Shown: positions 1-56,483 of the stretch, piece by piece
Layout of the letters: each line of letters opens with the position of its first letter
Position numbering within the stretch: position 1 is the stretch's first letter
From: a virus
Lineage: Duplodnaviria > Caudoviricetes
Length of the DNA stretch: 56,483 nt
Reading direction: 5' to 3' (one strand)
IMG/VR virus record: IMGVR_UViG_3300015259_000006
Span: 1-56,483 of that record
Made by a program: the position numbers and the translations under genes
Notes under the pieces: model-generated
Told to the model about the DNA's origin: nothing
What the model saw: the letters and a program-made list of their open reading frames with translations, nothing else
Database searches by the model: none

Positions 1-1
1 C

Positions 2-457
2 GATCTCGCCCTTCCCGCCCTGGCCGAGGTCGGGCCCAAGGGCGCCGAGCCGCTCACCGTTCTGGCTCCACTCCTGGACCCAACCGGTGGCCTCGCGGTC
101 GGAGTCGAGGAGCGTCTTCAGCTCGAGGCCGAAGCGTTCCTCCAACTGCGCCGGAGTCGGCAGGGGTTCGGCGGGGGGAGGCGGCGGGGCGGCGGGTGCC
201 GTCACGACTGGAAGCGGCGCAGGGGCGGCCGGCGCGGGGATCGCGGGGGCCGCGGCGGGAGCGGCTGGCTGCGGAGCGACCACGGCCGGTGCGGGGGCGG
301 GCGGCTCCGGTGTCGGTGCGGGGGCGGGAGCGGCATCCGTCTCGGCGACCACGCTGCTCAGACGCTCACGGGCCGCCGACGTCACCGCCGCCAGACTGCC
401 GTCGGTGCCGGATCCGCCGGGACCTGGAGCCGGTGCGGCGGGTGTCGATGAGGCCAC
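2..457 (-). CDS. Probable capsid scaffolding protein, N-terminal part (runs off the left edge)
   Basis: GTG at 457 after GGGGAG RBS; frame open to the edge; Pro/Ala-rich start (MASSTPAAPAPG...PAQLEERFGLELK). Function inferred from position after the portal and from composition only. Confidence 0.5.
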   Translation of the reverse strand, partial: MASSTPAAPAPGPGGSGTDGSLAAVTSAARERLSSVVAETDAAPAPAPTPEPPAPAPAVVAPQPAAPAAAPAIPAPAAPAPLPVVTAPAAPPPPPAEPLPTPAQLEERFGLELKTLLDSDREATGWVQEWSQNGERLGALGPDLGQGGKGEI

Positions 458-470
458 TTGTGATCTCCCC

Positions 471-535
471 AAAAAGCAAAAGGCACCGACTCTCCGCAGG
501 GAAGATCCCCGCGAAAGAGCGGTGCCGTTTTTCGG
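471..535 (-). terminator. Intrinsic terminator-like hairpin with an overlapping alternative small hairpin
   Basis: Minus strand: GGCACCG...CGGTGCC stem (526-482) with inner pairing, followed by TTTTGCTTTTT. Upstream CCG-AAAAA-CGG (535-525) shares GG with the stem. Confidence 0.6.
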
Positions 536-554
536 TCTACCGCTGGCCGGATTC

Positions 555-749
555 CTACTGCGTCGGTCTCATTCCGTTCCCCTCGGTGACGGATGCGTCA
601 CGTCTGACGCTGATCTTCCCCCCGCCGACGTGGACTGTCAAGCGTAAAGCCTTTGGTTGCATGGCGAGCGGTCTCAGCCTCTCCATGACCCAGACGCACA
701 GCGCCTCGTCTCCGGCCAGCGCTGCAGCGACCAGGTCAGCGACGTTCAC
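555..749 (-). CDS. Small protein (64 aa), weakly YezD/DUF2292-like
   Basis: GTGA overlap with upstream gene; LRLTVHVGGGKISVRR resembles the beta-hairpin pattern of that family (by eye). Confidence 0.4.
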   Translation of the reverse strand: MNVADLVAAALAGDEALCVWVMERLRPLAMQPKALRLTVHVGGGKISVRRDASVTEGNGMRPTQ

Positions 750-1018
750 GGAATCCGAGCTGCCTGCTTCTGGCCCTCGGCCCTGTCCTTCGACTCCACC
801 CTCTTCTTCCTCCACGAGGCGAAGTCGAGTTCGTGCTGCTTCCTCTGGGCGGCGAAGGAGAGGTTCTTCTCCTTCTTGAAGTCGTCCCAGTCCCGCTTGT
901 CGTTCACCTCGGCGGTGGTGGGGAAGGCCTTCCCCGACTGGGTGCCGACGAAGTTGCCCTTTCGAGCATCGGCTGAGGTCTGGGGCTTGTATGTGGGTCT
1001 GGTCTCGGACTCGGCCAT
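746..1018 (-). CDS. Hypothetical basic protein
   Basis: ATG at 1018 after purine-rich AGGAGAAAGAGGGAG; phage-like codon usage. Confidence 0.65.
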   Translation of the reverse strand: MAESETRPTYKPQTSADARKGNFVGTQSGKAFPTTAEVNDKRDWDDFKKEKNLSFAAQRKQHELDFASWRKKRVESKDRAEGQKQAARIP

Positions 1019-1068
1019 GGTCGTCTCCCTCTTTCTCCTCCGATTGTAGGTCGTCGTCAGGATCCCGT

Positions 1069-1209
1069 TCATCCGAGGTCCCTCACCGTGCGGGCCCGGG
1101 ACTCCTGGATCTTGTCCTGTCGCTTCTGGGCCAGGGCCGCACGCGCGATCGCGCGCTCTTCGACCTGGCGTTGCCGGTCCTTCGCCCGCCTCCGCTTGCT
1201 CCTGGGCAA
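1069..1209 (-). CDS. Small Arg-rich hypothetical protein (46 aa)
   Basis: TTG start after GAGGAGGAG; MPRSKRRRAKDRQRQVEERAIAR... Confidence 0.5.
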   Translation of the reverse strand: MPRSKRRRAKDRQRQVEERAIARAALAQKRQDKIQESRARTVRDLG

Positions 1210-1224
1210 CAGCTCCTCCTCAGC

Positions 1225-1386
1225 TCAGTCGATCCGTCCCCTGCCGATGGCCCCAAACAGGACCAGCACGATGACGACGACGAGCAGGACGTGGACCCCG
1301 TTGCCGTGGAGCACCGGGACCGACACCCCACCGAGGGCACCGAGGAGCCAGAGGATGACCAGGATCACGATGACCGTGTGCAGCAT
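1225..1386 (-). CDS. Lmo0937/DUF5670-like small two-TM membrane protein (53 aa)
   Basis: MLHTVIVILVILWLLGALGG...GVHVLLVVVIVLVLFG; GAGGGAG RBS; below the ORF-track length cutoff. Confidence 0.7.
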   Translation of the reverse strand: MLHTVIVILVILWLLGALGGVSVPVLHGNGVHVLLVVVIVLVLFGAIGRGRID

Positions 1387-1393
1387 GGCTCCC

Positions 1394-1672
1394 TCACTTC
1401 CCTTCCGCGGCGGTGCCAGTCAGCCCGTTACGCAGCGCCGTAGACGCGGCGAGCATTTCCGCACGCTTCTCCGAGGAGTTGAGCGCCTGCATGAGGAGTG
1501 CCTTCTCCTTCTCCAGCGCCTCGATCTTCCCGAGGTACTCCGTCTCGCGGCTGTTGACGTGACCCACGATGACGTCGGCCTTCGCGCTGACCGCTTGCAG
1601 CTTGATCGCCGTGATGATGTTCACCGCGACGATACCCAGCGCCACAACCAGGGACGCCCAGTCGTTGTTCAC
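1394..1672 (-). CDS. Membrane-anchored coiled-coil protein (holin/spanin-like candidate)
   Basis: MNNDWASLVVALGIVAVNII TM helix then coiled coil; GTGA overlap. Confidence 0.55.
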   Translation of the reverse strand: MNNDWASLVVALGIVAVNIITAIKLQAVSAKADVIVGHVNSRETEYLGKIEALEKEKALLMQALNSSEKRAEMLAASTALRNGLTGTAAEGK

Positions 1673-2007
1673 TTGTCCACCCTCTGCCCAAGAGCCTGCT
1701 GAAGAAGTGCCTTGATCTCGCGCATTTCCCCGTTCGGCATCGTCGCCTCGACGCGCGCGATCCGCTCGCCCTGGCTCTTGAACTCCCGCAGCATCTCCGC
1801 GTGATTCCCTCGGAGCTCCTGCGCGAGCGCCCCTACGCTGGGCCACAACTCGGCCTCTTCGCGCCGCACGTGCGCCCGGAACATCATCGTTTCCTTGTGC
1901 CGGTCGCGCGCGAACTTGAGGAGGCCCATCAGCAGCGCCAGAGTGAGCCCGCACCAGAACGTCGTCCAGTGCGGGTCTGTGCGGTAGAGTTCACGGAGCC
2001 ACTCCAC
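1669..2007 (-). CDS. Membrane-anchored coiled-coil protein (lysis-cluster candidate)
   Basis: One N-terminal TM (WTTFWCGLTLALLMGLL) then coiled coil (QGERIARVEAT). Confidence 0.55.
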   Translation of the reverse strand: MEWLRELYRTDPHWTTFWCGLTLALLMGLLKFARDRHKETMMFRAHVRREEAELWPSVGALAQELRGNHAEMLREFKSQGERIARVEATMPNGEMREIKALLQQALGQRVDK

Positions 2008-2013
2008 ACGTTT

Positions 2014-2841
2014 CTACCTGACCGGAAGCGGCGACAGCTTCGGTGCCGGCGACGGCGTCGGCTCCGCGACCACACGCGCCACGACAGGCTCGACCTTGGC
2101 CGGGGTCGAAGCCTTGTCGGTCATGGTGAGCACCACTGGCGTCTTCGTGGCGGAAGCCAGCGTGCCGTCAGCCACTGCGGCCTTGACCACTCCGACGGGG
2201 CCGTTGAGTTCGGATGCTGTCGCGCCGGCCTTCCACTGCGCCCGCATCTTCCACAGCGCGTGAGCCGCCGCCCAGATGGCGAACAGCATCGGCACGATCT
2301 GCGTAGCCAGGCCCTTCGCCCCCTCGATCATTTCGGGGTTGGTCCAGCCGGTGGCGCGGAGGATCACGTCCAGCCACGCGCTCACGTCCTGCCCTGTCAC
2401 GAGGGCGACGAGGCCCGAGACGATGAATCCGAGCACGACGAGTAACCGCTTGTTGCCGTCCATGAGCTTGAGCACCGCCGACCCTCCCTTTCTCGCGTTG
2501 TCCACCTTGCCCCTGAGCCAGCGCGTCCCAAGGCTTCGCAGGGCACGGTCAATCAGCGACATCTCACCGGCCCACCAGACGGCGTCCACGATGACGGCCA
2601 CCACAGGCACCGCACTGAGCAGCCACCAGGGCGAGGCTTCGTAGACCAGATGGGCGCCGACCGCTGCCAGGAACGCGGCGAGCACGCTGCGCTTCCACCC
2701 GGTGTCGAACCACTTCCACACGTTGCGCGACAAAGTCAGGGCGTGCGTGCTTCCCCGCTCCCTGACCGCGGCCACCACGTCGAGCAGGAGGAAGCCCAGC
2801 CACCCCACCCACGCGAGAGTCCAGCCCGAGGGGCGCTTCAC
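2014..2841 (-). CDS. Multi-pass membrane protein, holin-like C-terminal half
   Basis: Start taken at GTG 2841 (GTGA overlap); several hydrophobic helices; MDGNKRLLVVLGFIV resembles holin N-termini. Confidence 0.5.
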   Translation of the reverse strand: MKRPSGWTLAWVGWLGFLLLDVVAAVRERGSTHALTLSRNVWKWFDTGWKRSVLAAFLAAVGAHLVYEASPWWLLSAVPVVAVIVDAVWWAGEMSLIDRALRSLGTRWLRGKVDNARKGGSAVLKLMDGNKRLLVVLGFIVSGLVALVTGQDVSAWLDVILRATGWTNPEMIEGAKGLATQIVPMLFAIWAAAHALWKMRAQWKAGATASELNGPVGVVKAAVADGTLASATKTPVVLTMTDKASTPAKVEPVVARVVAEPTPSPAPKLSPLPVR

Positions 2842-3092
2842 GATCCACCGCGCTGCCCCCACGATCCCCCAGCAGAACCCGACGTATCGCTCGGCAAGGA
2901 CACGGCTCCTATCGCCAGCTGAAGATACTGGCGGCACATCTCGAAGTGGTCCGGGCCGGCTGGACCCGTGAAGCGCACTTCGACGGTGATTCCTCCCGGC
3001 AAGGGCCAGCAGTAGGTGTGCTCCGGCAGGAAATGCAGCCTGCGGACGATTTCTCTTGATCCAATGAGCGTGTACGGGACATCTTGGCTCAC
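2838..3092 (-). CDS. Hypothetical protein
   Basis: GGGGAGGGGAAGCC-GTGA junction; MSQDVPYTLIG... Confidence 0.55.
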   Translation of the reverse strand: MSQDVPYTLIGSREIVRRLHFLPEHTYCWPLPGGITVEVRFTGPAGPDHFEMCRQYLQLAIGAVSLPSDTSGSAGGSWGQRGGS

Positions 3093-3799
3093 GGCTTCCC
3101 CTCCCCCGCTTCGGGCTGCTCGGCTGGCGCGGTGTCGCGCAGGGCAGCACCCCACGGGTGCGACTCCTCGTAAGCCTCTTGGATTGACTCGAAGGCTGCC
3201 CGTCGCACGTCGAGCTGCGCGTCCGATTCGAGCGCATCCATGACGGCGGGCAGGAGCGCATGCATCTCCCGCAGCGCCGCCTCGGCCTGCTGCGCTCTCT
3301 CCTGCTGCCCCTCGCAGTTGGACACGCACGCTTCCAGCATCGACTCGGCCTTGTCAGCCCTGCGCTCCTGCGCGTCGCAGCAGCTCGCCTTCTCGATTTC
3401 CTGGCGCTCCCACCGCGCAACCTGGGCCTTGAGCCGCTCCACCTCGCCAGTGAGCGCGGGGACGGCCGCGTGGCTGCGCTCCACCTCGGCCCGCAGCTCG
3501 TCACGCTCGGCCACGGCTTGCTCTAACCGAAGCGCCATCTGCTCCTGATCGTCGTAGCGAATCTCGACGCCCCAGCGGTTGAACTGTTCGCGGCGCTTCA
3601 GCTTCAGCGCGTCACGCTCGGCCAGGAGCGCCCTCATTGCCCTCTCGGCCTCCTCGGCGGCGGCCTTCCACGCTTCCGCCCGTTCGTCTGGGCAGGGCCA
3701 CGGCAACCCGCACGCGCACTCTGGCGGGAACAGCCCGTCGCGCTGCCGATGCACTACGTCTCCCCACTGTCGCGGCGGATACCGGACCGTCTCGCTCAC
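3089..3799 (-). CDS. Coiled-coil hypothetical protein with CxC...WPC motif
   Basis: GTG 3799 with RBS; CACGLPWPC followed by long Ala/Glu/Arg heptads. Confidence 0.65.
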   Translation of the reverse strand: MSETVRYPPRQWGDVVHRQRDGLFPPECACGLPWPCPDERAEAWKAAAEEAERAMRALLAERDALKLKRREQFNRWGVEIRYDDQEQMALRLEQAVAERDELRAEVERSHAAVPALTGEVERLKAQVARWERQEIEKASCCDAQERRADKAESMLEACVSNCEGQQERAQQAEAALREMHALLPAVMDALESDAQLDVRRAAFESIQEAYEESHPWGAALRDTAPAEQPEAGEGKP

Positions 3800-3969
3800 G
3801 GCCTCCCCCTCCCCTCCTGAGGATGATCCAGCCACGCCAGCACGCGCTCCTCAATCTCCTGCAACAGCACCGCCGCGAGATAGATCCGGCCCTCGTGCTT
3901 CTCCGCATTCACCAAGCGCCAGAATCCCTTGGACCCTGGCCCGGAGTAGTGGCGCGGCAGCTTCTTCAC
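3796..3969 (-). CDS. Small hypothetical protein (57 aa)
   Basis: MKKLPRHYSGPGSKGFWRLVN...; GTGA overlaps at both ends. Confidence 0.6.
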   Translation of the reverse strand: MKKLPRHYSGPGSKGFWRLVNAEKHEGRIYLAAVLLQEIEERVLAWLDHPQEGRGRP

Positions 3970-4175
3970 GGCTTCCCCCTCCCCAGCACCTTCTGCTCCG
4001 TCCGCACTTCCAAGAGCTTGCTGTCCTCGATCTGGCCAGCATCCGTGAGGACTACCCGCGTCCCACCTTCTCCCCCGAGGAGGTCCTCGCCGCGAATCAC
4101 GTACTGGACGATCGCGAGGTCCAGCCTGCCGTCCCTGTAGAAGCGCACCCAGTCGCCCGGCTTCACTTTGAGCAC
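3966..4175 (-). CDS. Small SH3/KOW-like hypothetical protein
   Basis: MLKVKPGDWVRFYRDGRLDLAIVQYVI. Confidence 0.55.
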   Translation of the reverse strand: MLKVKPGDWVRFYRDGRLDLAIVQYVIRGEDLLGGEGGTRVVLTDAGQIEDSKLLEVRTEQKVLGRGKP

Positions 4176-4330
4176 GCCGCCCCCTTCCCCGTCGGCACCC
4201 GGCGCGCGTCCTCCGGGCTGTGGCGCTCGTAAGTCCTCAGCCGGGCGCGGCTCCCTCTGGGTCGGCGGCAGTAGACCACGCCCGCCCAGATCGCCAAGCA
4301 CGCCGCGAGAGTCCCGACTACGCAGAGCAT
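4163..4330 (-). CDS. Small membrane protein (55 aa)
   Basis: MLCVVGTLAACLAIWAGVVYC; fills the gap between coupled genes. Confidence 0.4.
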   Translation of the reverse strand: MLCVVGTLAACLAIWAGVVYCRRPRGSRARLRTYERHSPEDARRVPTGKGAACSK

Positions 4331-4761
4331 GTGACCCTTTTCCTCGGTGGCCGGCGCGTGCAGTTGGCCCCCGAGTGCATCTCCTCGTGGTTGTCGAATG
4401 GAAGGCCGTACACGTAGCAGAAGTTGCGCTTCCCCTTCGACAGCACCCGGCGCGTCCAGCCGGCGGGCGTCTGCTCCTCAATCGCCACCACGTCGAGCCC
4501 GACGAGGCGCGTCAGGTCACGCGAGGCGAGGAGGATCGAGATGCGAAGGTTCCGCTTCAGCTTGGGCCGCTTGGTTCCCGTCCCCGGCACGGCCCATGGA
4601 CTGTCCAGCCCCACCGCCCACGGCGGAACCTCGTCCGTCCCGCGAGTGCCAGCATGGCGTCCTTCCGCGTACTCGTTCCAAGCGTTCAACTGGGAGGCCG
4701 GGACTATGTAGAAGCGGTCGTAGCCGTCGTCCACGACGCGGTACACCGGCTGGCTCTTCAT
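4318..4761 (-). CDS. Hypothetical protein
   Basis: ATGA overlap; MKSQPVYRVVDDGYDRFYIVP... Confidence 0.6.
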   Translation of the reverse strand: MKSQPVYRVVDDGYDRFYIVPASQLNAWNEYAEGRHAGTRGTDEVPPWAVGLDSPWAVPGTGTKRPKLKRNLRISILLASRDLTRLVGLDVVAIEEQTPAGWTRRVLSKGKRNFCYVYGLPFDNHEEMHSGANCTRRPPRKRVTCSA

Positions 4762-4856
4762 CGGTGCTCTCCAGACCTGAGAAACGCCCGAGCGACCACA
4801 ACGACGATCAGGAGCACACCGACGCCCACGATGCCGAGCAGCACCCAACAGATCAT
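4758..4856 (-). CDS. Tiny membrane protein
   Basis: MICWVLLGIVGVGVLLIVVVVAR; ATGA overlaps. Confidence 0.5.
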   Translation of the reverse strand: MICWVLLGIVGVGVLLIVVVVARAFLRSGEHR

Positions 4857-5011
4857 CGCGGCGACCACTTCCCGCCCCACGACACCTTGGCGGATCGCTC
4901 TCGGCTGCATCGCGGGCACGTCTCCGTCGTCCCGCCCTTCCCGTCCGGGTGGTAGGTCGCAAGGTGCCCGAAGATCCAGCAATACAGGCCCTCAACAAGC
5001 GGGCGCCTCAT
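4853..5011 (-). CDS. DUF1660-like small Zn-binding phage protein (52 aa)
   Basis: LYCWIFGH...TCPRC pattern; ATGA overlaps. Confidence 0.55.
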   Translation of the reverse strand: MRRPLVEGLYCWIFGHLATYHPDGKGGTTETCPRCSRERSAKVSWGGKWSPR

Positions 5012-5151
5012 CGCAGCGCCTCGTTGATGTGCCCGGAGATCCAGAGCAGCTTGGCAAACAGCTTCTCCGGGGTCAGGTCGTCGCGGGTCATCTCGGCGCG
5101 GTCGCGGACCTTGAGCAAGAGCGCCAGGAGCTGCTTTGGAGTGCGCTTCAT
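5008..5151 (-). CDS. Small helical hypothetical protein
   Basis: MKRTPKQLLALLLKVRDRAE...; RBS and ATGA overlaps. Confidence 0.55.
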   Translation of the reverse strand: MKRTPKQLLALLLKVRDRAEMTRDDLTPEKLFAKLLWISGHINEALR

Positions 5152-5633
5152 CGCGGGCACCCCTCCCCCGCCACGAGCAGCCGGGCGCAGGCGTCGGCCC
5201 GGTCCTCCGCAGCCTTGCCGCCCGAGTGCTGGTCCCGGTAGAAAGCGTGGGCGACCTCGTGCGCCGCGAGCAGGCTCGCCCACTCCTGCGAGCGCTCTTG
5301 GATGATGGGCCGGTAGTACTCGATCCGGCCGCCGACCCAGCGACCGCTCGCCGGCACCTTCTCGCCGTCGTGCTCGGGCTTGGACGCGGGGACCATGAAA
5401 GCGCGTGTCGTGATCACGCCCTGCACCTTGACGCCGAGGCGGGCTGAGAATCGCGCGGTCTCGGCCAGGACGTGATGCTCGAGCGGGTGGCTTGGCGCAG
5501 CGGTGGGCATCCGGTGCAGCGCGCAGCCGGCGAGCAGGAGCAGGATGCCGAGAAAGGTGAGGGACGGCGGCACGCGATCGTCCGTCCGCCGCGAGTATTC
5601 TCCCCGCCGCCCCTCTTTGGTGATCTCGTTCAC
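5148..5633 (-). CDS. Lipoprotein with zincin metallopeptidase motif
   Basis: Lipobox LLAGC; AAHEVAH (HExxH) and downstream AEDRAD. Confidence 0.7.
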   Translation of the reverse strand: MNEITKEGRRGEYSRRTDDRVPPSLTFLGILLLLAGCALHRMPTAAPSHPLEHHVLAETARFSARLGVKVQGVITTRAFMVPASKPEHDGEKVPASGRWVGGRIEYYRPIIQERSQEWASLLAAHEVAHAFYRDQHSGGKAAEDRADACARLLVAGEGCPR

Positions 5634-5887
5634 TGGAACCTCTCGTACCGATACACCTGCCGGCTGTCACAGACTCCAGCGTGGACGTAGCACGACCGCC
5701 CGCTACGCAGAACAGGCGGCCATGGGCAGGCGTGGACCGTCTCCCAGTTCATGTCCCGAGACTTGTTGCCGGGGGCGCGGCACGTTACGTCGTAGTGCTC
5801 GGCGCAGACCGGGACCAGCGTCGGAGGCAGGCGGTAGCAGCCGGCGAGCAGGAGCAGGCCGAGCAGGAGAAACAGGGGGAGCCTCAT
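5630..5887 (-). CDS. Small Cys-rich lipoprotein
   Basis: MRLPLFLLLGLLLLAGC lipobox. Confidence 0.7.
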   Translation of the reverse strand: MRLPLFLLLGLLLLAGCYRLPPTLVPVCAEHYDVTCRAPGNKSRDMNWETVHACPWPPVLRSGRSCYVHAGVCDSRQVYRYERFQ

Positions 5888-6357
5888 CGGCCGTCCCCGT
5901 CTTCCATCGCCAGTAGCCGCGCCGCGTCCTGCTCGGGGACGCTCGCGTCGAGGATATCGCCGATACAGGGGTGCGCTGCGGGCTGGTAGTAGTCCGCCCC
6001 GCCGTAGCCGCAGATGTCGCACGGGGACAGAGACACGCCGCGCCGAAGGAGGACTCCGCGTAGAGTCGTCTTGAGCCGCCCCACCTCGGCGATCGCAGAC
6101 ATCATCACCGTATGAGGCGTCTCTGGGCGTGCGTGGTCTCCGAGGCCGAGCGCGCGAAGCAGCGCAGCCAAGTCGTCCTGCATGACCGACTGAACAGCGG
6201 CCGACTCCCCCGCCACTCGCGTAAGGAGATCCTCCAAATCGTCCTGGAACTTGCCGTTCCGAGTCGTCGTCCCGATGAATCCGTGATCGAGCATGAAAAA
6301 GCCAGCCTGCTCTCTGCGGCTCATCGGCGCCACCGTCTGCCTGGGATTGGGTTTCAT
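5884..6357 (-). CDS. Hypothetical protein with CxxC
   Basis: ATGA overlap; PCDICGYGG...HPC. Confidence 0.6.
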   Translation of the reverse strand: MKPNPRQTVAPMSRREQAGFFMLDHGFIGTTTRNGKFQDDLEDLLTRVAGESAAVQSVMQDDLAALLRALGLGDHARPETPHTVMMSAIAEVGRLKTTLRGVLLRRGVSLSPCDICGYGGADYYQPAAHPCIGDILDASVPEQDAARLLAMEDGDGR

Positions 6358-6533
6358 CGCGCTGGCCTCAGCCACTCCTGGGCGCGCGCGAGCCAGTCGT
6401 CCGCACGGTTGCCGGGCGATACTTGACAGTCGCGTAGATCCTCAAGGCAATCCTTCGCCTCGACGAGCAGGCGCGTGGCCTCGGCGATCTGCGTCCGCAG
6501 CCTCAGCACTTCGAGCGTAGGACCGCGCTTCAC
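6354..6533 (-). CDS. Small helical hypothetical protein
   Basis: GTGA/ATGA overlaps; MKRGPTLEVLRLRTQIAEATRLL. Confidence 0.5.
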   Translation of the reverse strand: MKRGPTLEVLRLRTQIAEATRLLVEAKDCLEDLRDCQVSPGNRADDWLARAQEWLRPAR

Positions 6534-6844
6534 TTTCCGCTCCACTTGATCCCCACCTTGCCGCCCCAGCTCCGGTCGGTGTCCCACGACACGCCCCCGA
6601 GCAGCGACCAGCCGGCCGAGAGGCGCACCGCCCCGACCACGGCGACGCCGCGCTGGTCGAAGCCGACCTCGAGCTCGGCCGCCTTGCGGTCGGCGGGGAG
6701 CCCGGCGAACAGCCTGTCGATCTGCTCTTGGAGCTGCGGGTCCGCGAACCTGCGAACCGTCTCTGCCGGAATGATCCCGAGGAACCGCCCAGGCTTCGCG
6801 TAGACCGTGACGATCTTGTAGAGGTCCGGCGAGATGACGCTCAT
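6530..6844 (-). CDS. Hypothetical protein with amphipathic beta-strand C-terminus
   Basis: ELEVGF, VAVVGAVRL, WSLLGGVSW, WGGKVGIKW alternating strands. Confidence 0.65.
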   Translation of the reverse strand: MSVISPDLYKIVTVYAKPGRFLGIIPAETVRRFADPQLQEQIDRLFAGLPADRKAAELEVGFDQRGVAVVGAVRLSAGWSLLGGVSWDTDRSWGGKVGIKWSGK

Positions 6845-7209
6845 GGCGTCGCCTGACTTCCTTTCGGAACCGCGAAGAACGGCAGCACGTAGAACCCCAT
6901 TTCGCCATCAACAAAGCGGAGCGGGCGCGTGGGGAGGCCCCGCTCGTCCTCTCCGTTGAGCAGCAAGACGAACCGGCGGCGCTGGCCCTCGTCCAGGTGC
7001 TGGAAGTAGAACTTCGCGAAGCGGCCTAGCCCCTCGACGTAGACCTTGTAGGACTTGTCGGTCGTCCCGAGGCTGACGTCCCCCGCTTCGAGGTGGGCCA
7101 TGAAGAGATCGGGGTTGAGGCTCCCGCAGTAGGAGCACGTCTGGTCGTCGCGCCAGGCGTCCTCGCCGTCCTTGCGCTGGCCGATCTCGTCGCGGCGTGG
7201 ACACCTCAT
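6841..7209 (-). CDS. Conserved-looking phage hypothetical protein
   Basis: MRCPRR...TCSYCGSLNP...TDKSYKVY...KFYFQHL...FYVLPFF. Confidence 0.7.
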   Translation of the reverse strand: MRCPRRDEIGQRKDGEDAWRDDQTCSYCGSLNPDLFMAHLEAGDVSLGTTDKSYKVYVEGLGRFAKFYFQHLDEGQRRRFVLLLNGEDERGLPTRPLRFVDGEMGFYVLPFFAVPKGSQATP

Positions 7210-7211
7210 GG

Positions 7212-8459
7212 CTACCACCAGCTCGTGCAGACGTTGCGTCCGGGTTCGCAGAGGCGGCAGTTCCCGTTGTTCCGGTAGAGCTGGAACGGGTTGCCCTCGA
7301 CCTGCTCGCACCTCGCCCCGTTCTTCGCGTCGGTCACCGGGTCGCCCTTGAGCAGCCACCGCTCGACAGCGGGGCGCTCGAGGTCCCCCTCTTTGTCCTT
7401 CCGCATCGGGCAGCCTGCGCGCTTCGTGCCGTCCTCCGTCGGGCTCTGTCCCGTCGCGGCGCAGAAGGGCTCCTGATCGACCGTGACGGGCGTGGTGTCC
7501 GCGATCTTGCGGCTGTACTCGCGCGAGTTGAAGCGCCACCTGGGCGTGCCGTTCGAGTACGTGCGCATCGGGCAGGGGAGGAAGGGGCACTCGTCGGTCG
7601 CGGGCGGGGGCGGCGGAGTCGGAGGCGGCGCGGTGCCGCGCACGTACATGTGCTTGATGGCGTTCGCGCTCGTGGCCACGCACGCGCGCGCGTAGTCGAA
7701 CAGGTGCGTCTCCTCGTACTCGTTCGTCCCCGGTCGGTTCACGAAGATGCAGTCGCTGCGCTTCCCGTTGTCGTCGATCGACTGCCCGGCCACGACGTCG
7801 ACGGCGAGCAGCTCGTCCGAGATCCCTTGGAAGGCCGTGTCGATGCCAGAGGGCCCGTCGCGCAGGCACGCGCCGTCGCCTCGCCACGCCTCGGGGTTCT
7901 TCGCCCTCCACCGGTCGATCGCGGCCGCGGTGTACGCCCAGGTCTGCTTCCGCGTGTCGGACGCCACGAGCGTCAGGTCCTCGTCGTCGAGCAGCGGCGC
8001 ATGGACGGTCGGCGGAGGGGTCGGCGGCTTGGGTGTTGGCGGGGCGGTGGGCCCGGGTGTCGGCGCCGTGCAGGACGGCAACTCCTGCCACGCCTCGCCC
8101 GGCGGCCGGTGCCAGCAACCACAGCTCGCGCCGACCTCGCACACGGGATCCGGGGGCCGGCACTCGATCCCCGATGGCAGCGGCAGGCACGTCTCAGCCG
8201 GGTCGCACGGCGAGGGGTCGCAGGAGGGCGGCTCCGGGGTCGGAGGCGGTGGCGTGACCGCGCAGCTTGCCTTGTACTGGTCCTGAGCATCCTCACACGC
8301 CTTGCTGACAGGCGCGGCTTGGCAGATGCTCGTGACGGCCGCCGCGAGCCTGGCGCAGTCCGCGTCCGAGCAGCCCCGCTGCTGGACTGCCACGCCTCCT
8401 GCGGTGAGGGCGGCGCCGGCCACGGCTGTCCCGACGGCTCGGCGCATCGTGATCTTCAT
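7212..8459 (-). CDS. Exported Cys-rich, Pro-linker protein (415 aa)
   Basis: N-terminal signal/TM; many Cys; PTP/PPP linkers; GGAGG RBS. Confidence 0.8.
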   Translation of the reverse strand: MKITMRRAVGTAVAGAALTAGGVAVQQRGCSDADCARLAAAVTSICQAAPVSKACEDAQDQYKASCAVTPPPPTPEPPSCDPSPCDPAETCLPLPSGIECRPPDPVCEVGASCGCWHRPPGEAWQELPSCTAPTPGPTAPPTPKPPTPPPTVHAPLLDDEDLTLVASDTRKQTWAYTAAAIDRWRAKNPEAWRGDGACLRDGPSGIDTAFQGISDELLAVDVVAGQSIDDNGKRSDCIFVNRPGTNEYEETHLFDYARACVATSANAIKHMYVRGTAPPPTPPPPPATDECPFLPCPMRTYSNGTPRWRFNSREYSRKIADTTPVTVDQEPFCAATGQSPTEDGTKRAGCPMRKDKEGDLERPAVERWLLKGDPVTDAKNGARCEQVEGNPFQLYRNNGNCRLCEPGRNVCTSWW

Positions 8460-8481
8460 GCGACCCTCCTATCAGGCGAGT

Positions 8482-11082
8482 TCACGGTGCCGCCGGCTCC
8501 GGAGGCGCCGGCTGTGCCGGCATCGGCGGCGGCGGCATCCCAACCTGTTCCTCGGGCGGCGCGACCTCTGTCGGCTGGTTGCCGGCGGCGGTCGTCGGTG
8601 CCCCGGGCGAGGCAAGCTCCGGGGCGGTCATGGCGCGCATCTGCTTCATCTCGTCCTCGAGACGGTGAGCCTCGATGTGGGCGCGCCAGGTCAGCACGAA
8701 GCGCAGGGCCTCCTCGGACGATGGCCCCTCGCCCGCTTCCGCGGGCGGCGCGGCGAAGCCGAACTGCGCGAGCGTCCCCGACCAGTAGTTGAGGATGCGG
8801 TCCTGCAGGTCCGGAGGGCCCGGGATAAAGGCGATCTGCTTCAGGCTCTGGAACCACTGCCCCCCGAGGAGCGCGAGGGCATCGTCCCAGCCGGCGCGGC
8901 GCTCCATGTCCCGGAAGTAGGCGCTGTGACAGGCGCGGCCGTGCTCCTCGTAGTGGGTCGAGTTGTCGTCGATGCCGGGGTCGATCCGGGGGACCCGCTG
9001 TTCTTCCTTGAGCGCGATCCACTCCCGTTGCGCTTCCTTCTCCTGCTCGTCCTCGTCCTCGAATAGCTCCTCGGGCAGCTTGAGCATCCGCGCGATCTTG
9101 CGCTGCTTCGACGGCGTGGCGTTCACGGGGTCGATGACGTGGTTCATGATCGCGTCGCGGATCTTCTCGACCTGCTGGGCTCCGGAGTCGAAGTCCGGCT
9201 CCCCCTCCACCTCGACGTCGGTCTGCTTGGCGAAGTCGAGACCCTTGGTGTACCGCCAGCGCTCCTCGCCGTCGTCGTCCTCGTACTTCACGGGCCGGCC
9301 TTCCGCGTACATGTGGGTGATGACGCGGGCCCCGTGACCCCAGGCACGCTTCAGGCTCGCCTTGACACGGTTGAGGCGCGGCTCCCGGCGTTCCCCTGCG
9401 GCGCCCTTCAAGGCCTCGATCGCGTAGCCGGCGGAGACCCCTGGCGGTGGGTTGCCCTTCTCGACTTCGGCGTAGCCGGCGTAGTCCTTGCAGGCGTTGA
9501 TCGCGTCCTGTGACTCGGCCCTGGTGCCTGGGTCGATCGTCGTGTTGTTGATGAGCTGCGGCAGGACGTTCGGCGCCGTGGGGTCCGGCTCGATCTCGAT
9601 GAGGCTCCCGGGGATGCCACCGCGCATGGCCTGAATCTGGAAGTTGTGCGTCGTGAGGGCGACGTACATGGGCACGGCGAGGCGCTCCCGCACGGAGGCG
9701 GTCTGGCTGGCGATCGTGTTCCGGATGTCCTGCGGGTCGAACATCATGTTCCACAGGCCCTGCCCCTGCAGCCGCCGGCCGCCGTCGATGAACTCCCAGG
9801 GGATGTAGTCGACCATCGACCGCTCGACATACTCCCCGGGGTAGTTGGCCGACTTCATGAGCAGCGGGCCGTAGAACATCACCTGCTCGCCGATGACGAC
9901 CGCGCTGCGCCCCTGGTTGAGGCGCATCTCGTACTCGCCGGTCGCCTCGTTCTGGATCGGCTCCATCCACGGCAGCTTGTGGCGCTCCTTCACCCGGACG
10001 CAGTTCTCGAACATCCGGGCGTCGAGCAGCGAGTAGAGCATGTCGGGGGCGCCGGCCACGGGGTGGTAGCGCGCCAGCGCCGCGGGGTTCTCCGCGCTCA
10101 CGTTGCCGACCTTGTCCGGCCACCGGAGGCCGACCCAGTCGTCCAGGTGCTCGACGTGGGCCTCGCTCCATTCCCGGACCTCGCCCGGGATCGTGTCGAG
10201 CCCCATGTTGCGGGGGAACATGTCGTAGGGAGAGCGGATCGTCATCTCCCAGTCGCCCATGGGTTGCTCTTGGCCGAGGGAGCGGCCGAGGGCGTCCTTG
10301 GCGCCGTTCTGCGCTTCCTCGAGCGTCGGCTTGTACGGAGCCATCGGTGCATGGTCCGGACACCAGGGGCACCCGTTGACTCCGTGCTCGGGCTCGCCGG
10401 TCTCGGAGCGGCCCAGGGTCAGGGCGCCCTCGGAGACGGGGCCCGCCATCGCGAGGCGGTTCACCGAGTTCGTGTTCAGCTTCGGGGACGCCAGGATCTG
10501 CTGGCACTGCAGGCACTGCACGGCGTCGAGCACGGGGACCGTGACGGTCTGGTCCCACCGCAGCACGAACTCCGATTTCCACCAGGCGCCCCCGTAGAGG
10601 GGCATGTGGTAGTAGAGAAGGGGCCCGTGCTTGTCGTCCCAGTGCGTCTCCTTCAGGCGATGCTCCAGCATCTCCTTCATGAGCTTCGCGCCTTCGCGCG
10701 ACCGCAGGTCGGGGGACTCGCTCTTGGGCGTGACGTTCGGGCGGTAGTTCGGGCGCCCGAGCCGGGCCGACTCGTTGATCCGGCCGCCGACCCCCTCGTT
10801 GAAAACCGGCGTGGGGATTCCGGCGTCGCCTCCCGACCAGTAGATCTCAACCCACTGGGCGAGGTTGGTGCCGCCCTCGTAGCCGGCCAGGGCCTGTTGC
10901 AGCCACTGCGCGCCGCGATCGTAGAGCTCGGCCTTGCGCCACCCCGAGGCGTCCCGGACCCGCAGGTCGTGGGCGTAGTAGAGGCCGGAGTCCACCCACT
11001 GCTTGATCGGGCGAACATCCTTCGTCCCGAGCGGCGGCGGGATGTTGACGGACGAGAGGCGTGGCTGATGGACGTCGAGCAC
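8482..11082 (-). CDS. Portal protein (podovirus/P22-like)
   Basis: 866 aa downstream of TerL; MFDPQDIRN, GxxPxGVSAGYAIEAL and DDNSTHYEEH segments resemble this portal class. Confidence 0.8.
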   Translation of the reverse strand: MLDVHQPRLSSVNIPPPLGTKDVRPIKQWVDSGLYYAHDLRVRDASGWRKAELYDRGAQWLQQALAGYEGGTNLAQWVEIYWSGGDAGIPTPVFNEGVGGRINESARLGRPNYRPNVTPKSESPDLRSREGAKLMKEMLEHRLKETHWDDKHGPLLYYHMPLYGGAWWKSEFVLRWDQTVTVPVLDAVQCLQCQQILASPKLNTNSVNRLAMAGPVSEGALTLGRSETGEPEHGVNGCPWCPDHAPMAPYKPTLEEAQNGAKDALGRSLGQEQPMGDWEMTIRSPYDMFPRNMGLDTIPGEVREWSEAHVEHLDDWVGLRWPDKVGNVSAENPAALARYHPVAGAPDMLYSLLDARMFENCVRVKERHKLPWMEPIQNEATGEYEMRLNQGRSAVVIGEQVMFYGPLLMKSANYPGEYVERSMVDYIPWEFIDGGRRLQGQGLWNMMFDPQDIRNTIASQTASVRERLAVPMYVALTTHNFQIQAMRGGIPGSLIEIEPDPTAPNVLPQLINNTTIDPGTRAESQDAINACKDYAGYAEVEKGNPPPGVSAGYAIEALKGAAGERREPRLNRVKASLKRAWGHGARVITHMYAEGRPVKYEDDDGEERWRYTKGLDFAKQTDVEVEGEPDFDSGAQQVEKIRDAIMNHVIDPVNATPSKQRKIARMLKLPEELFEDEDEQEKEAQREWIALKEEQRVPRIDPGIDDNSTHYEEHGRACHSAYFRDMERRAGWDDALALLGGQWFQSLKQIAFIPGPPDLQDRILNYWSGTLAQFGFAAPPAEAGEGPSSEEALRFVLTWRAHIEAHRLEDEMKQMRAMTAPELASPGAPTTAAGNQPTEVAPPEEQVGMPPPPMPAQPAPPEPAAP

Positions 11083-11085
11083 CGT

Positions 11086-11409
11086 CTACTCCATGCTGCC
11101 GGGAACGGTGGCCCCGGCGTTCGCCTGGAAACTCTCACGCTCGGCGGCGAACTGCGCTTCGACCTCTTCGCTCGTCATCGGTGGCCGGAACTGGCGCCGC
11201 CGGAGCTCGGCGGGAGTTGTCGGCGCCGCCTCGCCCACGGCTCGAGGCTCCGGCCGGGCCGGTCGCTCCGCGGCGTAGCGGATCGCGTAAGCGCGGGCGT
11301 CGACGACGGCCAGCGACGTCTTCATCGCCTCGCGCAACTGTTCGCGGAGATCGGTGATCGTCTCGTCTCGCATCCGGCAACCGTCGCAGGCCCCGCCGAG
11401 CAGTCCCAT
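11086..11409 (-). CDS. Hypothetical protein (107 aa)
   Basis: TGATG overlap and GGAGG RBS; MGLLGGACDGCRMRDETI... Confidence 0.6.
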   Translation of the reverse strand: MGLLGGACDGCRMRDETITDLREQLREAMKTSLAVVDARAYAIRYAAERPARPEPRAVGEAAPTTPAELRRRQFRPPMTSEEVEAQFAAERESFQANAGATVPGSME

Positions 11410-11810
11410 CAGGCCGACCTCCGTTGTGGCACCGGGTTCGCCCATTCCGCGAGCACGGCGAGGACCTCCCGCTGGTTCGCCTTGTAGCGCTGCCACATCC
11501 AGGCGGCGATGACGCGCCTCACCATCCGCTCGCGGAGGAGGGCCTCGCAGGTGCTCTTGAGCTGCGCGAGATTCATGGCCGGCACGGCGAAGAGCGTCAC
11601 CTGCAGCTCGTCGACGGTCGCCGTCCGCGTCTGCACCATGATCCGGACGATCCGCTCCTCGTGCAGCCAGTCCTCGAGGGCGTTGCGCATCGTGACCTCG
11701 GCCGGCGCCTCGACGTACCGGCGTCGCCCGCGGCGGTAGACGAGGATGAGGAGCACGAGGATGAGGGTGTAGACGATCGCGGTCCACACGAACACCCCGG
11801 CGTCGGTCAT
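11409..11810 (-). CDS. Membrane-anchored hypothetical protein
   Basis: MTDAGVFVWTAIVYTLILVLLILVYRR. Confidence 0.65.
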   Translation of the reverse strand: MTDAGVFVWTAIVYTLILVLLILVYRRGRRRYVEAPAEVTMRNALEDWLHEERIVRIMVQTRTATVDELQVTLFAVPAMNLAQLKSTCEALLRERMVRRVIAAWMWQRYKANQREVLAVLAEWANPVPQRRSA

Positions 11811-12109
11811 CGGAGATCCCTGGCGTCCTGGATGATGGTCGGCGAGATGGCCATGAAGGTCGCCTTGCACTTGAGGCACCGCGCCTCGGCCTCCTCGTGC
11901 CCGTCGCGTTCGATGGTGAAGAGGGGCCCGTTCTTGCCGGTCGGCCCGCCCTTCCCACGCTGCCACGGGAAGAGGGAGCGCTCGATCCGGCCGGTGGCGA
12001 CGATCTCGCCCGAGACCAGGCAATGCGGGCAGACCGGATACCCGCAGAGACGACCGGCGCGAGATGGACCGGACCGGACCGCGTTGTCGTCCTGGGCTTG
12101 GGGTGCCAT
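11807..12109 (-). CDS. Zn-ribbon protein
   Basis: CPHC...CLKC; first gene after a sigma70-type promoter. Confidence 0.6.
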   Translation of the reverse strand: MAPQAQDDNAVRSGPSRAGRLCGYPVCPHCLVSGEIVATGRIERSLFPWQRGKGGPTGKNGPLFTIERDGHEEAEARCLKCKATFMAISPTIIQDARDLR

Positions 12110-12129
12110 TTCCCCTTCGGTACCCTTGC

Positions 12130-12158
12130 ACGCTACGGCATCGGGCCCGCGCTGTCAA
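12130..12158 (-). promoter_or_regulatory. Sigma70-type promoter upstream of the portal operon
   Basis: TTGACA-17 nt-TAGCGT in the intergenic gap. Confidence 0.7.
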
Positions 12159-12171
12159 CGATTTGTAGCCC

Positions 12172-12477
12172 CTAGTGCGCCGGACCCCTCGACCGGACGG
12201 CTACACCACCGGTAGTGAGATCGACGCCGAGGTCGACGTCGAAGCGCTTCTCGATCGCCTCCTTCAGCCCGGGGACGCGAAGGATGCCAACGACGATCTG
12301 CTCCCGCGCCGCGTTCATCACATGCTGGTGCCGAGGTGGCGGCTCTCTGGCGATGAGCAACCCGGTGGCGAACGCGAACGCCGTGACGAGGATGCCCTCG
12401 ACGTCGTCTGCCACCACCTTCTCGGTGGCGATCGGTGTCGTGCCGTCGGGTCCGAACAGGATCGGTCGTCCGCTCAT
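12172..12477 (-). CDS. Hypothetical protein (101 aa)
   Basis: ATGA overlap with terL; MSGRPILFGPDG... Confidence 0.65.
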   Translation of the reverse strand: MSGRPILFGPDGTTPIATEKVVADDVEGILVTAFAFATGLLIAREPPPRHQHVMNAAREQIVVGILRVPGLKEAIEKRFDVDLGVDLTTGGVAVRSRGPAH

Positions 12478-15290
12478 CGTCGTCCTCCTCGTCGGTTTCG
12501 CGCGTAGGGGTTCACGAACGGTTGGCCGCGGCCGCCGGCCGGCGGCTTCTGGTCGAGGCCCGAGGCGGCGAGCACCCGGCGGCGCAGCATCTCGCGCGTG
12601 TCGAGCATCGGCGGCTCGTTCCGCTGGCCGAGCACCTCCATCTGGGACTTGTCGGCCTCCCGCCAGATCCACGGCTGCAGGTGGAGCAGCGCCTGGCTCG
12701 TCATGTCCACGTCGTCGTCGTGCGAGCCGTTCGGGAAGGCGGCGTGCTCCTCGATGTAGTCCCAGACCCAGGGTGCTATCGCCGGGTGGGGGACGTAGAC
12801 GTTGTGCGCCGCGAGGAGGGCGACCATGCTCATGGCCCGGGCGTCTGAATCCTTGCTCGACGACGCGGCGGTCATGACGCGCGACACCTTTGAGCCCTGC
12901 GGGCTCGCCGGGATGAGGCCTCCGACCTCGCGACGGAGAATGGCGATCGCCGCGGGCCCGTTCGCCTTGTCCTCGACGATCTTCTTCACGGCCTTCGGGA
13001 AGCGGGTCGTCATGTCGCGGATCGCCTGGACGAGAGCCACGATGTCCATACGCTCGTTCACGCGGTCGAGCAGGAAGCACTGGGCCCCCGCACGCCCCCA
13101 GCATCCACCCGAGACGGGGTCGGGCGGCCGCCCCTTCCGGACCTGGCCGGCCTCGTCCTTGAAGCTCGCATCCCAGGACTGGAGGAGCTCGTCGCCGCCG
13201 CCGCGGTCGTCGGTCTTGAAGTCGGGCAGTTCCACTGCCGGCGGGTACTCGATGCCCTCCTTCGACCGGATCGGGGCGAGGAGTGCCGCGCGCGTCTCCG
13301 GCTGGAGGCCGCGCGGGACCCAGAACCGCCACCACTCCCGCCTGATGATGCCGCCCTCGAGCGGCGACGGGTCCTGCTGATGCTGGGCTGAGTAGCCGTG
13401 GGGGCCGAGCGTGACCTTCGTCTGCTCGATGACCTCGGCCGTGAACCGCGAGGGCCAGAGCAGCTCGCCCTTGTGGGTCCGCGGGTCCTTCCAGCCGATC
13501 GGGCTCACCTCGTGGATGTCCATGACGGCCCGCGGGTCGTACTCGGTCGGCAGCTTCAGGTGGACCCAGGGCAGGGACGACTCCCGGAGGAGATGCCCGG
13601 TGACGTCGTCGTGGTGCGTCCGCTGGGCGATGCCGACGACCCTCGAGCCCCGGGGGTCGTTCATGCGGCCGAGGAACACCTGGTCGATGTACCGGTGTGC
13701 CGCAGTGCGGACGGCATCGGAGTCCGCCTCCTCGATCTTGATCGGGTCGTCGAAGCAGTTGTGGGTGAGGATGCCGTTCGCGTAGAAGTCGTGGTCCGGC
13801 TCGCAGGTCAGGTTGTAGACGGCAGCGGGCGACGGGCAGCGGCGCGCAGAGACGAGCCGTACCGTCTCATCGTGGGCGCGTGGATCCCCTTCTTCGTGTG
13901 GATGAGTCGGTGGCAGGGCACGCAGAGGGTCACCAGGTTGGTGGCCGCGTGATCGGTCTTCGAGCCGTCGAGATGGTGAACGTGAAGCAACCGCGGCTTC
14001 CCCTGGCACATCAGGCAGCAGACATCCCGTTGCCTCACCAGCCGTCTCAAGAATTTCGGAAACCCTGGAGAGTACGGCGTGCGCCATCCCCCGTGCAGGT
14101 AGCGGCCGTTGTTCTGGCCGCGAATGGCGGTTCGGTGGATCGTGCTCGAGCACCGTGTCGAGCAGCAACGCTCTTTGTTCCTGGGGATGAAGGTTCGTGA
14201 GCACACGCTGCAGGTGCGCCGCCGCGCCTCGCGTTGTGCTGCCCCTCGGCAACGATGCGAGCAATATCGTCGCCTCTCCGCCTCGGCCCGGGGCGCCGAG
14301 AACTCGACCTTGCAGTGCGCGCAGACCAAGGTGACCCGACCGCCCCCCCACGAGGGATTGCCCGGACCCGTCTGCGCCTTCGACCAGCACGCTCTCGAGC
14401 AGACGTTCCGGCTCCGTCTCTCGGCGTGGGCTGGGCTGCGGTCGAACGTCGCGCCGCAAACGTCGCAAGAGTACTTCATCAGCGGAGCATATCACATCCA
14501 TGGCCGGGACATACCCCCGTCCCTCCACCCACAGCGGATGCTCCTCGGTGCAGCGGAGTATCCCTCCATCGGAGGTCTCCAGCTCGACAAGTGGTCGCCC
14601 GGAGCTTCGGTGCCAGCCGGTGATTTTCTGCCATCGACCGGAGGATCCGAGCACCCGCGTCTGTAGGCGCTCCTCGACGATCCTCGCGATCGGAAGGGGT
14701 CCATCCTCGGTTTCGATCAGGGTCGAGCCTTCGAGGCACAGGATGTCGCCGCCCTGGCCGGTGGTCCCCGCCTTGACGCCTGCCGTGAAGCGCCGGCCCC
14801 CGCGGTCGTTCTCGTAGTGCGTGATGACGTTCTGGTCGGTCGTCCAGCGGAAGCCCTGGCACCCCACCGCGTGGCGCCCGAGGGGGCACCCGCAGCCCCA
14901 GCGCTGCTGATACCAGTCGGTGTCCATCAGGCGCCGCGAGTAGATGGCGTCCCGGACGGCGAAGCCCACGGAGTACGAGGCGTAGACGAACTGCGTGGCC
15001 GGCCAGCGGGTCCAATGCCACGTCGGCCAGAAGACGGAGACGTACCACGACTTCGAGTGCCTCGGGGCCACCGAGATCAGGAGGAAGCGGATCTGGCCGA
15101 GGGACACCGCCTCGAGATGCTCGGCCATGGCGTCGTGGTGCCAGTTGTGCGCAAAGGGGACGGTCGGCTGCGTCTGCTCCCAGGCGCTGGGCGCGTAGCG
15201 AGAGAGGCTCCGGCCAAGGCGATGGCGCTGGACCTGCTCGAGGGTCGCCTCGCTGAGCTGGTGCGGTTCGGGAGTGGGCTCTGTCGCCAC
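12474..15290 (-). CDS. terL: Terminase large subunit containing an intein
   Basis: Walker A region VAPRHSKS; Walker B rejoined as GGDIL|CFDDP; nuclease motifs QSWDASFK, IVEDKANG, FPNGSHDDDVD. Confidence 0.95.
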   Translation of the reverse strand: MATEPTPEPHQLSEATLEQVQRHRLGRSLSRYAPSAWEQTQPTVPFAHNWHHDAMAEHLEAVSLGQIRFLLISVAPRHSKSWYVSVFWPTWHWTRWPATQFVYASYSVGFAVRDAIYSRRLMDTDWYQQRWGCGCPLGRHAVGCQGFRWTTDQNVITHYENDRGGRRFTAGVKAGTTGQGGDILCLEGSTLIETEDGPLPIARIVEERLQTRVLGSSGRWQKITGWHRSSGRPLVELETSDGGILRCTEEHPLWVEGRGYVPAMDVICSADEVLLRRLRRDVRPQPSPRRETEPERLLESVLVEGADGSGQSLVGGRSGHLGLRALQGRVLGAPGRGGEATILLASLPRGSTTRGAAAHLQRVLTNLHPQEQRALLLDTVLEHDPPNRHSRPEQRPLPARGMAHAVLSRVSEILETAGEATGCLLPDVPGEAAVASRSPSRRLEDRSRGHQPGDPLRALPPTHPHEEGDPRAHDETVRLVSARRCPSPAAVYNLTCEPDHDFYANGILTHNCFDDPIKIEEADSDAVRTAAHRYIDQVFLGRMNDPRGSRVVGIAQRTHHDDVTGHLLRESSLPWVHLKLPTEYDPRAVMDIHEVSPIGWKDPRTHKGELLWPSRFTAEVIEQTKVTLGPHGYSAQHQQDPSPLEGGIIRREWWRFWVPRGLQPETRAALLAPIRSKEGIEYPPAVELPDFKTDDRGGGDELLQSWDASFKDEAGQVRKGRPPDPVSGGCWGRAGAQCFLLDRVNERMDIVALVQAIRDMTTRFPKAVKKIVEDKANGPAAIAILRREVGGLIPASPQGSKVSRVMTAASSSKDSDARAMSMVALLAAHNVYVPHPAIAPWVWDYIEEHAAFPNGSHDDDVDMTSQALLHLQPWIWREADKSQMEVLGQRNEPPMLDTREMLRRRVLAASGLDQKPPAGGRGQPFVNPYARNRRGGRR
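13808..14479 (-). CDS. HNH endonuclease with Zn-finger repeats, nested in the +1 frame inside the intein
   Basis: Three CxxC...CSxxC repeats, GNPSWGGG/NNGRYLHG motifs, RQRD..CLMC...LHVHHLD...NLVTLCVPCHRLIH. Confidence 0.9.
   Translation of the reverse strand: MKYSCDVCGATFDRSPAHAERRSRNVCSRACWSKAQTGPGNPSWGGGRVTLVCAHCKVEFSAPRAEAERRRYCSHRCRGAAQREARRRTCSVCSRTFIPRNKERCCSTRCSSTIHRTAIRGQNNGRYLHGGWRTPYSPGFPKFLRRLVRQRDVCCLMCQGKPRLLHVHHLDGSKTDHAATNLVTLCVPCHRLIHTKKGIHAPTMRRYGSSLRAAARRPLPSTT
14486..14494 (-). promoter_or_regulatory. Extended -10 promoter candidate for leaderless expression of the nested HNH
   Basis: TG-A-TATGCT, then 6 nt, then ATG 14479; no Shine-Dalgarno. Confidence 0.5.
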
Positions 15291-15293
15291 GAG

Positions 15294-15590
15294 CTACTTC
15301 GATGGCCGACGGGGCGCACCACGGGCCGAGAGCGCGGCCGCGAGGCGGCGCAGAGCCATGCTTTTCCGAAGCGGACGGCCGCGGATCCGTTGAGCGAGGC
15401 GCCGGTAATAGTCCCCGCTGTGGCCGAGGACTGCGGCGAAGGCGTCGAGGTTCGAGTAGGGATCAAAGAGCCACTGCTGGGCCAAGCCGATTCTGGGCGT
15501 GAACCGCCCGGGCCGCAGCGCTACGCGGAAACCGTCGAAGATGACGGCCGCTGCGAGCGCGCGGATACCCCTGCTGTCCATCCTGTCCAT
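15294..15590 (-). CDS. Hypothetical helical protein between terS and terL
   Basis: LAAAVIFD...AQQWLF...FAAVLG; TGATG coupling. Confidence 0.6.
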   Translation of the reverse strand: MDRMDSRGIRALAAAVIFDGFRVALRPGRFTPRIGLAQQWLFDPYSNLDAFAAVLGHSGDYYRRLAQRIRGRPLRKSMALRRLAAALSARGAPRRPSK

Positions 15591-16294
15591 CAGCCCACCT
15601 CCGCGGGGATCGCCCGCCGCTTGGCCGCCGCTGACTCGAGCGCGTCGTTCAGCGCATCGAGGATCGGCATCGGCAAGCTGGCCAGCACGAGGTTGAGTGT
15701 CACGCTCTGCCGGGGCGGGGGCGGCGGCTGGTCGCGCGTCAGGCCCCGGATCTTGGCGAGGAGCGCCAGGGCCGGCAGCGGGTCCCGCACCTCGATCGAG
15801 ATGTCGGGGGCGCCCTCGGGGGTCTGCTTCACCCGGTAGCTCTTGAGGGTGGCGCTCCTGCCGGCCTTGATGCCCTGCTCCACGTCGACCACGACCCCGT
15901 TCCCACGAAGGGCGCGCGCCACCGCCATGGCGGCATCGGCGCCCTCCACGGCCCCAATCGCCTGGACGACCAGCCGGGCCTCCGCCGGCTTCACCACGCG
16001 GAGGAAGTCCCCGAGGTCGGCCGTGGCCTGCATCGCGATCCGGTCGAGGATCTCCTCGACGGCCATCCCCATCCGCTCCTCGACGGCCTGGCCGTGCTGC
16101 TCGAGGAGGGCCCGCACGCTCGCACGGCCCAGAAGGCGGCAGGCCGTGGTGGCGAGGTTGGGCCTCGAGCCGCTGTAGCCGGCGGCCTTCGCTGCCTCGA
16201 TGCCGTTGCCCTTGAGCTTCAGGTAGGCTGCCGCGAAGCGACGTTCACGCTCGGCGGTCGTTCTGCGGCTGGCACGAACACCCACGTCCGCCAT
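15590..16294 (-). CDS. terS: Terminase small subunit
   Basis: RRFAAAYL...NGIEAAKAAGYS...ACRLL HTH and D..PALALLAKI; start could be 16312, 16294 or 16285. Confidence 0.85.
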   Translation of the reverse strand: MADVGVRASRRTTAERERRFAAAYLKLKGNGIEAAKAAGYSGSRPNLATTACRLLGRASVRALLEQHGQAVEERMGMAVEEILDRIAMQATADLGDFLRVVKPAEARLVVQAIGAVEGADAAMAVARALRGNGVVVDVEQGIKAGRSATLKSYRVKQTPEGAPDISIEVRDPLPALALLAKIRGLTRDQPPPPPRQSVTLNLVLASLPMPILDALNDALESAAAKRRAIPAEVG

Positions 16295-16571
16295 GATACG
16301 CCATTGGCTCAAATTGGCCCGGGGGAATGCCCAGGTCGTGGGGCGCCGTCCTACCGCTCGGGCCTCGGGCCCCGGGGTGGAGGGGTGAACGGGCCGCTTC
16401 CCACACTGACCCCGCTACGAATGCCCTGTGTTCGGCTGACCTGCTTCCCCCGACCTGGGCGAGGACAGGGTAACACGGCCCTACGGCCGTACAGGGGGGA
16501 GATCGGACCGCGATGCGTCCGAACTACCCCCTAGCGCAGCCGAAATAACCCCCCCCCTATCCGGGACGTTA

Positions 16572-16634
16572 TTTCCGGACCCCCCTACCACAGGAACCCG
16601 TCCGGAAAAGGTCGGACCTCGGGAGTTTCCGGAC
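16572..16634. repeat. Three copies of TTTCCGGAC (direct, inverted, direct)
   Basis: 16572-16580, 16600-16608 (GTCCGGAAA) and 16626-16634, in non-coding DNA upstream of terS. Confidence 0.75.
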
Positions 16635-16642
16635 AGGGGGGC

Positions 16643-16671
16643 TTGACAGCGCAAAGCGCTTTGCGTATTAT
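16643..16671 (+). promoter_or_regulatory. Strong sigma70-type promoter with a palindromic operator
   Basis: TTGACA-17-TATTAT; spacer holds the perfect 16-bp palindrome CGCAAAGCGCTTTGCG (16650-16665). Confidence 0.9.
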
Positions 16672-16691
16672 GTCCTTGAGGGAGTGGCACG

Positions 16692-16904
16692 ATGTACCAG
16701 CAGATGATTCGCGAGACGTTGGCCCGGCTGGGCCGGATCGGCACCGACGCGCGCCACGTCGAAGGGTGGATGCGCTGCGAGTTTGGGACGCTCGACCATC
16801 TCGGGGGCGCGACGTGGAACCGCGCTGTCCGCGAGGCTGTCGAGTGCGTCGACGCGGCGGAGCCCGGGGTCAGCGACCGGCTCGCGGCGTCCTACGGACT
16901 GTAA
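16692..16904 (+). CDS. Small early hypothetical protein
   Basis: GAGGGAG RBS; first gene after the promoter. Confidence 0.8.
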   Translation: MYQQMIRETLARLGRIGTDARHVEGWMRCEFGTLDHLGGATWNRAVREAVECVDAAEPGVSDRLAASYGL

Positions 16905-16918
16905 AGGGGAGGGGAACC

Positions 16919-17218
16919 ATGATGAAGGTGTTCGTCCTGCGGGGCGAGAACTGCTTCAGCGAAGACGGCGAGATCGCGTGGATCTGCGGCGTCTACGCCA
17001 CACGCGAGGCTGCGGAGGTGGCCGAGGCTGCGGAAGTGGCCGAGTGCCGCGAGAGCCGACCCGAGTTGGTCATCTACGACAACGAGGAGTCTGGCTACAG
17101 CGAGGAAAGCTGCAACTGGGACCGGGAGTACGCCATCGAGGAGCACGAGGTCGAGGGCGCTCCGGGCGAGGCCGTACCGGGGACTTGTCGCGGGGAGTTG
17201 ACCAATGACCACCAGTGA
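16919..17218 (+). CDS. Small, very acidic protein
   Basis: GGGGAGGGG RBS; MMKVFVL...ICGVYATREAAE...YAIEEHEV. Confidence 0.75.
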   Translation: MMKVFVLRGENCFSEDGEIAWICGVYATREAAEVAEAAEVAECRESRPELVIYDNEESGYSEESCNWDREYAIEEHEVEGAPGEAVPGTCRGELTNDHQ

Positions 17219-17456
17219 ACAGGCGAGGGCCGACGCGATGGCCGACGCAGAGACGCTCCGCATTGTCGCGGGGACGGAGTGGCCCGGCCGCACCAGCGAC
17301 GGCAGTCCATTTGTCCTCGCGAAAGCGAACGCTCGCCGCGGGCGAGGGCGGGCGAGCCTCGCATTCCACATCCGGCGCGGGCGCACTTACTCCGCCTATG
17401 CCCTCGTGATGGACGCGGCGCACGAAGCGTTCCGGGCCGTGCCGGGGCTGCGATGA
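17205..17456 (+). CDS. Small hypothetical protein
   Basis: GGGGAG RBS; overlaps its neighbours. Confidence 0.6.
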   Translation: MTTSEQARADAMADAETLRIVAGTEWPGRTSDGSPFVLAKANARRGRGRASLAFHIRRGRTYSAYALVMDAAHEAFRAVPGLR

Positions 17457-17590
17457 GGGGCGAGCCCTGCGAGGTCTGCCGGTACGGGCACATCTGCGAC
17501 CACTCGCCTTTCGGCCGCTTCGTGCTGGGTCTGCTCGCGCGGCTCGTGCGTGCATTCCGTGCGGTGCTGGGCCTGCGGGGCGACCAGTGA
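17453..17590 (+). CDS. Tiny Cys/His protein
   Basis: MRGEPCEVCRYGHICDH; ATGA/GTGA overlaps. Confidence 0.5.
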   Translation: MRGEPCEVCRYGHICDHSPFGRFVLGLLARLVRAFRAVLGLRGDQ

Positions 17591-17826
17591 CGCGCGCTCG
17601 ACGGCTCAGGGCTGGGGACCGCTTCCGGCTGCATCCCGACTGCGGGACCTGCGGCGAGTTCATCGTCGTACGGGTGACCCCGTGCTCGGCGATCGTCCGA
17701 CCGCTCGCGCGCCGGCACGTCGAGGTCGTGAAGGCCGGCGAGGTCGTGGCGTCCTTCGAGGCACCCGGCAAGGCCTTCGGCATCTCCCCCACCGCATCGG
17801 TAATCCTGTTGAAGGAGGGCGAGTAG
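17587..17826 (+). CDS. Small beta-rich hypothetical protein
   Basis: LRAGDRFRL...FIVVRVTPCSAIVRP. Confidence 0.65.
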   Translation: MTRARRLRAGDRFRLHPDCGTCGEFIVVRVTPCSAIVRPLARRHVEVVKAGEVVASFEAPGKAFGISPTASVILLKEGE

Positions 17827-18281
17827 TGGAACCCCACGTCTACCGCACGATGGTCGTCCGCGAGGGCACCCTGCCGCCGGCACGGTGCCAGAACCCGCGC
17901 GAGGTCCTCCCCGTCATCATCAAGGCTCTGGAGGGCTGCGACGTGCTCGGGAAGGAGTACTTCGGCGTCCTCTACCTGTCGTCGAGGTGGCACGTCGTCG
18001 GCGCCGAGATCGTGTCGATCGGCTGCCTGACGGCGACCACCGTCCACCCGCGCGAGGTGTTCCGCGGGGCGATCGTTCTGCCGTGCGCCGCGATCGTCCT
18101 CTTCCACAACCACCCGTCCGGGGATCCGGAGCCCTCGGCCGAGGACCTCGCGCTCACGCGGCGGCTCGCAGCCGGCGGCGCCCTGCTCGGGATCGAGGTG
18201 CTCGACCACGTCGTCGTCGCCAAGGACCTGGCGGGGGGCGAGTGGAAGTTCATCAGCATGAAGGACAGGGGGGTGCTCTGA
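17826..18281 (+). CDS. radC: RadC-like JAB domain protein
   Basis: E.F.VLYL, VHPREVF, HNHPSGDPEPSAED, IEVLDHVV. Confidence 0.95.
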   Translation: MEPHVYRTMVVREGTLPPARCQNPREVLPVIIKALEGCDVLGKEYFGVLYLSSRWHVVGAEIVSIGCLTATTVHPREVFRGAIVLPCAAIVLFHNHPSGDPEPSAEDLALTRRLAAGGALLGIEVLDHVVVAKDLAGGEWKFISMKDRGVL

Positions 18282-18517
18282 TGCGGCGCCCCTCCCTCTC
18301 GTCAGCAGCTCGAGCGCTTGGCCGGAAGGGCGGCAAGATCGGTGGCCTCACCACCGGGAAGACGAAGCGCCGGGGGAACTCCGCGTACTACCGGCGCCTC
18401 GCCCGTCTCCGTCGCCGGCTTCGCTTCTGCGAGGTCTGCGGCGGAGAACTCGGGGTCATGACGTTCGAGGCCTTCGAGGCGATGGGCCGGCGCTGCGCCG
18501 AGCACGGCGAGAGTTAG
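18281..18517 (+). CDS. Small basic KGG-motif protein with Zn knuckle, candidate autoregulator
   Basis: AARALGRKGGKIGG...YYRRL; CEVC...CAEH; last gene of the operon. Confidence 0.65.
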   Translation: MRRPSLSSAARALGRKGGKIGGLTTGKTKRRGNSAYYRRLARLRRRLRFCEVCGGELGVMTFEAFEAMGRRCAEHGES

Positions 18518-18876
18518 GCTGGCTGCGGCCCGAGGCCCAGCACCTTCTCGCGGGCAATCCGCAGTTTCTCCTCCGTGGAGAGATGCTCCTCCAGGGGGTT
18601 GCACTGCGTGCAGCGGACGTACTCGGCCTCCGTCTTGTGGTCCTGCGGGTCGTGCGCCGGCCCCGTGAGGTAGCTCATGACAGGCTCCGTGAGGTAGCGG
18701 TCAACGAGCCAGCGGACCGTCCGCGCCCGGGCCCCCGCCTGGAGCTTGTTCAGCGTCCGGGTGACGAGCGCCATGGCCCGCAGCTCGTCGGCGATCTCGA
18801 GGGACCCGGCGAATACCTCCTGCCTCCGGCTGAAGCTGTCCAACCGGCGCATCGCCCGCGGCTTCTTCTCTTCCAT
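18514..18876 (-). CDS. Hypothetical protein
   Basis: GGAGG RBS; MEEKKPRAMRRLD...CTQC. Confidence 0.65.
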   Translation of the reverse strand: MEEKKPRAMRRLDSFSRRQEVFAGSLEIADELRAMALVTRTLNKLQAGARARTVRWLVDRYLTEPVMSYLTGPAHDPQDHKTEAEYVRCTQCNPLEEHLSTEEKLRIAREKVLGLGPQPA

Positions 18877-19342
18877 GGTCTTTCCTCCCAAGTATTTGTC
18901 GAAGATCAATCTCCACGAGGGCCAGGTCCGTCTTCCCCCTCGTCGTCTTGGCGCGCAGCTCGAGCCGCTCGTACTCCTGGTCCCCGAGCACACGCCGGAA
19001 GAACGTCTCCTTGGCCAGGTGGTCGGAGTCCACTTCCCCGTGGCAGTGGCGGCAGAGCGGCCAGCCGTTCGACGGCTCGAAGCGGAGCCCTCGATACTTG
19101 CCCTTGATGAAGCAGTGGGCGGCGTCCGACCACGGCCGCTTCAGGCAGCGCTCGCACCACTTCCCGACTCGGCCCTTCCGGTAGATGACCTGCACCCACA
19201 GCCGATTGCACCGCCGCTCTCGCGTCCGGTAGTCGGAGGAACTCGCCGCTCGGAGGATGGTCGACCGCCGCGGAAGCCGGGTCCTGCGGATCCACTTCCG
19301 CGGCTTCGGCTCCCGCTGGGGAGGTTTCGGCAGCGAGGTCAT
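18701..19342 (-). CDS. NinG/Rap-like HNH-fold nuclease
   Basis: CERC...DAAHCF...LRFEPSNGWPLCRHCH...LGDQEYERL; C-terminus runs 176 nt into the next gene. Confidence 0.75.
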   Translation of the reverse strand: MTSLPKPPQREPKPRKWIRRTRLPRRSTILRAASSSDYRTRERRCNRLWVQVIYRKGRVGKWCERCLKRPWSDAAHCFIKGKYRGLRFEPSNGWPLCRHCHGEVDSDHLAKETFFRRVLGDQEYERLELRAKTTRGKTDLALVEIDLRQILGRKDHGREEAAGDAPVGQLQPEAGGIRRVPRDRRRAAGHGARHPDAEQAPGGGPGADGPLAR

Positions 19343-20559
19343 GAGCGAGCCTCCGCGAACAGCGGGCCCAAGATCCGGCGCCGGGCCATCTGCGCGTACT
19401 CGGGCTTCAGCTCGAGGCCACGGAACTCCCGCCCGTTCCGCAGCGCCACCACGCCCACCGTCCCGCTGCCGACGAACGGGTCGAGCACCAGGTCGCCCGG
19501 CGCGGAGCCGGCGAGGATGCAGGGCTCCACGAGGGCCTCCGGGAACGTCGCGAAGTGCGCGTCGGCGAACGGCTGGGTGGAGATCGTCCAGACGGAGCGG
19601 CGGTTGCGACTGCCGTTGTCCTCCCACGGCACGCCGAACCCCTGGTGGCCTCGGTGCAGGTCTTCCTCGACGCCTCCAGCGTCCGCTCTGAATTTGCGCG
19701 CCTTGTTCCCCGAACGGTAGCGACCGATCTTCGTGCGGTGCGACCGCCCGAGCCCGGTGTCCCAGCCTGACGGCGTGTTGTCGAACGGGGAGCCGGCACC
19801 GCCGCGGGGATGCGCACGGCCCGTGACGGGCTCGGCGATCGCGTCGTAGTCGTAGAAGTAGGTCGCGCTCTTCGAGAGCAGGAACAGGTATTCGTGTGCC
19901 CTGGTCGGCCGGTCCTTCGCGCTCTCCGGCATCGGGTTGGGCTTGGCCCAGATGATGTCCGAGCGCAGCCACCAGCCGTCCGCCTGGAGGGCGAACGCCA
20001 CGCGCCAGGGAATGCCGACGAGGTCTTTCGGCTTGAGGCCCTGAATCGAAAGCCGGTTCGGCTGCGTCATCGGGCCGAGGGCGGCAATGGCCGTGTGTTT
20101 CCCGGCGTGCGTGCCGTCCCTGTTCGCGCGCGTCTTCTTCCGCAGGATGGCCGGATGGTCGCCACGCCCGTTCGCGAGACGGTCGCCGCGGTAGCCGCGC
20201 GCCTGTTTTCTGATGGCGGTCGCCTCCTGCAGGCCTCGCGTGTCCTTCCAAACCCCGTGGCTGTGGTCGCGGTCGGCGTTGCCCGGTGGCGCCGATACGT
20301 AACAGTCGCCGAGGTTCAGCCAGAGGGTGCCGTCGTCGGCCAGTACGCGATGCACCTCGCGGAAGACGGACCGGAGGTGGTCGACGTACATCTCGGGCGT
20401 GGGCTCGAGGCCGAGGCAGCCGACCCAGCCATCCGGCCACGTCGACGCAGGGATTCCGTAGTCGCGCAAAGACCAATATGGTGGGCTCGTGACGCAGCAG
20501 CGCACGGACCCGGACGGCATCTCGCGCAGCAGCTCGCGGCAATCGCCCTGGCGGATCAC
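19339..20559 (-). CDS. N4-cytosine/N6-adenine DNA methyltransferase (beta class)
   Basis: GDCRELL, VTSPPYW, IIWAKPNPMPES, HFATFP, VLDPFVGSGT; start GTG 20559 (GTGA overlap). Confidence 0.95.
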   Translation of the reverse strand: MIRQGDCRELLREMPSGSVRCCVTSPPYWSLRDYGIPASTWPDGWVGCLGLEPTPEMYVDHLRSVFREVHRVLADDGTLWLNLGDCYVSAPPGNADRDHSHGVWKDTRGLQEATAIRKQARGYRGDRLANGRGDHPAILRKKTRANRDGTHAGKHTAIAALGPMTQPNRLSIQGLKPKDLVGIPWRVAFALQADGWWLRSDIIWAKPNPMPESAKDRPTRAHEYLFLLSKSATYFYDYDAIAEPVTGRAHPRGGAGSPFDNTPSGWDTGLGRSHRTKIGRYRSGNKARKFRADAGGVEEDLHRGHQGFGVPWEDNGSRNRRSVWTISTQPFADAHFATFPEALVEPCILAGSAPGDLVLDPFVGSGTVGVVALRNGREFRGLELKPEYAQMARRRILGPLFAEARS

Positions 20560-20885
20560 GCCCGGTCGTCCACGAGGTCTGCCTTGCGCCGCCCACCGAG
20601 CGTCTTGGCCCACCGACCTGGCGCGCCGTCTCCAATCCGCCAGTGGATTCGACTCGGTGCCACGAGCACCACAAGATCGGGCGAGAACGTGACCTCTCGC
20701 GCTCCAATCTGACACAGCACGGCCTGCCAGCGCGGGCGATGCTCACCCTTTTTCAGTTTGCCCGATGGCCTGATGTGGACCCAGTCGAGAACGCGGCCGC
20801 GCAGGTGCTGGACTGCGGTCTCGAAGTCATCGCAGAGTCGGAGATCGCGAAGACGGAGCGGAATCATCGGCGCGTGGTGTGCCAT
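20556..20885 (-). CDS. Hypothetical protein
   Basis: GAGGAG RBS; fills the gap. Confidence 0.5.
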   Translation of the reverse strand: MAHHAPMIPLRLRDLRLCDDFETAVQHLRGRVLDWVHIRPSGKLKKGEHRPRWQAVLCQIGAREVTFSPDLVVLVAPSRIHWRIGDGAPGRWAKTLGGRRKADLVDDRA

Positions 20886-20890
20886 GGGCT

Positions 20891-21421
20891 CTACTCCTCG
20901 ATATTTCGCAGGGTGGCGATCGCAGCGTCGATCTGATCGCGCCGGGACTCGAGCGCAGAGATTGCTGCGGCGATCGCTGGATGGTGCTTCTTGGGAGCTG
21001 GCGCCAAGGGCTGGCGCTTCTCGCGTGGCTTCGGCGCCGACTTCGGCGCGGCCCGCACGGCCGGCGCCGAAGGCCGCGGGACGGGCGGTGCCTTCAGCTT
21101 CGGCTTCCATGGGATCGAGACCTTCCGCAGGATCTCCGGCCGCAGCGGCGGCCGCGGGGCGAAGTCCGTCCGGCGCGCACCGCAGGCGCAGAGCCCGTCC
21201 ACTGGACCGTAGACGTGATCCGCCCGCATCTTCCCGTCCGGCAGCTTGCACTGAGGCTCCACGGTCACTCCCTTCTGCTTTTCGCGGTACGCCTTGTCGT
21301 ACGCGCTCTGTCGTCGCAGGCACGGCTCGCAGCGCAGGCGGCCGGCCTTCGGCTTTCCGCCGCAGCCGACGCAGAGCCTCCGTCTCTTCCGATCCTGTCG
21401 GACCTTCAGCGGCGAGCCCAT
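20891..21421 (-). CDS. Basic Zn-finger protein
   Basis: LCVGCGG...RCEPCL; C-terminal LESRRDQIDAAIATL helix. Confidence 0.65.
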   Translation of the reverse strand: MGSPLKVRQDRKRRRLCVGCGGKPKAGRLRCEPCLRRQSAYDKAYREKQKGVTVEPQCKLPDGKMRADHVYGPVDGLCACGARRTDFAPRPPLRPEILRKVSIPWKPKLKAPPVPRPSAPAVRAAPKSAPKPREKRQPLAPAPKKHHPAIAAAISALESRRDQIDAAIATLRNIEE

Positions 21422-21425
21422 GGCT

Positions 21426-21773
21426 TCAGTGAACCCGCTCGGCGTTCGTCGCCGCCCACGCCTTCAGCTTGCCGGGTCTGAAGTGCGCCACGTCGGAGTA
21501 GGGATCGGCGTCCTCGTCGGTGCAGATGTCGAGGCGCTCGAACATCTCTCCCCGACGAAGCACCGCGATCGCCCACACTCCGCCGAGCCCCGGCTTGCCG
21601 TAGCGCACTGCGAGCAGCGTGCCGTCCGAGAACGCCACCAGGACTCCGATCGCGTGGTCCGGCCCTTCGTCGCTCCCGTAGCATCCGACCTCGCCACGGA
21701 GCTCGCCCTCGAACTCGATGAGGTCGTCGCTCGCCCCGTAGACCCTCGTCCCCTTCGTCGGCTCGCCCATCAC
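21426..21773 (-). CDS. Conserved phage hypothetical protein
   Basis: VYGASDDLIEFEG...FSDGTLL...YSD. Confidence 0.8.
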   Translation of the reverse strand: MMGEPTKGTRVYGASDDLIEFEGELRGEVGCYGSDEGPDHAIGVLVAFSDGTLLAVRYGKPGLGGVWAIAVLRRGEMFERLDICTDEDADPYSDVAHFRPGKLKAWAATNAERVH

Positions 21774-22003
21774 TCACTCCCTTCGATTTCCTTCGCCCTG
21801 GCAGCAACGCGCGCCAGCCACCCGAGGAGCGACTCCCCTTCCTCGCGCGCGACCGTGGCAACTGCGCCCTGGTAGGCCTTGACCTCGGCCGGACTTGCGA
21901 ACTGCGGCGCCGGCACCGGGACGCGGACGCGGGTCGGGGTGGCTGGCGCCGTCGACGCGCTGTGGTTTCGGAACGGGAACTCCGGCTGGCCTCGCTTCGT
22001 CAC
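21770..22003 (-). CDS. Small hypothetical protein
   Basis: GAGGGGAG RBS; GESLLGWLARV. Confidence 0.55.
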   Translation of the reverse strand: MTKRGQPEFPFRNHSASTAPATPTRVRVPVPAPQFASPAEVKAYQGAVATVAREEGESLLGWLARVAARAKEIEGSE

Positions 22004-22013
22004 GCGTCTCCCC

Positions 22014-22736
22014 TCACAATGGGACCGGCTTCTCGACTGCCACCAGCAGCGCGCGCGCGCGGGAGAGAGCGGCCCTCACCCACCTGATCGAGACCCCCTT
22101 CGCGCTGGGGTCGGAGAAAGACTTGGCGGGATGACCCTCACCGGCGGGGATGGTGGCCACCCGCGCGACGATCGAGAGGGGCTCGACCTCAAGCCTTTCG
22201 GCGATCGTCGCGCAGACCTCAAGGAGCTCCTGCCGTTCCGGGTCGTTTTCCACAGGCTGTGGAGAACTCGGACGGACGTCCGTATCCGTCTCCGGATCCG
22301 AAGGAACGAAGGAACGTATTCCGCCCGGCTCAGCCGTGTCTTTTCGCGGCTCAGCCGTGGAAAGCAACGGCTCAGCCGTGTCTTTTCGCGGCTCGGCCCT
22401 ATAAAGAGGAGGCGGGGCCGGGATTGCGCTCTCGACCTCCTTCGGGTGCGGGTTCTGGTACCGCTCGAAGTTCTTGACCTGTATGAAGTTCTTGCCGTCA
22501 ACCGAGTAGCGGAGGATCGACCCGGCATACTGGAGGTCGTCGAGGAGCGAGTCGATGTCGAGGTCGGGCTCGAAGGGGAAGGCGGCCCCGTGGATGACCG
22601 GAGGCTGGTCGCGGAGTCGCCCCCGCTTGTCGGCCAGTCCCCACAGCCCAGCGAAGAGGAGCCGGGCGTGCGGCTGGCACGCGGCGAGCCGCTCGTCGGC
22701 GAAGAACTCGGGGCGGATGATGCGCTGGCGGGCCAT
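22014..22736 (-). CDS. Replication initiator (replisome organiser, winged-helix N-terminus)
   Basis: MARQRIIRPEFF.DE.L...ARLLFAGLWGLADKRGRL...NFERYQ; internal iterons. Confidence 0.85.
   Translation of the reverse strand: MARQRIIRPEFFADERLAACQPHARLLFAGLWGLADKRGRLRDQPPVIHGAAFPFEPDLDIDSLLDDLQYAGSILRYSVDGKNFIQVKNFERYQNPHPKEVESAIPAPPPLYRAEPRKDTAEPLLSTAEPRKDTAEPGGIRSFVPSDPETDTDVRPSSPQPVENDPERQELLEVCATIAERLEVEPLSIVARVATIPAGEGHPAKSFSDPSAKGVSIRWVRAALSRARALLVAVEKPVPL
22326..22399. repeat. Iteron array, probable replication origin
   Basis: CGGCTCAGCCG at 22326, 22347, 22368 and a variant at 22389; exact 21-bp period. Confidence 0.85.
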
Positions 22737-22752
22737 CAGGGTCGGGTCTCCT

Positions 22753-23121
22753 TCATGGCTTCGTGGTGTCCTTTCCTACCGTGCGACCTGCTGGCCCCAG
22801 GGCGCTCCAATACGCCTCAGGCTCTTCCCGGCGGGCCTCTGAGTTCCCGCCGAGTCCACCCGCCTCAGAATGAGCCGGGGCCAGCACGTCGCGCGCCGGA
22901 TCGTCGGAGTAGGCGTAGCGGTACAGGCTCGGCCCGCATTCATCGACCGTGTACCAGCCACCCGTGCTCGGGATCTGCCGCCAGAGCTGGCCGGCGACGA
23001 GCAAGAGGTTCATGCGAGGGTGCTTCCAGCCCGCCCGGAAGGGCACGAACGCGCAGGCCCGGCGCCGCAGGCAGCCCTCGCAGCGGGTCACGAGGAGCGG
23101 AGAGCGGACAGGACGCCTCAT
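22753..23121 (-). CDS. Hypothetical protein
   Basis: ATGA overlap; CEGC. Confidence 0.45.
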   Translation of the reverse strand: MRRPVRSPLLVTRCEGCLRRRACAFVPFRAGWKHPRMNLLLVAGQLWRQIPSTGGWYTVDECGPSLYRYAYSDDPARDVLAPAHSEAGGLGGNSEARREEPEAYWSALGPAGRTVGKDTTKP

Positions 23122-23417
23122 GGCTTCCACTCCGCGAGCGCCGCCGCGAACGCCTCGGGATTCGCCTCGCTCCCGGCGGCGAACTGGCCGTCGCCCATGA
23201 CGCGCAGCACCCCGGCTGGCCACCCGTTGAACTCGATGTAGGCGTGAAAGGGCATGACCGTGACGCCGCCCTCAGTCGTGATCGGCGTCGGATTCGCGCT
23301 GACCAGCCAGGACCAGGGGCCGCAGGTCCCCGCCCACCGCTTGCCCGGCATCTGGGCCAGCGACGGGAGGCCGGCGCGCGCGTGGGCGTCCATCAGGGCG
23401 TCCATGGGGCTGGTCAT
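23118..23417 (-). CDS. Hypothetical protein
   Basis: PFHAYIEFNGWPAG; GGAGG RBS. Confidence 0.7.
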   Translation of the reverse strand: MTSPMDALMDAHARAGLPSLAQMPGKRWAGTCGPWSWLVSANPTPITTEGGVTVMPFHAYIEFNGWPAGVLRVMGDGQFAAGSEANPEAFAAALAEWKP

Positions 23418-23875
23418 GGCGTGGCCTCCAGCCAGTACCAGACCAGCCCACCGCCCGCGTCGCGGTGAGGTAGCGGCTCAGCCGGCCCCCCCTGGCTCCG
23501 CAGGTAGATCCGCAGGTCGCTCAGCCGGGTACGCCATGCCGCGCCGGGAGGTAACAGCAGGGCCAGCTCGCGGTTGCTCGCCGGGCCTCCCGCCTGGAGC
23601 CGCTCCCAGATCAGCCTGGACATAGGTCGCAGCCGCTTCTGCTCCGACCGGGGGACGCGCTGGTCCTGGGCTGGGGGAAGCGGGGCCGGGGCGGGCGTGA
23701 GCGGGAGGTCGCGCTGGCGGGGGTGCAGGTCCTCCCAGTGCTTGCGCCGGCAGGAGTCAGAGCAGTAGGCCCTCGGCTCGCCCCTCCTGAGCCGTTGCGG
23801 AGGCACAGGTGCGCCGCAGGATGGCCTCCTGCACGCACCCGGAACCGCTGCGACGGTATAGGTTGACTCGCTCAT
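23414..23875 (-). CDS. Zn-finger plus winged-HTH protein
   Basis: C...C...YCSDSCR; SNRELA...WRTRLSDLR...GLVWYWL. Confidence 0.7.
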   Translation of the reverse strand: MSESTYTVAAVPGACRRPSCGAPVPPQRLRRGEPRAYCSDSCRRKHWEDLHPRQRDLPLTPAPAPLPPAQDQRVPRSEQKRLRPMSRLIWERLQAGGPASNRELALLLPPGAAWRTRLSDLRIYLRSQGGPAEPLPHRDAGGGLVWYWLEATP

Positions 23876-24072
23876 GTTCTCCCCCGTCGTCTGGGCCGCC
23901 GCAGCCTGATCTGCCGCCGCAACTCCTTGACCGCCCCGCGCGTGACGATGCTGTTGGACCCGCAGACCGAGCACTCCCCGGTGCGCGTCGTGAGCTGCGT
24001 CCTGTCGCAGTCGGCGCAGAGCCCGACGACGAGCTGCCGGGCCTCGGTGGCGAGTTCCAGGTCGAGGGTCAC
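23872..24072 (-). CDS. Small Zn-ribbon protein
   Basis: CADC...CSVCGS. Confidence 0.6.
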   Translation of the reverse strand: MTLDLELATEARQLVVGLCADCDRTQLTTRTGECSVCGSNSIVTRGAVKELRRQIRLRRPRRRGRT

Positions 24073-24197
24073 AGGGGCCACCCGTACAGGGCGAACCACA
24101 CCAGCGCCGCCGCCCAGGCGAGGCACACCACAGCGATTGCCAGGACACAGCCGCGCGGGGGATTGCCGATGTCCAGGGCTTCCGGCTCGTCCCTCAT
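24069..24197 (-). CDS. Tiny membrane protein
   Basis: GGAGG RBS; RGCVLAIAVVCLAWAAALVWF. Confidence 0.55.
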   Translation of the reverse strand: MRDEPEALDIGNPPRGCVLAIAVVCLAWAAALVWFALYGWPL

Positions 24198-24207
24198 GGC
24201 TTCCTCC

Positions 24208-24411
24208 CTATCCACCCAGCGTCGGCTCGGTGCCGATCAACTCCGCGACCATCGCCTCGCGGTACGCGACGACCTCCACGCACAATTCCTCGGACAGGGA
24301 TGAGCCCTTTCCTTCGCGCTTCGCCCGTTCGAACTTGAGCGCGGCCGCTAGCACACGCCGCGCCAGCTTGTCGAGACGATCCACGCTCGGCTTCTCGTTG
24401 TGTAGTGCCAT
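24208..24411 (-). CDS. Small helical protein
   Basis: MALHNEKPSVDRLDKLARRV. Confidence 0.6.
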   Translation of the reverse strand: MALHNEKPSVDRLDKLARRVLAAALKFERAKREGKGSSLSEELCVEVVAYREAMVAELIGTEPTLGG

Positions 24412-24462
24412 CAAGTCACCCCCTACCAGACCCACGGGCCGTCCTCGGCCAGCACGTCTACA

Positions 24463-24638
24463 GATCCAAGGAAGCGGCGGCCGGGCTCGATACCGGCTTG
24501 GGTCGGTGCAATCAGGGTGCCGACGCTTTCGCGTTGCCGTTGCCCACGCACGAGGAACCCCTGCGCAGGATTCCAGCGTCCCGTTCCGTCCCTACGCTGG
24601 CTAGCGTGTCCTTCCACGCCGCGCCGCTTCCTTCGATC
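24463..24638 (-). ncRNA. tRNA-shaped structured RNA candidate (not a canonical tRNA)
   Basis: 17-bp closing stem with one mismatch; D-like arm GCGTG-GAAGGA-CACGC; T-like arm GCCGG-TATCGAGC-CCGGC; extra internal hairpins. Confidence 0.6.
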
Positions 24639-24781
24639 CATAGCGCCGGGGCAGGCATCCCCGCCCGCCCCGGCATGGTTTCGGTTCACCAGTTCCGCGG
24701 CATGTCCCTCCTCGGCCACGCTGGCCCTCTCCGCTGCCGGACAATCCGGGAGCGGCACGGCTACGTCGGAGCGGTGGGGCG

Positions 24782-25534
24782 TCATACGGCACACTCCAGC
24801 GCCGCCTTGACGGCACGCGCGATGGCTCGGCCCATCGGGAGCGGTACGCCGTTGCCAACCATCTGGCGTTTCGCGGATGACGTGAAGGGTTGCTCCTCAA
24901 GAAACCCGGCGGGGAGACCCTGTAGCCTCACCATCTCGGCGAGCTCCAGCGTTCCGCCGCCCCGGTTCAGCGACGATGACCGCCCCCCACTCTCCCTCGG
25001 CCGCTTCTCCTGCCCACCCCTGAGCAACCGAACCGGCCGCACACGAGCGTCCCCGGTCACGGCGAAGTCCCACCGAGTCGGCATGAGCGCCTCGCCCTGG
25101 AGCGGTAGTCCGTGCCCCGCGAAGGTTCCGAAGGTGACGCGGCGCTTTCGCTCCTGCGTCCCTCCGCACCAGCGGTTGTTCAGGATGTAGTCACGCGAGA
25201 CGTAGCCGGGCACGTTCGGGAGCGGGGCCGCCGGAACCTCTTCCATCAGCCACCACGCCGGCCGGGCCTCGAACACGACCCGCTCAAACTCAGGAATCAA
25301 GTTCGCGTGGCGAGGTTCAAATCCATTGGCCCTGACCATGTGGATGAGTTGGCTGAACGGCTGACACGGCGGCCCACCGATCACGCCATCGAAGCGCCCG
25401 GCCGGGGGATGGAAGCGCCGGACGTCCCCGCCCCACAGCAGGTCCGGCCCGCGCACGACGCAGAAGCCCTCCTCCTCGAACGCCATGTCGAGCAGCCCGA
25501 TACCAGGGAAGAGCGAGAGAACGAGCTGGCTCAC
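24782..25534 (-). CDS. C5-cytosine DNA methyltransferase
   Basis: LSLFPGIG, GGPPCQ, MEEV (ENV variant), QERKR, RLQG, VGNGVP. Confidence 0.9.
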   Translation of the reverse strand: MSQLVLSLFPGIGLLDMAFEEEGFCVVRGPDLLWGGDVRRFHPPAGRFDGVIGGPPCQPFSQLIHMVRANGFEPRHANLIPEFERVVFEARPAWWLMEEVPAAPLPNVPGYVSRDYILNNRWCGGTQERKRRVTFGTFAGHGLPLQGEALMPTRWDFAVTGDARVRPVRLLRGGQEKRPRESGGRSSSLNRGGGTLELAEMVRLQGLPAGFLEEQPFTSSAKRQMVGNGVPLPMGRAIARAVKAALECAV

Positions 25535-25592
25535 GGCTTGACGCTCTCGCCACTCCCCGGCGGGGCCGGGATGTCGAGCGTGAGTTGCTGGT

Positions 25593-25895
25593 TCACAGCT
25601 TGTCCAGAGCCTTGAGGTACCGCTGTGCCAGCTCGAGCTTGCACGGCCGGCGGTTGTGCTCGAGATCGTGGAGGTAGGACGCCGTCAGTCCCATCGCGGT
25701 GCCGAGGCGGCGCAGGCTCACCTGCCGGCTCATCCGCTGGATTCGCAGCGCGGTGCCTTCGATGTAGGCGATGGACCCCTTGCCCCCACAGCGGGCGCAG
25801 CGCTCCTGTCTCAACGGACTCTGGAGGCTCCCGGTTGCGAGAGCGCCGTAGGTCTGTTGGAGGTCCCGCCTGTTGACCGGCCGTCGTTTCTTCAT
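25593..25895 (-). CDS. XRE-type HTH protein with CxxC
   Basis: CARCGGKG; VSLRRLGTAMGLTASYLHDLEHNRR. Confidence 0.8.
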   Translation of the reverse strand: MKKRRPVNRRDLQQTYGALATGSLQSPLRQERCARCGGKGSIAYIEGTALRIQRMSRQVSLRRLGTAMGLTASYLHDLEHNRRPCKLELAQRYLKALDKL

Positions 25896-26059
25896 TGGCC
25901 CTCCGCCTCGCGCACGTCCCGGCAGTCACGGCACGGGCACGTCGCGTGCGTCTTGTAGTGGTCGCGGCAGCACACGCGCCACATCGCGTCCCAGGCGACG
26001 AGCAGGCGGCAGAAGAGGTAGCCGGCGGTGAAGCCGATGGCGACGGCCATGGTGTTCAT
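25892..26059 (-). CDS. Small membrane/Cys-rich protein
   Basis: GGAGG RBS; TM helix then CPCRDC. Confidence 0.5.
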   Translation of the reverse strand: MNTMAVAIGFTAGYLFCRLLVAWDAMWRVCCRDHYKTHATCPCRDCRDVREAEGQ

Positions 26060-26283
26060 GCACCCTCCGGGACGCCCGTGCCTCGTTGAGTTCTCAGGAT
26101 CGCGAGAGTTTCGGAGCGTCGGCGCCAGCGTCCCCGGCTCGATCGGTCGTAGACCCGCTCGGCGGCCCTGACCCGGTCGGCGCATCTTGCCCTGCAGTAT
26201 CGGATGCGGAGGCCGGCGTGGTAGACGGCGCCCGGCCCTTCCGGAAGGGCTCTCCCGCAGACGTAGCAGGCGTCGTATTTCAT
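26056..26283 (-). CDS. Small Zn-finger protein
   Basis: CYVCGR...YCRARC; GGAGGAGG RBS. Confidence 0.6.
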   Translation of the reverse strand: MKYDACYVCGRALPEGPGAVYHAGLRIRYCRARCADRVRAAERVYDRSSRGRWRRRSETLAILRTQRGTGVPEGA

Positions 26284-26435
26284 GTCCTTCCTCCTCCGTT
26301 GTGGTCCTTGCGCCACCCCGGCGTCACGCGCCCGGGGTCGTCGTCGTCTGGACCAGCGGCAGCCAGGAGCGCCGGGAGGGCGATCAAGGCTCCGGCCAGG
26401 AGGATCAGCGTGGCGACGATCTGGTCGGCAGTCAT
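26280..26435 (-). CDS. Tiny membrane protein
   Basis: MTADQIVATLILLAGALIALP; ATGA overlaps. Confidence 0.55.
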   Translation of the reverse strand: MTADQIVATLILLAGALIALPALLAAAGPDDDDPGRVTPGWRKDHNGGGRT

Positions 26436-28909
26436 GCCGCAGCCTCCGGGACGACCGTGCCGCCCGCCACCAGCAAGCGCGAGTCCGCCCCCTGCCAGAC
26501 CTCGGGGGAGTGGGACACGAAGAGGACCTGGTCGAACCCCCCGAGGTCCATCGCCCGCCGGAGCATCTCCACGTAGGCGTGCGCGTTCTCTGGGTCGAGG
26601 GCACCGGCCGTTTCGTCGCGCCAGAGCGTTCGATACTGGATGCCGGATTTGCGGCTGTTGTAGATCGAAAGCGCCAGCCCGAGGGCCTCCCCGACGACTA
26701 CCCGCTCCCCGCCGGACAGCGCCTCGACGGGCCGCTCCTGGCCGCCGTCGTAGACCCGGACGTCGAACGACTCGGTGTACTCGCCGGGCGCCGACTTCTT
26801 CTCCCGGAGGGTCTCCAGTGCGATGCTGAAGCGGGGGCCGTAGCAGGCCGTGAGCAGATCGTTCGTGACCTGGCTCACCTGTGGTCCCGCGGCGTCGATC
26901 TCGAGGGCTTGGATGCCGTCCCGGCCGAGGGCCCGCTCGAGGAGCGCCCAGTCCCCGAGCTCCTGTTCGGCCACCGCCACGTCCTTCCGGCGGGGCTCGA
27001 GGGCCGCGACCACCGCCTCGATCCGCTTGACGGTGGCTGCGGCCTGTCCCCGGCGCTCGTCCAGGGCCCGGAGCTTCGCCTCGACGCCCACGCGGCGGTC
27101 GCGCACGGTGGCGACCACGTCCCGGGCGAGGGCCAGATTCGGGGCGGCGGCTTCCTGGGCCTTCTCGGCTTCGACCGTGCCGAAGCGCGCCTTCGCCTCT
27201 CCGAGGCGCTTCTTGGCGGCGGCGACCTGTTCCTGCGCGTCGAAGAGCGCCTCGGCGAGATCTTCCCCGATCCGCTCTGTCTCGGTCACGACCTGCGCCC
27301 TGGCCGCCTCCGCCTCGGCCAGTCCCGACGCCAGGGCGCTGTCGATCAGGGCGTGCTCCTCTTTCTTGGCGACGAGGTCCCGCCGCGCGGCCGCGATCAA
27401 CACGGCGCGCGCGGCGGTCTCCTGCCAAGCCGCGCTCTCGATGGCTCGCTTCGCGATGCGGGCCCGGAGTTCCGCGGGCTCCGCCTGTACCTTGGCCCAC
27501 TGCTCGTCTGCCTCGGAGGAGCGGCGCCGCACGTCCTCGACGAGGACGAGAAGCTCCGGATCGACCTTGACCGTCGTGATGGCGAGCTTCGCCGCCCGCG
27601 CGTCTTTCAGAAGCGGGCACGCACCCGCGAGGTCCACGCCGAGCAAGCGGCCGCGCCCAGGTCCGGCCACCAGCTCTCGCTCACTGCGCCACCACGCATC
27701 GACGGCCGTACACGGCGCCTCGTTCATCAGCCCGGCTTGGCGCTGGAGCGCGCGCACCCGCTCCGCCACCGCCAGCTCGGCGTCCTCCAGCCTCCTCTCG
27801 GCGCCGGCGAGCTCCACCGCGAGCCGCGCCCGGAGGGACTCGATGCCGGCCAACTCGCCCATCCGGGCCTGGATCTCGGCGCTCTCCCCCTTCATGGCCT
27901 CGAGCTTGGCGACAGCAGCTTGGACGGCGGGCTCCTCGGCGATGACCGCCGTGGCGCTGGCGACCTGCGCGTCCAGTCGCTCGCGGGCGCTCTGGTGGAG
28001 CCGTCTCGCCCGCGCCTCCATCCCGTCCGGGTCCTGCCCGGCCAGCGCCTGCCGGCGTCTCGTCGCCTCGGTCTGAGCCTTCAGGCCCAGGTTCGCCGCC
28101 GCACGGATCGCCGCTTCCGCCGCCTCGACTTCCCGGGCGGCGCCCTCCCGGGCGCGCTCCAGGGCCTCCAGGCGCTCCTGGGCGCTCTTGGCCCGCTCGA
28201 GCGTGGCGACAGCCGCGGCTTCCTCCTCCTGCACGTCCTTGAGGACCAGGGCGAGCCCCTCCGCCTCCCCCTCGGCCATCTCCAGGGCGACCTTGGCGGG
28301 CCCCAGCGCCGCCGCCTCCGCCTCGGCCGATGCGATGGACTGGCGTTCGACCGCCAGGGCGGTCTCCGCGGCCTGCCGGCGATCGTGCGCCCGCTGGGCC
28401 AGCTCCTGCAGCCGACCGAGCCCGAGGAGTTGCGCGAACAGTTCCTTCCTGCCCTTCCGGTCCATGGTCAGGAAGCTGCCGGCCTTGTTCTGGGACGCGA
28501 ACGCGCTGGCGAGGAAGAGCTCCTGAGAGCCGAAGCGCCGGACGATCTCCGCCTCGAAGTCCTTGGCCTTTCCGCTCGTCAGGGGCTCCCCGTTCAGGAA
28601 GAGGTAGCCCTCGGTGAGCTTGCGATCCGCGTCGACCTGCACCCGGACCTTGATCTGGTCGCCGTCCTGGCCGAAAAATTCCGCCTCAACAAAGGCATCA
28701 CGACCATGACAGTGATCGTAGAGACTTCCGGGCCTCGTCGGAAGCCTCTTATAGAGAGCCGCGCAGACGGCTTCGAGTGCAGTGCTCTTTCCGGCTCCGT
28801 TCTGCCCGACGAGCGCGACGAGTCCGGGGCCGAGCGCCTCGAAGTCGATCCGGACCGGGGCCCCCGTGAACCGCGTGAGCCCCCTGAAAGCAAGCCTGCG
28901 AAGCTTCAT
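26432..28909 (-). CDS. sbcC: SbcC/Rad50-like SMC ATPase
   Basis: GQNGAGKST, Q-loop ASQ, coiled coil, LSGGE, WRDETAGALD, VSH. Confidence 0.95.
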   Translation of the reverse strand: MKLRRLAFRGLTRFTGAPVRIDFEALGPGLVALVGQNGAGKSTALEAVCAALYKRLPTRPGSLYDHCHGRDAFVEAEFFGQDGDQIKVRVQVDADRKLTEGYLFLNGEPLTSGKAKDFEAEIVRRFGSQELFLASAFASQNKAGSFLTMDRKGRKELFAQLLGLGRLQELAQRAHDRRQAAETALAVERQSIASAEAEAAALGPAKVALEMAEGEAEGLALVLKDVQEEEAAAVATLERAKSAQERLEALERAREGAAREVEAAEAAIRAAANLGLKAQTEATRRRQALAGQDPDGMEARARRLHQSARERLDAQVASATAVIAEEPAVQAAVAKLEAMKGESAEIQARMGELAGIESLRARLAVELAGAERRLEDAELAVAERVRALQRQAGLMNEAPCTAVDAWWRSERELVAGPGRGRLLGVDLAGACPLLKDARAAKLAITTVKVDPELLVLVEDVRRRSSEADEQWAKVQAEPAELRARIAKRAIESAAWQETAARAVLIAAARRDLVAKKEEHALIDSALASGLAEAEAARAQVVTETERIGEDLAEALFDAQEQVAAAKKRLGEAKARFGTVEAEKAQEAAAPNLALARDVVATVRDRRVGVEAKLRALDERRGQAAATVKRIEAVVAALEPRRKDVAVAEQELGDWALLERALGRDGIQALEIDAAGPQVSQVTNDLLTACYGPRFSIALETLREKKSAPGEYTESFDVRVYDGGQERPVEALSGGERVVVGEALGLALSIYNSRKSGIQYRTLWRDETAGALDPENAHAYVEMLRRAMDLGGFDQVLFVSHSPEVWQGADSRLLVAGGTVVPEAAA

Positions 28910-28913
28910 GGGC

Positions 28914-30077
28914 TCAGCCCTCCCGCTCGATCGTCGTGACCTTGTCCGCGAGGCGGGCCTGTTGCTCGGGCGTGATGCTCATGCCCTTCGCGTCGAAGTA
29001 GGCCTGGAGCTTGTCGGCGATCGACTTGGACGCCCCTATCGACTCGCTGCGGACGCGGGTCTCGTGCTGGACGACCGCCTCGAGCTTCACCTCGGCGGCG
29101 CCGTGGTCGAGCAGGAAGCGCCGGAGCGTGTCCTCGTCGACGGTGTGCAACTGGCCGGCTCCGATCCGGTAGCGGAATCGCACGAGCGCCCCCTTGATCT
29201 CAGCGAGTTGTCCGGGCGTGCAGATGGCATCGCCCTGTCCTGCGGTCTGGGTCCAGTCGGCCTCGAGCAGCAGGATCTCGCGGGCCGGGAGAGGGCGGAA
29301 CTCCAACCCGGCGAAGGAGCCGTCCTCGTTGAAGCTCACGAGGTTGTAGCCCTTCGGCTCGCTCTCCCCGAAGTTCTGGCGCACCGGCGAACCGCTGTAG
29401 GAGACGCGGCCGTCGAACCACGATTGGCTCTTGTGAACATGCCCCAGGGCCGCGTACTCGCAGCCGATCTCCTGGATCGCGTAGGGAGTCAACTCGATCC
29501 CGACTCCCTGCATGACCTGCCCGGTACTGGTCACGGATCCGGCCACCATGAGATGTGACACGAGGATCGGGACGAAGCCCTCGGCGCGAAGGCGCGAAGC
29601 CTCGGCATGTAGACCAACCAGAAGGGTCTCCATCGCCTCGATCGTCATCAGCCGTGTCTTCTCGGAATCGACCCCGGCGTCGAGATGTGACACGAAGTGG
29701 CTCTTGTCCGCCCACGGCAACGCGATGATGCCGAAGCGCCCGTGGACGCGGGCGCCCTCCGGAAGCGTCGGCCGGTCCATGACGACGAGAGGGAGGTGGG
29801 TTTCAAGACGACCGAAGATCGTCAGATCTCCGGCAACATCGTGGTTCCCCTTCACGATGAATACCCCCGCGATGGACGCAGCCTCCTGGAGAAACTCCGC
29901 CAAGACGATGCGCTCCTCCGGGGTGGATCGCCGGTCGAAGAGGTCGCCCGCGATGACGATCAGGTCTACGGCCTGCGCCTTCACGTCAGCCAGGAAGGCG
30001 TTCAGGACCACAATGAGGTCCGCTGGGCGCAGGTGCTCGCAGACGTGCAGGTCCGAGGTGTGGGCCAGTGTCAACAC
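28914..30077 (-). CDS. sbcD: SbcD/Mre11-like nuclease
   Basis: HTSDLH, AGDLFD, GNHD, SH, ALGHVH, YSGSP; GTG 30077 with GGAGG RBS, overlapping the HNH stop. Confidence 0.95.
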   Translation of the reverse strand: MLTLAHTSDLHVCEHLRPADLIVVLNAFLADVKAQAVDLIVIAGDLFDRRSTPEERIVLAEFLQEAASIAGVFIVKGNHDVAGDLTIFGRLETHLPLVVMDRPTLPEGARVHGRFGIIALPWADKSHFVSHLDAGVDSEKTRLMTIEAMETLLVGLHAEASRLRAEGFVPILVSHLMVAGSVTSTGQVMQGVGIELTPYAIQEIGCEYAALGHVHKSQSWFDGRVSYSGSPVRQNFGESEPKGYNLVSFNEDGSFAGLEFRPLPAREILLLEADWTQTAGQGDAICTPGQLAEIKGALVRFRYRIGAGQLHTVDEDTLRRFLLDHGAAEVKLEAVVQHETRVRSESIGASKSIADKLQAYFDAKGMSITPEQQARLADKVTTIEREG

Positions 30078-30544
30078 GCGATTCCTCCCCAGCGCTTTCC
30101 ATTGAGAATGCGACTGATGCAAGAGTCACGAACGCCGAACATCGCTCCGATGTCCTCCTGGCTCCTTCCGCCCGCTGCCCACAGACGCTTGATCTCCAAA
30201 ACGTCCGAGTTCTTGAGCTTGGCCATACCGTGACGGTGCCCGCTGGCGGAACGTTTTCGCCGCGCCATGTCCTCGCCGTTTTGCTTGTGGGTCTTGGGTT
30301 CTATGTGCGCTGGATTGCAGCACGGTGGATCGTCGCAAGAATGCGCGCCCTCCAGACCCTTGGGCATGGGCCGACCCTGCTCGATTTCCCACGCCACACG
30401 GTTGGCTCGAAGGAGTTTGCCGTCGAATGAAATGACCCCGTACCCGCCATTGGTTTGCGCGGCGAGCCACGGCCAGCAAGAACGCGGGCCACCAGAACGA
30501 TCTACGAGCGACCAGAAGTGCCGAATGAACGTGTCTGGATACAT
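30071..30544 (-). CDS. Free-standing HNH homing endonuclease with C-terminal HTH
   Basis: CWPW...GYG...ANRVAW...HSCDDPPCCNPAH...N..DM; AKL...SQEDIGAMFGV..SCISRI..GKRW. Confidence 0.92.
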   Translation of the reverse strand: MYPDTFIRHFWSLVDRSGGPRSCWPWLAAQTNGGYGVISFDGKLLRANRVAWEIEQGRPMPKGLEGAHSCDDPPCCNPAHIEPKTHKQNGEDMARRKRSASGHRHGMAKLKNSDVLEIKRLWAAGGRSQEDIGAMFGVRDSCISRILNGKRWGGIAC

Positions 30545-30556
30545 GGATGGCCGCCT

Positions 30557-30604
30557 CTACTTCTTCTTCTCGTGGGTGTCGCTGATGTGGGCGAGGCGAT
30601 GCAT
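30557..30604 (-). pseudogene. Orphaned 5' stub of an sbcD-type gene (MHRLAHISDTHEKKK*)
   Basis: ATG 1 nt after the upstream stop; encodes metallophosphoesterase motif I (HxSDxH), then stops. Confidence 0.8.
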
Positions 30605-30605
30605 C

Positions 30606-31352
30606 TCAGGCGATCACGGCGACTTTGGTGTCGACGAGCGCGTCCACCAGCCAGGTCTTTATCTGGTCCACGGCCTCGAGCTTCCAGGCCCCTCCGTCGG
30701 CCTCGAAGAGGGCGCATGTGGGCCCGCCGCTCCGGAGCCGGAGGATGAACCGCGACTCGGGCTGCTCGACCTCCCGGAAGGTCCGGTAGGGCGCCAGCGG
30801 GACCGGGTTCGGCACGGGCACCTCGGCCAGCATGACGGCGCCCTGCTTCGCCACCACGCTCTGCGTCACGCCGTCGTCGGTCGTCTGCCGGACCGCCTCG
30901 TCCTTCACGTTGCCGATCAGCTTCAGGACTTGGGCCAGCGTGTCGGTGGGGACGAAGGAGGCCTGCAGGCCGATGATGAACGTCTCCATGTCGTGCCACC
31001 GGCCGAACTCGAAGGCCGCCGCTCCGAAGAGGCTGAGGTCCGCGGTGGCGAGCGTGGCCCGCTGGCGGAAGGCTCCGCTGATGGGGCCGAGGAGCTCGAC
31101 GCGGGTCGGGCCGACCACATGCGCGAGGAGCCCGTCCAGCGCCAGGCCGTCGCGGTTGTCCCTCACGTAGGCGGCGAAACCGGCGAGCGTGCCGAGCTTG
31201 AGCGTGGGCGGCAGGTTCTCCGGCTGCGGAAGTTTTTCGAGCTTCCAGCCTTCGGTGCCGGGGAGGGCCAGGTGCTGGACGTTGTTCACCGTGACGACCT
31301 GGGGCGCCTCGATCGCCTCGGACAAGGCTTCGACGAAGGATCCTTCGATCAT
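30606..31352 (-). CDS. Conserved phage protein (YfdQ/DUF2303-like)
   Basis: VPNPVPLAPYRTFREVEQPES.F..R...ALFEADGGAWK. Confidence 0.75.
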   Translation of the reverse strand: MIEGSFVEALSEAIEAPQVVTVNNVQHLALPGTEGWKLEKLPQPENLPPTLKLGTLAGFAAYVRDNRDGLALDGLLAHVVGPTRVELLGPISGAFRQRATLATADLSLFGAAAFEFGRWHDMETFIIGLQASFVPTDTLAQVLKLIGNVKDEAVRQTTDDGVTQSVVAKQGAVMLAEVPVPNPVPLAPYRTFREVEQPESRFILRLRSGGPTCALFEADGGAWKLEAVDQIKTWLVDALVDTKVAVIA

Positions 31353-31354
31353 GG

Positions 31355-31714
31355 CTATGCGCTTCCTTTCTTTCCGACCTCGTGGATCACGGGCCTCTCA
31401 TCGAAGAGTCCCGCCTGGCGTGGATTGAACTCGGTGGCGACGAGCTGGCCCTGGTGGCGGCCGAAGTAGACCTCGGTCTTCGCCCCCTTCAGGCCGGCGA
31501 GCTTGGAGGAGGCCTTGATCCGTACCTCGCCCTTCTCGCGGTCCTCGTCCGGAGCGAACGTCACCTGCAGGGTCACCGTCCGGGTCGCGGTGGCGTCGGT
31601 GTTCGGGTCCTGGATGTTGCGGAGCAGCTTGTCGAGCTCCGACTGGAAGAGCTCGGCAGCCGCGCCGTCGGCCAAGCTCGCGAGTGTCACGACCGGCAGC
31701 GTCTTCTCCGTCAT
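31355..31714 (-). CDS. Conserved phage protein (often annotated replication terminator protein; YfdP-like partner)
   Basis: LADGAAAELF..EL...NIQDPNTDA...RTVTL. Confidence 0.75.
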   Translation of the reverse strand: MTEKTLPVVTLASLADGAAAELFQSELDKLLRNIQDPNTDATATRTVTLQVTFAPDEDREKGEVRIKASSKLAGLKGAKTEVYFGRHQGQLVATEFNPRQAGLFDERPVIHEVGKKGSA

Positions 31715-31746
31715 CTCGTCCTCCCGTTCAAAGAAACGGCGGTCGC

Positions 31747-32883
31747 TCACTTCGCTTGGGTGGCCCACCTCGCCTGGACGTCCTGGGCCGTGAGCGTGGG
31801 CCACCGGGGGATGCCGAGGTTGGCGAGATCCTTGTGGCGCCCGACGTCGAACTGGCGCCCCGGGTAGCAGACCGCGCAACGCGGGGTGCCGATCTTCTGC
31901 TTCGTGACCTCGGCCACCTCGGGCGTGATCTCCCCCTGGCACCCGCACGGGCAGGCGCAGACGATCAGGGACGAAGACGGCTGCTCGTCGAAGTCGGGGA
32001 TCTCGTCCTCGAAGGCCTTGGGTTCGGGTTCCGCGGCGGGCGCGACGGATGGTGCCGCTGCGCCTTTCGCCGGCGCCGCCGGGCCAGGAACGACGGCCGG
32101 CTCACCTGGCATCGCCGGAGGAGCGAGCTTGGCGAGATCCGCAGGGGGCCCGCCCCCAAAGAGCTTCCCGCCCGTGTCCATCGCCTCCTGGATCGCCGCC
32201 GCCTTTTGGTCGGGATCGCTGAGATCCCAGCGCTTGACAAGCTTCGGCACCACCCAAGGCTTTCTCTTGAGGTCGTCCACCTTGTAGACCTGCGCGAGCC
32301 CGAAGAGGGGCCGCAGCGCGCGGAGGATGGCCTTGCTCTCCGCCATCTCGGCCACGAACTGGCGCGCCTGCGCGAGCTGGTTCGGAGTCATCGCCTTGGC
32401 GGCCGGGGAGTTGGGGCTCAGGTCGACGCGCTTGTGGCCGGGGTACTGGCGCCAGAGCCCGTCGAAGTCCTGGTTGTAGACGACCGCTTGAAACTCCGCT
32501 GCGAACGGCTCCTTCCGGTCGTCCACGCGCGTCGAGATCGGGTTGGCTCCGGCCACACCCAGGATCGCGGCCAGGCCGTTCTTGGTGAGGCCGACCTCTC
32601 CCGGGCTCATGAAGGCGGGGTTGAAGTAGCAGTGCGGTCCCGCCTTGTAGATCGTCTTCCCGTTCTCCGTCTTCGTGACGCTGAAGGACGGGTCGATCCA
32701 GAGCACGCGGAGGCTGATCGCGTGGAAGTCCGGGACGTGATCGACGCCAGCGAGCGGGGTGAGGATGAAAGCGGCGTCCTTCTCCCGTAGTGCCGCCAGG
32801 GCAAGCCCGACTTCTCGAGCGCTACTCAGGGGCTTGTTGGGGACGAGGGCTCCGACATCCATTCGAGCGAGCGACTGCGACAT
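31747..32883 (-). CDS. Putative single-strand annealing/recombination protein
   Basis: LTKNGL...EMAESKAILRALR..FGL..Y....L.KPW; C-terminal Zn finger; upstream of sbcDC. Function inferred from context. Confidence 0.55.
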   Translation of the reverse strand: MSQSLARMDVGALVPNKPLSSAREVGLALAALREKDAAFILTPLAGVDHVPDFHAISLRVLWIDPSFSVTKTENGKTIYKAGPHCYFNPAFMSPGEVGLTKNGLAAILGVAGANPISTRVDDRKEPFAAEFQAVVYNQDFDGLWRQYPGHKRVDLSPNSPAAKAMTPNQLAQARQFVAEMAESKAILRALRPLFGLAQVYKVDDLKRKPWVVPKLVKRWDLSDPDQKAAAIQEAMDTGGKLFGGGPPADLAKLAPPAMPGEPAVVPGPAAPAKGAAAPSVAPAAEPEPKAFEDEIPDFDEQPSSSLIVCACPCGCQGEITPEVAEVTKQKIGTPRCAVCYPGRQFDVGRHKDLANLGIPRWPTLTAQDVQARWATQAK

Positions 32884-32923
32884 AACGTCACCTCTTTCTT
32901 TCCTTCAGCAATCTGAGGAGCGC

Positions 32924-33325
32924 TCATCTCAGCGTCCTCGTCTTGTGCAGATTCCAGCCCGCCGCGCCGAGCCACATGCCGGCGACTCCCCACCGCAGCC
33001 ACTTCGCGCCCTTGGGATGCCCGGCCTTCCGCAGCCGGTCGCAGGCCCAGGTGGTTGTGGCGATGGACGCCGCCTTGACCACGAGGGAGACGGCCGGCTC
33101 GCTCATCACCGGGTTGGCCTCGTAGCAGCCCGTGCAGTTCATCAGCGCGTAGTGGGTGGACGCGATGTCTACCCCCGCGGCGAGCGACAGGATGACCACG
33201 TCGGTCCCCGCGTCGTCCGGGCAGGCCGAGGCGGCGATGGCCACGAGGCCAGCGGCCAGGAAGGCGGCCAGCGCGATGCGGCCGCAGCGGGATCCGCTCA
33301 TCAGCTTTCGCTCCTCGAGGCCCAT
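32924..33325 (-). CDS. DUF5658-like membrane protein
   Basis: DIASTHYAL...YEANPVM; TM helices. Confidence 0.65.
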   Translation of the reverse strand: MGLEERKLMSGSRCGRIALAAFLAAGLVAIAASACPDDAGTDVVILSLAAGVDIASTHYALMNCTGCYEANPVMSEPAVSLVVKAASIATTTWACDRLRKAGHPKGAKWLRWGVAGMWLGAAGWNLHKTRTLR

Positions 33326-33338
33326 TGCCGCAGCTCCC

Positions 33339-33644
33339 TCACTTGCAGGCGCGGAGCAACTCGCCGCGCTCGTACCGGACGACACGTCCGACTCGACGAA
33401 TCACGCGCGGGGAGCGGCGCGCCAGACGGTGAACGGTTCGGCGGTCGACCTTCAGGAGGGCGGCCGCTTCCTCGATCCGGAGCAACTCCTCGGGCTCCCG
33501 TCCGCCGGCCACGAGCCGCGGACCATGCCGCTCCTCCGTCACCGCCAGGAGGTGCAGCGCATCCGCCACGCGGCGCAGGGCCTCGGCGGCGCCCTCGAGC
33601 GCCTGCTCACGCGCGTTCGCGGTCGTGAGGGCCGTCGCGCTCAT
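33339..33644 (-). CDS. Excisionase-like HTH_17 DNA-binding protein
   Basis: LLRIEEAAALLKVDRRTVHRL...RVGRVVRY. Confidence 0.85.
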   Translation of the reverse strand: MSATALTTANAREQALEGAAEALRRVADALHLLAVTEERHGPRLVAGGREPEELLRIEEAAALLKVDRRTVHRLARRSPRVIRRVGRVVRYERGELLRACK

Positions 33645-33835
33645 TGCGCCGCCTGTGGCTTCTCGGACACATTCTTGAGGGCGGCATCGACAGCCAGCGC
33701 AACCGGGCCAGGGATCAACCTGTGGTTGTTGAGCCACATGCTGACCGCCCCGTCGCTGACCCCAAGATATTGGGCCATCTGGCGTTGATGCCACCCCAGC
33801 TTGTTCAGCGCGGATCGGAGTGTCTTGCTCGTCAT
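33641..33835 (-). CDS. Cro-like XRE HTH regulator (64 aa)
   Basis: LRSALNKLGWHQRQMAQYLGVSDGAVSMWLNNHRLIP. Confidence 0.88.
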   Translation of the reverse strand: MTSKTLRSALNKLGWHQRQMAQYLGVSDGAVSMWLNNHRLIPGPVALAVDAALKNVSEKPQAAQ

Positions 33836-33844
33836 CGTGGATGG

Positions 33845-33883
33845 ATAATGGGGCTTGCTTTTCACGTTGTCAAGCTTTATCTT
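33845..33883. promoter_or_regulatory. Overlapping divergent sigma70-type promoters
   Basis: Minus strand TTGACA-17-CATTAT (33873-33845); plus strand TTGCTT-17-TATCTT (33855-33883); AT-rich island. Confidence 0.8.
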
Positions 33884-33904
33884 GTGAATCTGGAGGCGAA
33901 TCAG

Positions 33905-34279
33905 GTGCCCTGTCAGACGGTAGCCGAGCAGCGAATCTATCAACGCGGTTGGGTCGCTCGACGTCGGGCGGCCTTTCTCGCCGGGAAGGTGTGCGCCGTC
34001 TGTGGGGGCACGGACCGTCTCGAAGTCGACCACGTGGACCCAGCGACGAAGGTGTCGCACAGAATGTGGTCATGGAGCGGGCCGCGGATGGCTGCGGAAC
34101 AGGCGAAGTGCCAAGTCCTCTGCCACGAGCATCACGCGGCCAAGACGGCTGCGTACTACTCCGAGCTGCGGCAACACGGCGCCTCGATGTACGGGAATCG
34201 TGGCTGCCGCTGCGAGGAATGCACCAGCGCCCATCGCGCCAAGGCCGCAGAGTATCGAGGAAGAACAGGAAGACGATGA
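33905..34279 (+). CDS. HNH endonuclease (124 aa)
   Basis: GGAGG RBS; CAVCG...LEVDHVDP...KCQVLCHEHH...HG...Y...GCRCEEC. Confidence 0.9.
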   Translation: MPCQTVAEQRIYQRGWVARRRAAFLAGKVCAVCGGTDRLEVDHVDPATKVSHRMWSWSGPRMAAEQAKCQVLCHEHHAAKTAAYYSELRQHGASMYGNRGCRCEECTSAHRAKAAEYRGRTGRR

Positions 34280-34430
34280 CGTCCCAGGCCACCAACCTTC
34301 AACGACTTACGGGCGAGTCGTCCGGGGCCACCTTCAGGCCACTTTCAACTCGTGCCCTGCTACGGCGCGCAGCCCTTTGCACTTTTGAACAGCTTTTGAG
34401 TTATTCTTGCGCGGGCGGGGCCCACCCCCT

Positions 34431-34483
34431 GGTTGGGGGCGGGGAGGCGCTGGCCGCGTAACTCCCCTCCTCGCCCCCCAACC
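34431..34483. terminator. Imperfect inverted repeat between convergent units
   Basis: GGTTGGGGGCGGGGAGG...CCTCCTCGCCCCCCAACC; no clear U-tract. Confidence 0.45.
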
Positions 34484-34564
34484 CCGCTACGTCGATGACG
34501 ACGGACCGCCAGGGAACAGCGCAGCCAAGGTCGGCATGGTCGGCTCCTGTCCCCGCGGTCGTCT

Positions 34565-35920
34565 CTACCACGTGAAGACATAGACGGCGCCGACGCCACC
34601 AGCCCCGCCGGCCCCGCCGACGCTGGGAGTGATGTTCCCGGCCCCGCCACCGCCGCCACCTCCGCCCGGAGCGCCACCAGCCCCGCCGGCCCCGCCCGTC
34701 GCGGCAGTCGTGATCGACGTGCCGCCTCCACCACCACCCGCGCCCGAGATCAGCGAGCTGCCACTGACTCCCGGAGTACCCGCCACAGGTGGCGTGCTCG
34801 TGCCAGCCGCTCCACCCGTCCCCGCGACTGCTACGTTGGAAGCTCCGCCGGCCATCGCCGCCACAAGCGCGGGTGCCGCTGTCGTTCCCGCTCCGCACCC
34901 ACCCCCACCGCCCCCGAACTGCGAGCCTCCACCGACGACGTTCGTCGGGATGCTCGTGTGCCCTCCACCGCCGCCCCCGCCGTGCTCGGCGTTGTGGGTA
35001 GTGACGACCGTGATCGGACCCTGCGCGCCAGTCCCTCCAGAGACGCCGGTGACGTTGCTCGTCCCGGGCAGGCCACCCGCGCCCACGGCTGCGCTTCCGA
35101 CCCCGCCCGCTCCGGCAGTCCCGCCGCCTCCGCCGCCGCCGCCGGCCGCAGCCGTGATGGCTCCGCCGCGCCCGCCGCCGCCGCCGCCGGCATACACCGC
35201 GCGCGCGGCCGTGCCGAACGTAGACGCCGCCCCCGTCCCGCCGTCACCACCTACGGCCCCGTAGGCGCCCGGCGCGCCGGCCGCACCTCCAGCCGCACCG
35301 ACGACGACAGGTTCCGTCGCGCCGAGGTCTTCGGCCCTGAAGATCCTTTGCGAGTACGCGCCACCGCCGCCCCCCGCGCCACCCATCTTGATAGCAGCGT
35401 TGACCCCCGACCCGCCGGCCCCTCCGCCTCCACCGCTGCCGATCGCGACTACATGCACGAACTTCGGAACGAATGTCGTCGGCTTGGTCCACGTCCCACC
35501 ACCGGCTCCGAAGCTCTGCGCGTCGGCGGGGGATGCGGGATAGCTGAGAGCTTCAACCCCTCCGGCACCGAGCCGTTGCCAGCCCCTCCCGTTGACGTAG
35601 ATGATGTGCTCGCTTGGGAGGAGTATCCCGTCCCAGAGCGTGTAGAGTGTGCCGTTGTCGTCGAAGGAGATGGTGACGGTTATGGCTGCGGTGTCGTTGT
35701 TGTGGACGCTCAGAAAGTCGCAGACTCGCTGCGTGGACGCGCCCGGACCGGGGACCGCGTTCACCGCGGTCACGCCATTGGTGAACGTGACAGTGCGGCC
35801 GGGGGTGTAGCCTGTAGTGGTGATGTCCCGCCAGGAGGCGACGCAGCGCGCCTGATTCACGGCCGGAGCTCCGGCGAGCACGATCTTGATGTTGTCGGTC
35901 GCTGCAGGTAGGACCAGCAT
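34565..35920 (-). CDS. Glycine-rich tail/fibre protein
   Basis: GTWTKP...VVAIGSGGGGGAG...GGAGGVGAVYVFTW glycine-rich domain. Confidence 0.8.
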   Translation of the reverse strand: MLVLPAATDNIKIVLAGAPAVNQARCVASWRDITTTGYTPGRTVTFTNGVTAVNAVPGPGASTQRVCDFLSVHNNDTAAITVTISFDDNGTLYTLWDGILLPSEHIIYVNGRGWQRLGAGGVEALSYPASPADAQSFGAGGGTWTKPTTFVPKFVHVVAIGSGGGGGAGGSGVNAAIKMGGAGGGGGAYSQRIFRAEDLGATEPVVVGAAGGAAGAPGAYGAVGGDGGTGAASTFGTAARAVYAGGGGGGRGGAITAAAGGGGGGGGTAGAGGVGSAAVGAGGLPGTSNVTGVSGGTGAQGPITVVTTHNAEHGGGGGGGHTSIPTNVVGGGSQFGGGGGGCGAGTTAAPALVAAMAGGASNVAVAGTGGAAGTSTPPVAGTPGVSGSSLISGAGGGGGGTSITTAATGGAGGAGGAPGGGGGGGGAGNITPSVGGAGGAGGVGAVYVFTW

Positions 35921-36655
35921 CTACGCCCCCAATCCTCGAGCGAGTACTTGGGCATGCGTGAGCCCCGATCCGCCCGACACCGCCTGCCACGTCTGGTCGT
36001 CGCGGAAGTATTTCGTGCCGTCTGGAGTGCCCGTGGCGAGCTGCGCGGCGGGCACCAGGCCCCCGGCGCCGAGGCTGGCGTACCCGTTCGCGGCGCCCTT
36101 CTCGGACTCCTTCTGGTAGCCCGCGTGTGGGTCGGCCGCAGCCTCGTGGACCACGAAGGCCGCGACGACCTCGGAGTCCCGCGCGAGGCCCGCCGGCAGG
36201 TCGCCGTCGACGTGGAAGTGGGAGAGAGGAGTGCGGGAGTCGGAGAGCCGCGCGTCGTTTCCCTGGACGACCACGCCGGCCAGGCTCTCTCCGTCCGTCG
36301 CCAGCTCGACCTTCCCCTTGACCGTGGTGGTCGCGTCCGGCACCGATCCACCCGCCGCTGGGATCCACTTGCTCGTGGCGGCGTTCCACGTCAGCGCTTC
36401 GCCGTCGCCAGGTGTCGGAGCGTTCACGTCTCCCACGTCGTCGAGCGCGGTGACCGAACCCCCTCCGGCGACTTCAACCCAGGCCGCCCCCGTCCGCTTG
36501 AAGAGCTTGTCGGAGTCCTTCGCGTAGGCGGTGTCGCCCTCGCCGACATCGACCGTCGGTAGCTCGGCCTCGAGATCACAGAGGATGTGCTGCGGGATGC
36601 GGGCAGACGGGTGGCGCGCTTCGGTGTGAGCGTACCGATAGCGCGCCACACCCAT
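35921..36655 (-). CDS. Tail-fibre-like protein
   Basis: LDDVGDV...GEALTWN, DATTTVKGKVELAT, DPHAGY, KGAANGYASL, KYFRDDQTW shaft motifs. Confidence 0.75.
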   Translation of the reverse strand: MGVARYRYAHTEARHPSARIPQHILCDLEAELPTVDVGEGDTAYAKDSDKLFKRTGAAWVEVAGGGSVTALDDVGDVNAPTPGDGEALTWNAATSKWIPAAGGSVPDATTTVKGKVELATDGESLAGVVVQGNDARLSDSRTPLSHFHVDGDLPAGLARDSEVVAAFVVHEAAADPHAGYQKESEKGAANGYASLGAGGLVPAAQLATGTPDGTKYFRDDQTWQAVSGGSGLTHAQVLARGLGA

Positions 36656-37050
36656 CAGTAGTTCCCACCCTGTGCGAAAACACCGAACGTCTCCGCGTTG
36701 TGGGTCGAGGCGGCCAGCTTGTAGCCGGCCGGAAGGATGAGCCGCTTCGAGGGAACGAACTCGATCGAGAACGCTTCGATCGTCGTCGAGGGCGTGACCG
36801 CCGCGACGAGCAGTTCCTTGTAGAGACGGTAGGCGGTGCCGTTGTGGATGAAGAGGCGGACGACTCCGGCGGTCGTCGTGCCCGCAGCCTGGACGCGGAT
36901 GAGCTCAACCTCACCCCCCTGCGCCCCGGGCGTGAAGACGTCGACGATCGTACCGGTCCCGTCTCGCAGCGTGTTCGCCGCGGAGACGACGGCGTTGCCG
37001 ACGCTGTTCTCCGGTAGCAGCATCCGGGGTGCGGAGTTGGGGGCTGGCAT
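36655..37050 (-). CDS. Small beta-sandwich tail-associated protein
   Basis: AANTLRDGTGT...TTAGVVRLFI...LILPAGYKL. Confidence 0.7.
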   Translation of the reverse strand: MPAPNSAPRMLLPENSVGNAVVSAANTLRDGTGTIVDVFTPGAQGGEVELIRVQAAGTTTAGVVRLFIHNGTAYRLYKELLVAAVTPSTTIEAFSIEFVPSKRLILPAGYKLAASTHNAETFGVFAQGGNY

Positions 37051-37060
37051 GAGCGGTCTC

Positions 37061-37618
37061 CTATCTGAAGGACTGCGCGATTATCTGGCGGAGGGCCAGC
37101 GAGTCGAATCCGGCGCGGATCTCGAGGTCTACCTGCTCCTGATCTTGCGCCGAACCGCCAGCGGATGGCTGCCAGCTCCAGCCGGCCGAGGCCGCGAGAT
37201 CGGCGGTAGGGACGTGGCCGGCCGCCCCAGCCGGGACCCGGACGGGGTTGGCGCCGTCGTGCCCGAGCAGATCCCCCTTGGCGGTGAGGATGGTGAAGCG
37301 GTGGGTGTGGCCCGAGAGCGAGACGCCGGGACCGCCACCCTGGGCGGAGACGGCCTCCACGACCCCCGGGGACCCCGTCACGTTCAGCGGGTGTCGGTGG
37401 TTGGCTGCCGTCCATCCGGCTGTCTCTTGGCCTTTGCTGGCTGCGACCCCGCCCTCGATCGCCAGGGGGAGGACGGTCGCCCCGAACCCGGCCGGCAGGC
37501 CGCCGACGATGCCCAGGACCTCGCGGTTGAAGGCCTCCTGGCGCTCCGCCACCTGCTGGAGGTTGGCGAGCTTGCTGAGCCTCGGAGGTTCGATCGGCCC
37601 CCGACGAGTCAGTGCCAT
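37061..37618 (-). CDS. Tail-associated protein
   Basis: ATG 37618 overlaps the giant gene's stop; LTAKGDLLGHDG..PVRVPAG fibre-like motif. Confidence 0.65.
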   Translation of the reverse strand: MALTRRGPIEPPRLSKLANLQQVAERQEAFNREVLGIVGGLPAGFGATVLPLAIEGGVAASKGQETAGWTAANHRHPLNVTGSPGVVEAVSAQGGGPGVSLSGHTHRFTILTAKGDLLGHDGANPVRVPAGAAGHVPTADLAASAGWSWQPSAGGSAQDQEQVDLEIRAGFDSLALRQIIAQSFR

Positions 37619-40600
37619 CGGGAGGGCCCCGCGAGCTCCCGCCGCGTCTGCTGTCGCGGCAGCTTCTTGGGTCCGCCGTGGCGGCGCCGCATCTCCCGGT
37701 TCGCCATCTCGGCCGCCACTCGATCGCGTTGCTGGATCAGCTTCCGAACCGCCTCGTCGTCCCGACCCTCGAGCGTGCGCATCGACCTGGTCAACGGCGT
37801 GAGGAGTCGGTTGCGGAACTTGCCGAAGGCCTCCTGCCACTCCCGCCGGAGCTCCTCGGGGACCTCGCTCGGAGGATAGCCGGCGATCGGTCCGCGCGGC
37901 CCGCGGTAGATCATGAGCCCGTACCGAGAGAGCAGCTTCTGCACCGGCTCAAGCAACCTCGTGGCCCCGGGGATGGGCGTCCCGCCGAGCGACGGGAACG
38001 AAGGGCTCTCGATGTCCGTGAACGGGATCCCGATCTTCTGGCGCGGCCGAAGGGGCTCCCCCGTGACGGGATTGACGGCCCCTGGAAGCGCATGAGAGAC
38101 GCCGGGGAGGTTCGCGCCTATCCCCTCGCGGATCGTCGGATCGAACAGCGTCTTGAGCGCGGAGAGCACCGCCTGCCCGGGGATCGCACGGTTGATCGTG
38201 TTCTCCAGCTCGCCGCGGAGGGCCCGCGGGTCGTTCTGCGGATTCTCGGCGGCCCGGAGGAAGGTCTTGATGAGCCCGCCCAGCAAGCCGCCCTCGCCGG
38301 CCAGGAGCCGGCCGCCCGGGATCGAGGCGTGGCGGAGCGAGGCGACCGCCTTCGAGATCGCCTCGTCCTTCTCCTGCTCGTTGCCCAGTGCGACGGCGTG
38401 CGCGCCGCGAATCACCGTGAGCAGCCACAGCGCCGTGGGGAGCGGGTCGCGGTTCGACAGGCGGATTCGGTTCCCGTCGTCGTCGACGTACTCCATGGAG
38501 TTGAAGTCCACCCGGTCGTACAGGTTGTTGATGAGGTAGAGCCCGCCGAGCCCCGTGGCCACCTTGCCGAGGTACTCGCCGACGTCCTCCGCCTTGAGCG
38601 TCCCCGCCTTCAGCCGCTGGTACATCTCGGGGTTCCACCCGAGCATCTCGCCCGCCCACCTGGTGAATTGGAAGGGCCAGCGGGCGAAGGTGTCCACGAG
38701 CAGCCGGGCGGTGGTCGAGTCCGCGACCTTCTCCTCGAGCTTCGACAGGTCGCGGTTGAAGCCGGCCTTCTTCCCGTTCGAGATCGCTCGATCGAGCGAC
38801 TCGGTCGGCGGGTCCTGCAGGAAGCGCTCGATGAACGCCTCGCGGTCGGCGCCGCTCACCTGCTCCCGGTGGGAGGCCTCGATCGCCTCACGGTAGAGCG
38901 TCCAGTGGGCCCCCAGCCGCTTGGCCGCGGTGTCCATGCCCTGCTTGAAGTAGAGTGGGAGCCCCACCGTGTAGTCGTAGGCCGTGCTCCCCAGCCCCTT
39001 CCGGTAGGTGAAGATCCCGGCGCCCGGCGCCCGGCCCATGCGCTCCCCGGCGATCGTCGTCTCCAGCCGCGCCTCCACGTCAGGGGCCATCGGCTCCACC
39101 GCGCTCTGCCGCCAGGAGGGTAGCTGCGTCTTCGTCCGGATCGTCCGGAAGAGCGCTTGCATGGACGGGAAGTAGGGCTGCCCCTTGGCCATGAGCACGA
39201 GGTCGCGCCCGATGCCCGCGCCGCCCTGCGCGGCCAGCTCCGAGGCGTTGCCCACAGCGTCGAGCGTCCACGAGGTCGTCGAGAACAGGTTGAGCCGGAA
39301 GTGATCGACGAGGTCCCGGCGGAACTGAGCCTTCTCCGGATCGCTGAGCGTGCTCCAGTTGCGAAGGCTCCGCAGGATGTTCGAGGCGATCGGGATCCGC
39401 TCCTTGACGTCCTTGATGTTCCCGGCGATGAGCCCGGCCTCGCGCAGCCGCTGGATCACCTCCTGCGGGATAGGCCGGTCGAAGCGCTTGACGGCGCGGC
39501 CCGCCGAGGTCCGGTAGACCTGCCAGTTCTTGACCGCCTGCTCCATGATCTGCCGAGAGAGCCGCATCTGGTAGGCGGAGTTGGCGTCCGCGCCGGTCGT
39601 GAAGCGCTGCTCCGCCGCCTGGAACTCCTTGACGGCCGAGACGATCTCGGCGCCCGCCTGCTCGATGTCCCGCTCGCTGAACCGGAAGCCCCGGGTCTCC
39701 TCCGGCGCCGGCTGCCCGGCCCGGCGGAACGCCGGCCGCTCGCCCTTGGCGATCGTGCCCCGCTCCTCGATCCGCTGGGCGCCCTCCTGCGCGATCTCGA
39801 ACTTGCGGTTCGTCGCCTCGAAGGTGTCGGCCACCCGCTTCGCACGGTTCGACGCGGTGACGGCGTCCTCCGCCAGGACCACGGAGGGCCGGCGGGTGTC
39901 CGGCGCCGCGGGAGCCCCTCGAGTGGGCACGGGGGGCGGACGGGGCCCGCCCGGGGGCGGGGAGATGAGCCCGAGGCCGGCGCGGGGCGGCCGCCCATCC
40001 CCGCCGGCCGCCGGGCGGGCCGGCAGGCCGGGCGCCGGCGTGCCGGCCTCCGCGCGCGCCTTCGGGTAGACCGCACGGAGATGGCGCCCCAGCCCGGGCA
40101 GGCCGACGTCCGCCATCATCGCCTTGGCCCAGCCGCCGAAGTCGCGCATCCCGCGCTGGATCAGGCTCGCGCCGTAGATGGTGGCGTCCCGCAGGGTCTC
40201 CGCCCCCATGCCGGCCGCGGCGCCCATCGAGAGCGGGTCGTCCGTCTCGCCCCGCTTCTTCAGTCGATCGAGGGCCGCCTGCCCAGCATCAGTCGCCGCC
40301 GCCGGCTTCTTCTCGGGCGCCATCGGCGGGTAGGCGTCCATCAGGTTCCGCAGGATGCGGACGCCCTCCGCCTGCTCGGTGGGCACGAAGAATCGGGTGC
40401 GGTACTCGATCTGCTCCTCGATGAGTCCCATCGACCGAAGATGCTGGAACCGACTGGACTTGACCCCAGACACTTCGACGCGACGTTCGCCGTGGACCTT
40501 GGTGCGCCTGAGAACGAGATTCTCGGAGAGGGCGACAGCCTCGCCCTGGTGGAAGACCGCGGTGAACACCTGCTCGGGCGTCTCGAACGTGCGCCCAACC

Positions 40601-43600
40601 CCGAGTGATTGCAGGACGCGCCCCACTTCGTTCTTGGGGATCTCGACGCCAACGATGCGTTGCCCGTTGTCCGCCTGGGCGCGGATGATCCGGAGCCCTT
40701 GCTCGTCGCCCTTGAGCCGCTGCCAGATCGGCAGGATGGAGCCGGCGATGATGTGGTGCTCCCGTTTCTCCGTCTTGGGAAGCTTGGCAACCGCCGCTTC
40801 CCACTCGTCGCGTATGGCCTTGGCGGACGCCCCGATCGGCTCGGGATGAGAGCCCAGCCTTTCGCGGACCTCCTCCTTGCGATCGGTGACGATCTCGTAC
40901 TTCTCGTTGAACTCGCTTTCAGGAATGCTCTCGAAGTCGCCGCGGTTGTTCCAGAGGCCCTGGACCCTTCGCACCGCGCCCGTCTGGGCGTCGGTCGTAT
41001 CCCGGGTTTTGCCAACCATGACGAGCCGCTTGCTCGTCTTCTGGCGGGCGATCCCGGTGCCGCCTCCAATCCCCTCTCTCCACGTCATCCGAGGCGTGGC
41101 CTCCTCGGCATCGAGGATCAGGTGTTTGGTTTCGGCGCCTGTCGTGGCGTCCGTGTGGATCAGGGTGGGATCTCCACGGACGTTGAGCGTGACCGCCTTC
41201 AGGTCCACCACGCCGTCATCGAAGGTCCCCTCTTCTTTGGCCTGCCGGATCGTGTCGTCGAACTTGCGGGTGAACTCTCCGAAGATCGCGTTCTGGCGCT
41301 GGAGGTCGAGCGAGAGGATGCGATTCAGGAATCGCGTTACGTCGCGGCGGGCGGCGTCTGGGACGCGGACGCTGCGGCCCTGCTCCTCCTTGGAGAGCCC
41401 CATGTCCACGATGGCCTGGCGCGTGTCTTCGACTCCGACAATCTCGCTTCCCCGCTCCATGTCCCAATAGAGCTTCTCCAGCGCGGCTTCGCCCTCGACG
41501 GTCTCGAAGTTGTACTTGGCGAGCTCTCCGCCGCCGCTCGCATCCCGCTGGCCTCGAGTAAGAGCCCCGAGGCTGGCCAGTCGGCGAGCGATAGTTGAGG
41601 AGAACCGCTTTTCCCCTCCGATGTCCGTCGAGACAAGGACGAAGACGGGGGTCTGGGCCTGATCGCTCCGATGGGCTCGTCCCATCGTCTGGAGCTCGGC
41701 GTCCGCCGACCAGTCCAGCTCGGCGGCAATCTGCCGGCGGCGTTGCTGGTTCTTCTCCTGATTCGAGGAGTGCAGCGAGATCCCCGTCGAGGCGGCTCGC
41801 GAGATGATGGCGATGCGCTTCTTGCCCCCCTGGAACTGACGCATCTCGTGGACGTTGACCTTGTTGCGCGACACCTCGTCGGATGCCCTGCTCTCGTAGG
41901 TCACCTTTCCGGTCTTCTTGTTTCGCACGAGGCGGCGCGCACGGCCGGTCAGCTCGGCGACGTTCTTCTCCCCGAAGTGGCTGATGAACTGGTCGAGCGG
42001 GTTGTCGGGCAGATTCAGGTCGGACAAGCCGTCCATAATCTGCTTCTTGAGAGCCAGGGCCTCCCTGCTCTGGACTGGCTTTCCGTCCCGCACCATCGCC
42101 ACCTTGACCGTCTTCGTCGGGTCTGTTGGGTCGCGAACTTCCTCGTACATCTGCGTGGGGAAAGCCTTATCGAGCATGGAGGCGAGAGTCTGGCGGGGCG
42201 TGAAGTCCAGCTCTTCTAGGCCAAGGCCCTCTCCGGTAGCCTTCGAGACAAGCTCGGAGGTTTTGCCTTCCCCGGTCCCCTTGAGCGTAACGATGACGCT
42301 CTCTCCCGCCGCAAGGGCCTCCTCCGTCTCTTTGATGATCGTCGGCATCTTGATCGCCGTCGTCACCTGTCGGAAGAAGCGCTGGTGAGCACCCCAGAAT
42401 GCCTGCATGGCGCTGGTGCGGGCCCGGGCATTGGCATTCGTGATGCCGATTGCATTTTCGATGTTCTGGAGGACGACCTGCCACGCCCGCGCCGAAGCGT
42501 CGTACATCTGCCGTTGGTCGGTCGTCGTCTCGTGGATCCGCTCCGCGTACTCGACGCCCTTGAAGGAGAGCGAACGGGCGGCATACATCCCGAGGGCCTT
42601 GAGGTCCCTGGAGACCATCTCCTTCGCCCCGACCCCGCCGCTCTCGATCTCGTTCAGGAACTCGTTGAAGCCGCCCGGGAAAGGATAGCGAGCGGCCAAA
42701 GCGCCGTGCGCCTCCACCTGGGCGGACATCTGCGGAGTCGGCCCGCCGAGCCCGCCGGCCCTGGGTGGCTCGGGGGCCCAGAGCCCCAGGCGGGTCATGT
42801 ACGCCATGTTGCGAACGTCGGTCGCCCCGGTGGCCGAGACGTAGAGTACGCGAGCGCCCGGGAGGTCGGTCTGAAGCTGGATGACCGCCTGTCCTGTCTG
42901 GCTGGGCTGGGCGCGGCCCACGCTCAAAGCGTTCTTGGCCTTGTGGGCTTCGTCGAAGACGATGACTCCGTCCTTGCCCAGCCACCGCTTGATCTGCTCG
43001 AGTCGGGTGTTCCCTCCGGCAGGTAGATGTCCGGGGTGTCCTGGCGGCGCGCCGGCGACCTTCTTCCCGGTGGAGATCAGGGAGTTGTAGGTGGTGAACA
43101 GGATGCCGGCGTCGTGCTTGATGTCTCCGGAGGCAGGGAAGGCGTTGATCGAGACGATGGGGATCTTGTCCTTCCCGGCCACGCCCTCCATGTCGCGCTT
43201 CGCGTCCTCGATGAGGTCGCGCGAAACGGAGACCCACAGGGACCGCTTGCGCCCCTGGTGCCAGTTGTCGAGGATGACGCCGGCGATCTCGCGGCCCTTC
43301 CCGACCCCCGTGCCGTCTCCAATGAAGTGACCGCCACGGGCCCCGTCGGGAAGCGTCTGCTCGTGCCTCTGTTTCGCGTAGAGCACCTGTTCGTACTGGA
43401 TGTCCGAGAGTCGCCCCTCCTTGAGCACAGCCTCGGGCAGCGAGGTCCGCACGCGAATCTCCGGCGGATCGACGGCCGCCATGGAGGCCGCCTCTACGAT
43501 GTCGGCCGGATGCTTCGCCAGTCCCTTGGTGTCGAGCTTCGCCGGGGCATACTGGACGAACGTCCCGCCGCTCTCTTCCTCTCGTGCGATCGGCCCCTCG

Positions 43601-46600
43601 CGCCGGGTTGGCGCGGCCGCAGTCGGTTCCTCGGTAAGACGACCGCCCTCATCGGGCGGCGGCTCTACACGGCCAACATCCGGAGCACGCCCAGGGCGAT
43701 CTCGTAGCTGTCCTTCGGCGGGTTGTTCAGGTCGAGCCCCGGGTTCGCCTGCTTGAATCGGCGCACGAGGGCCACCGGGTCTCCCTCCGGAGGGAGGTCG
43801 TCCGGGTCCAGGCCGGCCGCCAACGTCTCCTCCCGGAGCCGCGGCCCCGCCTCGAGGTGCTCCGTCCACGCCTGCTCCACCCGGCTCCACTGGCCGACTG
43901 GGCTCCGGAGCCAGCGGAGTTGCTCGGGGCTCGCCTGCTTTACGTTCGGCGCCGATGGGGAGGAGGGCATCGAGGGCATCCTCTAGTGAGGTAATACTCC
44001 CGCGGGCCACGTTTTGCAAGCGTTCTGCCATGGTCGCGCCGGGGGTCGGCCCCGTCTTGTCGATGACGAGGATCTGGTTTCCGAACGCCGTGCCGTACTT
44101 GCTGTACTCGTCTCCCGGTATCCCGATGTTGGCGCGGACGTTATAGCGAGGGAGGATGTCCGCCCACCAGTCGGCGAATGCTGCTCCGGTCGCGTGTCGC
44201 CCGGAGGGCTTCGGGGCAGCGATCACCTCGAACACCTGCCCGGACCTCGACAGCCCCGCCCGCGCCTCCGGGGTGTCGGGCGCCTCCCACTTCCCGTAGC
44301 CGTTCTGCTTGAAGCCCAGATCCTCGGCCAATGCGATCTGGTGGCGGTTGCCGGGCTCGGTGCGAAGGACACCGCGGACCGACTCCGGGAACTTCATGCC
44401 CTGGCCCACGATCGCCACGAGCCGGCCGCCGGGCTCCAGCCGCTGAAGCGCCTGGGTGACGTGCCGGGCCCCGTACTCCGTCTTGTTCGCCTGCACCCGC
44501 CCACCCGTCGCGGAGAACGGCGGGTTCATCACGATCACGGTGGGCCGCACGTCCTCGGGGAGCACGTCGTTGAGCACCTCGGCGTCCGAGGTCGTCGGCT
44601 TGAAGCCGAGGCGTTCGAGCAGCTTCACCCGCCGCGGAGCGATCTCGTTCACGCGGACGTCCTTCGCCCCTTCCGCCTGGATGAGCACGGCGATGCCGCC
44701 GTTGCCGGCGGAGGGCTCGAGCGCCACGTCCTCCGGACGGATGCCGGCCGCCTTGACGGCCACGAGCGCTTGGGTCGGTGGCGTCGAGAACTGCTGGAGC
44801 TCCTTCTGCTCGAGGGTCCTGTCGGTCTGCGTGGGCAGCCGCTTCAGGACATCGCGCAGCTCGGCGAGCGCCTTCTTCGGCTCCATCTTCGCGAGCCGCT
44901 TGCCGTTCTCCTGAATCCAGCGGTTGACGCCCGCCTCCATCGCATCGTAGGCGTCACGCGGCGTGTACTTGCCCTGGCCGCGCGTTCCTCCGAAGGCTTC
45001 CTGCGCGAGAGCGTCGAGCGAGCGGTTGTCCTTGATCGCTTCGCCCTTGCGAAGTCGTTCGGCGACGGCCTCTAGGAGCGTGGCCTCCGCATCCCTCGGG
45101 GCCTCCGGCCCACCGGATTCCTTCTTCTTCCGGTACTCGGCGGTGGCCAGCATGTCGCCGAGATCCTTGGAGTTGATGACGCCCCGCCGCACCAACTCCT
45201 CGCCGATCCGCCGCGTCTCCGCAACGTCCCACACCTTGTACGCAGCGTCGAGTTGATCCCCAAGCTCTGCGTCGGTCAGACGACCCTTGACGGTCTCGCC
45301 GGTGAGCGGCTCCTCGATTCGCCAGCCCTCGGGCAGCGTGCCGGGCTTGACGATGGACTCCTCCTCGTGGATCTCTGACTTCGGCGCGCCCTCTTCGGGA
45401 AGGCCGGTGACCGTCGCGCTACCGTCCCTCCTCATGCGCTCGGCTACCGCACGCGAGGTGTCGCTCGGCCGCGCCGACCAAAGGCTCCGCCGCGTGTCCC
45501 AGCGGAAGCCGGCCGTCTTGAAGCTGTCACGGATGGCCTTCGACGGCTTCTCAGCGAAGGCGATCGTGATCTCGGTGGAGGGCTTCGGTTCTGCAGGCCG
45601 CGGCTTCACCGGGAAGCCGGCCCCTTCGATCCTGGCCTTCGTCTCATCGCTGACCGCCGGCTTCTCCGGCTCGCGTTGCAGTGCGAAAAGGGCGTCGTCC
45701 TTGGCTCGCTCCCAGCGGGACCAGTCGTCGGGACTGCTCGTCTCCTCGAAGCGCTTGAGCCCCGCCTCAGCCGTCTCCACGATCTTCCGGTTGTCCTTCA
45801 GGTTGATCGCGCGGGTGAGCGCAGCCTTCAGCCGCTGGTATTCCTGCTGTGAAAGGCGCTCCTCTGGGGCGGCCGCAGGCTTCGCGGGACGCTCATGGCC
45901 CTTCGTGGCGAAGGAGGGGAGGACGTACTTGGCCCCGGGCTCGTTCTGGACCTGGGGGGTGACCGGCTTGCGGGCTTCCTCGCCCTGCTCGCGAGCCGCC
46001 TCGATGAGCGAGGCCGCGGCAGCCTTGTCCGGCTTGCGGGTGACTGCCTCCGCCGAGGGGAGTGGCGCTACTGCGGCAGGGGCTTCGGCCTCGGTGGGAA
46101 CCTCACCCGGACGAGCTTGCTCCCCGGGGGCAGAGACTTCACGAAGTCCGCGAGGCTGCTCACCACGGGCGGCTCGTTCGCCCGCGGCGACTCCGGCCTT
46201 CTTGGCAGCGTTGAGAGCGGCATCGGCTTCGGCAAGGTTCGCTCCTATTCCGTGATGGAGACCGATCCCCCGCATGGAGCGCGTCGATCCGTCCGGCAGT
46301 CGGAAGTCAACGACCGCCTCTCCAACGAGTTGCTTCAGTCTACCAGACCATTGGCCGATCTGTTCGGCGGTGTCCCCGCGGAGGAAGAACTCATCTCCCC
46401 CCACCCGGTACGCGCGGAGCCTCGGGTGTCCGCCCAGCTCCTTCTCGAACTCGGCACCCACAGCACGCAGGAGCGTGTCACCGGCCTCCTGGCCGAGGTT
46501 GTCGTTCACCCACTTCAGGCCCTCGACGTCGAGCTTGGCCTGCGGACCCTCTGCGCCCCCCGCCTCCTCGTAGGCCCGGCGGTTGCCCAGGCCGGTAAGG

Positions 46601-49122
46601 TCGTCCGTGAGCAGGGCCCGGCGCATCTCCTCGGGCTCCATGAGGTCAACGCGCTTCCGGAGGGCGAGGGCGGCACGGCGCTCGCGCGGGCCGGCCAGGG
46701 GTTGGGCGCGTCGCTCGCCGGTAGGTGCCGCGGGGGCTCCCTCTGTTCCTGCGGGAGCGCCGGGGACAGGCGCCGGAGGCGGCGCCCCCTCCCCGGGCCC
46801 GGCCGGGGCGCCGGGACGACCAGGGGCAGCGATGGGCGCTTCACCCGCTGGCGGTGCGCTTGGACCCCGCGGCTCAAGAGGTTGGACTGCCGGATGGATC
46901 GCCTCGGCCTGGCGCTTGTAGGCGAGGGGCTTCTTGGTGTCGCCCCCTCGAGCCCACGCCTTGAACTCCTCGACCGGCATCGAGGTGACCGCCCCGACGC
47001 GCTCCGAGGCCTTCCCGTCGGTGTAGGCCCGCCGGTAGGTGTCCAGGGCGGCGACCTCGTCTGGGAAGCCCAGCATGGCCTTGTGCTCATCGAAGCGCCC
47101 CGTCTTGGGGTCGATCTGGTCGATGACGAACACCCGCTCGGACTGCGGGGCGTCTCCCATGAAGACGTCGACCTGGTCCCCGTCCTTCCCCTCGGTGCGC
47201 CGGATGTAGCCGTAGTCGGCCGGGTAGTCGGGGACCCGCCAGGAGCGGTCCTTGGCCACCCGCTCGCCGCCCTTGGGGGTCTCGACGGAGATGTCCAGGC
47301 CCTGCCATGCCAGGTGGCCCTTCTTGTAGTTCCCGGCCTCCATCTGCGCGGGTGTCGGCGCCTCGGCGGGCGCCTCGGGGGCCGGCGCTGGCGGCGGCGG
47401 CGCGGCCGGGGGCGGTGGAAGTGCCTCGGCGGGTGGCTGCTCTCGTCCTGGGGGCGCCTCGGCCGCCTGCCGCCGCGTCTGACGGAGGGCGGCCTGCTCG
47501 ATGGGCCTGGCGACCTCCGGACGGGTCAGAACCCCGGCGGCGGCCTCAGCCTCCGGGGAGAGCTTCACCATCTCGGCGCCGAGGCCCGTCATCTCGGCCG
47601 GGGGCACCGGCGGCCCTGCGCGCGGTTCGGTGCGAGCCTCGCGGAGCGCCGCACTGATCGCCGTGGCGGTCGGGCGCCGCTGCAGGAACTCCCGTGTCAG
47701 CCGGGCCTGCTCCGCAGCCACACGGGCCTCCTGGATGGCCTCCGGCCGGTGCCGTTGCTCGATCTGCCATCTCCGCCGCGCGGCCCGGTCCATCTCCCGG
47801 GCGACCTCGGGGCGGGTGACGGCGCCGGCCTCGGCCTCGGCCGCGGGCGACAGGCGCACCATGTCGGACCCGGTCCCCGTCAGCTTGGGCGGGCCCGGCA
47901 GCGGGACGACCCGCGGGTCCCTCGGACCCATCAGGGCGGACCGGACGGCGGGCGAGATCGACCGGCGCTGGAGGAACTCCCGCGCGAGGCGCAGCTGCTC
48001 GGCGTTCGCCTGAGCTTCCCGGTTGGGCGTCAGGAACTCCCGCTCGCGCGCCTCGAAGGCCGCCTGCTCGACGGCCGCCTCCTCGATCGCCCGCGCCTTG
48101 GCCTCGGCGGCGGCCACCGCGATCCGCGGGTCCTTCGCGAAGCCGTGCTTTAGGCCCAGGCCTCCGAACGCGAGCGACGAGACGGACCCCAGGCCGGTGC
48201 GCAGCGTCTCGGGGTCCGACCAGCCGCGCTCGCGCGCCATCTCTCCGGTCTCCACCGCCCCCTCGACGCCCCCTATCACCATCTCGGGGGCGAAGGCGAG
48301 GCCGGCGGCGCGTGCCGCGATCGGAGACGCCTTGCCGAGCGTGCTGAAGGCCTTCCCGTACATCGGCAGGCCGACCGCAAGATCGGCAACGAATTCGCCG
48401 ACCGCCTCGGCCTGTCGCACGGCGCGCGGTGCCGCCTCGTGGTAGATCGGTTCCGTGCCGGGGATCCCGCCTGGAGCGCTGGGGTCCGCTGGGAGGAGGT
48501 GCTCCGCGACTCGCGGCATGCCGAGCGCGCGCGCCGCCGCCGCCGCCGCTACACCCATCCCCAGAGGCAGACCGGGTCGCGCGGGCCGGCCCTCCGCGAG
48601 CGCTCGACCCATCTCCGCGGCGGGGCGCTTGATGTTCTCCTCGCGCAGCAGTTCTTCGATGCCTGGCGACTCGAAGCCGAGGAGCGTCTCCGGCGCGAGG
48701 CGAAGCCTCGAGCGCTCTGCCGGGACTCCAGCCGCGTACTCCTGAACCGCCGTGCCGACAGCGGCCGGCACGCGGAACACGGCATCCGCAACCTCGCCGG
48801 CCCTCGCCGCCGCTCCCTTGATGGTCGAGAAGGACTCTTCGCCTTCCGGGGTGAGCCTGACCGCCGACGGCTTCCCGGTCGCCAGGGCCATCCCTTCCTG
48901 GCCCAGCATCGCGAAACCGCGGAGCGGGTTGATGGTCCTCTCGACGTCCTTGACTTTGCCCCAGACGCCCTTCGCGGCGCGCGCGATCAGGGGCTCCGAC
49001 TTCTGCGGCGCCGGCGTGAAGAGGTCCCCGTAGCGGCTCGACTGGGTCGGCCCGGTTGACGGACGTCTGGCGACTGTCGAAGCCGTCGAGTCCGGTAGCA
49101 GGAAGTCATACCGACCGGGCAT
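37609..49122 (-). CDS. Giant polyvalent DarB-like internal virion protein (InPase, GGDEF, N6-adenine MTase, strawberry-notch SF2 helicase, helical C-terminus)
   Basis: AQMEAGNYKKGH...DYGY...DGDQVDV...FDEHK (about 47360-46920); TDDLTGLGNRR...ND..G...GD...RVGGDEF (about 46640-46195); QFSTPP, LEPSAGNG, MNPPF (about 44900-44050); GDGTGVGKGRE, FDEAH, SATGA, QTMGRAHRSDQ (about 43560-41250). Follows the ejection-type genes. Confidence 0.92.
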   Translation of the reverse strand: MPGRYDFLLPDSTASTVARRPSTGPTQSSRYGDLFTPAPQKSEPLIARAAKGVWGKVKDVERTINPLRGFAMLGQEGMALATGKPSAVRLTPEGEESFSTIKGAAARAGEVADAVFRVPAAVGTAVQEYAAGVPAERSRLRLAPETLLGFESPGIEELLREENIKRPAAEMGRALAEGRPARPGLPLGMGVAAAAAARALGMPRVAEHLLPADPSAPGGIPGTEPIYHEAAPRAVRQAEAVGEFVADLAVGLPMYGKAFSTLGKASPIAARAAGLAFAPEMVIGGVEGAVETGEMARERGWSDPETLRTGLGSVSSLAFGGLGLKHGFAKDPRIAVAAAEAKARAIEEAAVEQAAFEAREREFLTPNREAQANAEQLRLAREFLQRRSISPAVRSALMGPRDPRVVPLPGPPKLTGTGSDMVRLSPAAEAEAGAVTRPEVAREMDRAARRRWQIEQRHRPEAIQEARVAAEQARLTREFLQRRPTATAISAALREARTEPRAGPPVPPAEMTGLGAEMVKLSPEAEAAAGVLTRPEVARPIEQAALRQTRRQAAEAPPGREQPPAEALPPPPAAPPPPAPAPEAPAEAPTPAQMEAGNYKKGHLAWQGLDISVETPKGGERVAKDRSWRVPDYPADYGYIRRTEGKDGDQVDVFMGDAPQSERVFVIDQIDPKTGRFDEHKAMLGFPDEVAALDTYRRAYTDGKASERVGAVTSMPVEEFKAWARGGDTKKPLAYKRQAEAIHPAVQPLEPRGPSAPPAGEAPIAAPGRPGAPAGPGEGAPPPAPVPGAPAGTEGAPAAPTGERRAQPLAGPRERRAALALRKRVDLMEPEEMRRALLTDDLTGLGNRRAYEEAGGAEGPQAKLDVEGLKWVNDNLGQEAGDTLLRAVGAEFEKELGGHPRLRAYRVGGDEFFLRGDTAEQIGQWSGRLKQLVGEAVVDFRLPDGSTRSMRGIGLHHGIGANLAEADAALNAAKKAGVAAGERAARGEQPRGLREVSAPGEQARPGEVPTEAEAPAAVAPLPSAEAVTRKPDKAAAASLIEAAREQGEEARKPVTPQVQNEPGAKYVLPSFATKGHERPAKPAAAPEERLSQQEYQRLKAALTRAINLKDNRKIVETAEAGLKRFEETSSPDDWSRWERAKDDALFALQREPEKPAVSDETKARIEGAGFPVKPRPAEPKPSTEITIAFAEKPSKAIRDSFKTAGFRWDTRRSLWSARPSDTSRAVAERMRRDGSATVTGLPEEGAPKSEIHEEESIVKPGTLPEGWRIEEPLTGETVKGRLTDAELGDQLDAAYKVWDVAETRRIGEELVRRGVINSKDLGDMLATAEYRKKKESGGPEAPRDAEATLLEAVAERLRKGEAIKDNRSLDALAQEAFGGTRGQGKYTPRDAYDAMEAGVNRWIQENGKRLAKMEPKKALAELRDVLKRLPTQTDRTLEQKELQQFSTPPTQALVAVKAAGIRPEDVALEPSAGNGGIAVLIQAEGAKDVRVNEIAPRRVKLLERLGFKPTTSDAEVLNDVLPEDVRPTVIVMNPPFSATGGRVQANKTEYGARHVTQALQRLEPGGRLVAIVGQGMKFPESVRGVLRTEPGNRHQIALAEDLGFKQNGYGKWEAPDTPEARAGLSRSGQVFEVIAAPKPSGRHATGAAFADWWADILPRYNVRANIGIPGDEYSKYGTAFGNQILVIDKTGPTPGATMAERLQNVARGSITSLEDALDALLPIGAERKAGEPRATPLAPEPSRPVEPGGAGVDGAPRGGAAAPGGDVGGRPGPGRPPSGGRPGGPRAPIQAGEPGARPEQPAEGQLRDRPGRAPDVGRVEPPPDEGGRLTEEPTAAAPTRREGPIAREEESGGTFVQYAPAKLDTKGLAKHPADIVEAASMAAVDPPEIRVRTSLPEAVLKEGRLSDIQYEQVLYAKQRHEQTLPDGARGGHFIGDGTGVGKGREIAGVILDNWHQGRKRSLWVSVSRDLIEDAKRDMEGVAGKDKIPIVSINAFPASGDIKHDAGILFTTYNSLISTGKKVAGAPPGHPGHLPAGGNTRLEQIKRWLGKDGVIVFDEAHKAKNALSVGRAQPSQTGQAVIQLQTDLPGARVLYVSATGATDVRNMAYMTRLGLWAPEPPRAGGLGGPTPQMSAQVEAHGALAARYPFPGGFNEFLNEIESGGVGAKEMVSRDLKALGMYAARSLSFKGVEYAERIHETTTDQRQMYDASARAWQVVLQNIENAIGITNANARARTSAMQAFWGAHQRFFRQVTTAIKMPTIIKETEEALAAGESVIVTLKGTGEGKTSELVSKATGEGLGLEELDFTPRQTLASMLDKAFPTQMYEEVRDPTDPTKTVKVAMVRDGKPVQSREALALKKQIMDGLSDLNLPDNPLDQFISHFGEKNVAELTGRARRLVRNKKTGKVTYESRASDEVSRNKVNVHEMRQFQGGKKRIAIISRAASTGISLHSSNQEKNQQRRRQIAAELDWSADAELQTMGRAHRSDQAQTPVFVLVSTDIGGEKRFSSTIARRLASLGALTRGQRDASGGGELAKYNFETVEGEAALEKLYWDMERGSEIVGVEDTRQAIVDMGLSKEEQGRSVRVPDAARRDVTRFLNRILSLDLQRQNAIFGEFTRKFDDTIRQAKEEGTFDDGVVDLKAVTLNVRGDPTLIHTDATTGAETKHLILDAEEATPRMTWREGIGGGTGIARQKTSKRLVMVGKTRDTTDAQTGAVRRVQGLWNNRGDFESIPESEFNEKYEIVTDRKEEVRERLGSHPEPIGASAKAIRDEWEAAVAKLPKTEKREHHIIAGSILPIWQRLKGDEQGLRIIRAQADNGQRIVGVEIPKNEVGRVLQSLGVGRTFETPEQVFTAVFHQGEAVALSENLVLRRTKVHGERRVEVSGVKSSRFQHLRSMGLIEEQIEYRTRFFVPTEQAEGVRILRNLMDAYPPMAPEKKPAAATDAGQAALDRLKKRGETDDPLSMGAAAGMGAETLRDATIYGASLIQRGMRDFGGWAKAMMADVGLPGLGRHLRAVYPKARAEAGTPAPGLPARPAAGGDGRPPRAGLGLISPPPGGPRPPPVPTRGAPAAPDTRRPSVVLAEDAVTASNRAKRVADTFEATNRKFEIAQEGAQRIEERGTIAKGERPAFRRAGQPAPEETRGFRFSERDIEQAGAEIVSAVKEFQAAEQRFTTGADANSAYQMRLSRQIMEQAVKNWQVYRTSAGRAVKRFDRPIPQEVIQRLREAGLIAGNIKDVKERIPIASNILRSLRNWSTLSDPEKAQFRRDLVDHFRLNLFSTTSWTLDAVGNASELAAQGGAGIGRDLVLMAKGQPYFPSMQALFRTIRTKTQLPSWRQSAVEPMAPDVEARLETTIAGERMGRAPGAGIFTYRKGLGSTAYDYTVGLPLYFKQGMDTAAKRLGAHWTLYREAIEASHREQVSGADREAFIERFLQDPPTESLDRAISNGKKAGFNRDLSKLEEKVADSTTARLLVDTFARWPFQFTRWAGEMLGWNPEMYQRLKAGTLKAEDVGEYLGKVATGLGGLYLINNLYDRVDFNSMEYVDDDGNRIRLSNRDPLPTALWLLTVIRGAHAVALGNEQEKDEAISKAVASLRHASIPGGRLLAGEGGLLGGLIKTFLRAAENPQNDPRALRGELENTINRAIPGQAVLSALKTLFDPTIREGIGANLPGVSHALPGAVNPVTGEPLRPRQKIGIPFTDIESPSFPSLGGTPIPGATRLLEPVQKLLSRYGLMIYRGPRGPIAGYPPSEVPEELRREWQEAFGKFRNRLLTPLTRSMRTLEGRDDEAVRKLIQQRDRVAAEMANREMRRRHGGPKKLPRQQTRRELAGPSRWH
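43665..43979 (-). CDS. Nested +1-frame gene (101-104 aa) right after the MTase domain
   Basis: Protein-like sequence; about 7 of 104 codons end in A/T (hand count), while about half of the overlapping main-frame codons do; AGAGG upstream of ATG 43970. Confidence 0.75.
   Translation of the reverse strand: MPSMPSSPSAPNVKQASPEQLRWLRSPVGQWSRVEQAWTEHLEAGPRLREETLAAGLDPDDLPPEGDPVALVRRFKQANPGLDLNNPPKDSYEIALGVLRMLAV
46068..46235 (-). CDS. Nested +1-frame gene (55 aa) overlapping the end of the GGDEF domain
   Basis: AGGAG-6 nt-TTG; MPKPMPLSTLPRRPESPRANEPPVVSSLADFVKSLPPGSKLVRVRFPPRPKPLPQ*; about 25 of 56 main-frame codons end in A/T here. Confidence 0.6.
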   Translation of the reverse strand: MPKPMPLSTLPRRPESPRANEPPVVSSLADFVKSLPPGSKLVRVRFPPRPKPLPQ

Positions 49123-49138
49123 CTCGACTCTTCGTCTC

Positions 49139-50092
49139 TCAGTAGTAGCCGGACCCGATGTCCACCCGGGGCTTGGCCATCCCGAACTGGAGCGCGAGTT
49201 CGCTCACGGCCTGCTGGTAGAGCTCCTTGGCCTGAGAGAGGCGCGCCTTCTTCTCGGCTTCCTCGAGTGGCGATTCGTGGATCCTCGCCACCGCCTCGGA
49301 GAAGTCCTGCTGCTCCTTGCGGAGCGCCGTCCCGAACTCCTGGCGCGTCGCCTGGACGGTCCCCTGCGAGATCTTGCTCTTCTCGCGCTCGAACGCCAGC
49401 CCCCGCTCGTCGCCCTTCGTCAGACCGGGGTAGGTCGTCGACTCGCCCGTCTCCATGATGGCGCGGCGCTGGCCGGCGAGCTGGGCCCGCTTGCCCGCCT
49501 CCTCGTAGACCGAGTCGGGGAGGTAGGCGACGTCCTCTTCCTTCGCGGAGTAGAAGCCTCCGCGGCTCGGCCCCTCCGTCTGCATCCTGGCGAGATCCTT
49601 GTCTCCGTAGCTCGCCACCCCGTCACCGTTCACGGGCTGCGGCTGCGGCCGCGGAGTCGGGACGCGCGAGGTGCGGGCCTGCTCGATCAACGGGGCGCTG
49701 GCCTGCGGGGCGCCCGAGGAAGCGCGGGCGACCGGCACCTCGTCTCCGGCACGCGCCTGCCTGGCCGCCGCCCCGGAGCGCGTTGCCTCCTGGATCGCGC
49801 GGGTGAAGTCGTCGCCTGTGAGCCCGGCGCCGGGCTGGCGCATCGCCGGGGCCGCCGCGGGGATGGGGCCCGGGGATGGGGCTGTGGTTGGAGTCGGCGC
49901 CGGCCCGGGTCCGCCCATCATCGCCATCGGCGCGGACGGGAAGATGCCGCGCACCGGGACGGGGAAGGCGTCCTCGCCGAGCGAAGGATCACCGCCGAAC
50001 TCGTCTACGGCCGGGTCCTGCTGCCCGTAGTTCAGCGGACCGCGCCCGGCCAGTCGCCGGGCCCTGGGGTCGAAGATGAAGGGGGTAGCCAT
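49139..50092 (-). CDS. Putative internal virion (ejection) protein
   Basis: Ala/Pro/Gly-rich with a helical end; directly upstream of the giant gene. Confidence 0.6.
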   Translation of the reverse strand: MATPFIFDPRARRLAGRGPLNYGQQDPAVDEFGGDPSLGEDAFPVPVRGIFPSAPMAMMGGPGPAPTPTTAPSPGPIPAAAPAMRQPGAGLTGDDFTRAIQEATRSGAAARQARAGDEVPVARASSGAPQASAPLIEQARTSRVPTPRPQPQPVNGDGVASYGDKDLARMQTEGPSRGGFYSAKEEDVAYLPDSVYEEAGKRAQLAGQRRAIMETGESTTYPGLTKGDERGLAFEREKSKISQGTVQATRQEFGTALRKEQQDFSEAVARIHESPLEEAEKKARLSQAKELYQQAVSELALQFGMAKPRVDIGSGYY

Positions 50093-50093
50093 G

Positions 50094-50675
50094 TCAGTAG
50101 ATCCCGTAGAAACCGCGGCTCTCCGCTCGCTCGACGCCGGCCTGTCCCCTGGCCATCTCGTCGGCGCGGCGCTTCGCGTCGGCCGCCGCAGCGGCCTCCC
50201 TGATCGACGCGGACTCGCGGAGCGGAGCGAGCTCCTCGCCTGGCGTCAGGCCGCCGCGCTCCATCCCGGCGTTCTGCGGCAGGAAGATCTGCCGCTGGGC
50301 GCCGGTCATCGCCTTGTCGTCCAACTCGATGTGGGCGTCGTTGTTGAACCCGCCCGCGGTCTTGTAGACAGGGGCAGGCCTGAACGCCGCTTGGAGCTGG
50401 GCGGCCTCCGCCTGCGTCTTCAGGTGCTTGAGGGGATCCCGGGGAGGGTTCCTCTCGCGCCAGCGCGCGTTTGCTGCCTCGTTGCGAGCGCGCGAGCGGT
50501 CCTTCTTCTGCTCCCTACGGTCGTCCCTCTGTTGCTGGCGCAACTCGTCCTGGTAGGAAAGCTGCCTCTCCGCGAGGCTCCGGAAGAATGGATCCATGCC
50601 CTCCGCTCCGCCACCGAACCCGGAGGTATCGGTGTGGACGTTGCCCGGCGTGCGGTACGTCTCGATCGTGGGCAT
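50094..50675 (-). CDS. Putative internal virion protein
   Basis: AGGAGG RBS before ATG 50675; charged helical sequence. Confidence 0.6.
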   Translation of the reverse strand: MPTIETYRTPGNVHTDTSGFGGGAEGMDPFFRSLAERQLSYQDELRQQQRDDRREQKKDRSRARNEAANARWRERNPPRDPLKHLKTQAEAAQLQAAFRPAPVYKTAGGFNNDAHIELDDKAMTGAQRQIFLPQNAGMERGGLTPGEELAPLRESASIREAAAAADAKRRADEMARGQAGVERAESRGFYGIY

Positions 50676-50689
50676 GTCACCCTCCTGCG

Positions 50690-51346
50690 CTAGTTGAACT
50701 GCTGCATCATGGCCAGCCACTGCGCCATCTTCTGGTCTTGGGCGGCCTGGGCGATCCGTTGCTGCTCGAGGCCCAAGCCGGCCTGCTGGAGACCGACCCC
50801 GGCCCAGCCCTGACCAACGCGCTCACGGTCGAGTGCGTACTGGCCCGGCGCCCCCGCGATCGCCGAGCCTCCGAGGACAAGGGCGTCGAGCTGCCTCTCC
50901 CGCCCCAGCGAGATGTCGGCCGCCGCACCGGCCTGCGCCCGCTGTGCCGCGGCGTCGATCTTCCCGGACTCCTGATCGCCGACTCCCGTGCCGAGCACCC
51001 CACGGCGAGCGAGTTGGGTAGCTTGCCCGGCCTTGCGGCCGGCCGCCGCGTCGGCGATCGAGCCGGTCGCCCGGTCGATCGCGCGGCCCGTGGTGTCGCT
51101 GCTGAGCCGTTCCTTGTAGCGAGCGTACTGCTCGTCGAGGTTGGTTCCCCCCACGTTCGGAGGGAGCTGTGTCGTGGCGGCGATGGTCGGCGCCGCCGCC
51201 GGCGTGGGAGCAGCCGGAGCCAGCGTAGGGAAGGCGGGCAGTTTAGGTGTAGGTACGCCTTTTCCGTAGCCGCCGGATCCGATCGTCACCTTCTTCGGCA
51301 TCGGGCCGGTGCTGGCTGGTTGTTTCCAAGTGGGCGGCGTTGGCAT
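50690..51346 (-). CDS. Putative ejection/pilot protein
   Basis: Ala/Gln/Gly-rich; LARRGVLGTG motif common in podovirus ejection proteins. Confidence 0.65.
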   Translation of the reverse strand: MPTPPTWKQPASTGPMPKKVTIGSGGYGKGVPTPKLPAFPTLAPAAPTPAAAPTIAATTQLPPNVGGTNLDEQYARYKERLSSDTTGRAIDRATGSIADAAAGRKAGQATQLARRGVLGTGVGDQESGKIDAAAQRAQAGAAADISLGRERQLDALVLGGSAIAGAPGQYALDRERVGQGWAGVGLQQAGLGLEQQRIAQAAQDQKMAQWLAMMQQFN

Positions 51347-51360
51347 TGGTTCTACCCCTC

Positions 51361-53082
51361 TCAGATCAACGGCCGTGACTGCTGCCCGTTACCCCAGCCG
51401 AGCGCCAGACCACGGTACTCGACACCCTTCGCCTTGAGGATCTTAACTCGGAAGATCACTCCCTTACCGGATAAACCGGTAGGCCTCAGATGATGGGAGG
51501 TCTTCGCGACGTACGTCTTGTTCCCGACCGTCTTCCCGCTCGCCTTGACTGTCTTCGTCCACGCCGGGGTGGTCGCCAGATAGGCGTTGTCGTCGCCTGC
51601 CCTGCCCTCGATCGTCCAATCGCTCGTCTCGCTCACCAGAAACAGCGTGAGCTCGTTGAACTCCGACCCCTCGTTGTCGTCACCGACCTGCAACGTCGGC
51701 AGGTAGTGGGGACCGTCGAACTCCATGAGCTTCTGGTAGGTGTCGCCGTCGTCGTCGTCGTTGGCCTGGAGGTTCTCCAACCTGATGTAGCCATCGCCGG
51801 AACCGACGTGGAGATCAGTGCGCCGTTTGCCGAACGGCCGGAGGTTGCCGAGCGCGTAGTCGTCGCGGTCGCGGAGGTCGAAGGTCCAGTCCGGGAAGGA
51901 GGCGCCCTCCCCCACGCTCGGATCGAAGCTCTGGTAGTGGGCGACGTAGTAGCGGGCTTTCGGGGCAACCGGGTACGGGACCAACAGCTTGAAGAGCCGT
52001 TGGCCGCGGTCGTCGGCCGCCGCGCAATCCTCGAACGCCGCCGGCTCCGCCGCGTAGGCGTCGCGCCAGTTGGACTGCAGGTCCCGGTGCATGAGCGGCC
52101 TGAACCCGGCGCCCGGGATGTAGACGTAGACGCCGAGCTCGCTCGGGAACCAGAGAATCTCGTTGATGTTGACGATGCCGAAGTGGCTCGTGAGGCCGAT
52201 CGAGGGGCTCAGCTTGTAGATCCGGAGGTCCGTTTCGTCCCATCCCTGGATGGCGTAGGACACCGTCTGGCCGAAGCTCACGATGTGGTCGCCCGCGGCA
52301 CCGCCCCCGACGACGGTCTCCGTCTCGAGGTGCTCGACGTAGTTGAGGCTCCCGACGGACTCGAACTCGTGCAACTCGGAGTACCACCACCGAGCCGGGT
52401 GGGATGGGTCGCCACTGTACCACGCGCGGTGGTGGTACTTGACGACGAATCGCGTGGACGGAGGGACGCCCCTGGCCTGCTTCAGGTTGCTGTCCGAATC
52501 GACCGGCGGCGGATCCCCCAGCGCCCCTGTCGCGGTGTTCTCGGTGTACGAGGTGATGGAGATCCCCAGCTCGACAACCTCCTTCGGCAACGCGCCGTCG
52601 ACGGACGCGAAGAGCACGACGTGGGTCACCCTGCTCTCAGGGGCCGCGCCCGGGAGCGCCCAGACCCGCTGCTCGGTGCCGGTGAGTGTCAGCGTGGCGG
52701 AGCCAGGGGACAGGTTGCTCTCGTGGATGATCGTGCCGCCGTCCTTGTGGCGGAACGCGATGTAGCCGATGTGGTTGCCGACCAGCGCACCGCCCACCGC
52801 CGACGTCAGTCCCGGAGCGGCGTCCGGAGGCGCGATGCCGGCCACATGGAGGGTCCTGAACTCGGTCAGGACCAGGAGCTTGTTCCACTGCCCGGCGATG
52901 TAGTGGCGGTGGTGCTGATCCTCGACGTGGCTTGGCCTGCGATTCAGTCCGGTAATGCCCTCCGGAATCGAAATCTCGGTGAAGACGCCGGAACCTTCGA
53001 CCGCACAGTAGAGATGTCCGACGCCGAGGACGTCGGTCGTGGTGTTCGGATCGCGCGTGGTGACGATGTCGAGGGCTGGCAT
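51361..53082 (-). CDS. Tail nozzle/stabilisation protein (P22 gp10/T7 gp12-like)
   Basis: AGIAPP, YHHRAWY...RWWYSE, IG..S..GIV..N..LWF.SE.GVY propeller-type segments; position. Confidence 0.7.
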   Translation of the reverse strand: MPALDIVTTRDPNTTTDVLGVGHLYCAVEGSGVFTEISIPEGITGLNRRPSHVEDQHHRHYIAGQWNKLLVLTEFRTLHVAGIAPPDAAPGLTSAVGGALVGNHIGYIAFRHKDGGTIIHESNLSPGSATLTLTGTEQRVWALPGAAPESRVTHVVLFASVDGALPKEVVELGISITSYTENTATGALGDPPPVDSDSNLKQARGVPPSTRFVVKYHHRAWYSGDPSHPARWWYSELHEFESVGSLNYVEHLETETVVGGGAAGDHIVSFGQTVSYAIQGWDETDLRIYKLSPSIGLTSHFGIVNINEILWFPSELGVYVYIPGAGFRPLMHRDLQSNWRDAYAAEPAAFEDCAAADDRGQRLFKLLVPYPVAPKARYYVAHYQSFDPSVGEGASFPDWTFDLRDRDDYALGNLRPFGKRRTDLHVGSGDGYIRLENLQANDDDDGDTYQKLMEFDGPHYLPTLQVGDDNEGSEFNELTLFLVSETSDWTIEGRAGDDNAYLATTPAWTKTVKASGKTVGNKTYVAKTSHHLRPTGLSGKGVIFRVKILKAKGVEYRGLALGWGNGQQSRPLI

Positions 53083-53086
53083 TGGC

Positions 53087-54430
53087 TCACATCACAGCGC
53101 CGGACTGGTACATTCCGGTGCCTGCACTGGCGATCAAGCCGAGCGTGTCCTCGATCTTCTTGTGGTGGGCGTCATGCTTTGTCCACGGAGCGGCGGTGTT
53201 AAAGCCGGGAGACGAGAACACCGTGAAGGGACAGTCGCCATAGAGGGCGTCCGACAGGACGGCTCGCAACTTGCCATCAAAGACGCCCAAGAACGAGTTG
53301 AACGCGATGCCTTGGACGAGTGGGAACTGAGCGAACAGGTTCTTGTGCGTATCGTCCCATGTGGTGCCATCGAAGCGGCCGACGTACAGCCCGTCGAGGG
53401 TCAGTGTGCCTGGGTTCCAGTCTTCGTAGAGGTAGTAGAGGTAGCCGTTGAAGACCGTCGGCAGACAGAAGAGGTCGGAGGTGCCAGCCGGGAGAGTGTG
53501 GACCGTGGTGACCGTTGTACCGACGATCTTTATTACCGCGGGCGACCCAGTCTCACCCTCCTGGCCAAACGCATAGATGGCGTCCTCGTACACCACGGGC
53601 TGTCCGAGGCTGGTGAAGTTGGCAATGGATGGTGTCAGGGTAGACCATGCGCCAGCGTACCGCCTGCGGATCTTCGTGGTCGTGGCTGTGGCCTTGCCGC
53701 CGCGAACCATGTAGAGCTCCGAACCCAAGGCTCGAAGATGGGGAGTCCCGCGCTCGGAGTTGAGGGCGAACGGGGTGTCGTCTTCTACAATCGCGCCGCC
53801 CGAATAGCGGTAGACGCGGCAGGCGCTGTACGTGCCTGATCCCACACTGAAGAAGATCGTCCCGCCCAAACGCTCGATGTCGCAGAACGTGGCGGTCCCA
53901 CTCACCCTGTCGACACTCGCGAGAGTGGTGGGCGCCCCGCCTCTCGAGAAGCTCTTCAGGTAGTTCTTGGTTTCGTCGAACCCTCCAATCCACATGAACC
54001 CGTCGCCGAAGCTGGCCAGCGCTACATCGGCCGTCCTGATGATGTCGTAGGGTTGGCGACGAAGGACTGGCTGCTGGTCCTCGCTGAAGTAGTAGAAGCC
54101 GATGTACTTGCTGTCTCCACCGAGGAGGTAGAGCTTCTCGCTGCCGATCTCGGTCGCGCCACCGACGCCAATGTCTGAGCACCAGGCACCCACGGGGACA
54201 TCCGTCGAAAACTCGAACTCGCTCGAGAAGATGCCCTGGACTCTACCGCTGAGGGCGCCGGTGTTGAACTTCGACTGCCCACCGCGGCTCACCAGGCGGC
54301 CACCCTGGTACCGCACGTTGACGGCGTTGCGGAACATGTTCGGGGGGATGGCGCCTGGATCGCACTCCTGCCGGACGCCGCCGAACCTGGGGATGTCCTG
54401 GCCCCCGACGCGATGGATGAACTTGCCCAC
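53087..54430 (-). CDS. Virion/tail protein, beta-propeller-like
   Basis: FGGV...DPGAIP...AVNVRY N-terminus; repeated VYE/VFNG.LY blades. Confidence 0.65.
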   Translation of the reverse strand: MGKFIHRVGGQDIPRFGGVRQECDPGAIPPNMFRNAVNVRYQGGRLVSRGGQSKFNTGALSGRVQGIFSSEFEFSTDVPVGAWCSDIGVGGATEIGSEKLYLLGGDSKYIGFYYFSEDQQPVLRRQPYDIIRTADVALASFGDGFMWIGGFDETKNYLKSFSRGGAPTTLASVDRVSGTATFCDIERLGGTIFFSVGSGTYSACRVYRYSGGAIVEDDTPFALNSERGTPHLRALGSELYMVRGGKATATTTKIRRRYAGAWSTLTPSIANFTSLGQPVVYEDAIYAFGQEGETGSPAVIKIVGTTVTTVHTLPAGTSDLFCLPTVFNGYLYYLYEDWNPGTLTLDGLYVGRFDGTTWDDTHKNLFAQFPLVQGIAFNSFLGVFDGKLRAVLSDALYGDCPFTVFSSPGFNTAAPWTKHDAHHKKIEDTLGLIASAGTGMYQSGAVM

Positions 54431-54433
54431 GGC

Positions 54434-54961
54434 TCACCTCACGGTCCGGGAGAGACGCACGCTGTGCGCCGCCGCCGCGATCTTGTCCACGTAGGGCTGG
54501 TTCCGGAACGGCCCGCCCGGAGGGTTGCGCCAGGGGCCTCCGTTGTAGCGGGCGAGGGCGCTGGGGACGTGCAGCCCGGTCGCCTGCAGCTCGGACCAGA
54601 GAATCCGGATGCCGAACGAGATGTTGGTGACGGGGAGGAGCATGAAGCCGAAGTTCATCGGGGTGCCGCGTGGGACGCCGCAGAGGACGCGGACGTTGTA
54701 TCCCATCACCTGCATGAGCCCGTAGCTGCGGTCGTCTTCGAGAAGGTCGTCGTCGTGCCCCGGCGTGTCGGCGTCGGCGGTGGCCGGGACGTCCTGGTGT
54801 TTCTCGTAGCGCATCGCCTTCGGGTTACCCGCGCTCTCGACGAGGATCATGCCCTCGAGCCACTCGCCGGGCGAGTAGAGCTCGTCCTTGACCATCCAGG
54901 CGGGGAGGCCGACGACTGCCGCAGCGGCGTCGAGGAGTGCGCGGTAGCGGGCGGTGGGCAC
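54434..54961 (-). CDS. Lytic transglycosylase (SLT family)
   Basis: ILVESAGNP.A.RYE, SYGLMQVMG, ALARYNGG, YVDKI. Confidence 0.92.
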   Translation of the reverse strand: MPTARYRALLDAAAAVVGLPAWMVKDELYSPGEWLEGMILVESAGNPKAMRYEKHQDVPATADADTPGHDDDLLEDDRSYGLMQVMGYNVRVLCGVPRGTPMNFGFMLLPVTNISFGIRILWSELQATGLHVPSALARYNGGPWRNPPGGPFRNQPYVDKIAAAAHSVRLSRTVR

Positions 54962-54970
54962 GAGTCCTCC

Positions 54971-55441
54971 TTACTGGTTACAGGCCCCACAGCCGGCGCC
55001 GAGGCCGAGGAGGGTACACAGCGCGTCCCGGTTGGTCTGGCTGGCAGCGCAGTACGAGGCGAGCGTCACCGCATCCCGGCGCACCTGTTCTGCGTAGTAT
55101 TCCGGTGCCCGGACCCGGATCATCTCGTTGGTGACGAACCCTTCCCTCCCAACCAGGGTAGCGGGGTAGATCCGGGCTCGGGCCGCGACGGCGTCGAGAT
55201 TGGTGCAGGACGAGCCCCCCGCCACTCCGAGGACGACGCAGGCCTGGGCCTGGGTACAGGTCGAAGGAAGGGAGGCACGGGTGCAGACATCGGTGTTCTG
55301 CTGGACCCGGCCCAGCTCCAGCATCCCCACGAGGGAGTTGCGGTTGGTTGTGGTGCCGCCGACGGTGACGGTGTAGGTCTCCTGAGCGGAGGCCAGCGAG
55401 GCGGAGAGAATCACGAGGACGGCAAGGATCAAACGGTTCAT
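54971..55441 (-). CDS. Secreted Cys-rich protein
   Basis: Signal peptide MNRLILAVLVILSASLASA|Q; 8 Cys; GGAGG RBS. Confidence 0.8.
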   Translation of the reverse strand: MNRLILAVLVILSASLASAQETYTVTVGGTTTNRNSLVGMLELGRVQQNTDVCTRASLPSTCTQAQACVVLGVAGGSSCTNLDAVAARARIYPATLVGREGFVTNEMIRVRAPEYYAEQVRRDAVTLASYCAASQTNRDALCTLLGLGAGCGACNQ

Positions 55442-55449
55442 GGAGCCTC

Positions 55450-56481
55450 CTACTGGCAGACGACCTCATTCTCTGAAAAATTCATCACTGAGAAAGTTGC
55501 TCTCACCTTAACCGGCACAATCGTCGTCCATGTGGGCGTGAGCTTGACCGATACGACGTTCGTCGCGACCGTCACTGTCGGGGTGGACGCGAGGGTGCCA
55601 CTGGAGTTGCTCTGCACCGGGTTGACGATCGTGCTCATCGTGGCAGCCACAGTCCCAGATGCGTTATTCCACGAGACATGGATGGTGCCCGTGTCGGCAT
55701 TGGCGGCCGTCGCCGAGTTCGCCGACACGTTGTAGAAGATCGTGAGGCCGCCGCTCTCTGGGGAGAATGTGGAGGCGGTCACGATGGTCTGCGCCGTGGC
55801 GCTTGTAGTCGAGAGCATCTTGGTTCCGCAGAGAACAAACATGCCCACCTGCGCCTGGGCCGCGGTCCCGGAAACCGTTGACGCGCTGGAGCGGTTGAGG
55901 ATGAGCGGGGCCGGAACGGCGTTGCCTCGCCCGACGCCGGGCCGCAGCGTGAAGGAGGCACCCGCCGTGTCGCTCGTGCCCACCGCCACGCCCTGCGCCT
56001 GGAAGGTCTGGTTGATGGGGGTGGCGGAGTCGGCGCCGCCTTGCTGGAGAGTGGCGGCTCCACCACGCCCAAGGTAGGTGTCGGCACCAAACACGAGCTT
56101 TCCGGTAGTATTCACAAGAGAAAGATCATTGCTGAGGCCGATCACCGCTGAGGAACCAGCAGTCACAAATAGTGTGGCAGACAACCGGTAAAACCCAAGA
56201 CCGGGTGCAAACTGCAAACTTGGATTCGCCTGAGTCCCTTCAGCGAGGAGGGCAGGGCCGTAGAACCTCGACCCGCTGTTCACCGTCAGGTTCCCATCCA
56301 CTGTCAGATCCCCCGTGGCATCGGTGAGGGCTTGGACAGAGATGGCGGTGATCGTGAAGCGGGTCGTGGTCGGCGTCGGCGTGACGATGAGCGAGGCTGT
56401 AGTCACGGCGGTGGCGTACCACGTCGAGGTCCCGGCAGCGGTGATCGGCGTGAGCGTCGTGCCCCCGAGGGTCCACGTAAA
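55450..56481 (-). CDS. Tail fibre/spike-like protein, 5' end beyond the window
   Basis: Frame open to the right edge (FTWTLGGTTLTP...); Thr/Gly/Ser-rich; GDLTVDGNLTV and GTQANPSLQF fibre motifs. Confidence 0.7.
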   Translation of the reverse strand, partial: FTWTLGGTTLTPITAAGTSTWYATAVTTASLIVTPTPTTTRFTITAISVQALTDATGDLTVDGNLTVNSGSRFYGPALLAEGTQANPSLQFAPGLGFYRLSATLFVTAGSSAVIGLSNDLSLVNTTGKLVFGADTYLGRGGAATLQQGGADSATPINQTFQAQGVAVGTSDTAGASFTLRPGVGRGNAVPAPLILNRSSASTVSGTAAQAQVGMFVLCGTKMLSTTSATAQTIVTASTFSPESGGLTIFYNVSANSATAANADTGTIHVSWNNASGTVAATMSTIVNPVQSNSSGTLASTPTVTVATNVVSVKLTPTWTTIVPVKVRATFSVMNFSENEVVCQ

Positions 56482-56483
56482 GC

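What the first reader, a model, noticed from the sequence alone, without database searches (positions are those of the whole stretch)
13758..14738. Dual-coded intein: the homing endonuclease is a separate +1-frame gene inside the TerL intein
Seen: the intein has intact splicing blocks A, B, F and G and splits Walker B (GGDIL|CFDDP). Its middle ~200 codons are open but read as Arg/Pro/Gly/Leu-rich filler. The same 672 nt (14479-13808) read in +1 give a full Zn-finger HNH endonuclease with its own ATG and stop, preceded by TG-A-TATGCT 6 nt before the ATG. Known: canonical inteins carry the endonuclease in frame between blocks B and F. Inference: this endonuclease is expressed independently, probably as a leaderless mRNA, while splicing discards the filler. 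That would uncouple homing time from late terminase synthesis. I cannot confirm from here whether this architecture is already published.
Basis: partly seen in the sequence, partly recalled or inferred. Interest (0 to 1): 0.92.

Follow-up and report, generated by a model that had tools for sequence, protein, structure and literature searches.

The report
Terminase intein with overlapping HNH gene
A phage DNA-packaging gene carries a self-splicing protein insert (intein) whose middle also encodes, one base out of step, a complete HNH nuclease gene; the layout is real and kept by selection, but it was already reported for other phages.

Summary
TerL (12474-15290, minus strand) holds a 327-codon class-1 intein (13758-14738) in its Walker B strand. 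A 223-codon zinc-ribbon HNH gene (13808-14479) lies in the +1 frame between the two splicing lobes.

The GC3 phase, homology, dN/dS and fold confidence all switch from the TerL frame to the +1 frame and back. All 17 DNA loci of this intein family that I could read have the HNH in +1, none in frame. These are the window, a 95%-identical metagenome variant, Brucella phage Tb, Gordonia phage Clown, Ralstonia phage RS-CA1 and 12 IMG/VR loci.

The TerL frame stays free of stops far more often than synonymous-codon shuffles allow. Contigs from other samples carry the exact 981-nt intein-less allele (GGDIL-V-FDDP), so the element is present in some related phages and absent from others.

The architecture is not new. 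It was noted for brucellaphage TerL in 2015 (PMC4422536) and generalised in preprints of 2025 and 2026. This scan has flagged it before on other DNA (57 earlier notes).

The leaderless-mRNA idea is untested. The TGaTATGCT motif is real, rare and kept in the close variant, but it is not a family feature.

Verdict: new member of a known kind.

The parts
12474..15290 (-). terL precursor gene (938 codons plus stop), read through the intein in one open frame
   Evidence: ORF list; phrog_38 E 5.6e-70; Pfam Terminase_6C; identical 938-aa gene call P0155
14739..15290 (-). N-extein (TerL residues 1-184), ending ...GTTGQGGDIL
   Evidence: aligns with the intein-less TerL proteins P0156, P0157 and P0158 up to GGDIL
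13758..14738 (-). Class-1 intein, 327 codons, inserted in the Walker B strand (GGDIL|C...HN|CFDDP)
   Evidence: the exact 981-nt absence in contigs of X3 and X4
14466..14738 (-). N-terminal splicing lobe (intein residues 1-91; block A Cys1, block B CTEEH)
   Evidence: pLDDT 77-91; dN/dS 0.067 in the TerL frame; 37-78 bits between homologues
13872..14465 (-). TerL-frame filler (intein residues 92-289), open but unselected; removed with the intein by splicing (inferred)
   Evidence: pLDDT below 50 for residues 93-289; TerL-frame dN/dS 1.77; 67% R/P/G/L/A/E; weak homology of 13-44 bits
13808..14479 (-). Nested +1-frame gene: three CxxC...CxxxC zinc ribbons plus an HNH nuclease (223 codons plus TGA). 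It overlaps the N-lobe by 14 nt and the C-lobe by 64 nt.
   Evidence: invariant C, HH, N and H columns; IscB HNH E 5.4e-9; mean pLDDT 91.2; phrog_1271 E 2e-23; dN/dS 0.33
14486..14494 (-). TGaTATGCT, an extended -10-like motif six bases before the HNH ATG; candidate promoter for a leaderless transcript (untested)
   Evidence: not found by the sigma-70 scan
13758..13871 (-). C-terminal splicing lobe (intein residues 290-327; blocks F and G, ...VYNLTCEPDHDFYANGILTHN)
   Evidence: pLDDT 66-88; dN/dS 0.07 in the TerL frame, computed on the C-lobe plus 51 nt of C-extein; 28-38 bits between homologues
12474..13757 (-). C-extein (TerL residues 512-938), starting CFDDPIKIEE; holds the Walker B acidic pair and the nuclease domain
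   Evidence: (D514 and D515 invariant)

Best explanation
This is a mobile class-1 intein in the Walker B strand of the phage large terminase. Its homing endonuclease is not a domain of the intein polypeptide. It is a separate nested gene in the +1 frame, lying between the two splicing lobes.

Ribosomes translating terL read through about 198 codons of meaningless, probably disordered linker. The two Hint lobes then associate and splice the whole 327-residue insert out, restoring GGDIL-C-FDDP (inferred).

The zinc-ribbon HNH protein is made on its own from the ATG at 14479. How this happens is not known. Candidates are internal initiation on the terL mRNA or, in this lineage, a leaderless transcript from the TGaTATGCT motif.

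The HNH protein most likely cuts intein-less terL alleles (GGDIL-V-FDDP) during co-infection, so that repair copies intein and nuclease gene together (inferred).

Selection acts on the HNH frame in the middle and on the TerL frame in the lobes. In the middle, HNH wobble bases are chosen so that no stop arises in the TerL frame.
For: 1. Frame switch. The GC3 phase moves to the +1 frame between about 14500 and 13850.

2. Homology. Among the window, Tb, Clown and RS-CA1, the +1 products of the middle score 51-105 bits in 6 of 6 pairs. The TerL-frame products of the same bases score 13-44 bits. The lobes are conserved in the TerL frame.

3. Selection, window against the 95%-identical variant L135. 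In the TerL frame, dN/dS is 0.067 for the N-lobe, 1.77 for the middle and 0.07 for the C-lobe. The HNH frame in the middle gives 0.32, from 12 synonymous and 12 non-synonymous changes.

4. Structure. The TerL-frame intein model has pLDDT 77-91 for residues 1-88, below 50 for residues 93-289 and 66-88 for residues 290-327. Its best PDB matches are mini-inteins (1zd7, target TM-score 0.75). The +1 product has mean pLDDT 91.2. Its alignment profile (A5) matches the IscB HNH at E 5.4e-9.

5. Conservation of the layout.
- 17 of 17 readable loci of this intein family have the HNH in +1: the window, L135, 3 GenBank phages and 12 of 80 IMG/VR TerL loci. Their G+C ranges from 0.40 to 0.68.
- None has the HNH in frame, in +2 or antisense.

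6. Host frame kept open. There are 0 stops in all 16 loci tested. Synonymous shuffles give 2-16 expected stops, and the fraction with no stop runs from 0.08 (window) to 0 of 2000.

7. Mobility.
- Contigs of X3 and X4 join 13755 to 14739 with AC between. This is an exact 981-nt intein-less allele with GTC (Val) in place of TGC.
- The 94%-identical TerL P0156 reads GGDILVFDDP and carries a different intein at the P-loop.
- P0180 has a mini-intein at the same site with only about 70 filler residues.

8. Relatives of the nuclease. 42 of the 51 HNH loci examined show no long open alternative frame and look free-standing. One sits in frame in a dCMP-deaminase intein (L023). This fits invasion of an intein by a free-standing gene.
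Against: - No expression data of any kind. No RNA run was listed, and splicing and cleavage are untested.
- No Shine-Dalgarno-like motif precedes the window's ATG. Only 5 of 16 homologues have one by a loose rule. In 5 of 16 the nearest ATG/GTG/TTG lies 13-34 codons before the first CxxC; L056, for example, lacks a start at the usual place.
- Pfam thresholds are not reached in the window: Intein_splicing 20.7 bits against 35.8, HNH 15.2-19.9 against 21.4.
- dN/dS rests on one pair and 24 differences in the middle, and overlapping frames bias such ratios.
- The Foldseek matches of the HNH model are weak (best meaningful match McrA HNH, E 0.028).
Confidence: 0.85

Rival explanations
1. Assembly or sequencing artefact: two compensating indel errors moved an ordinary in-frame HNH domain out of frame.
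For: The window is a metagenome-derived virus record. The only full-length contig over the region (X1 record 2) may come from the same data.
Against: - The same +1 phase is seen in 16 other loci from unrelated sources.
- X2, X3 and X4 contigs cover both junctions with no gap other than a 21-nt (7-codon) insertion.
- The HNH ORF has its own ATG and stop. It overlaps conserved Hint-lobe codons at both ends (14 and 64 nt), which single indels cannot produce.
Confidence: 0.01
2. Decaying element: an intein whose endonuclease gene was knocked out of frame and is now a dead remnant, while only splicing is still selected.
For: - There is no clear ribosome-binding site.
- HNH-less mini-inteins exist at the same site (P0180).
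- L056 lacks a nearby start codon.
Against: - Intact ORFs occur in 17 of 17 loci at about 30% amino-acid identity, with all Zn and catalytic residues invariant in 51 sequences.
- HNH-frame dN/dS is 0.32.
- Mean pLDDT is 91.
Confidence: 0.03
3. The HNH is not translated on its own. It is reached by programmed +1 ribosomal frameshifting from the TerL frame, giving an N-extein/N-lobe/HNH fusion.
For: - Most homologues lack an SD-like motif (11 of 16).
- In Clown and RS-CA1 the +1 frame is open far upstream.
- A rare ATA codon lies just before the junction in the window.
Against: - In the window a +1-frame TGA lies 4 codons before the ATG, which leaves only 12 nt for a shift. I saw no slippery motif there on inspection.
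- A start codon lies within 8 codons of the first zinc ribbon in 11 of 16 loci.
- Free-standing relatives begin at the same place.
Confidence: 0.05
4. The nested HNH is a packaging helper of the terminase (as HNH proteins next to terminase genes are in some cos phages) rather than a homing enzyme.
For: - It lies inside terL.
- PMC4422536 (passages read) raises a functional link between the terminase and the overlapping HNH in brucellaphages.
Against: - The whole intein plus HNH is absent from the closest TerL alleles (P0156, 94% identical; P0157 and P0158, 65% and 66%; contigs of X3 and X4).
- In the 80 IMG/VR TerL loci, 65 have a TerL ORF of 650 aa or less and no HNH hit.
- Related nested +1 HNH genes sit in DNA polymerase A inteins and in C5-methylases.
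- The window has a separate small HNH-like gene at about 18950-19351 near the terminase genes.
Confidence: 0.06

Closest known systems
Brucellaphage Tb/Pr (Perisivirus) terL intein with a nested out-of-frame HNH gene (NC_019446 gp07 'intein present' and gp08; PMC4422536, passages read)
   Same: - Same host gene and same Walker B region.
- Same class-1 intein lobes: 43.9 bits (N-lobe) and 38.5 bits (C-lobe) to the window.
- Homologous zinc-ribbon HNH (54.7 bits).
- Same +1 phase, with the TerL frame open through the HNH.
   Different: - About 30% identity.
- The insertion point is two codons upstream (D|CVIIDDP against DIL|CFDDP).
- The Tb HNH start is a GTG with an AGGAG three bases upstream. 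Its ORF runs to 4 codons before the intein end, against 18 in the window.
- The host is an alphaproteobacterium. The window's host is unknown (68.6% G+C).
Non-canonical actinobacteriophage inteins (Gosselin, Arsenault and Gogarten, bioRxiv 10.1101/2025.01.02.630785; abstract and sections 8, 15 and 28 read)
   Same: - The endonuclease is encoded in a frame or strand other than that of the splicing domain.
- The in-frame middle has no recognisable structure.
- Many cases are in terL.
- The proposed origin is invasion of an intein by a free-standing endonuclease gene.
   Different: The same-strand case named there is 'endonuclease VII-like' in 'reading frame 3'. HNH is listed there only as in frame.

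Clown's 385-aa terL intein is mentioned only for its size. I find a +1 HNH_3/HNH gene in it. The supplements are closed, so I cannot tell how that paper classed it.
Cyanobacterial dnaX intein with an out-of-frame LAGLIDADG endonuclease (bioRxiv 10.64898/2026.09.14.751524; abstract and section 17 read)
   Same: - Same-strand overlapping endonuclease ORF.
- Frame-dependent dN/dS.
- Intein-free, mini and full alleles coexist.
   Different: LAGLIDADG rather than HNH; +2 ORF; cellular gene.
ShiLan 'hidden HNH' insertion in phage DNA methylases (PMC11855218; abstract and section 19 read)
   Same: Out-of-frame HNH inside an open host frame. That paper also suggests leaderless initiation. I saw the same layout in two C5-methylase loci (L027, L028).
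   Different: There is no splicing domain, so the insert stays in the host protein.
Canonical in-frame HNH inteins (cited in the 2025 preprint as Dalgaard 1997, not read; example here L023, a dCMP-deaminase intein)
   Same: Hint lobes flank an HNH of the same broad family.
   Different: The nuclease is a domain of the intein polypeptide and is made only with the host protein.

Membership tests
Class-1 intein (Hint splicing domain) | Nucleophile (Cys/Ser) at intein position 1 | tested here: met
   Cys185 of TerL; invariant C1 in 14 sequences
Class-1 intein (Hint splicing domain) | Block B TxxH | tested here: met
   C-T64-E-E-H67; T64 and H67 invariant
Class-1 intein (Hint splicing domain) | C-terminal His-Asn followed by Cys/Ser/Thr at +1 | tested here: met
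   ...GILTH326N327|C; H and N invariant
Class-1 intein (Hint splicing domain) | Hint fold | tested here: met
   The model lobes have pLDDT 66-91. 43 PDB matches at E <= 0.001; those listed are almost all inteins or other Hint-type domains. Best is 1zd7 with target TM-score 0.75.
Class-1 intein (Hint splicing domain) | Curated Pfam Intein_splicing score | tested here: not met
   20.7 bits against a cut-off of 35.8. The match is split by the 198-codon filler, so I read this as a limit of the model, not as evidence against the family.
Class-1 intein (Hint splicing domain) | Precise in-frame insertion in a conserved host motif, absent from orthologues | tested here: met
   P0156, P0157 and P0158 read GGDILVFDD. 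Contigs of X3 and X4 lack exactly 981 nt.
Class-1 intein (Hint splicing domain) | Protein splicing | not testable with these tools
   Inferred from the intact catalytic residues and from terL being essential
HNH (His-Me finger) endonuclease | Catalytic HH...N...H motif bracketed by two CxxC pairs | tested here: met
   C155, C158, H168, H169, N181, C186, C189 and H190 are invariant in 51 sequences. The alignment profile matches the IscB HNH at E 5.4e-9. phrog_1271 E 2e-23.
HNH (His-Me finger) endonuclease | Curated Pfam PF01844 score | tested here: not met
   15.2 bits and 19.9 bits against a cut-off of 21.4. Homologues Tb (21.9) and L055 (24.3) pass.
HNH (His-Me finger) endonuclease | Metal-dependent DNA cleavage | not testable with these tools
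   -
Homing endonuclease gene | Resides in a self-splicing element that is sporadically present at one site in related genes | tested here: met
Homing endonuclease gene | Cuts the vacant allele and drives copying of the element | not testable with these tools
   The only hint is that extein identity to L135 rises from 0.83 to 1.00 towards the insertion site.
Inteins with an out-of-frame, same-strand endonuclease gene (brucellaphage terL type) | Endonuclease ORF in another frame between the splicing lobes, with the host frame open across it | tested here: met
Inteins with an out-of-frame, same-strand endonuclease gene (brucellaphage terL type) | Sequence homology of both lobes and nuclease to the brucellaphage element, with the same phase | tested here: met
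   43.9, 54.7 and 38.5 bits; +1 in both

The most novel reading that the evidence does not exclude
In this lineage the nested HNH gene has its own extended -10 promoter (TGaTATGCT). The motif is built on a rare ATA codon of the N-lobe and ends six bases before the ATG. The gene would then be expressed as a leaderless mRNA, so nuclease synthesis would not depend on late terL expression.

More broadly, the Walker-B terL intein and its +1 zinc-ribbon HNH would form one old co-inherited unit spread over phages of Actinobacteria and Proteobacteria. Its phase would be locked because every TerL-frame stop can be removed by a silent change at an HNH wobble base. That would make it a long-lived intermediate of the route in which a free-standing nuclease invades a mini-intein.
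Probability: 0.2. Interest if true: 0.5.

Novelty: new member of a known kind. Interest (0 to 1): 0.3.

Why it matters
The finding shows that an intein and its homing nuclease need not be one polypeptide. The nuclease can be a nested overlapping gene, which fits the idea that inteins acquired their nucleases by invasion.

For annotation, gene callers miss the HNH gene, or split terL, in many phage genomes.

What this window adds to the published cases:
- an HNH-type example from a high-G+C uncultured phage;
- the intein-less allele seen in contigs of neighbouring samples;
- a frame-by-frame selection test;
- a candidate internal promoter.

It does not add a new principle.

Tried and rejected
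- DNA-level search of GenBank phages with the intein (blastn, distant mode) found nothing.
- The single-protein scan of IMG/VR found no relative. The word-index protein search found only 4.
I therefore could not read the DNA behind P0001-P0004, P0164, P0180, P0186, P0202 or P0203. That they carry a +1 HNH is inferred only from their junk-like middles.
- The genome-contig scan gave 2 loci, neither nested in a gene. L051 has a 243-codon second open frame without Hint motifs, which is unexplained.
- Group I/II intron reading (the GenBank note on Tb gp08 says 'intron-encoded'): the Rfam scan of 13400-15100 gave only one sub-threshold sRNA match, and the TerL frame is open with Hint lobes. Rejected.
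- The sigma-70 consensus scan found no promoter-like site in 13500-15600.
- No RNA holder was listed, so nothing can be said on expression.
- The table of single-base differences in read laying was cut before the intein, so I took the variant from L135 instead.
- Foldseek of the HNH model gave no match at E <= 0.001.
- 'Always +1' as a general rule for nested HNH genes is rejected. L096 has an HNH_3 gene in +2, in a different terL intein at HDDQ|C. L124 has that intein too, but I did not read its other frames.
- An extein/intein divergence contrast between the window and L135 as proof of transfer is rejected. The first 230 nt of terL do not align, and the remaining extein is 83-100% identical against about 97% for the intein. 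This is only a weak hint.
- The supplements of the 2025 preprint are closed. I could not see how it classed Clown's intein, or whether its 'endonuclease VII-like' group is this family.


Full report
WHAT IS THERE

The window is a whole 56,483-bp IMG/VR virus record with 68.6% G+C and an estimated completeness of 98%. On the minus strand lie three packaging genes:
- a small-terminase gene at 15590-16312 (phrog_51);
- a 938-codon terL at 12474-15290 (phrog_38 E 5.6e-70, Pfam Terminase_6C);
- a weak portal match at 8482-11082.

TerL residues 185-511 (window 13758-14738) form an insert that reads GGDIL|CLEGSTLIE...GILTHN|CFDDP.

Inside it, ORF 13808-14479 (223 codons plus TGA) starts 811 nt after the terL start, which puts it in the +1 frame. 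It encodes three CxxC...CxxxC zinc ribbons and an HNH motif.

WHICH FRAME IS REAL, AND WHERE

Four independent measures switch from the TerL frame to the +1 frame and back at the same places.

1. GC3. The G+C-rich codon position is TerL position 3 in the exteins and lobes. Between about 14500 and 13850 it is TerL position 1, which is HNH position 3.

2. Homology. I compared the window, Brucella phage Tb, Gordonia phage Clown and Ralstonia phage RS-CA1.
- The two lobes are conserved in the TerL frame (N-lobe 37-78 bits, C-lobe 28-38 bits).
- The middle is conserved in the +1 frame (51-105 bits in 6 of 6 pairs).
- The middle in the TerL frame scores only 13-44 bits. That is the echo expected from shared nucleotides.

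3. Selection. A metagenome contig, L135, carries a variant. Its HNH is 95% identical by alignment and 92% by tblastn, with seven extra codons. Between the window and L135:
- TerL-frame dN/dS is 0.067 in the N-lobe, 1.77 in the middle and 0.07 in the C-lobe.
- HNH-frame dN/dS in the middle is 0.32, from 12 synonymous and 12 non-synonymous changes.
- The counts are small and overlapping frames bias such ratios, but the direction is clear.

4. Structure.
- The TerL-frame intein model has pLDDT 77-91 for residues 1-88, below 50 for residues 93-289 and 66-88 for residues 290-327. Its PDB neighbours are mini-inteins.
- The +1 product has mean pLDDT 91.2.
- Its family profile matches the HNH of IscB (E 5.4e-9), a group II intron maturase and McrA.

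NOT AN ARTEFACT, NOT CHANCE

The same layout, in the same phase, occurs in every relative whose DNA I could read.
- Tb, annotated gp07 'intein present' with the overlapping gp08 HNH; Clown; and RS-CA1.
- L135.
- 12 of the 80 IMG/VR TerL loci kept by the search: L055-L062, L080, L088, L120 and L122, with G+C of 0.40-0.61.

That makes 17 of 17 in +1, with none in frame, in +2 or antisense.

Of the other 68 IMG/VR loci, 65 have a TerL ORF of 650 aa or less with no HNH hit. Three have longer ORFs without a hit to this HNH profile.

Shuffling synonymous codons within the HNH ORF produces 2-16 TerL-frame stops on average. The observed number is 0 in all 16 loci tested. The fraction of shuffles with no stop is 0.08-0.09 for the window and 0 to 0.035 for the others. 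So the open TerL frame is maintained by selection. In the high-G+C window alone it would be only mildly surprising.

Contigs from other samples (X2; X3 record 10; X4 record 17) cover both frame junctions. The only gap is a 21-nt insertion, which preserves both frames.

A MOBILE ELEMENT

- Contigs of X3 (one, 3861 nt) and X4 (two) join 13755 directly to 14739 with AC between. This removes exactly the 981 nt of the intein and turns the +1 codon TGC (Cys) into GTC (Val), giving GGDIL-V-FDDP.
- That is the sequence of P0156, a TerL that is 94% identical in the extein. P0156 has an empty Walker B site and carries a LAGLIDADG-type intein in the P-loop instead. The same X3 contig shows a 1020-nt insertion at that place.
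- P0157 and P0158 (65% and 66% identical) are also empty at the site.
- P0164, P0186, P0202 and P0203 have an intein at the same site with junk-like middles.
- P0180 has a mini-intein there with only about 70 filler residues, meaning the nuclease gene has been lost.

Occupied, empty and degenerate alleles thus coexist, as expected for a homing element.

The nuclease family is very large: 59,095 cluster representatives at E <= 0.001. Of the 51 HNH loci examined, 42 show no long open alternative frame and look free-standing.

MECHANISM

- Shown: two overlapping genes, each under selection in its own part; intact catalytic residues of a class-1 intein and of an HNH nuclease; presence/absence polymorphism.
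- Inferred: splicing removes the lobes together with the disordered filler; the HNH protein cuts the vacant allele.
- Unknown: how the HNH is translated.

The evidence on translation is as follows.
- The window's ATG is formed inside the N-lobe codons GAT-GAA, four codons before the first zinc ribbon.
- A start codon lies within 8 codons of that ribbon in 11 of 16 loci. An SD-like motif is present in only 5 of 16.

- For: a TANNNT hexamer at leaderless spacing precedes only 4 of 1001 ATG triplets in the window.
- For: the hexamer uses an ATA Ile codon, which accounts for 9 of 364 Ile codons in high-GC3 ORFs.
- For: TGATATGCT is unchanged in L135 although wobble bases on both sides differ.
- Against: only 2 of 16 family members have such a hexamer.
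- Against: the consensus promoter scan found nothing.

I put the leaderless model at about 0.2 for this lineage. The timing argument is speculation.

Rivals (artefact, dead remnant, frameshift fusion, packaging helper, intron) are set out with their evidence in the Rival explanations section. None exceeds 0.06.

COMPARISON WITH WHAT IS KNOWN

The architecture is published.
[quoted passage not shown] The window's element is homologous to that one in both lobes and in the nuclease, with the same phase. It is inserted two codons further downstream in the Walker B strand.
- The 2025 preprint 10.1101/2025.01.02.630785 (abstract and sections 8, 15 and 28 read) describes actinophage inteins whose nucleases lie antisense or out of frame. 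It proposes invasion by free-standing nucleases. It lists HNH only as in frame. It mentions Clown's intein only for its size, whereas I find a +1 HNH in it. Its supplements are closed.
- The 2026 preprint 10.64898/2026.09.14.751524 (abstract and section 17 read) shows the same logic, including frame-dependent dN/dS, for a +2 LAGLIDADG gene in the dnaX intein.
- PMC11855218 (abstract and section 19 read) describes hidden HNH genes in methylases and also suggests leaderless initiation.
- Searches behind these statements are.
- This scan has noted the same thing before on other DNA: 57 notes in at least 52 genomes.

VERDICT

This is a new member of a known kind. Interest is 0.3.

Noticed in passing
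window about 18950-19351 (-), just downstream of a DNA methyltransferase gene at 19339-20715 (-): A small free-standing HNH-like gene, seen as a second sub-threshold PF01844 match at 19034-19156 and as phrog_144/589 matches. It lies about 3 kb upstream of the terminase genes and could be a packaging-type HNH.
   Followed up: partly
L034 1151-3814 and L040 861-3953 (IMG/VR): DNA polymerase A genes with an intein whose middle carries an HNH_3-type gene in the +1 frame. This is the same layout in a different host gene and with a different HNH subtype.
   Followed up: partly
L027 1713-3416 and L028 1812-3242 (IMG/VR): C5-cytosine DNA methylase genes, open across a +1-frame HNH gene, with no Hint motifs seen. 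They resemble the published ShiLan 'hidden HNH' but sit in C5-methylases.
   Followed up: partly
L096 465-2882, nested ORF 2042-2740; L124 414-2867 (IMG/VR): TerL genes with an empty Walker B site but another intein in the nuclease domain (HDDQ|C...HN|C). In L096 this intein holds an HNH_3 gene (56.6 bits) in the +2 frame. L124 was not checked for the nested ORF.
   Followed up: partly
window 15038-15051 (TerL P-loop PRHSK|S); protein P0156; X3 contig record 9: Close relatives of this terL carry a different, roughly 1-kb LAGLIDADG-type intein in the P-loop and lack the Walker B intein. So one terL lineage is a target for at least two inteins.
   Followed up: partly
window behind 14229; L135: The variant intein has a 21-nt insertion that adds seven codons in both overlapping frames at once.
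   Followed up: yes
L051 156-887 (1006-nt contig of a Patescibacteria MAG): A free-standing-looking HNH ORF (125-898) is overlapped by a second 243-codon open frame at G+C 0.51. That frame has no Hint motifs and stops at both ends. Unexplained.
   Followed up: partly
window 15061-15290 (first about 230 nt of terL) against L135: The 5' end of terL does not align between two phages whose remaining extein is 83-100% identical. This suggests a mosaic junction inside terL.
   Followed up: no

Follow-up and report, generated by a model that had tools for sequence, protein, structure and literature searches.

Free-standing homing endonuclease genes of phages spread by intronless homing, as is known for the seg and mob genes of phage T4 (SegF, SegB and MobE). 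A homing endonuclease can also travel together with a neighbouring sequence by which its target is altered, as in the case of T4 mobA and the gene 60 bypass cassette. In Aeromonas phage Aeh1, the gene nrdA is split by mobE, and Friedrich reportedly found in 2007 that a single enzyme is assembled from the two pieces, neither of which is dispensable. Outside phages, a mobile endonuclease ORF is said to have made a hybrid gene of atp6 in Allomyces macrogynus, a case attributed to Paquin in 1994. In Glomus mitochondria, endonuclease ORFs (mORFs) in atp6, atp9, cox2 and nad3 are described as bringing in a foreign gene end, the native end being left as a remnant (PMC3630166). In ICP1 phages, nuclease genes are reported to mark exchange boundaries (PMC10448857).

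The locus described here belongs to an uncultured phage (Caudoviricetes). The whole stretch of DNA analysed, referred to below as the window, has 56,483 nucleotides and corresponds to positions 1 to 56,483 of the record IMGVR_UViG_3300015259_000006. It contains a short ORF, the stub, located between a phage gene and an HNH nuclease gene that is itself followed by a complete sbcD. This stub is probably a recombination scar, composed of the beginning of an earlier sbcD and of the end of a gene from another phage.

All genes of the locus are on the minus strand. The gene p378 (32883-31747), coding for 378 amino acids, is upstream of p248 (30606..31352), a member of the resident backbone that matches phrog_1029 (PHROG E 1.1e-59) and has no assigned function. 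The TGA stop of p248 is followed by gATG, the start of the stub, and this TGAgATG sequence reads as translational coupling. The stub (MHRLAHISDTHEKKK-stop, 30604-30557) has 15 codons and two parts. Its head (30571..30604), the remnant of the resident gene called sbcD-1, comprises the ATG, 10 further codons and 1 nt, and spans motif I (MHRLAHISDTH); its tail (30557..30570) encodes (E)KKK-stop. A direct reading of the sequence gives a spacer of 12 nt (30545..30556) before the ATG of the nuclease gene HNH-A (30071..30544). The GAGG ahead of HNH-A (30557-30554) shares the last base of the stub stop codon. The stop codon of HNH-A lies within GTGTTGA, where the complete gene sbcD-2 (28914..30077) begins with a GTG at 30077 (MLTLAHTSDLHV...), and the ribosome-binding site of sbcD-2, GGAGG (30084..30088), is within the 3' end of HNH-A. 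The second copy of motif I (30044..30077, GTG LTLAHTSDLH) constitutes the start of sbcD-2. This gene codes for an SbcD/Mre11-type nuclease (Metallophos 6.6e-11; phrog_100 9.1e-30) with calcineurin-like phosphoesterase motifs, including the D-x-H of motif I, and it is followed by the SbcC-like gene of the partner ATPase, sbcC (26432..28909; AAA_23/SMC_N matches; phrog_77 2.2e-49). This anatomy and its breakpoints are read directly from the DNA, and the coupled stub, the HNH gene and the full restart of sbcD had all been noticed in the original prediction.

The matches of HNH-A identify it as a free-standing HNH_3 homing endonuclease gene (I-HmuI-like), for which cutting is predicted. It is an ORF of its own, with its own GAGG and ATG and with separate neighbouring ORFs, and codes for 157 amino acids with a C-terminal helix-turn-helix. 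The Pfam HNH_3 match has 30.8 bits (cut-off 24.8; 2.2e-7), and phrog_1872 is matched at 2.3e-29. The residues H68, C70, D71, C75, C76 and N77, invariant across 19 sequences, are all kept; after the CD motif there is a D where most relatives have N. In the predicted structure (pLDDT 87), residues 1-100 resemble I-PpoI (Z 7.0, 97 aligned, rmsd 4.1) and I-HmuI (Z 6.3, 83 aligned, rmsd 3.0), both with middling scores, and residues 105-157 resemble helix-turn-helix folds. Comparison of HNH-A with the PDB by sequence gave nothing relevant, and Foldseek found no PDB entry that matches the model at E 0.001 or better. Among 16 related proteins only that of the relative L040 is close, the others being at most 46 per cent identical.

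The stub was compared with related loci. Its first 34 nt match the sbcD start of relatives that have no HNH gene at 33/34 positions (L085) and 32/34 positions (L061), as the original prediction had anticipated. The sbcD start of L061 is coupled to its upstream gene by TGAgATG, exactly as at the stub of the window. The run X4 contig represents another HNH-less form; it follows the window to exactly 30571 and continues as an L085-type sbcD. On the basis of these alignments, the stub head is the former start of the resident sbcD. Motif I is therefore present twice at the protein level, and the two copies match at 19/34 nt, in agreement with the divergence noted originally. A loose motif-I pattern, searched in the six frames of the window, finds these two sites only; across 91 related loci, the 122,700 nt that precede sbcD yield only L040 and one spurious match. 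The duplication of motif I is not due to chance.

The stub tail has another origin. The 15-mer composed of the G at 30571 and the tail matches, at 15/15 nt, the 3' terminus of the p378 homologue in L042. In L042 this homologue is located directly ahead of sbcD, and the same gene precedes sbcD in the wider family. There are only two occurrences of the 15-mer in 1,589,430 nt of related loci, one in L040 and one in L042. We infer that the tail represents the last codons of a p378-family gene of the donor. Its identity with the gene end in L042 indicates an illegitimate join between the resident sbcD and a donor segment, and the sequence points to a segment made up of the tail of an upstream gene, the HNH gene and a complete, divergent sbcD. 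A search of viral_contigs for the exact 33-nt sequence of the stub-tail junction gave 0 matches.

The junction coincides with a sharp step in identity. The window is about 90 per cent identical to L061 over 2.3 kb, and the value drops to about 63 per cent exactly at 30571/30570. Before the junction, 47-60 of 60 nt are identical in 36 of the 39 comparison windows, the remaining three being gapped windows in p378; p248 mostly has 50-60 identical nt per 60. After the junction, all nine comparison windows have 26-45 identical nt of 60. The identity of sbcD-2 to L061 remains about 63 per cent throughout the 570 comparable nt (at least 190 codons); L061 and L085 stop inside sbcD, and the import is traced rightward for at least this distance. 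L044, considered as a continuation of L061, was rejected, as it is 73 per cent identical at the nucleotide level to both L061 and the window.

These data modify the original prediction, according to which the HNH cassette carried a recoded 5' end of sbcD. The whole of sbcD from the junction onwards is a different allele, and the same start and ribosome-binding site are found behind a different HNH gene in the relative L041. The divergence of the motif is no greater than the average of the gene, so that nothing marks it as specially recoded. A hybrid SbcD was sought by 40-residue sliding protein identity against 19 relatives, and no switch was seen. All the invariant SbcD columns of a 19-sequence alignment are kept (D9, H11, D45, N78, H79, H175, H213 and H215). 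A low GC content had been proposed for both the HNH gene and the 5' part of sbcD. It is borne out for HNH-A (GC3 0.68) but not for sbcD, with a GC3 of 0.87 overall and 0.88 in the first 50 codons; the values are 0.93 for p248, 0.87 for p378 and 0.89 for sbcC. The compositional oddity is confined to the HNH gene. The original prediction was largely right; its observation is confirmed and its interpretation partly supported.

We consider it probable that a resident sbcD-1 was broken by an HNH enzyme and repaired from an HNH-bearing relative, with the stub left as the scar. The ancestor would have had the gene order p378, p121, p248, sbcD-1, which is kept in L061, with sbcD-1 coupled to p248. In a co-infecting relative, the genes would have stood in the commoner order, namely a p378-family gene (ending in ...EKKK-stop), HNH-A, and an sbcD-2 that was diverged but complete, with its own ribosome-binding site and GTG start. 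The enzyme, presumably HNH-A, most likely broke sbcD-1 in or near the conserved codons of motif I, leaving its own copies uncut, and the HNH-bearing genome would then have served as the repair template. To the right of the break, repair would have extended over at least 570 nt of the donor sbcD-2. To its left, the broken end (codon 11 plus 1 nt) would have been joined illegitimately within the last codons of the donor p378-family gene, because the two genomes had no shared homology there. The product would consist of 11 old codons, four donor codons and a stop, HNH-A and the full sbcD-2, with the sbcD function supplied entirely by the latter. Splicing of the stub is not required, and its translation is probably no more than incidental. 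A crossover in the 22-nt motif-I part of the stub may later have carried the scarred unit to, or from, a second backbone (L040).

There are four alleles of the locus in independent assemblies. The first has no HNH gene (L061, L085 and run X4); the second, with the stub and HNH-A, is that of the window; the third has the stub and the HNH-A cassette in a second backbone, with a crossover inside the stub (L040); the fourth has a different HNH_3 gene and no stub (L041). This observed series, in which the arrangement exists naturally, shows that the locus is not a misassembly, an intron or an in-place duplication. The misassembly that the original prediction had named as a danger is ruled out by the presence of the junction in independent assemblies. 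The L040 stub differs from that of the window at three early positions and has two extra codons, and is then identical over 185 nt, which places the crossover inside the stub. The N-terminus MTLHRLAH, expected for an L040-type native start, is absent from 69 relatives. From about the GGAGG (30084-30088) onwards the sequence is again homologous to the L041 type, and the run X3 breakpoint is at 30084. No RNA run holding the locus is among the 18 sequencing runs listed.

The presence of an HNH_3 gene between p378 and sbcD, with no stub, in four distinct relatives (L014/L046, L033/L106, L055 and L056/L057) means that the proposed donor layout is common. As these four other loci lack the stub, the scar appears to be a single occurrence rather than something inherent in the family. 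In L040, the HNH-C/sbcC case suggests that further scars of this kind exist. A search for a genome with HNH-A but without the stub, as proposed for the donor, found none; the three viral loci recovered are at most 37 per cent identical. Of nine small ORFs between p378 and sbcD in other loci, eight have no Pfam family at E 0.01 or better and the ninth has only a weak, sub-threshold match to DUF2551. The loci found via p248 (L003-L012) have no sbcD downstream. Distant BLAST of positions 28000-32000 against 50,697 phage records gave one short, irrelevant match. For SbcD loci in viral contigs, a single-protein search returned one distant locus, and alignment-based searches were required.

The sbcD-2 allele is 96-99 per cent identical to its counterparts in L040 and L041, versus 62 per cent for L061. 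In L041, sbcD-2 is 99.0 per cent identical over 878 nt and p248 94.3 per cent over 749 nt; in L040, sbcD-2 is 97.6 per cent identical and p378 only 69 per cent at the protein level. By these comparisons, sbcD-2 is more uniform across the backbones than the backbones themselves, which fits the pattern expected of flanking DNA carried with a homing endonuclease gene. It also speaks against ordinary phage mosaicism, in which an illegitimate recombination happened to land 34 nt into sbcD and the HNH gene was a passenger, not the breaker. In phages, exchange boundaries often fall close to gene starts, and the activity of HNH-A is only predicted. Moreover, sbcD-2 of L041 lies beside p248, the boundary falling cleanly at the stop of p248 and no stub being present, so that exchange at this locus is not always scarring and ordinary mosaic recombination could yield such a placement. 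We nevertheless regard a purely mosaic origin as unlikely: the breakpoint adjoins a homing-type nuclease gene and falls where the codons of the neighbouring gene are most conserved, and the sbcD boundaries of near-identical phages are occupied by three distinct HNH_3 genes (A, B and C).

The 16-17 nt that immediately follow the duplicated motif are identical in sbcD-2 and L085, and both copies of motif I finish at the same ...CACG. This could hint at the insertion of a cassette (30570-30044) into the resident gene, motif I being duplicated by a filled-in staggered cut and diverging later. Conserved residues and the GC3 bias explain the 16-17 nt match equally well. Such an insertion is very improbable, given that the stub is nearly identical to the L085 start and so different from the second copy, that the body of the gene falls on the low side of the identity step to L061, and that the same second copy stands behind a different HNH gene in L041. 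Finally, the position of an HNH gene between two sbcD-like pieces might suggest a split gene with the stub as exon 1 or N-terminal piece (intron, intein, translational bypass or protein assembly), but this is scarcely credible, since sbcD-2 has its own ribosome-binding site, start codon and complete motif I, the stub repeats this motif rather than complementing it and finishes with four foreign codons and a stop, and Rfam gave no family match at 29500-31000 with E up to 1. A group I intron with an internal endonuclease was rejected on the same grounds, in line with the absence of splicing assumed originally.

Beyond the break-and-repair history, the stub might be more than a scar, and we put this forward only tentatively. 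It could be a fragment captured from the target that now belongs to a composite mobile unit, in which the 22-nt motif-I segment acts as a portable left homology arm and the coupling feeds ribosomes to the HNH start. If this were true, any phage that has an sbcD-1-type start could be a target for homing by HNH-A and the linked sbcD-2, irrespective of the gene upstream. Through the inherited coupling (with p248 in the window, with a small ORF in L040), ribosomes would be supplied to the HNH start 12 nt downstream, and the chimeric stub of L040, with its own first codons followed by the 185 nt of the window, would be the expected trace of arm-mediated homing.

If the proposed history is correct, a nuclease gene arrived with a foreign sbcD and stranded 11 codons of the old one, a natural example of the reshuffling of phage genomes. 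The locus would be a record, natural and at base resolution, of a free-standing homing endonuclease gene moving between phages that did not share both flanks. Homology would have resolved one side; on the other, an illegitimate join would have trapped fragments of the target and of the gene upstream in the donor. Recent import can affect a core repair gene and spare its neighbours, and short 'orphan' ORFs beside HNH genes can be gene remnants, which is a warning for annotation. The four allelic states coexist in freshwater-sediment metagenomes, so the order of events and the target of the enzyme are directly testable.

Like the T4 seg and mob genes, HNH-A is a separate nuclease ORF between conserved genes, variably present among close relatives, and the neighbouring allele may have spread with it as flanking DNA carried along. 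Unlike in T4, the left side here would have been resolved without homology, and a stub of the target gene is fused to the tail of a donor gene. The locus shares with nrdA/mobE of Aeh1 a free-standing HNH gene inside what was formerly a single reading frame. It differs from it in that the downstream sbcD-2 is complete and the stub redundant, its 11 residues overlapping residues 1-11 of the full protein. The link with T4 mobA and gene 60 is conceptual only, the window having no bypass element.

As in the ICP1 phages, a homing-type nuclease gene is located exactly at a sharp identity step between related phages (PMC10448857). The joint is resolved here to a single base, unlike in the ICP1 case as described in the text of that study, and the origin of both of its sides can be identified; a search of that text found no target-gene stub (PMC10448857). 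The locus also resembles the fungal mORFs, for which a native remnant almost identical to close relatives and a diverged inserted copy are described (PMC3630166). The same trait is present here, the native 5' end matching L085 at 33/34 nt and the second copy matching this native end at 19/34. In comparison with the mORFs as reported there, the phage locus is a mirror image: the 5' end and not the 3' end is affected, the remnant has 11 codons, all of the gene that can be compared (570 nt) is foreign and not the terminus only, the system is a phage and the nuclease is of the HNH_3 type (PMC3630166). The hybrid-gene pattern of fungal mitochondria would in this way be extended to include phages, with the 5' end as the part of the gene affected.

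On the minus strand of the window (56,483 bp, a whole IMG/VR virus record, estimated 98% complete, GC 0.686), the genes p378 (32883-31747, a 378-aa protein), p121 (31720-31355, a phrog_997 protein) and p248 (31352-30606, a phrog_1029 protein) are followed by a 15-codon ORF, MHRLAHISDTHEKKK-stop (30604-30557), called here the stub. Next come HNH-A (30544-30071, a 157-aa HNH_3 and helix-turn-helix ORF), sbcD (GTG at 30077, end at 28914; 387 aa) and sbcC (28909-26432). The stub ATG comes after the p248 stop, as TGAgATG. The sbcD start, GTGTTGA, contains the HNH-A stop, and the GGAGG of sbcD (30088-30084) lies within the HNH-A 3' end. A loose pattern for the motif-I peptide matches the window, in six frames, only in the stub and at the true sbcD start. 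The features described in the original prediction, in which an HNH cassette cut off the start of sbcD and supplied a recoded replacement, are all present by direct reading.

Relatives were fetched with an alignment of 19 SbcD sequences, giving 27 viral loci and 80 metagenome loci (80 of 87 kept). Two of them, L061 and L085, have no HNH gene. In L061, p378, p121 (96% amino acid identity to the window) and p248 (93%) lie upstream, and p248 leads directly into sbcD through the same TGAgATG; its sbcD starts as MHRLAHISDTHICEHLR and that of the similar L085 as MHRLAHISDTHVCEHLR. The first 34 nt of the stub are identical to L085 at 33 positions and to L061 at 32, and derive from the start of the resident allele, sbcD-1, as the original prediction had anticipated for HNH-less relatives. 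Compared in segments of 60 nt, the window and L061 have 47-60 identical positions in 36 of the 39 segments before the junction, the other three being gapped segments in p378, and only 26-45 in each of the 9 segments after it. The identity step was placed at 30571/30570. A Logan contig from sequencing run X4, independent of L061, matches the window down to 30571 and continues as L085-type sbcD.

Judged by sequence comparison, the window sbcD past the junction (sbcD-2) is a different allele as far as L061 and L085 reach (191 and 152 codons; 62% and 55% protein identity), and sliding identity against 19 relatives revealed no hybrid pattern in the window SbcD. Every invariant column of the family alignment is present, including D9 and H11 (motif I), D45, N78, H79, H175, H213 and H215, so sbcD-2 is a complete gene on its own. 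The two motif-I copies have 19 of 34 nt in common (counted by hand); since this is about the gene-wide divergence, the new start was not specially recoded. A lower GC content, suspected by eye for the HNH gene and the 5' part of sbcD, was found for the former only: GC3 is 0.68 in HNH-A, the sole compositional outlier, and 0.87 in sbcD (first 50 codons 0.88), 0.93 in p248, 0.87 in p378 and 0.89 in sbcC.

A third sbcD allele, 73% identical in nucleotide sequence to the window and to L061 alike, is found at L044:848-2154, followed by several small unrelated ORFs instead of sbcC. Among 185,579 species genomes, three SbcD relatives were found (29-37% identity), including two Polyangiaceae MAG contigs (L128 and L129); with the 69% GC, these give a weak hint of a myxobacterial host.

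The order in the wider family is p378, sbcD, sbcC (L013, L042, L043, L058 and many others), and four distinct relatives (L014/L046, L033/L106, L055 and L056/L057) have an HNH_3 gene between p378 and sbcD, without a stub. The stub closes with the 15 nt GAG AAG AAG AAG TAG. The p378 homologue of L042 has the same 15 nt at its 3' end; its C-terminus is ...VEKKK-stop, 7 nt before the sbcD ATG (...KQKK-stop in L058). This 15-mer occurs twice in 1,589,430 nt of related loci (both strands), in L040 and L042 only; the composition-blind chance expectation is about 0.0015. The stub thus consists of 11 codons of resident sbcD-1 joined to the last four codons and stop of a donor p378-family gene. With resident codons fused to a donor gene end, the join is illegitimate, not homologous. 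In many relatives (e.g. L016, L017, L028, L038, L045, L052, L083, L102 and L110) the p378 homologue is separated from sbcD by 200-800 nt containing small ORFs; eight of nine ORFs tested matched no Pfam family, and for the ninth the one match, to DUF2551, was weak. This site seems to be a hot spot for insertion in general, and not for HNH genes alone.

The stub, HNH-A and sbcD-2 also occur in L040 (97.6% identity to the window over 1,686 nt), in an upstream context unlike that of the window: the end of a p378 homologue (69% amino acid identity), then a 24-codon ORF. The L040 stub, MTLHRLAHISDTHEKKK, has two extra codons and differs from the window at 30596, 30595 and 30593, after which the two are identical until 30407; a run X2 contig breaks at 30592, as L040 does. 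As these differences end within the stub, the crossover between the two backbones lies inside it. L041 resembles the window in p248 (94.3% nucleotide identity over 749 nt) and in sbcD-2 (99.0% over 878 nt, beginning some 12 nt ahead of the GTG). No stub lies between the two; instead, L041:951-1714 contains a 102-aa ORF (weak, sub-threshold MazG match, 18.5 bits against a cut-off of 22) and then HNH-B (HNH_3 match, 1.2e-12), a different gene from HNH-A with the same few 3' codons overlapping the sbcD start. Run X3 contigs show both L041-type breakpoints (30084 and 30605), and one contig of run X1, possibly the source of this record, crosses 29700-30900 with zero differences from the window. The locus thus has four arrangements, from four studies, which excludes misassembly at the junction.

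In HNH-B, neither the C-terminal helix-turn-helix domain nor the conserved PAH of the HNH motif is present, so this nuclease gene may be decaying. HNH-C (L040:2283-2800; Pfam 1.8e-9), the third HNH_3 gene, lies between sbcD and sbcC of L040; nothing is inserted at its site in the window (28916-28905). Its ORF starts with MKLRR, the first five sbcC residues, in similar nucleotide sequence, and continues as a typical HNH N-terminus, after which sbcC starts anew as VKLRRLAFRGL with other codons. Here, too, an old start, an HNH and a restart may follow one another, in this case with the old start fused in frame to the HNH. L040 sbcD also departs from the window over its last ~25 nt, and 16 of the 41 window-L040 differences cluster in 95 nt of sbcD (29306-29212), in the variable region around TQTAGQGDAICTPGQ, apparently a short patch of separate exchange.

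In the window genome, HNH-A alone exceeds the Pfam HNH_3 cut-off; it also matches phrog_1872 ("endonuclease", 2.3e-29). H68, C70, D71, C75, C76 and N77 are present and invariant in an alignment of 19 relatives; one position, usually N, is D. Besides the L040 copy no close relative was found, the next best being 46% identical. Foldseek with the AlphaFold model (mean pLDDT 87.2, pTM 0.62) gave no match at E <= 0.001, the top rows being I-PpoI and I-HmuI at E about 0.2. In VIA-align, residues 1-100 matched I-PpoI (Z 7.0, 97 aligned, rmsd 4.1) and I-HmuI (Z 6.3, 83 aligned, rmsd 3.0), and residues 105-157 three-helix DNA-binding domains (Z about 6). These middling scores are in keeping with a nuclease domain followed by a helix-turn-helix domain. 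Elsewhere in the window, PF01844 (classic HNH) has two sub-threshold matches within larger minus-strand ORFs (13895-14017 and 19034-19156; 19.9 and 17.3 bits, cut-off 21.4), and the plus-strand ORF 33644-34279 has an HNH-like Cys/His pattern by eye.

The working model is intronless homing by phage seg and mob genes. By this analogy sbcD-1 was probably broken near motif I, by HNH-A or a predecessor; repair would have copied the HNH gene and sbcD-2 from a donor, the left end, without homology, would have been joined illegitimately, and the genome's own copies would be spared from cutting. We infer these steps from how free-standing homing endonucleases are known to behave. Across the window, L040 and L041 phages, sbcD-2 varies less than the backbones do, as would be expected if it were carried along with a homing endonuclease. 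The main rival, passive mosaic recombination in which the HNH gene was a passenger, seems unlikely. In-place duplication is hard to reconcile with the step in identity or with a downstream gene that is complete, and is very improbable. A split or spliced gene conflicts with the same observations and is scarcely credible; no intron signal was found, with no Rfam match at 29500-31000. The original interpretation is largely supported in that the stub represents a former sbcD start and no splicing is indicated; its recoded start and GC-poor sbcD 5' part are not. On a bolder and less likely reading, the stub would now have two roles, as a portable homology arm and in feeding translation into the HNH gene.

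As a record, at base resolution and population level, of allele replacement associated with homing, the locus is of moderate interest. A published phage stub made of a target start and a donor gene tail was not found in an open-access library searched by specific words, which is weak evidence that none has been described. In ICP1 phages, nuclease genes lie at exchange boundaries (PMC10448857), and a keyword search of that text found no target-gene stub. The closest structural parallel is the fungal mitochondrial mORF gene hybrid, in which, according to PMC3630166 (citing Paquin 1994), a foreign terminus of a gene comes in with an endonuclease ORF and the native one persists as a remnant nearly identical to relatives. 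Compared with the hybrid as described there, the phage locus is a mirror image, with the 5' end affected, and its sbcD is foreign as a whole gene, not at the terminus alone.

What the first reader, a model, noticed from the sequence alone, without database searches (positions are those of the whole stretch)
43665..44019. Hidden gene overprinted in the MTase-helicase linker of the giant virion protein
Seen: right after the MTase domain the main frame becomes a G/P/R/A linker, and about half its codons end in A/T, unlike the mostly G/C-ending codons elsewhere in the gene. The +1 frame encodes a globular-looking 101-104 aa protein (EQLRWLRSPVGQWSRVEQAWTEHL...DSYEIALGVLRMLAV) with about 7 A/T-ending codons. 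Upstream lie AGAGG and TTGCAA-17-TATTAC (44019-43991; imperfect -10). Inference: an independently transcribed small partner, such as an inhibitor, chaperone or regulator of the adjacent enzyme, that moves with the domain when polyvalent proteins shuffle. Gene callers would normally discard it.
Basis: partly seen in the sequence, partly recalled or inferred. Interest (0 to 1): 0.88.

Follow-up and report, generated by a model that had tools for sequence, protein, structure and literature searches.

The report
Hidden gene inside giant phage gene
A small, conserved protein gene is written in a second reading frame inside the spacer that joins the DNA-methylase and helicase parts of a giant phage anti-restriction-type protein, and plasmids and another phage carry a gene at the same spot, so annotation pipelines have been missing a recurrent hidden gene.

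Summary
Over 43665-43979(-), 54 of 105 main-frame (F0) codons end in A/T, against 12.8% in the rest of the gene. Only 7 of 104 codons do so in the +1 frame (F1).

ORF length alone means nothing here, but other evidence is strong:
- The F1 peptide belongs to a family of mostly 90-120-aa proteins (34 representatives at E<=1e-3) matching no Pfam, PHROG, NCBIfam or PADLOC model.
- It folds confidently (AF2 pLDDT 86, pTM 0.70).
- A metagenome relative (L002) has the same nested layout.

Four gammaproteobacterial plasmids and one IMG/VR phage contig carry a different small-protein family (94 clusters) at the same site. They share the frame and a GAGG-type SD, 9 nt, then ATG.
- In the plasmids the nested frame has dN/dS 0.11-0.41, while F0 over the same bases has 1.5-2.2.
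- F0 nevertheless stays open, although chance would keep it open in 1e-4 to 0.15 of simulations.

Both frames are therefore maintained: F1 encodes a folded protein and F0 a spacer.

The proposed promoter is not supported; translation probably starts internally at ATG 43970. Function is unknown. I infer a partner of the methylase-helicase pair. No translation evidence exists.

The parts
37609..49122 (-). Host gene (F0): 3837-aa polyvalent protein. Domains: InPase 592-724, GGDEF 839-977, MTase about 1471-1586, Sno-type helicase 1870-2118 and 2374-2640.
   Evidence: ORF list and translation. Pfam. PHROG hits include 'DarB-like antirestriction', 'minor head protein' and 'virion structural protein'; these names rest on the InPase region.
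44365..44712 (-). Core of the methyltransferase domain (Pfam MTS match, aa 1471-1586). The NPPF motif lies here.
   Evidence: E 1.7e-4, just under the Pfam cutoff. PHROG DNA methyltransferase hits over aa 1399-1580. 'VMNPPFS' can be read in the translation.
43980..43984 (-). Shine-Dalgarno-like AGAGG, 9 nt upstream of the conserved ATG. It is written in the F0 codons for L-E-D at the end of the MTase domain.
   Evidence: The same GAGG/GGAGG/GAAGG, 9 nt, ATG arrangement occurs in L002, L004, L005, L006, L007 and L013.
43977..43979 (-). First ATG of the ORF (would give 104 aa). Not conserved.
   Evidence: L002 reads AAG here. The X2 contig shows A>T at 43978, which is also AAG on the coding strand.
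43665..43970 (-). Nested gene (F1, +1 frame) from the conserved ATG 43970 to the TAG stop at 43667..43665. It encodes a 101-aa acidic, all-helical protein.
   Evidence: Family of 34 representatives. AF2 pLDDT 86.3, pTM 0.70. pI 5.07 for the 104-aa form.
43582..43989 (-). F0 linker (aa 1712-1847), G/P/R/A-rich, GC1/2/3 0.91/0.71/0.52. It is kept open but its amino-acid sequence is not conserved.
   Evidence: F0 identity 0.55 and omega 1.13 against L002. Chance of staying open given the nested protein: 0.15.
42769..43515 (-). Strawberry-notch P-loop domain (AAA_34, aa 1870-2118). It follows the linker in F0, with no F0 start codon of its own between the nested stop and the conserved helicase N-terminus.
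   Evidence: Pfam. Sequence read. Conserved F0 resumes at 'TAAAPT...FVQYAPAKL'.
41203..42003 (-). Helicase_C_4, the C-terminal domain of strawberry-notch helicases (aa 2374-2640).
   Evidence: Pfam.

Best explanation
Window 43970..43665(-) is a genuine protein-coding gene embedded in the +1 frame of the giant polyvalent-protein gene. The DNA codes twice.
- In F0 it encodes only a disordered G/P/R/A spacer that keeps the methyltransferase and the strawberry-notch helicase in one polypeptide.
- In F1 it encodes a folded, acidic, all-helical protein of about 101 aa.

The small protein is most likely made from the giant gene's own mRNA by internal initiation. The signal is a GAGG Shine-Dalgarno, 9 nt, then ATG, written into the last codons of the methyltransferase domain. 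This is an inference from sequence; no expression data exist.

A gene at the same spot, in the same frame and with the same start signal, is present in related methylase-helicase proteins of four plasmids and a second phage contig. The module is therefore inherited together with that enzyme pair.

Function is inferred only. I think it most likely acts with the methylase-helicase pair as a stoichiometric partner, meaning a regulator, inhibitor or handling chaperone (about 35-40%). The alternative is an independent effector (about 30%). The confidence given below is for the core claim: a real, separately initiated, dual-coding nested gene.
For: 1. Composition. F1 has the genome's coding signature: 7 of 104 codons end in A/T, against 54 of 105 in F0. 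Four other G/P/A/R linkers keep F0 GC3 at 0.75-0.93.

2. Family.
- 3 homologues at 57-62% identity.
- A profile search of 1.84 billion representatives gives 34 hits at E<=1e-3, 10 at <=1e-10 and 3 at <=1e-30. Most are 90-120 aa and they vary widely in composition.
- All nearly invariant residues (W31, L48, N79, P80, Y92, A95, L99) are present in the window's copy.

3. Fold. AF2 gives a confident five-helix model: pLDDT 86.3, pTM 0.70.

4. Same layout in L002. F0 is open across the linker and the nested ORF lies at 390..695. F1 identity is 0.63 with omega 0.55, against 0.55 and omega 1.13 for F0. For the first 36 codons the values are 0.215 (F1) and 3.2 (F0).

5. Positional counterparts.
- 4 of 4 plasmids whose giant gene matches both sides of the linker carry a 114-117-aa +1 ORF there, and so does IMG/VR contig L013.
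- F1 omega is 0.108-0.407 in 5 of 6 plasmid pairs (the sixth is saturated). F0 omega is 1.50-2.21.
- For L013, F1 identity is 0.40-0.48 against 0.20-0.26 for F0.
- That family has 94 clusters and AF2 pLDDT 90.3, pTM 0.85.

6. F0 is kept open by selection. Re-coding each nested protein with the host gene's codon usage leaves F0 open in these fractions of 20000 simulations: 1e-4 (L004), 1e-4 (L006), 8e-4 (L007), 0 (L013), 0.14 (L005), 0.15 (window), 0.08 (L002).

7. Start signal. GAGG-type SD, 9 nt, ATG occurs in 7 of 7 loci. The ATG lies 28 codons (window, L002) or 27 codons (plasmids) after the invariant VIDK motif. An F1 stop lies 2 codons upstream of the window's first ATG. Other genes in the window use similar SDs.
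Against: - There is no evidence of transcription or translation. No RNA run holding the stretch was listed.
- ORF length is not unusual, even in the 45-53% GC plasmids: codon-shuffled genes give a longest +1 run averaging 114-126 codons.
- For the window's own family, DNA-level selection rests on one pair and is weak in the C-terminal 64 codons: omega 0.70 in F1 against 0.94 in F0, with differences at F1 positions 1/2/3 of 21/22/23.
- Only two loci of the window's family could be read as DNA. For the other representatives the nested context is unknown, and two of them (P0006, P0007) carry the domain at the C-terminus of longer ORFs.
- Homology between the phage-type and plasmid-type proteins is not shown: hhalign probability is 0.3-0.6%, E 0.1-0.19.
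- The SD and ATG overlap conserved F0 codons, so part of their conservation could come from F0. GAGG-N7-10-ATG occurs 50 times in the window's two strands.
- Three more distant MTase-Sno fusions lack any nested ORF.
Confidence: 0.82

Rival explanations
1. The gene is real, but its product works independently of the giant protein. It would be an early anti-defence or host-takeover effector (for example a decoy or inhibitor of a host immunity protein) that merely hitch-hikes in the linker to guarantee co-expression and co-inheritance.
For: - The protein evolves much faster than the flanking enzyme domains: 0.63 identity against 0.88-0.91 in the window/L002 pair. That is typical of conflict proteins.
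- It is small, acidic (pI 4.2-5.1) and helical.
- The precedent of comS shows that an embedded gene can serve a different pathway from its host gene (PMC12915044, passages read).
Against: - There is no fold or sequence match to any known anti-restriction or anti-defence protein. Foldseek against PDB gives best E 1.7 and 2.4. PADLOC, Pfam, PHROG and NCBIfam give nothing convincing.
- The strict positional link to one subclade of MTase-Sno fusions, in both phages and plasmids, fits a functional tie to that enzyme pair at least as well.
Confidence: 0.3
2. F1 is not separately initiated. It is reached by a programmed +1 ribosomal frameshift from F0. That would give a truncated product (N-terminal domains plus methylase plus the F1 domain) alongside the full-length protein.
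For: - The geometry is +1 in all 7 loci.
- In L005 and L006 the F1 frame is open further upstream.
- Database proteins P0124 and P0130 read across F1/F0 junctions, although these look like contig frameshifts.
Against: - An F1 stop codon lies 2 codons before the window's first ATG. In L004, L007 and L013 it lies 1, 4 and 5 codons before the ATG. This leaves almost no room for a shift site.
- An ATG with a GAGG-type SD at 9 nt is kept in 7 of 7 loci.
- I saw no slippery or rare-codon motif there, by inspection only.
Confidence: 0.05
3. There is no gene. The ORF and its apparent conservation are by-products of a GC-rich, low-complexity linker, or of nucleotide-level constraints, in a genome where long alternative-frame ORFs are common.
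For: - 150 ORFs of at least 150 aa crowd this 68.6% GC window.
- The ORF is only the 8th longest of 63 in its frame.
- Shuffles give longer runs.
- Selection in the window/L002 pair is weak in the C-terminal part.
Against: - A 34-member divergent family has a conserved hydrophobic pattern and a confident AF2 fold.
- F1 is better conserved than F0 in every pair.
- The counterpart occurs in 45-53% GC replicons with omega 0.11-0.41.
- The GC3 flip is absent from four other linkers of the same protein.
Confidence: 0.04
4. Assembly or sequencing frameshifts explain the pattern. Either the F1 segment is really an in-frame part of the giant protein, or the 'giant gene' is really three separate genes (methylase protein, small protein, helicase protein) fused by an error.
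For: - The window is a metagenome-derived virus record.
- Some database proteins show F1/F0 chimeras.
Against: - The same layout occurs in 7 independent loci, including complete RefSeq plasmids.
- F1 has stops at both ends.
- F0 has no stop, and no start codon between the nested stop and the conserved helicase N-terminus.
- The X2 contig differs by a net 21 bases over the 1001-base stretch, which preserves phase (table 8).
- F0 openness is far beyond chance in the low-GC loci.
Confidence: 0.02

Closest known systems
Rz/Rz1 spanin genes of phage lambda (o-spanin gene embedded in the +1 frame of the i-spanin gene)
   Same: A complete small gene lies inside a larger phage gene, on the same strand, in the +1 frame and with its own start. 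In lambda the two products work together. Source: PMC5295617 and PMC6139136, search listing and abstracts only. The '+1 frame' detail is recalled.
   Different: Rz1 is a secreted lipoprotein. The protein here has no cysteine, so no lipobox (read), and is predicted soluble and all-helical. The host frame here is a passive inter-domain spacer of a giant multi-enzyme protein, not a functional domain. No interaction has been shown.
comS inside srfAB of Bacillus subtilis
   Same: A small protein gene is written in a distinct reading frame inside a very large multi-domain enzyme gene and is co-transcribed with it (PMC12915044, abstract and passages).
   Different: comS is much shorter (about 46 aa, recalled) and overlaps a catalytic module. 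It is known from one bacterial lineage and serves an unrelated regulatory pathway. Here the nested protein is 101-117 aa and folded, sits in a linker, and recurs across phages and plasmids. Homology was not tested.
DarB-like methylase-helicase dyad of polyvalent proteins (Iyer, Burroughs, Anand, de Souza, Aravind 2017, PMC5512222)
   Same: The host gene has the described architecture: an EcoKI/TaqI-type NPPF adenine methylase fused to a SWI2/SNF2-clade helicase within a many-domain protein of phages and plasmids. The strawberry-notch variant is cited there from Methylomonas (section 14 read).
   Different: That paper's text contains no 'overlapping', and its single 'reading frame', two 'nested' and one 'embedded' occurrences are unrelated to a gene inside the dyad. 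Its supplements could not be seen. The nested gene is the new element.
Acidic anti-restriction DNA mimics (ArdA, Ocr)
   Same: They are small acidic proteins of mobile elements, expressed with anti-restriction functions. That comparison is recalled; the pI of 4.2-5.1 here comes.
   Different: There is no structural match in PDB and no sequence-profile match. The charge is only moderately negative: D+E minus K+R is 3-14.

Membership tests
Out-of-frame embedded (overprinted) protein-coding gene | A complete ORF with start and stop lies inside another CDS, on the same strand, in a different frame. | tested here: met
   43665..43979/43970(-) lies inside 37609..49122(-) with frame offset +1. The same holds in L002, L004-L007 and L013.
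Out-of-frame embedded (overprinted) protein-coding gene | Purifying selection acts on the embedded frame's protein. | tested here: met
   Plasmid-type: omega 0.108-0.407 in 5 of 6 pairs, against 1.50-2.21 in F0. Window against L002: 0.55 against 1.13, weak in the C-terminal part. The divergent 34-member family has a confident fold.
Out-of-frame embedded (overprinted) protein-coding gene | The host frame is maintained as well (true dual coding). | tested here: met
   F0 is open in 7 of 7 loci. The simulated chance of this is 0 to 8e-4 in the four low-GC loci and 0.08-0.15 in the three GC-rich ones.
Out-of-frame embedded (overprinted) protein-coding gene | The embedded gene has its own translation-initiation signal. 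| tested here: met
   GAGG/GGAGG/GAAGG, 9 nt, ATG in 7 of 7 loci. This is sequence-level only, and the signal partly overlaps conserved F0 codons.
Out-of-frame embedded (overprinted) protein-coding gene | The product is demonstrably made (RNA, ribosome footprints or peptides). | not testable with these tools
   No run on record as RNA holds the stretch. Loci from annotated plasmids cannot be used for read laying.
Polyvalent protein with DarB-like methylase-helicase dyad (host gene) | An NPP(Y/F) adenine methylase is fused N-terminal to a SWI2/SNF2-clade helicase in a multi-domain protein of a phage or plasmid. | tested here: met
   Pfam: MTS 1471-1586 (E 1.7e-4, 21.7 bits against a cutoff of 23), AAA_34 and Helicase_C_4 strong, plus InPase and GGDEF. 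NPPF is read. Family definition from PMC5512222, section 14.
Polyvalent protein with DarB-like methylase-helicase dyad (host gene) | The protein is packaged in the virion or transferred with the DNA. | not tested
   Only PHROG family names ('minor head protein', 'virion structural protein', 'DarB-like antirestriction'), which match the InPase region. 'Virion protein' in the finding's title is unverified.
Any curated protein family (Pfam, PHROGs, NCBIfam, PADLOC) for the nested protein | A significant profile match. | tested here: not met
   0 families for P0002 in Pfam, PHROGs, NCBIfam and PADLOC. The plasmid-type proteins also gave none, apart from one weak PADLOC hit for P0044 (E 0.0018).
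One family uniting the phage-type (A7) and plasmid-type (A6) nested proteins | Detectable sequence homology. | tested here: inconclusive
   hhalign probability 0.3% (A3 against A5) and 0.6%, E 0.1, over 85 co-linear columns (A7 against A6). Same frame, same start signal, and ATG 27-28 codons after VIDK. The two AF2 models could not be superposed with the tools at hand.
Rz1-type o-spanin | A lipoprotein signal with a lipobox cysteine. | tested here: not met
   P0002 contains no cysteine.

The most novel reading that the evidence does not exclude
The SD-ATG written into the last helix of the methylase domain, together with a small protein gene filling the methylase-helicase spacer, is an old, obligatorily dual-coding module of one clade of DarB-like polyvalent proteins. 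It would be shared by phages and conjugative plasmids. The phage-type and plasmid-type proteins would be orthologues diverged beyond sequence recognition. The small protein would be a dedicated subunit of the enzyme pair, for example holding the methylase-helicase inactive in the producing cell or piloting its packaging or transfer. A second, shorter F1-like piece after the GGDEF domain (46244..46068) hints that linkers of polyvalent proteins may host such genes more than once.
Probability: 0.3. Interest if true: 0.85.

Novelty: new variant of a known kind. Interest (0 to 1): 0.72.

Why it matters
Embedded out-of-frame genes are known in phages and bacteria as rare curiosities, such as Rz1 and comS. 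This one recurs across at least two protein families (34 and 94 database clusters). It sits in giant anti-restriction-type proteins of both phages and plasmids, and it is absent from Pfam, PHROGs and NCBIfam.

Standard annotation lists only the giant CDS at these places. The plasmid gene tables I saw are incomplete, and a few MAG records do list the small ORF as 'hypothetical protein'.

The case shows that a "disordered linker" in a polyvalent protein can be the footprint of a second gene. It also gives a simple composition test for finding more: a GC3 flip in GC-rich genomes.

It is easy to test experimentally. Because the host frame is only a spacer, stops can be put into F1 without harming F0. 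If the product controls or escorts the methylase-helicase pair, it would be a missing component in how DarB-like proteins protect incoming DNA.

Tried and rejected
ORF length as evidence. Rejected. The run is the 8th longest of 63 in its frame, and codon-shuffled genes give equal or longer +1 runs even in the 48-51% GC plasmids.

Close relatives in public DNA collections.
- Scans with A1 found none in viral or genome contigs and one metagenome locus, L002.
- A2 found none in viral contigs, and A4 found none in genome or viral contigs.
- A degenerate motif scan of viral contigs gave one chance hit in a T7-like contig, L003.
- tblastn of the F0 piece found no match in phages.
- tblastn of P0024 and P0008 found no match in plasmids.

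A search for longer (fused) relatives of P0002 scored none of 1019 candidates. That is weak evidence.

Fold and family look-ups gave nothing:
- Foldseek against PDB for both models.
- PDB sequence profiles: only a designed helical repeat at 1.3e-5, judged compositional.
- ESM Atlas, no usable hit.
- PADLOC, one weak hit for P0044.

Co-folding. I submitted P0002 (alignment A7) with residues 1380-2140 of the giant protein. The result was no verdict (score 0.02, controls not run). This counts neither for nor against binding.

Sequencing runs.
- No holder on record as RNA was listed.
- Contigs of four runs were laid. Only the 3055-nt X2 contig spans the stretch.
- Table 3 shows 40 of 82 differences. 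Of the 16 shown inside the ORF, my hand count by F1 position 1/2/3 is 3/6/7, which is uninformative.

Literature. Searches for 'strawberry notch' + 'overlapping gene', 'polyvalent protein' + 'overlapping', and 'DarB' + 'embedded gene' found nothing relevant. PMC5512222 does not mention such a gene in its main text. Paper supplements are closed and might hold relevant tables.

Rows left out.
- From the 34 hits I dropped P0014 (a 45-aa fragment) and P0015, P0022 and P0029 (long, multi-stretch, repetitive) before alignment A3.
- A7 further omits P0006 and P0007 (N-terminal extensions) and P0033 and P0036 (long C-terminal tails).
- A6 holds 40 of the 94 hits, picked by me for spread. P0124, P0130, P0131 and P0132 (chimeric or fragmentary) were excluded.
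- Of the 219 plasmid records I read DNA from seven: H1-H4, H5, H11 and H22.


Full report
THE OBSERVATION

The window is a 56.5-kb, 68.6% GC virus record, 98% complete by CheckV. A 3837-aa ORF at 37609..49122(-) carries these Pfam domains:
- InPase
- GGDEF
- a class-I methyltransferase (NPPF motif)
- a strawberry-notch helicase (AAA_34 plus Helicase_C_4)

This is the 'methylase-helicase dyad' of polyvalent proteins, whose archetype is P1 DarB (PMC5512222, section 14 read).

Between the methylase and the helicase, the main frame (F0) turns into a G/P/R/A-rich stretch. A 104-aa ORF at 43665..43979(-) lies in the +1 frame (F1).

- F1: 7 of 104 codons end in A/T.
- F0 over the same bases: 54 of 105.
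- Rest of the gene: 12.8%.

F0 GC3 falls to 0.38, against a gene-wide mean of 0.862. Four other G/P/A/R-rich linkers of the same protein keep GC3 at 0.75-0.93. Length, however, is no argument. The run is the 8th longest of 63 in that frame, and codon-shuffled genes do as well or better.

IS THE F1 PEPTIDE CONSERVED?

Yes.
- A word-indexed search found three homologues of about 100 aa at 57-62% identity.
- A profile search of 1.84 billion representatives found 34 hits at E<=1e-3 (10 at <=1e-10). Nearly all are 86-143 aa and they differ widely in composition.
- They share a hydrophobic pattern and the motifs W..., RL..EA..GL, NP.LDL and DPY.LAVGVLRM.
- With that alignment AlphaFold2 gives a confident five-helix model: pLDDT 86.3, pTM 0.70.
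- No Pfam, PHROG, NCBIfam or PADLOC family matches P0002. There is no PDB fold match (best E 1.7) and no PDB sequence match.

IS IT NESTED ELSEWHERE?

Only one relative of this family could be read as DNA: a 2.3-kb metagenome contig, L002. It has the same layout. F0 is open from the methylase end into the helicase, and the 101-aa ORF sits in +1.

Comparison of the window with L002:
- The flanks are 88-91% identical in protein, with omega 0.09-0.14.
- The nested stretch is 63% identical in F1 (omega 0.55) and 55% in F0 (omega 1.13).
- The signal is clear in the first 36 codons (0.215 against 3.2).
- It is weak in the remaining 64 codons (0.70 against 0.94).

A 3055-nt contig of run X2 also spans the stretch. 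It differs by a net 21 bases, which keeps phase.

THE PLASMID AND SECOND-PHAGE COUNTERPARTS

tblastn of the F0 piece hit 219 plasmid records. Among the 30 listed rows, four matched on both sides of the linker: two Methylomonas, one Methylotuvimicrobium and one Thioflavicoccus. All four carry a 114-117-aa ORF in the +1 frame of the linker. The four are homologous to one another. They are the only plasmid records hit by that peptide, each inside or under the giant gene.

An IMG/VR contig, L013 (49% GC), has a 49%-identical copy in the same place. This family has 94 clusters in the 5.8-billion-protein collection, mostly unnamed or 'hypothetical'. It folds with pLDDT 90.3 and pTM 0.85 and has no PDB match.

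Selection is unambiguous in these loci.
- F1 omega is 0.108-0.407 in five of six plasmid pairs; the sixth is saturated.
- Differences concentrate at F1 third positions, for example 29/17/47.
- F0 over the same bases gives 1.50-2.21.
- For L013, F1 identity is 0.40-0.48 against 0.20-0.26 in F0.

F0 is nevertheless kept open. I re-coded each nested protein with its host gene's codon usage, 20000 times per locus. The fraction of simulations in which F0 stayed open was:

| Locus | Fraction open |
|---|---|
| L004 | 1e-4 |
| L006 | 1e-4 |
| L007 | 8e-4 |
| L013 | 0 |
| L005 | 0.14 |
| window | 0.15 |
| L002 | 0.08 |

The DNA is therefore truly dual-coding: a folded protein in F1 and a spacer whose only requirement is to stay open in F0.

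Three more distant methylase-Sno fusions (Nostoc, Caulobacter, Sphingobium) have short linkers, no composition flip and F1 stops. The nested gene therefore marks one subclade. There the 'long linker' is essentially the footprint of the gene.

START SIGNAL

All seven loci have a GAGG-type Shine-Dalgarno, 9 nt, then ATG. In the window this is AGAGG 43984..43980 and the second ATG, 43970. The first ATG (43979) reads AAG in L002 and in the X2 contig, so the likely product is 101 aa.

The ATG lies 28 codons (window, L002) or 27 codons (plasmids) after the invariant VIDK motif of the methylase. An F1 stop sits 2 codons before the window's first ATG, and 1-5 codons before the ATG in L004, L007 and L013. 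This argues for separate initiation rather than a +1 frameshift from F0.

Several ordinary genes of the window use similar SDs. The SD and ATG also lie in conserved F0 codons (L-E, then D-A or N-D), so part of their conservation may be borrowed from F0.

The scan found 0 sites and L002 does not keep the -35. No start codon exists in F0 between the nested stop and the conserved helicase N-terminus. The helicase is therefore reached by reading F0 through the spacer.

ARE THE TWO NESTED FAMILIES ONE?

This is unproven. hhalign gives probability 0.3-0.6%, E 0.1-0.19, although the alignment is co-linear over 85 columns. Shared frame, shared start signal and shared position suggest common origin. 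A superposition of the two models would settle it.

FUNCTION (INFERRED)

The products are small, acidic (pI 4.2-5.1), helical and without cysteine. They have no known relatives and evolve faster than the flanking enzymes. The one co-folding job gave no verdict.

By analogy with Rz/Rz1, and because the gene travels only with this methylase-helicase subclade in both phages and plasmids, I favour a partner role: regulator, inhibitor or handling chaperone of the dyad (about 35-40%). An independent early effector is the main alternative (about 30%).

Nothing about expression could be tested. No holder on record as RNA was listed.

WHAT IS KNOWN

Embedded out-of-frame genes are an established kind:
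- Rz1 in Rz (PMC5295617 and PMC6139136, listing and abstracts).
- comS in srfAB (PMC12915044, passages).

I found no description of a gene inside the methylase-helicase dyad. Searches found nothing, and PMC5512222 does not mention one in its main text; supplements were not visible.

The plasmid gene tables list only the giant CDS at these places. Those tables are incomplete. A few MAG records list the small ORF as 'hypothetical protein'.

VERDICT

The core interpretation (a hidden overprinted gene that travels with the domain pair) is supported. The promoter is not supported, and the function remains open. This is a new variant of a known kind, of good interest.

Noticed in passing
window 46244..46068 (-), within the wider low-GC3 span of about 46400..46040: A second stretch of the giant gene, just after the GGDEF domain, also has depressed F0 GC3 (0.55-0.62) and an F1-like coding pattern. 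F1 there is a 58-codon stop-to-stop run. Its core matches residues 97-119 of P0007, the N-terminal extension of a 229-aa member of the nested family: 14 of 23 residues identical, pairwise E 7e-6, and 0 of 1000 shuffles reach the score. It could be a second, shorter or decayed overprinted piece, or shared linker DNA.
   Followed up: partly
proteins P0124 and P0130: Two database proteins of the plasmid-type family switch frames. P0124 (186 aa, carries Pfam PF13872) starts in the nested frame and runs on into the F0 helicase N-terminus. P0130 goes from F1 to F0 and back to F1. They are probably contig frameshifts, but natural variants cannot be excluded without the DNA.
   Followed up: no
proteins P0006 (203 aa) and P0007 (229 aa): In these two representatives the phage-type domain sits at the C-terminus of a longer ORF with an ordinary-looking N-terminal part. 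Neither matches a Pfam family. They may be stand-alone or differently embedded forms that bear on the origin of the nested gene.
   Followed up: partly
N-termini of the 29 sequences of alignment A7: 16 of 29 begin M-[P/R/L/Q/H]-S. The second residue has the codon form C-N-x. That is what an invariant F0 Asp-Ala-(hydrophobic) motif with a free Ala wobble would impose on the +1 frame. This hints that most family members sit at the same F0 position as in the window. It is inference only.
   Followed up: partly
L006 (Methylomonas sp. AM2-LC plasmid), downstream of the nested stop at 1842: F0 stays open here but carries about 100 extra codons unlike the helicase N-terminus before the helicase resumes. 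This is an insertion between the nested gene and the helicase in this plasmid.
   Followed up: no
L007 (Methylotuvimicrobium alcaliphilum 20Z plasmid), locus 438..839 and 858 onward: The N-terminal part that is fused in the other plasmids is a separate annotated 133-aa CDS here, separated by a stop from the strawberry-notch CDS.
   Followed up: no
window 26432..30122 (-): SbcC-like and SbcD-like nuclease subunit genes lie upstream in the same virus record (PHROG 77 and PHROG 100).
   Followed up: no

Follow-up and report, generated by a model that had tools for sequence, protein, structure and literature searches.

The host gene and the nested reading frame

The window analysed here is a whole stretch of viral DNA of 56,483 nucleotides. 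On its minus strand, the ORF list and Pfam matches place a gene for a 3837-aa polyvalent protein at 37609..49122. The polypeptide combines an InPase domain (residues 592-724), a GGDEF domain (839-977), a methyltransferase domain (MTS, 1471-1586) and a Strawberry-notch-type helicase (AAA_34 and Helicase_C_4, 1870-2640). The GGDEF domain is encoded at 46192..46608 (minus strand) and matches Pfam PF00990 with 30.4 bits, above the curated cut-off of 23.8. Its AF2 model reached a pLDDT of 93.6, and the top Foldseek matches in the PDB were without exception GGDEF cyclases (TM about 0.6-0.75). The signature in the host domain reads GGDEF, and the metal- and base-binding residues, whose roles we take to be those of their counterparts in PleD, are kept. 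In alignment A1, D30, K35, N38, D39 and G74-F77 (GDEF) are invariant and D47 is at least 90% conserved; the signature is SGDEF in 28 of 30 loci that carry the peptide motif described below. By Pfam match, fold and signature residues, the host domain is a GGDEF diguanylate cyclase domain with putative cyclase activity.

A preliminary description of this DNA reported a 55-aa ORF in the +1 frame, opened by AGGAG, 6 nt and TTG, and we found it as claimed. The ORF starts with TTG at 46235 on the minus strand and ends with TAG at 46070..46068; it occupies 46068..46235 with the stop included and is conserved in homologous loci. Within the host gene (49122..37609) it begins at offset 2887, hence in frame +1. 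A second possible start, an ATG at 46223, would give 51 aa, and the choice between TTG and ATG is ambiguous. The translation includes VVSSLADFVKSLPPGSKLVRVRF exactly as first given. The Shine-Dalgarno-like AGGAG (46242..46246, minus strand) is made of the rare main-frame codons ATA-GGA and overlaps a +1-frame stop TAG at 46247..46245. For the query locus alone, the null probability of SD plus start is 0.039. The conserved core of the peptide, residues 26-49 in alignment A2 (SSLADFVKSLPPGSKLVRVRFPPR; 46089..46160, minus strand), is modelled as a short helix followed by a strand.

The length of the nested ORF is at chance level. The host gene holds 11 +1-frame ORFs of at least 55 aa, against 13.1 +/- 2.2 in 200 synonymous shuffles, and the nested ORF is the shortest among them; an open +1 frame at this locus has a null probability of 0.50. 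What set the ORF beyond chance was not length but the anomalous codon usage, together with conservation among homologous loci. When the window was searched in six frames with the family profile A2, the nested ORF was the sole match (65.3 bits, E 3e-19), a score to be read with the nested ORF being the first row of A2; the independent, leave-one-out score is 34.0 bits.

An extended -10 element had also been proposed within the GGDEF region. The string TGGTAGACT is present at 46337..46345 (minus strand), but its promoter role found no support: a sigma-70 scan of 45800..46800 gave 0 promoter-like sites, and we rejected an internal sigma-70 promoter at 46345..46337.

Codon usage across the nested frame

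The excess of main-frame codons ending in A or T that was first noticed here is real. Among the codons touching the nested ORF, 26/58 end in A or T, compared with 13.9% over the whole gene. Corrected for amino acid, the figure is 25/57 against 8.7 expected (z 6.0). In the query, the low-GC3 block extends beyond the nested ORF and covers codons 920-1020 (46063..46365, minus strand), where 42 codons end in A or T and 15.1 were expected (z 7.6).

Thirteen other high-GC loci show the same A/T third-base excess at the corresponding position, exactly over the nested ORF, with a pooled z of 8.4 for codons -30..0 and 12.3 for codons 0..+30. Taking the 14 high-GC loci together, the anomaly at main-frame third bases keeps to the nested ORF. 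A block of this kind marks DNA that is under a second constraint. We rejected a compensated frameshift or a foreign patch as the source of the low third-base GC: main-frame codons 963-1003 align with all 28 protein homologues, and the 13 other loci show the same dip. A general GC ceiling was rejected as well, as other G/A/P-rich stretches of the host gene hold a third-base GC of 0.78-0.84.

Third-base GC dips in the 11.5-kb host ORF flagged both candidate nested genes. The second candidate is a +1-frame ORF at 43970..43665 with coding-like composition and two homologues at about 60% identity. For the general design that the preliminary description suggested, in which an enzyme domain is accompanied by an overprinted cognate small gene, this ORF would be one further, candidate instance. 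A local dip in third-base GC within a high-GC gene is a usable pointer to dual coding.

Conservation in homologous viral loci

We collected 80 viral contigs with a polyvalent-type GGDEF module, ranging from 42 to 69% GC. Through the domain end, 74 of them align (in 6/80 the match ends before domain residue 150); removal of 4 near-duplicates left 70 non-redundant loci, and removal of 9 with a main-frame stop in the test window left 61 testable ones. The null was built by synonymous resampling that keeps the codon usage of the locus in question, but not codon-pair and context effects.

Counted from the conserved RG, codons -22..+23 form an open +1 frame in 43 of the 61 testable loci, against 22.9 expected. 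A start codon falls at -30..-19 in 43/61 (19.2 expected), and the codon found there is ATG in 38/61 (13.1 expected). Open frame and start coincide in 41/61 loci compared with 12.2 expected (P 7e-21), and 20/61 are without this combination. The 33 loci with a GC content of at most 0.55 gave 23 against 5.8 expected, and sampling one locus per 50%-identity cluster (39 clusters) gave a median of 23 against 6.4, with a worst P of 2.6e-11. An SD core (AGGA, GGAG or GAGG) lies 4-10 nt upstream of such a start in 25/61 loci, where 2.7 were expected (P 1e-24). One locus (L016) has an arrangement identical to the query, with AGGAG, 6 nt and TTG; AGGAG stands 9 nt upstream of ATG in three others (L020, L027, L030) and upstream of GTG in a fourth (L021). 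The position of the stop is kept across loci, as are those of the start and SD. Outside the nested ORF, four-fold sites are near saturation (identity 0.304 observed, 0.269 expected).

Lack of conservation of the ribosome-binding site, start and peptide had been named in advance as what would speak against a nested gene. We found all three conserved far above the synonymous-resampling null. The alignments showed that frame, start codon and SD core are kept and that the C-terminal 25 residues are under +1-frame selection. Frame openness, start and SD, and peptide selection, three of the marks by which an overprinted same-strand gene is recognised, were all found in our tests.

The peptide family and its motif

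The motif SLxxWLxxLPxGxK(L/I)xx(V/I)xLPPKK-stop is common to 29 loci. Its centre, [WF][LV]xxLPxGxK, is nearly identical to the F..SLP.G.K pattern that had been predicted from the query alone. The profile recognises the motif in only 29/70 non-redundant viral loci, and these 29 are the profile's own training rows. In all 29, the nested gene lies at the GGDEF end and the motif occurs nowhere else in six frames.

For the comparisons of frame identity and profile score, 34 loci were chosen by eye and alignment A2 was fitted to the +1 peptides; read with this in mind, the same nucleotides gave a pairwise identity and BLOSUM62 score per position of 31% and 1.11 in the +1 frame, 22.7% and 0.66 in the main frame, and 23% and 0.33 in the +2 frame. 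The query tail scored 34.0 bits against a profile of the 33 other loci, whereas 200 synonymous shuffles gave -0.9 +/- 2.8 with a maximum of 7.7, and in 28/34 loci no shuffle matched the real score. Base by base, the two halves of the ORF differ. Where the ORF covers the conserved GGDEF helix, variability peaks at the third base of the main frame (0.61 vs 0.40 and 0.42). Over the tail, key columns show hardly any variation (0.00-0.25) at the second base of the +1 frame, the same nucleotide as the third base of the main frame, and the +1 third base is variable (0.5-0.7); the main-frame reading of this DNA is a poorly conserved linker.

The family consists of small basic proteins of 45-70 aa (median 55), with a median pI of 10.2 and a median net charge of +7. 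The first 25 residues of the nested peptide are of low complexity and largely dictated by the main frame, which encodes the conserved helix there. Modelled alone with AF2, the peptide is largely unstructured (pLDDT 74, pTM 0.28), with a single 6-residue helix at residues 28-33; pLDDT is 84-86 for residues 31-50.

A protein search with the family profile found 82 proteins at E <=1e-3 among 1.84 billion. Some carry the motif in frame as a C-terminal tail on unrelated proteins, as in P0089 and P0106 (both with Sel1 repeats), P0054 and P0051, and in P0041 and P0063 it occurs twice in tandem. Some proteins with an in-frame motif tail have no Pfam match. The free-standing relatives, too, carry the motif at their C-terminus, behind a linker. 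Its in-frame presence in other predicted proteins is indirect support for a product of the nested ORF.

A scan of genome contigs gave mostly cellular GGDEF genes, which served as a negative control: of the GGDEF loci from bacterial genomes, 0/80 had the motif. The closest genome-derived relative (L085, 53% identity) is without it, and so are the stand-alone GGDEF proteins YuA gp44 and LK3 ORF70. Pfam searches with the nested peptide and its relatives gave no match. In PHROGs, the query peptide had no match, and only single-member matches at E >=0.01 were obtained for five families. A tblastn search with two family members against 50,697 GenBank phage records found no match. An ESM Atlas search, a scan of viral contigs with the GGDEF region as single query sequence and a longer protein search with A2 led to nothing. 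When viral contigs were searched for the genomic context of the tagged proteins P0089, P0106, P0051, P0048 and P0113, none was retrieved, and a metagenome-contig search with P0041 had as its sole match a relative without the tail (L084). The nested family lies outside Pfam and PHROGs models, and our literature searches turned up no description of nested genes for either polyvalent proteins or phage GGDEF genes.

Predicted docking on the GGDEF domain

That peptide and GGDEF domain form a cognate pair, as the preliminary description proposed, has model support from structure prediction. Co-folds of peptide and domain scored 0.74, 0.74 and 0.73, whereas the best of 3 controls reached 0.46; these scores are the model's own confidence with custom alignments and bear on binding. 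The mark used for co-folds was reached by 58/80 solved complexes and by 2/110 mismatched pairs. The runs have at least 70% of contacts in common, with a partner pLDDT of 62-63, and the predicted interface is formed by peptide residues 26-49. In the model, the conserved helix-plus-strand core would dock on the domain encoded immediately upstream: the peptide strand GSKLVRVRF is predicted to pair with the domain edge strand AVVDFRLPD, and the peptide helix to rest on the helix after the metal-binding strand. On these predictions, we put docking of the core onto the adjacent GGDEF domain at an even bet.

A real nested gene might instead carry a portable docking tag for a partner other than GGDEF, its place at the GGDEF end being a historical accident. 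Candidate partners would be a capsid or portal protein, another hub protein or, given the high median pI of 10.2, nucleic acid. We judge this somewhat unlikely, though much in the family fits it: the motif stands in frame at the C-terminus of unrelated proteins and in tandem in P0041 and P0063, the peptides are strongly basic, and the lone peptide is largely unstructured, like short docking motifs. The GGDEF co-fold, however, passed its controls, and the gene is found at the GGDEF end only, in 29/29 motif-bearing viral loci. A tag would moreover be compatible with GGDEF docking, as the tagged proteins could bind a GGDEF domain too.

A separate nested gene or another explanation

The evidence is best explained by ORF 46235..46068 being a real, separately translated nested (overprinted) gene, to which we assign a probability of roughly 0.8. 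Counting against it are the 20/61 testable loci without an open +1 frame and start, the missing motif in L085, the small share of loci (29/70) with a recognisable motif, the poor fold of the lone peptide and the blank tblastn search of GenBank phages. Its conservation across many unrelated phages makes it very likely a real unannotated gene. In phage polyvalent proteins, the +1-frame family overlaps the closing helix of the GGDEF module together with the linker behind it. Ribosomes would probably initiate at the internal SD and start on the long mRNA, so that the small protein may be made separately. Gene finders skip ORFs nested within a long ORF, which explains why a conserved family of small phage proteins is unannotated.

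Programmed +1 (or -2) frameshifting, or else transcriptional slippage, could fuse the +1 peptide to the N-terminal InPase-GGDEF part; there would then be no separate gene, and the product would be a truncated isoform ending in the conserved tail. The restriction of conservation to the C-terminal 25 residues, behind a low-complexity stretch, is in line with this, as is the tail position of the motif behind a linker in the free-standing relatives; P0095 fuses GGDEF main-frame sequence to the +1 peptide, possibly through an assembly indel. Yet ATG-rich start codons and well-spaced SD cores, which frameshifting does not need, are strongly enriched. In most loci, +1-frame stops at -23 to -33 restrict a shift to a short window. 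No conserved prfB-type site or slippery run exists, because a main-frame stop in -27..+40 occurs in 0/30 loci and a homopolymer of at least 6 in -27..+4 in 3/30. We consider frameshifting improbable.

High GC and a stop-poor, hydrophilic main frame could also open such an ORF by chance, with +1 conservation as a by-product of the main frame or of ancestry. The chance-level length, the even null probability of an open frame at the query and the dependence of the N-terminal half of the peptide on the conserved main-frame helix agree with this. Every test that holds the main-frame protein fixed rejected it, however, loci of 42-55% GC included. Over the tail the main frame is less conserved than the +1 frame, synonymous sites outside the ORF are near saturation, and unrelated proteins carry the motif in frame. 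Chance is largely refuted and very improbable as an explanation. A constraint that acts on nucleic acid, be it an RNA structure or a site in the linker DNA, and not on the peptide would fit the codon anomaly, as would any second constraint, but has a slimmer chance still, given that the peptide motif is kept across 42-69% GC while the +1 third bases vary, that start, SD and stop positions are kept, and that the motif is found in frame in other proteins.

If the nested gene encodes a partner of the GGDEF domain, docking might hold the cyclase inactive in the phage-producing cell, in line with the inhibitor role first suggested. This is speculative, and we regard it as doubtful; a role as activator, chaperone or tether, equally speculative, fits just as well. 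In its fullest and still more tentative form, the proposal is that +1-frame micro-proteins encoded at the end of GGDEF modules dock by strand addition and, as long as the giant protein has not been packaged and injected, silence their own cyclase in the cell making the phage. The 25-residue motif would have been reused as a C-terminal tag, letting other proteins, for example those with Sel1 repeats, ride the polyvalent protein, and the ORF at 43970..43665 would suggest a recurring design.

If its product docks on GGDEF, the nested gene would offer a first handle on the control of phage-delivered nucleotide cyclases. Modules shuffled among polyvalent proteins may bring their own partner gene in a second frame, and the 25-residue motif, being portable, is a candidate for a docking tag of a new kind.

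Comparison with known systems

In the Rz/Rz1 spanins of phage lambda, one gene is embedded in the +1 frame of another and the two products bind each other; the embedded product of such pairs is a lipoprotein with a signal peptide and a lipobox Cys. Similarly, the nested gene described here lies wholly within a larger phage gene, in the +1 frame and with its own start, and its product is predicted to bind the host product. Unlike the spanins, the nested family has no lipoprotein signal or lipobox (Cys occurs in 1/30 peptides), and no hydrophobic N-terminus, membrane segment or lysis context. The nested gene is housed in a polyvalent gene of 11.5 kb, where it overlaps the end of an enzyme domain and a linker. 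We thus rejected a spanin pair of the Rz/Rz1 type: the arrangement is of the embedded-partner kind but is without the lipobox Cys.

According to a proposal by Iyer et al. (2017, PMC5512222), polyvalent proteins of this kind are packed into virions and so reach the host. The host protein resembles the polyvalent GGDEF modules of that account, in which InPase, GGDEF, methyltransferase and SNF2-like ATPase stand in one phage polypeptide (PMC5512222). The main text of that paper has 0 occurrences each of 'overlapping' and 'frameshift', and passages from it describe no second-frame gene.

SiaC is described, in the title of PDB entry 7e6g, as an activator of the cyclase SiaD. There too, the activity of a GGDEF cyclase is set by a distinct small protein that binds it, and binding is predicted for the nested peptide. 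SiaC differs in being described as an activator, and in being a separately encoded, folded protein and not an overprinted 55-residue peptide. We found no sequence relation of the nested peptide to SiaC, and Pfam and PHROGs gave no match.

The arrangement is also like effector-immunity or toxin-antitoxin pairs, in that a candidate small binder would be encoded and inherited with the enzyme as one unit. Immunity genes normally follow the effector gene, whereas the nested gene lies inside the enzyme gene, in another frame.

The host gene and its nested reading frame

The window, an entire virus record from IMG/VR, is 56,483 bp long (98% complete, GC ~68%) and contains a polyvalent-protein gene on the minus strand (49122..37609, 11,514 nt, 3837 aa) with InPase, GGDEF, methyltransferase and Strawberry-notch helicase domains. 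The GGDEF domain was modelled with a pLDDT of 93.6, its best PDB matches were all GGDEF cyclases, and its metal- and base-binding residues are conserved in our alignment of the domain. SGDEF replaces GGDEF in 59 of the 75 phage polyvalent GGDEF modules aligned, and the query is among the 13 with the GGDEF signature. A region search brought up 28 further polyvalent proteins sharing the module. Since their alignment continues across the first 30-40 codons of the nested ORF (family motif AKxxRExxGxR-AxRGExPPG), a compensated frameshift or misread main frame was excluded.

The preliminary description had reported a 55-codon +1-frame ORF opened by AGGAG, 6 nt and TTG, and it is present as described (46235..46068, minus strand; TTG at 46235, TAG at 46070..46068). 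The Shine-Dalgarno (SD)-like AGGAG (46246..46242, minus strand) lies 6 nt upstream of the TTG, overlaps a +1-frame TAG, and is made up of the rare main-frame codons ATA and GGA. An ATG at 46223 (minus strand) is a second candidate start. The host gene has 11 +1-frame ORFs of at least 55 aa, compared with 13.1 +/- 2.2 in 200 synonymous shuffles. ORFs of such length are common at this GC, so the nested ORF as such is no evidence.

We found that base composition sets this stretch apart. Main-frame codons ending in A/T over the nested ORF, put at about 25 of 56 in the preliminary description, number 25/57 against 8.7 expected from amino-acid-specific codon usage in the host gene (z 6.0), and the block spans codons 920-1020 (42 vs 15.1 expected, z 7.6). 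Another 13 high-GC loci show this excess too, and only over the nested ORF (pooled z 8.4 and 12.3; other bins at most 2.9). Coding-like composition, with low second-position and high third-position GC, was found in only 2 of the gene's long +1 stretches. GC by codon position in the nested ORF is 0.64/0.57/0.90, and the remaining stretches are R/S/P-rich junk with second-position GC of 0.77-0.98.

Conservation with the main-frame protein held fixed

Using the domain alignment, we fetched 80 viral contigs. Alignments extended through the end of the domain for 74 of them, and removal of redundancy left 70. At the homologous place, loci of 42%-69% GC have an open +1 frame of 50-65 codons whose limits are similar and whose translation ends in a recognisable peptide: SLQAWLESLPPGGKLTVTLPPKK-stop in L013, NLLEFLQNLPPGSKITEVKLPPKQK-stop in L011 and SHLDQLFDLPKGSTLTVKFPKK-stop in L020 (42% GC), compared with SLADFVKSLPPGSKLVRVRFPP... 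at the matching position of the query. The C-terminal ~25 residues follow the motif SLxxWLxxLPxGxK(L/I)xxVxLPPKK-stop.

The preliminary description had proposed translating the +1 frame at the domain end of phage polyvalent GGDEF proteins, and start, ribosome-binding site and peptide all proved to be conserved beyond a synonymous null. For this null, synonymous codons were resampled from each locus's usage 1000 times per locus, with 61 testable loci and the query left out; offsets were counted in codons from a conserved main-frame RG. The +1 frame was open (-22..+23) in 43/61 loci (22.9 expected), a start codon was present at -30..-19 in 43/61 (19.2 expected), and ATG occurred in 38/61 (13.1 expected). 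Both an open frame and a start were found in 41/61 loci against 12.2 expected (P 7e-21), and in 23 of the 33 loci with GC of at most 0.55 (5.8 expected). When each of the 39 clusters at 50% identity contributed a single locus, the median was 23 vs 6.4, with a worst P of 2.6e-11. Shared descent does not account for these counts, because synonymous sites outside the nested ORF are near saturation (identity 0.304 vs 0.269 expected, 419 pairs). Six loci (L025, L026, L046, L051, L055, L071) have an open +1 frame and a start at the same place with a peptide unlike the family motif. Those of L051 and L046 are among the ones that look protein-like, and all six may be divergent or replaced nested genes.

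Two start layouts recur among the homologous loci. In the first, main-frame TAT or CAT plus G supplies an ATG at -29, and an AGGA- or GGAG-like core precedes it by 6-12 nt. The second has a +1 stop within TAGGAG at -27 and, at -22 or -23, a start that is ATG, GTG or TTG; the arrangement of AGGAG, 6 nt and TTG is common to the query and L016. An SD core 4-10 nt ahead of a usable start was found in 25/61 loci vs 2.7 expected (P 1e-24), and the query's own null probability for core and start is 0.039. This enrichment of ATG and SD cores weakens the proposal that the +1 peptide is a frameshift isoform of the host protein, and no conserved shift site (main-frame stop or homopolymer run) was found among the 30 loci inspected.

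Selection on the +1 peptide and spread of its motif

The query tail scored 34.0 bits against a leave-one-out profile, compared with -0.9 +/- 2.8 (maximum 7.7) in 200 synonymous shuffles. No shuffle matched the real score in 28/34 loci, and six loci were weaker. On the same nucleotides, identity was 31% in the +1 frame, 22.7% in the main frame and 23% in +2; the 34 loci behind the profile and frame comparisons were picked by eye and the peptide alignment was fitted to the +1 peptides, two biases from which the tests over all 61 loci are free. Over the conserved GGDEF helix the most variable base is the main-frame third. Within the tail, key columns have an almost fixed +1 second base and the +1 third base is variable, a pattern that main-frame selection cannot produce.

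The motif profile was run on six frames of 82 viral and phage loci and matched 31, comprising the 29 training loci and two near-duplicates, all of them in the +1 frame at the end of the GGDEF domain. No further match was found elsewhere in the window, in 80 GGDEF loci from bacterial genomes (0/80) or in the stand-alone GGDEF genes of YuA-like phages, and none of the cultured phages in GenBank was found to carry the module. The bacterial set includes the closest relative found, L085 (1501..2150 of an Acidobacteriota MAG contig, 53% identity), which shares the main-frame ...GERAARGxRPRGL motif and whose +1 frame is without the peptide motif, possibly a case of loss.

Against 1.84 billion representatives, the family profile matched 82 proteins at E <= 1e-3 and 9 at E <= 1e-10. 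Most, at 45-70 aa, probably represent copies of the nested ORF predicted on short contigs. Several unrelated proteins bear the motif in frame, mainly at or near the C-terminus: after Sel1 repeats (confirmed by Pfam) in P0089 and P0106, as the protein end in P0054, before a further C-terminal stretch in P0051, and as two tandem copies each in P0041 and P0063. The tail is a modular addition, since L084 encodes a tail-less relative of P0041. These in-frame occurrences are independent evidence, at the level of sequence, that the motif is made as protein. A predicted 144-aa protein, P0095, starts in the GGDEF main frame and, past the SYG strand, continues as the +1 peptide; it reflects either an indel from assembly or a frameshift present in nature.

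A constraint on nucleic acid in place of a peptide is at odds with the variability of +1 third bases and with the occurrence of the motif in frame in other proteins. Chance or a by-product is rejected, as every fixed-protein test stands against it.

Predicted structure and partner

The peptide family is basic (median pI 10.2, median net charge +7). For the query peptide alone, only a short helix (residues 28-33) was predicted, with moderate confidence. The proposed co-folding with the GGDEF domain gave a predicted complex scoring 0.74, 0.74 and 0.73, compared with 0.46 for the best of 3 controls. This passes a mark reached by 58/80 solved complexes and 2/110 mismatched pairs, counts that hold only roughly here because author-made alignments were used. 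At least 70% of contacts were common to the runs, with a partner pLDDT of 62-63. In the model, peptide residues 38-45 pair with domain residues 101-108 (edge strand 102-106 of the domain fold), and the peptide helix rests on domain helices 34-41 and 43-61.

Taken together, the best reading is a small protein that would start separately, from the internal start and not as part of the polyvalent protein. Its conserved helix-strand core is predicted to dock on a partner; the likeliest one is the GGDEF domain, whose coding sequence lies just upstream. The protein might serve as an inhibitor, activator, chaperone or tether.

A second candidate nested gene and a third A/T-rich island

A second candidate +1-frame gene of 101 aa (43970..43665, minus strand; stop-to-stop 43982..43665) is located in the linker that joins methyltransferase and helicase, with an ATG at 43970 and GAGG 9 nt upstream. 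Its GC by codon position is coding-like (0.72/0.50/0.93) and its sequence protein-like. Over this stretch the main-frame sequence is low-complexity and rich in G, P and R, and nowhere in the gene is the third-base anomaly stronger (z 8.4). Database homologues of the candidate, at ~60% identity, are P0115 (101 aa) and P0116 (105 aa), with many W, G and P residues invariant; no Pfam match was found. A third A/T third-base island lies in the P/A/G-rich linker between InPase and GGDEF (~46720..46890, minus strand; codons 745-800; 23 A/T-ending codons vs 9.1 expected, z 5.0), where no alternative frame of coding-like composition stood out in a composition scan.

Comparison with known systems

Among the modules described in a 2017 survey of polyvalent proteins (PMC5512222) are GGDEF and InPase, and the words "overlapping" and "frameshift" are absent from its main text. 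The part of the literature covered by our search held no report of a gene nested within a polyvalent-protein gene or a phage GGDEF gene; embedded partner genes and small GGDEF regulators are already known. In lambda Rz/Rz1, a +1-frame gene is embedded in another and its product binds the product of the host gene. Rz/Rz1 has lipoprotein features, whereas the nested family lacks them and is therefore not a spanin. According to its PDB title (7e6g), SiaC with SiaD is an example of a small protein regulator paired with a GGDEF cyclase.
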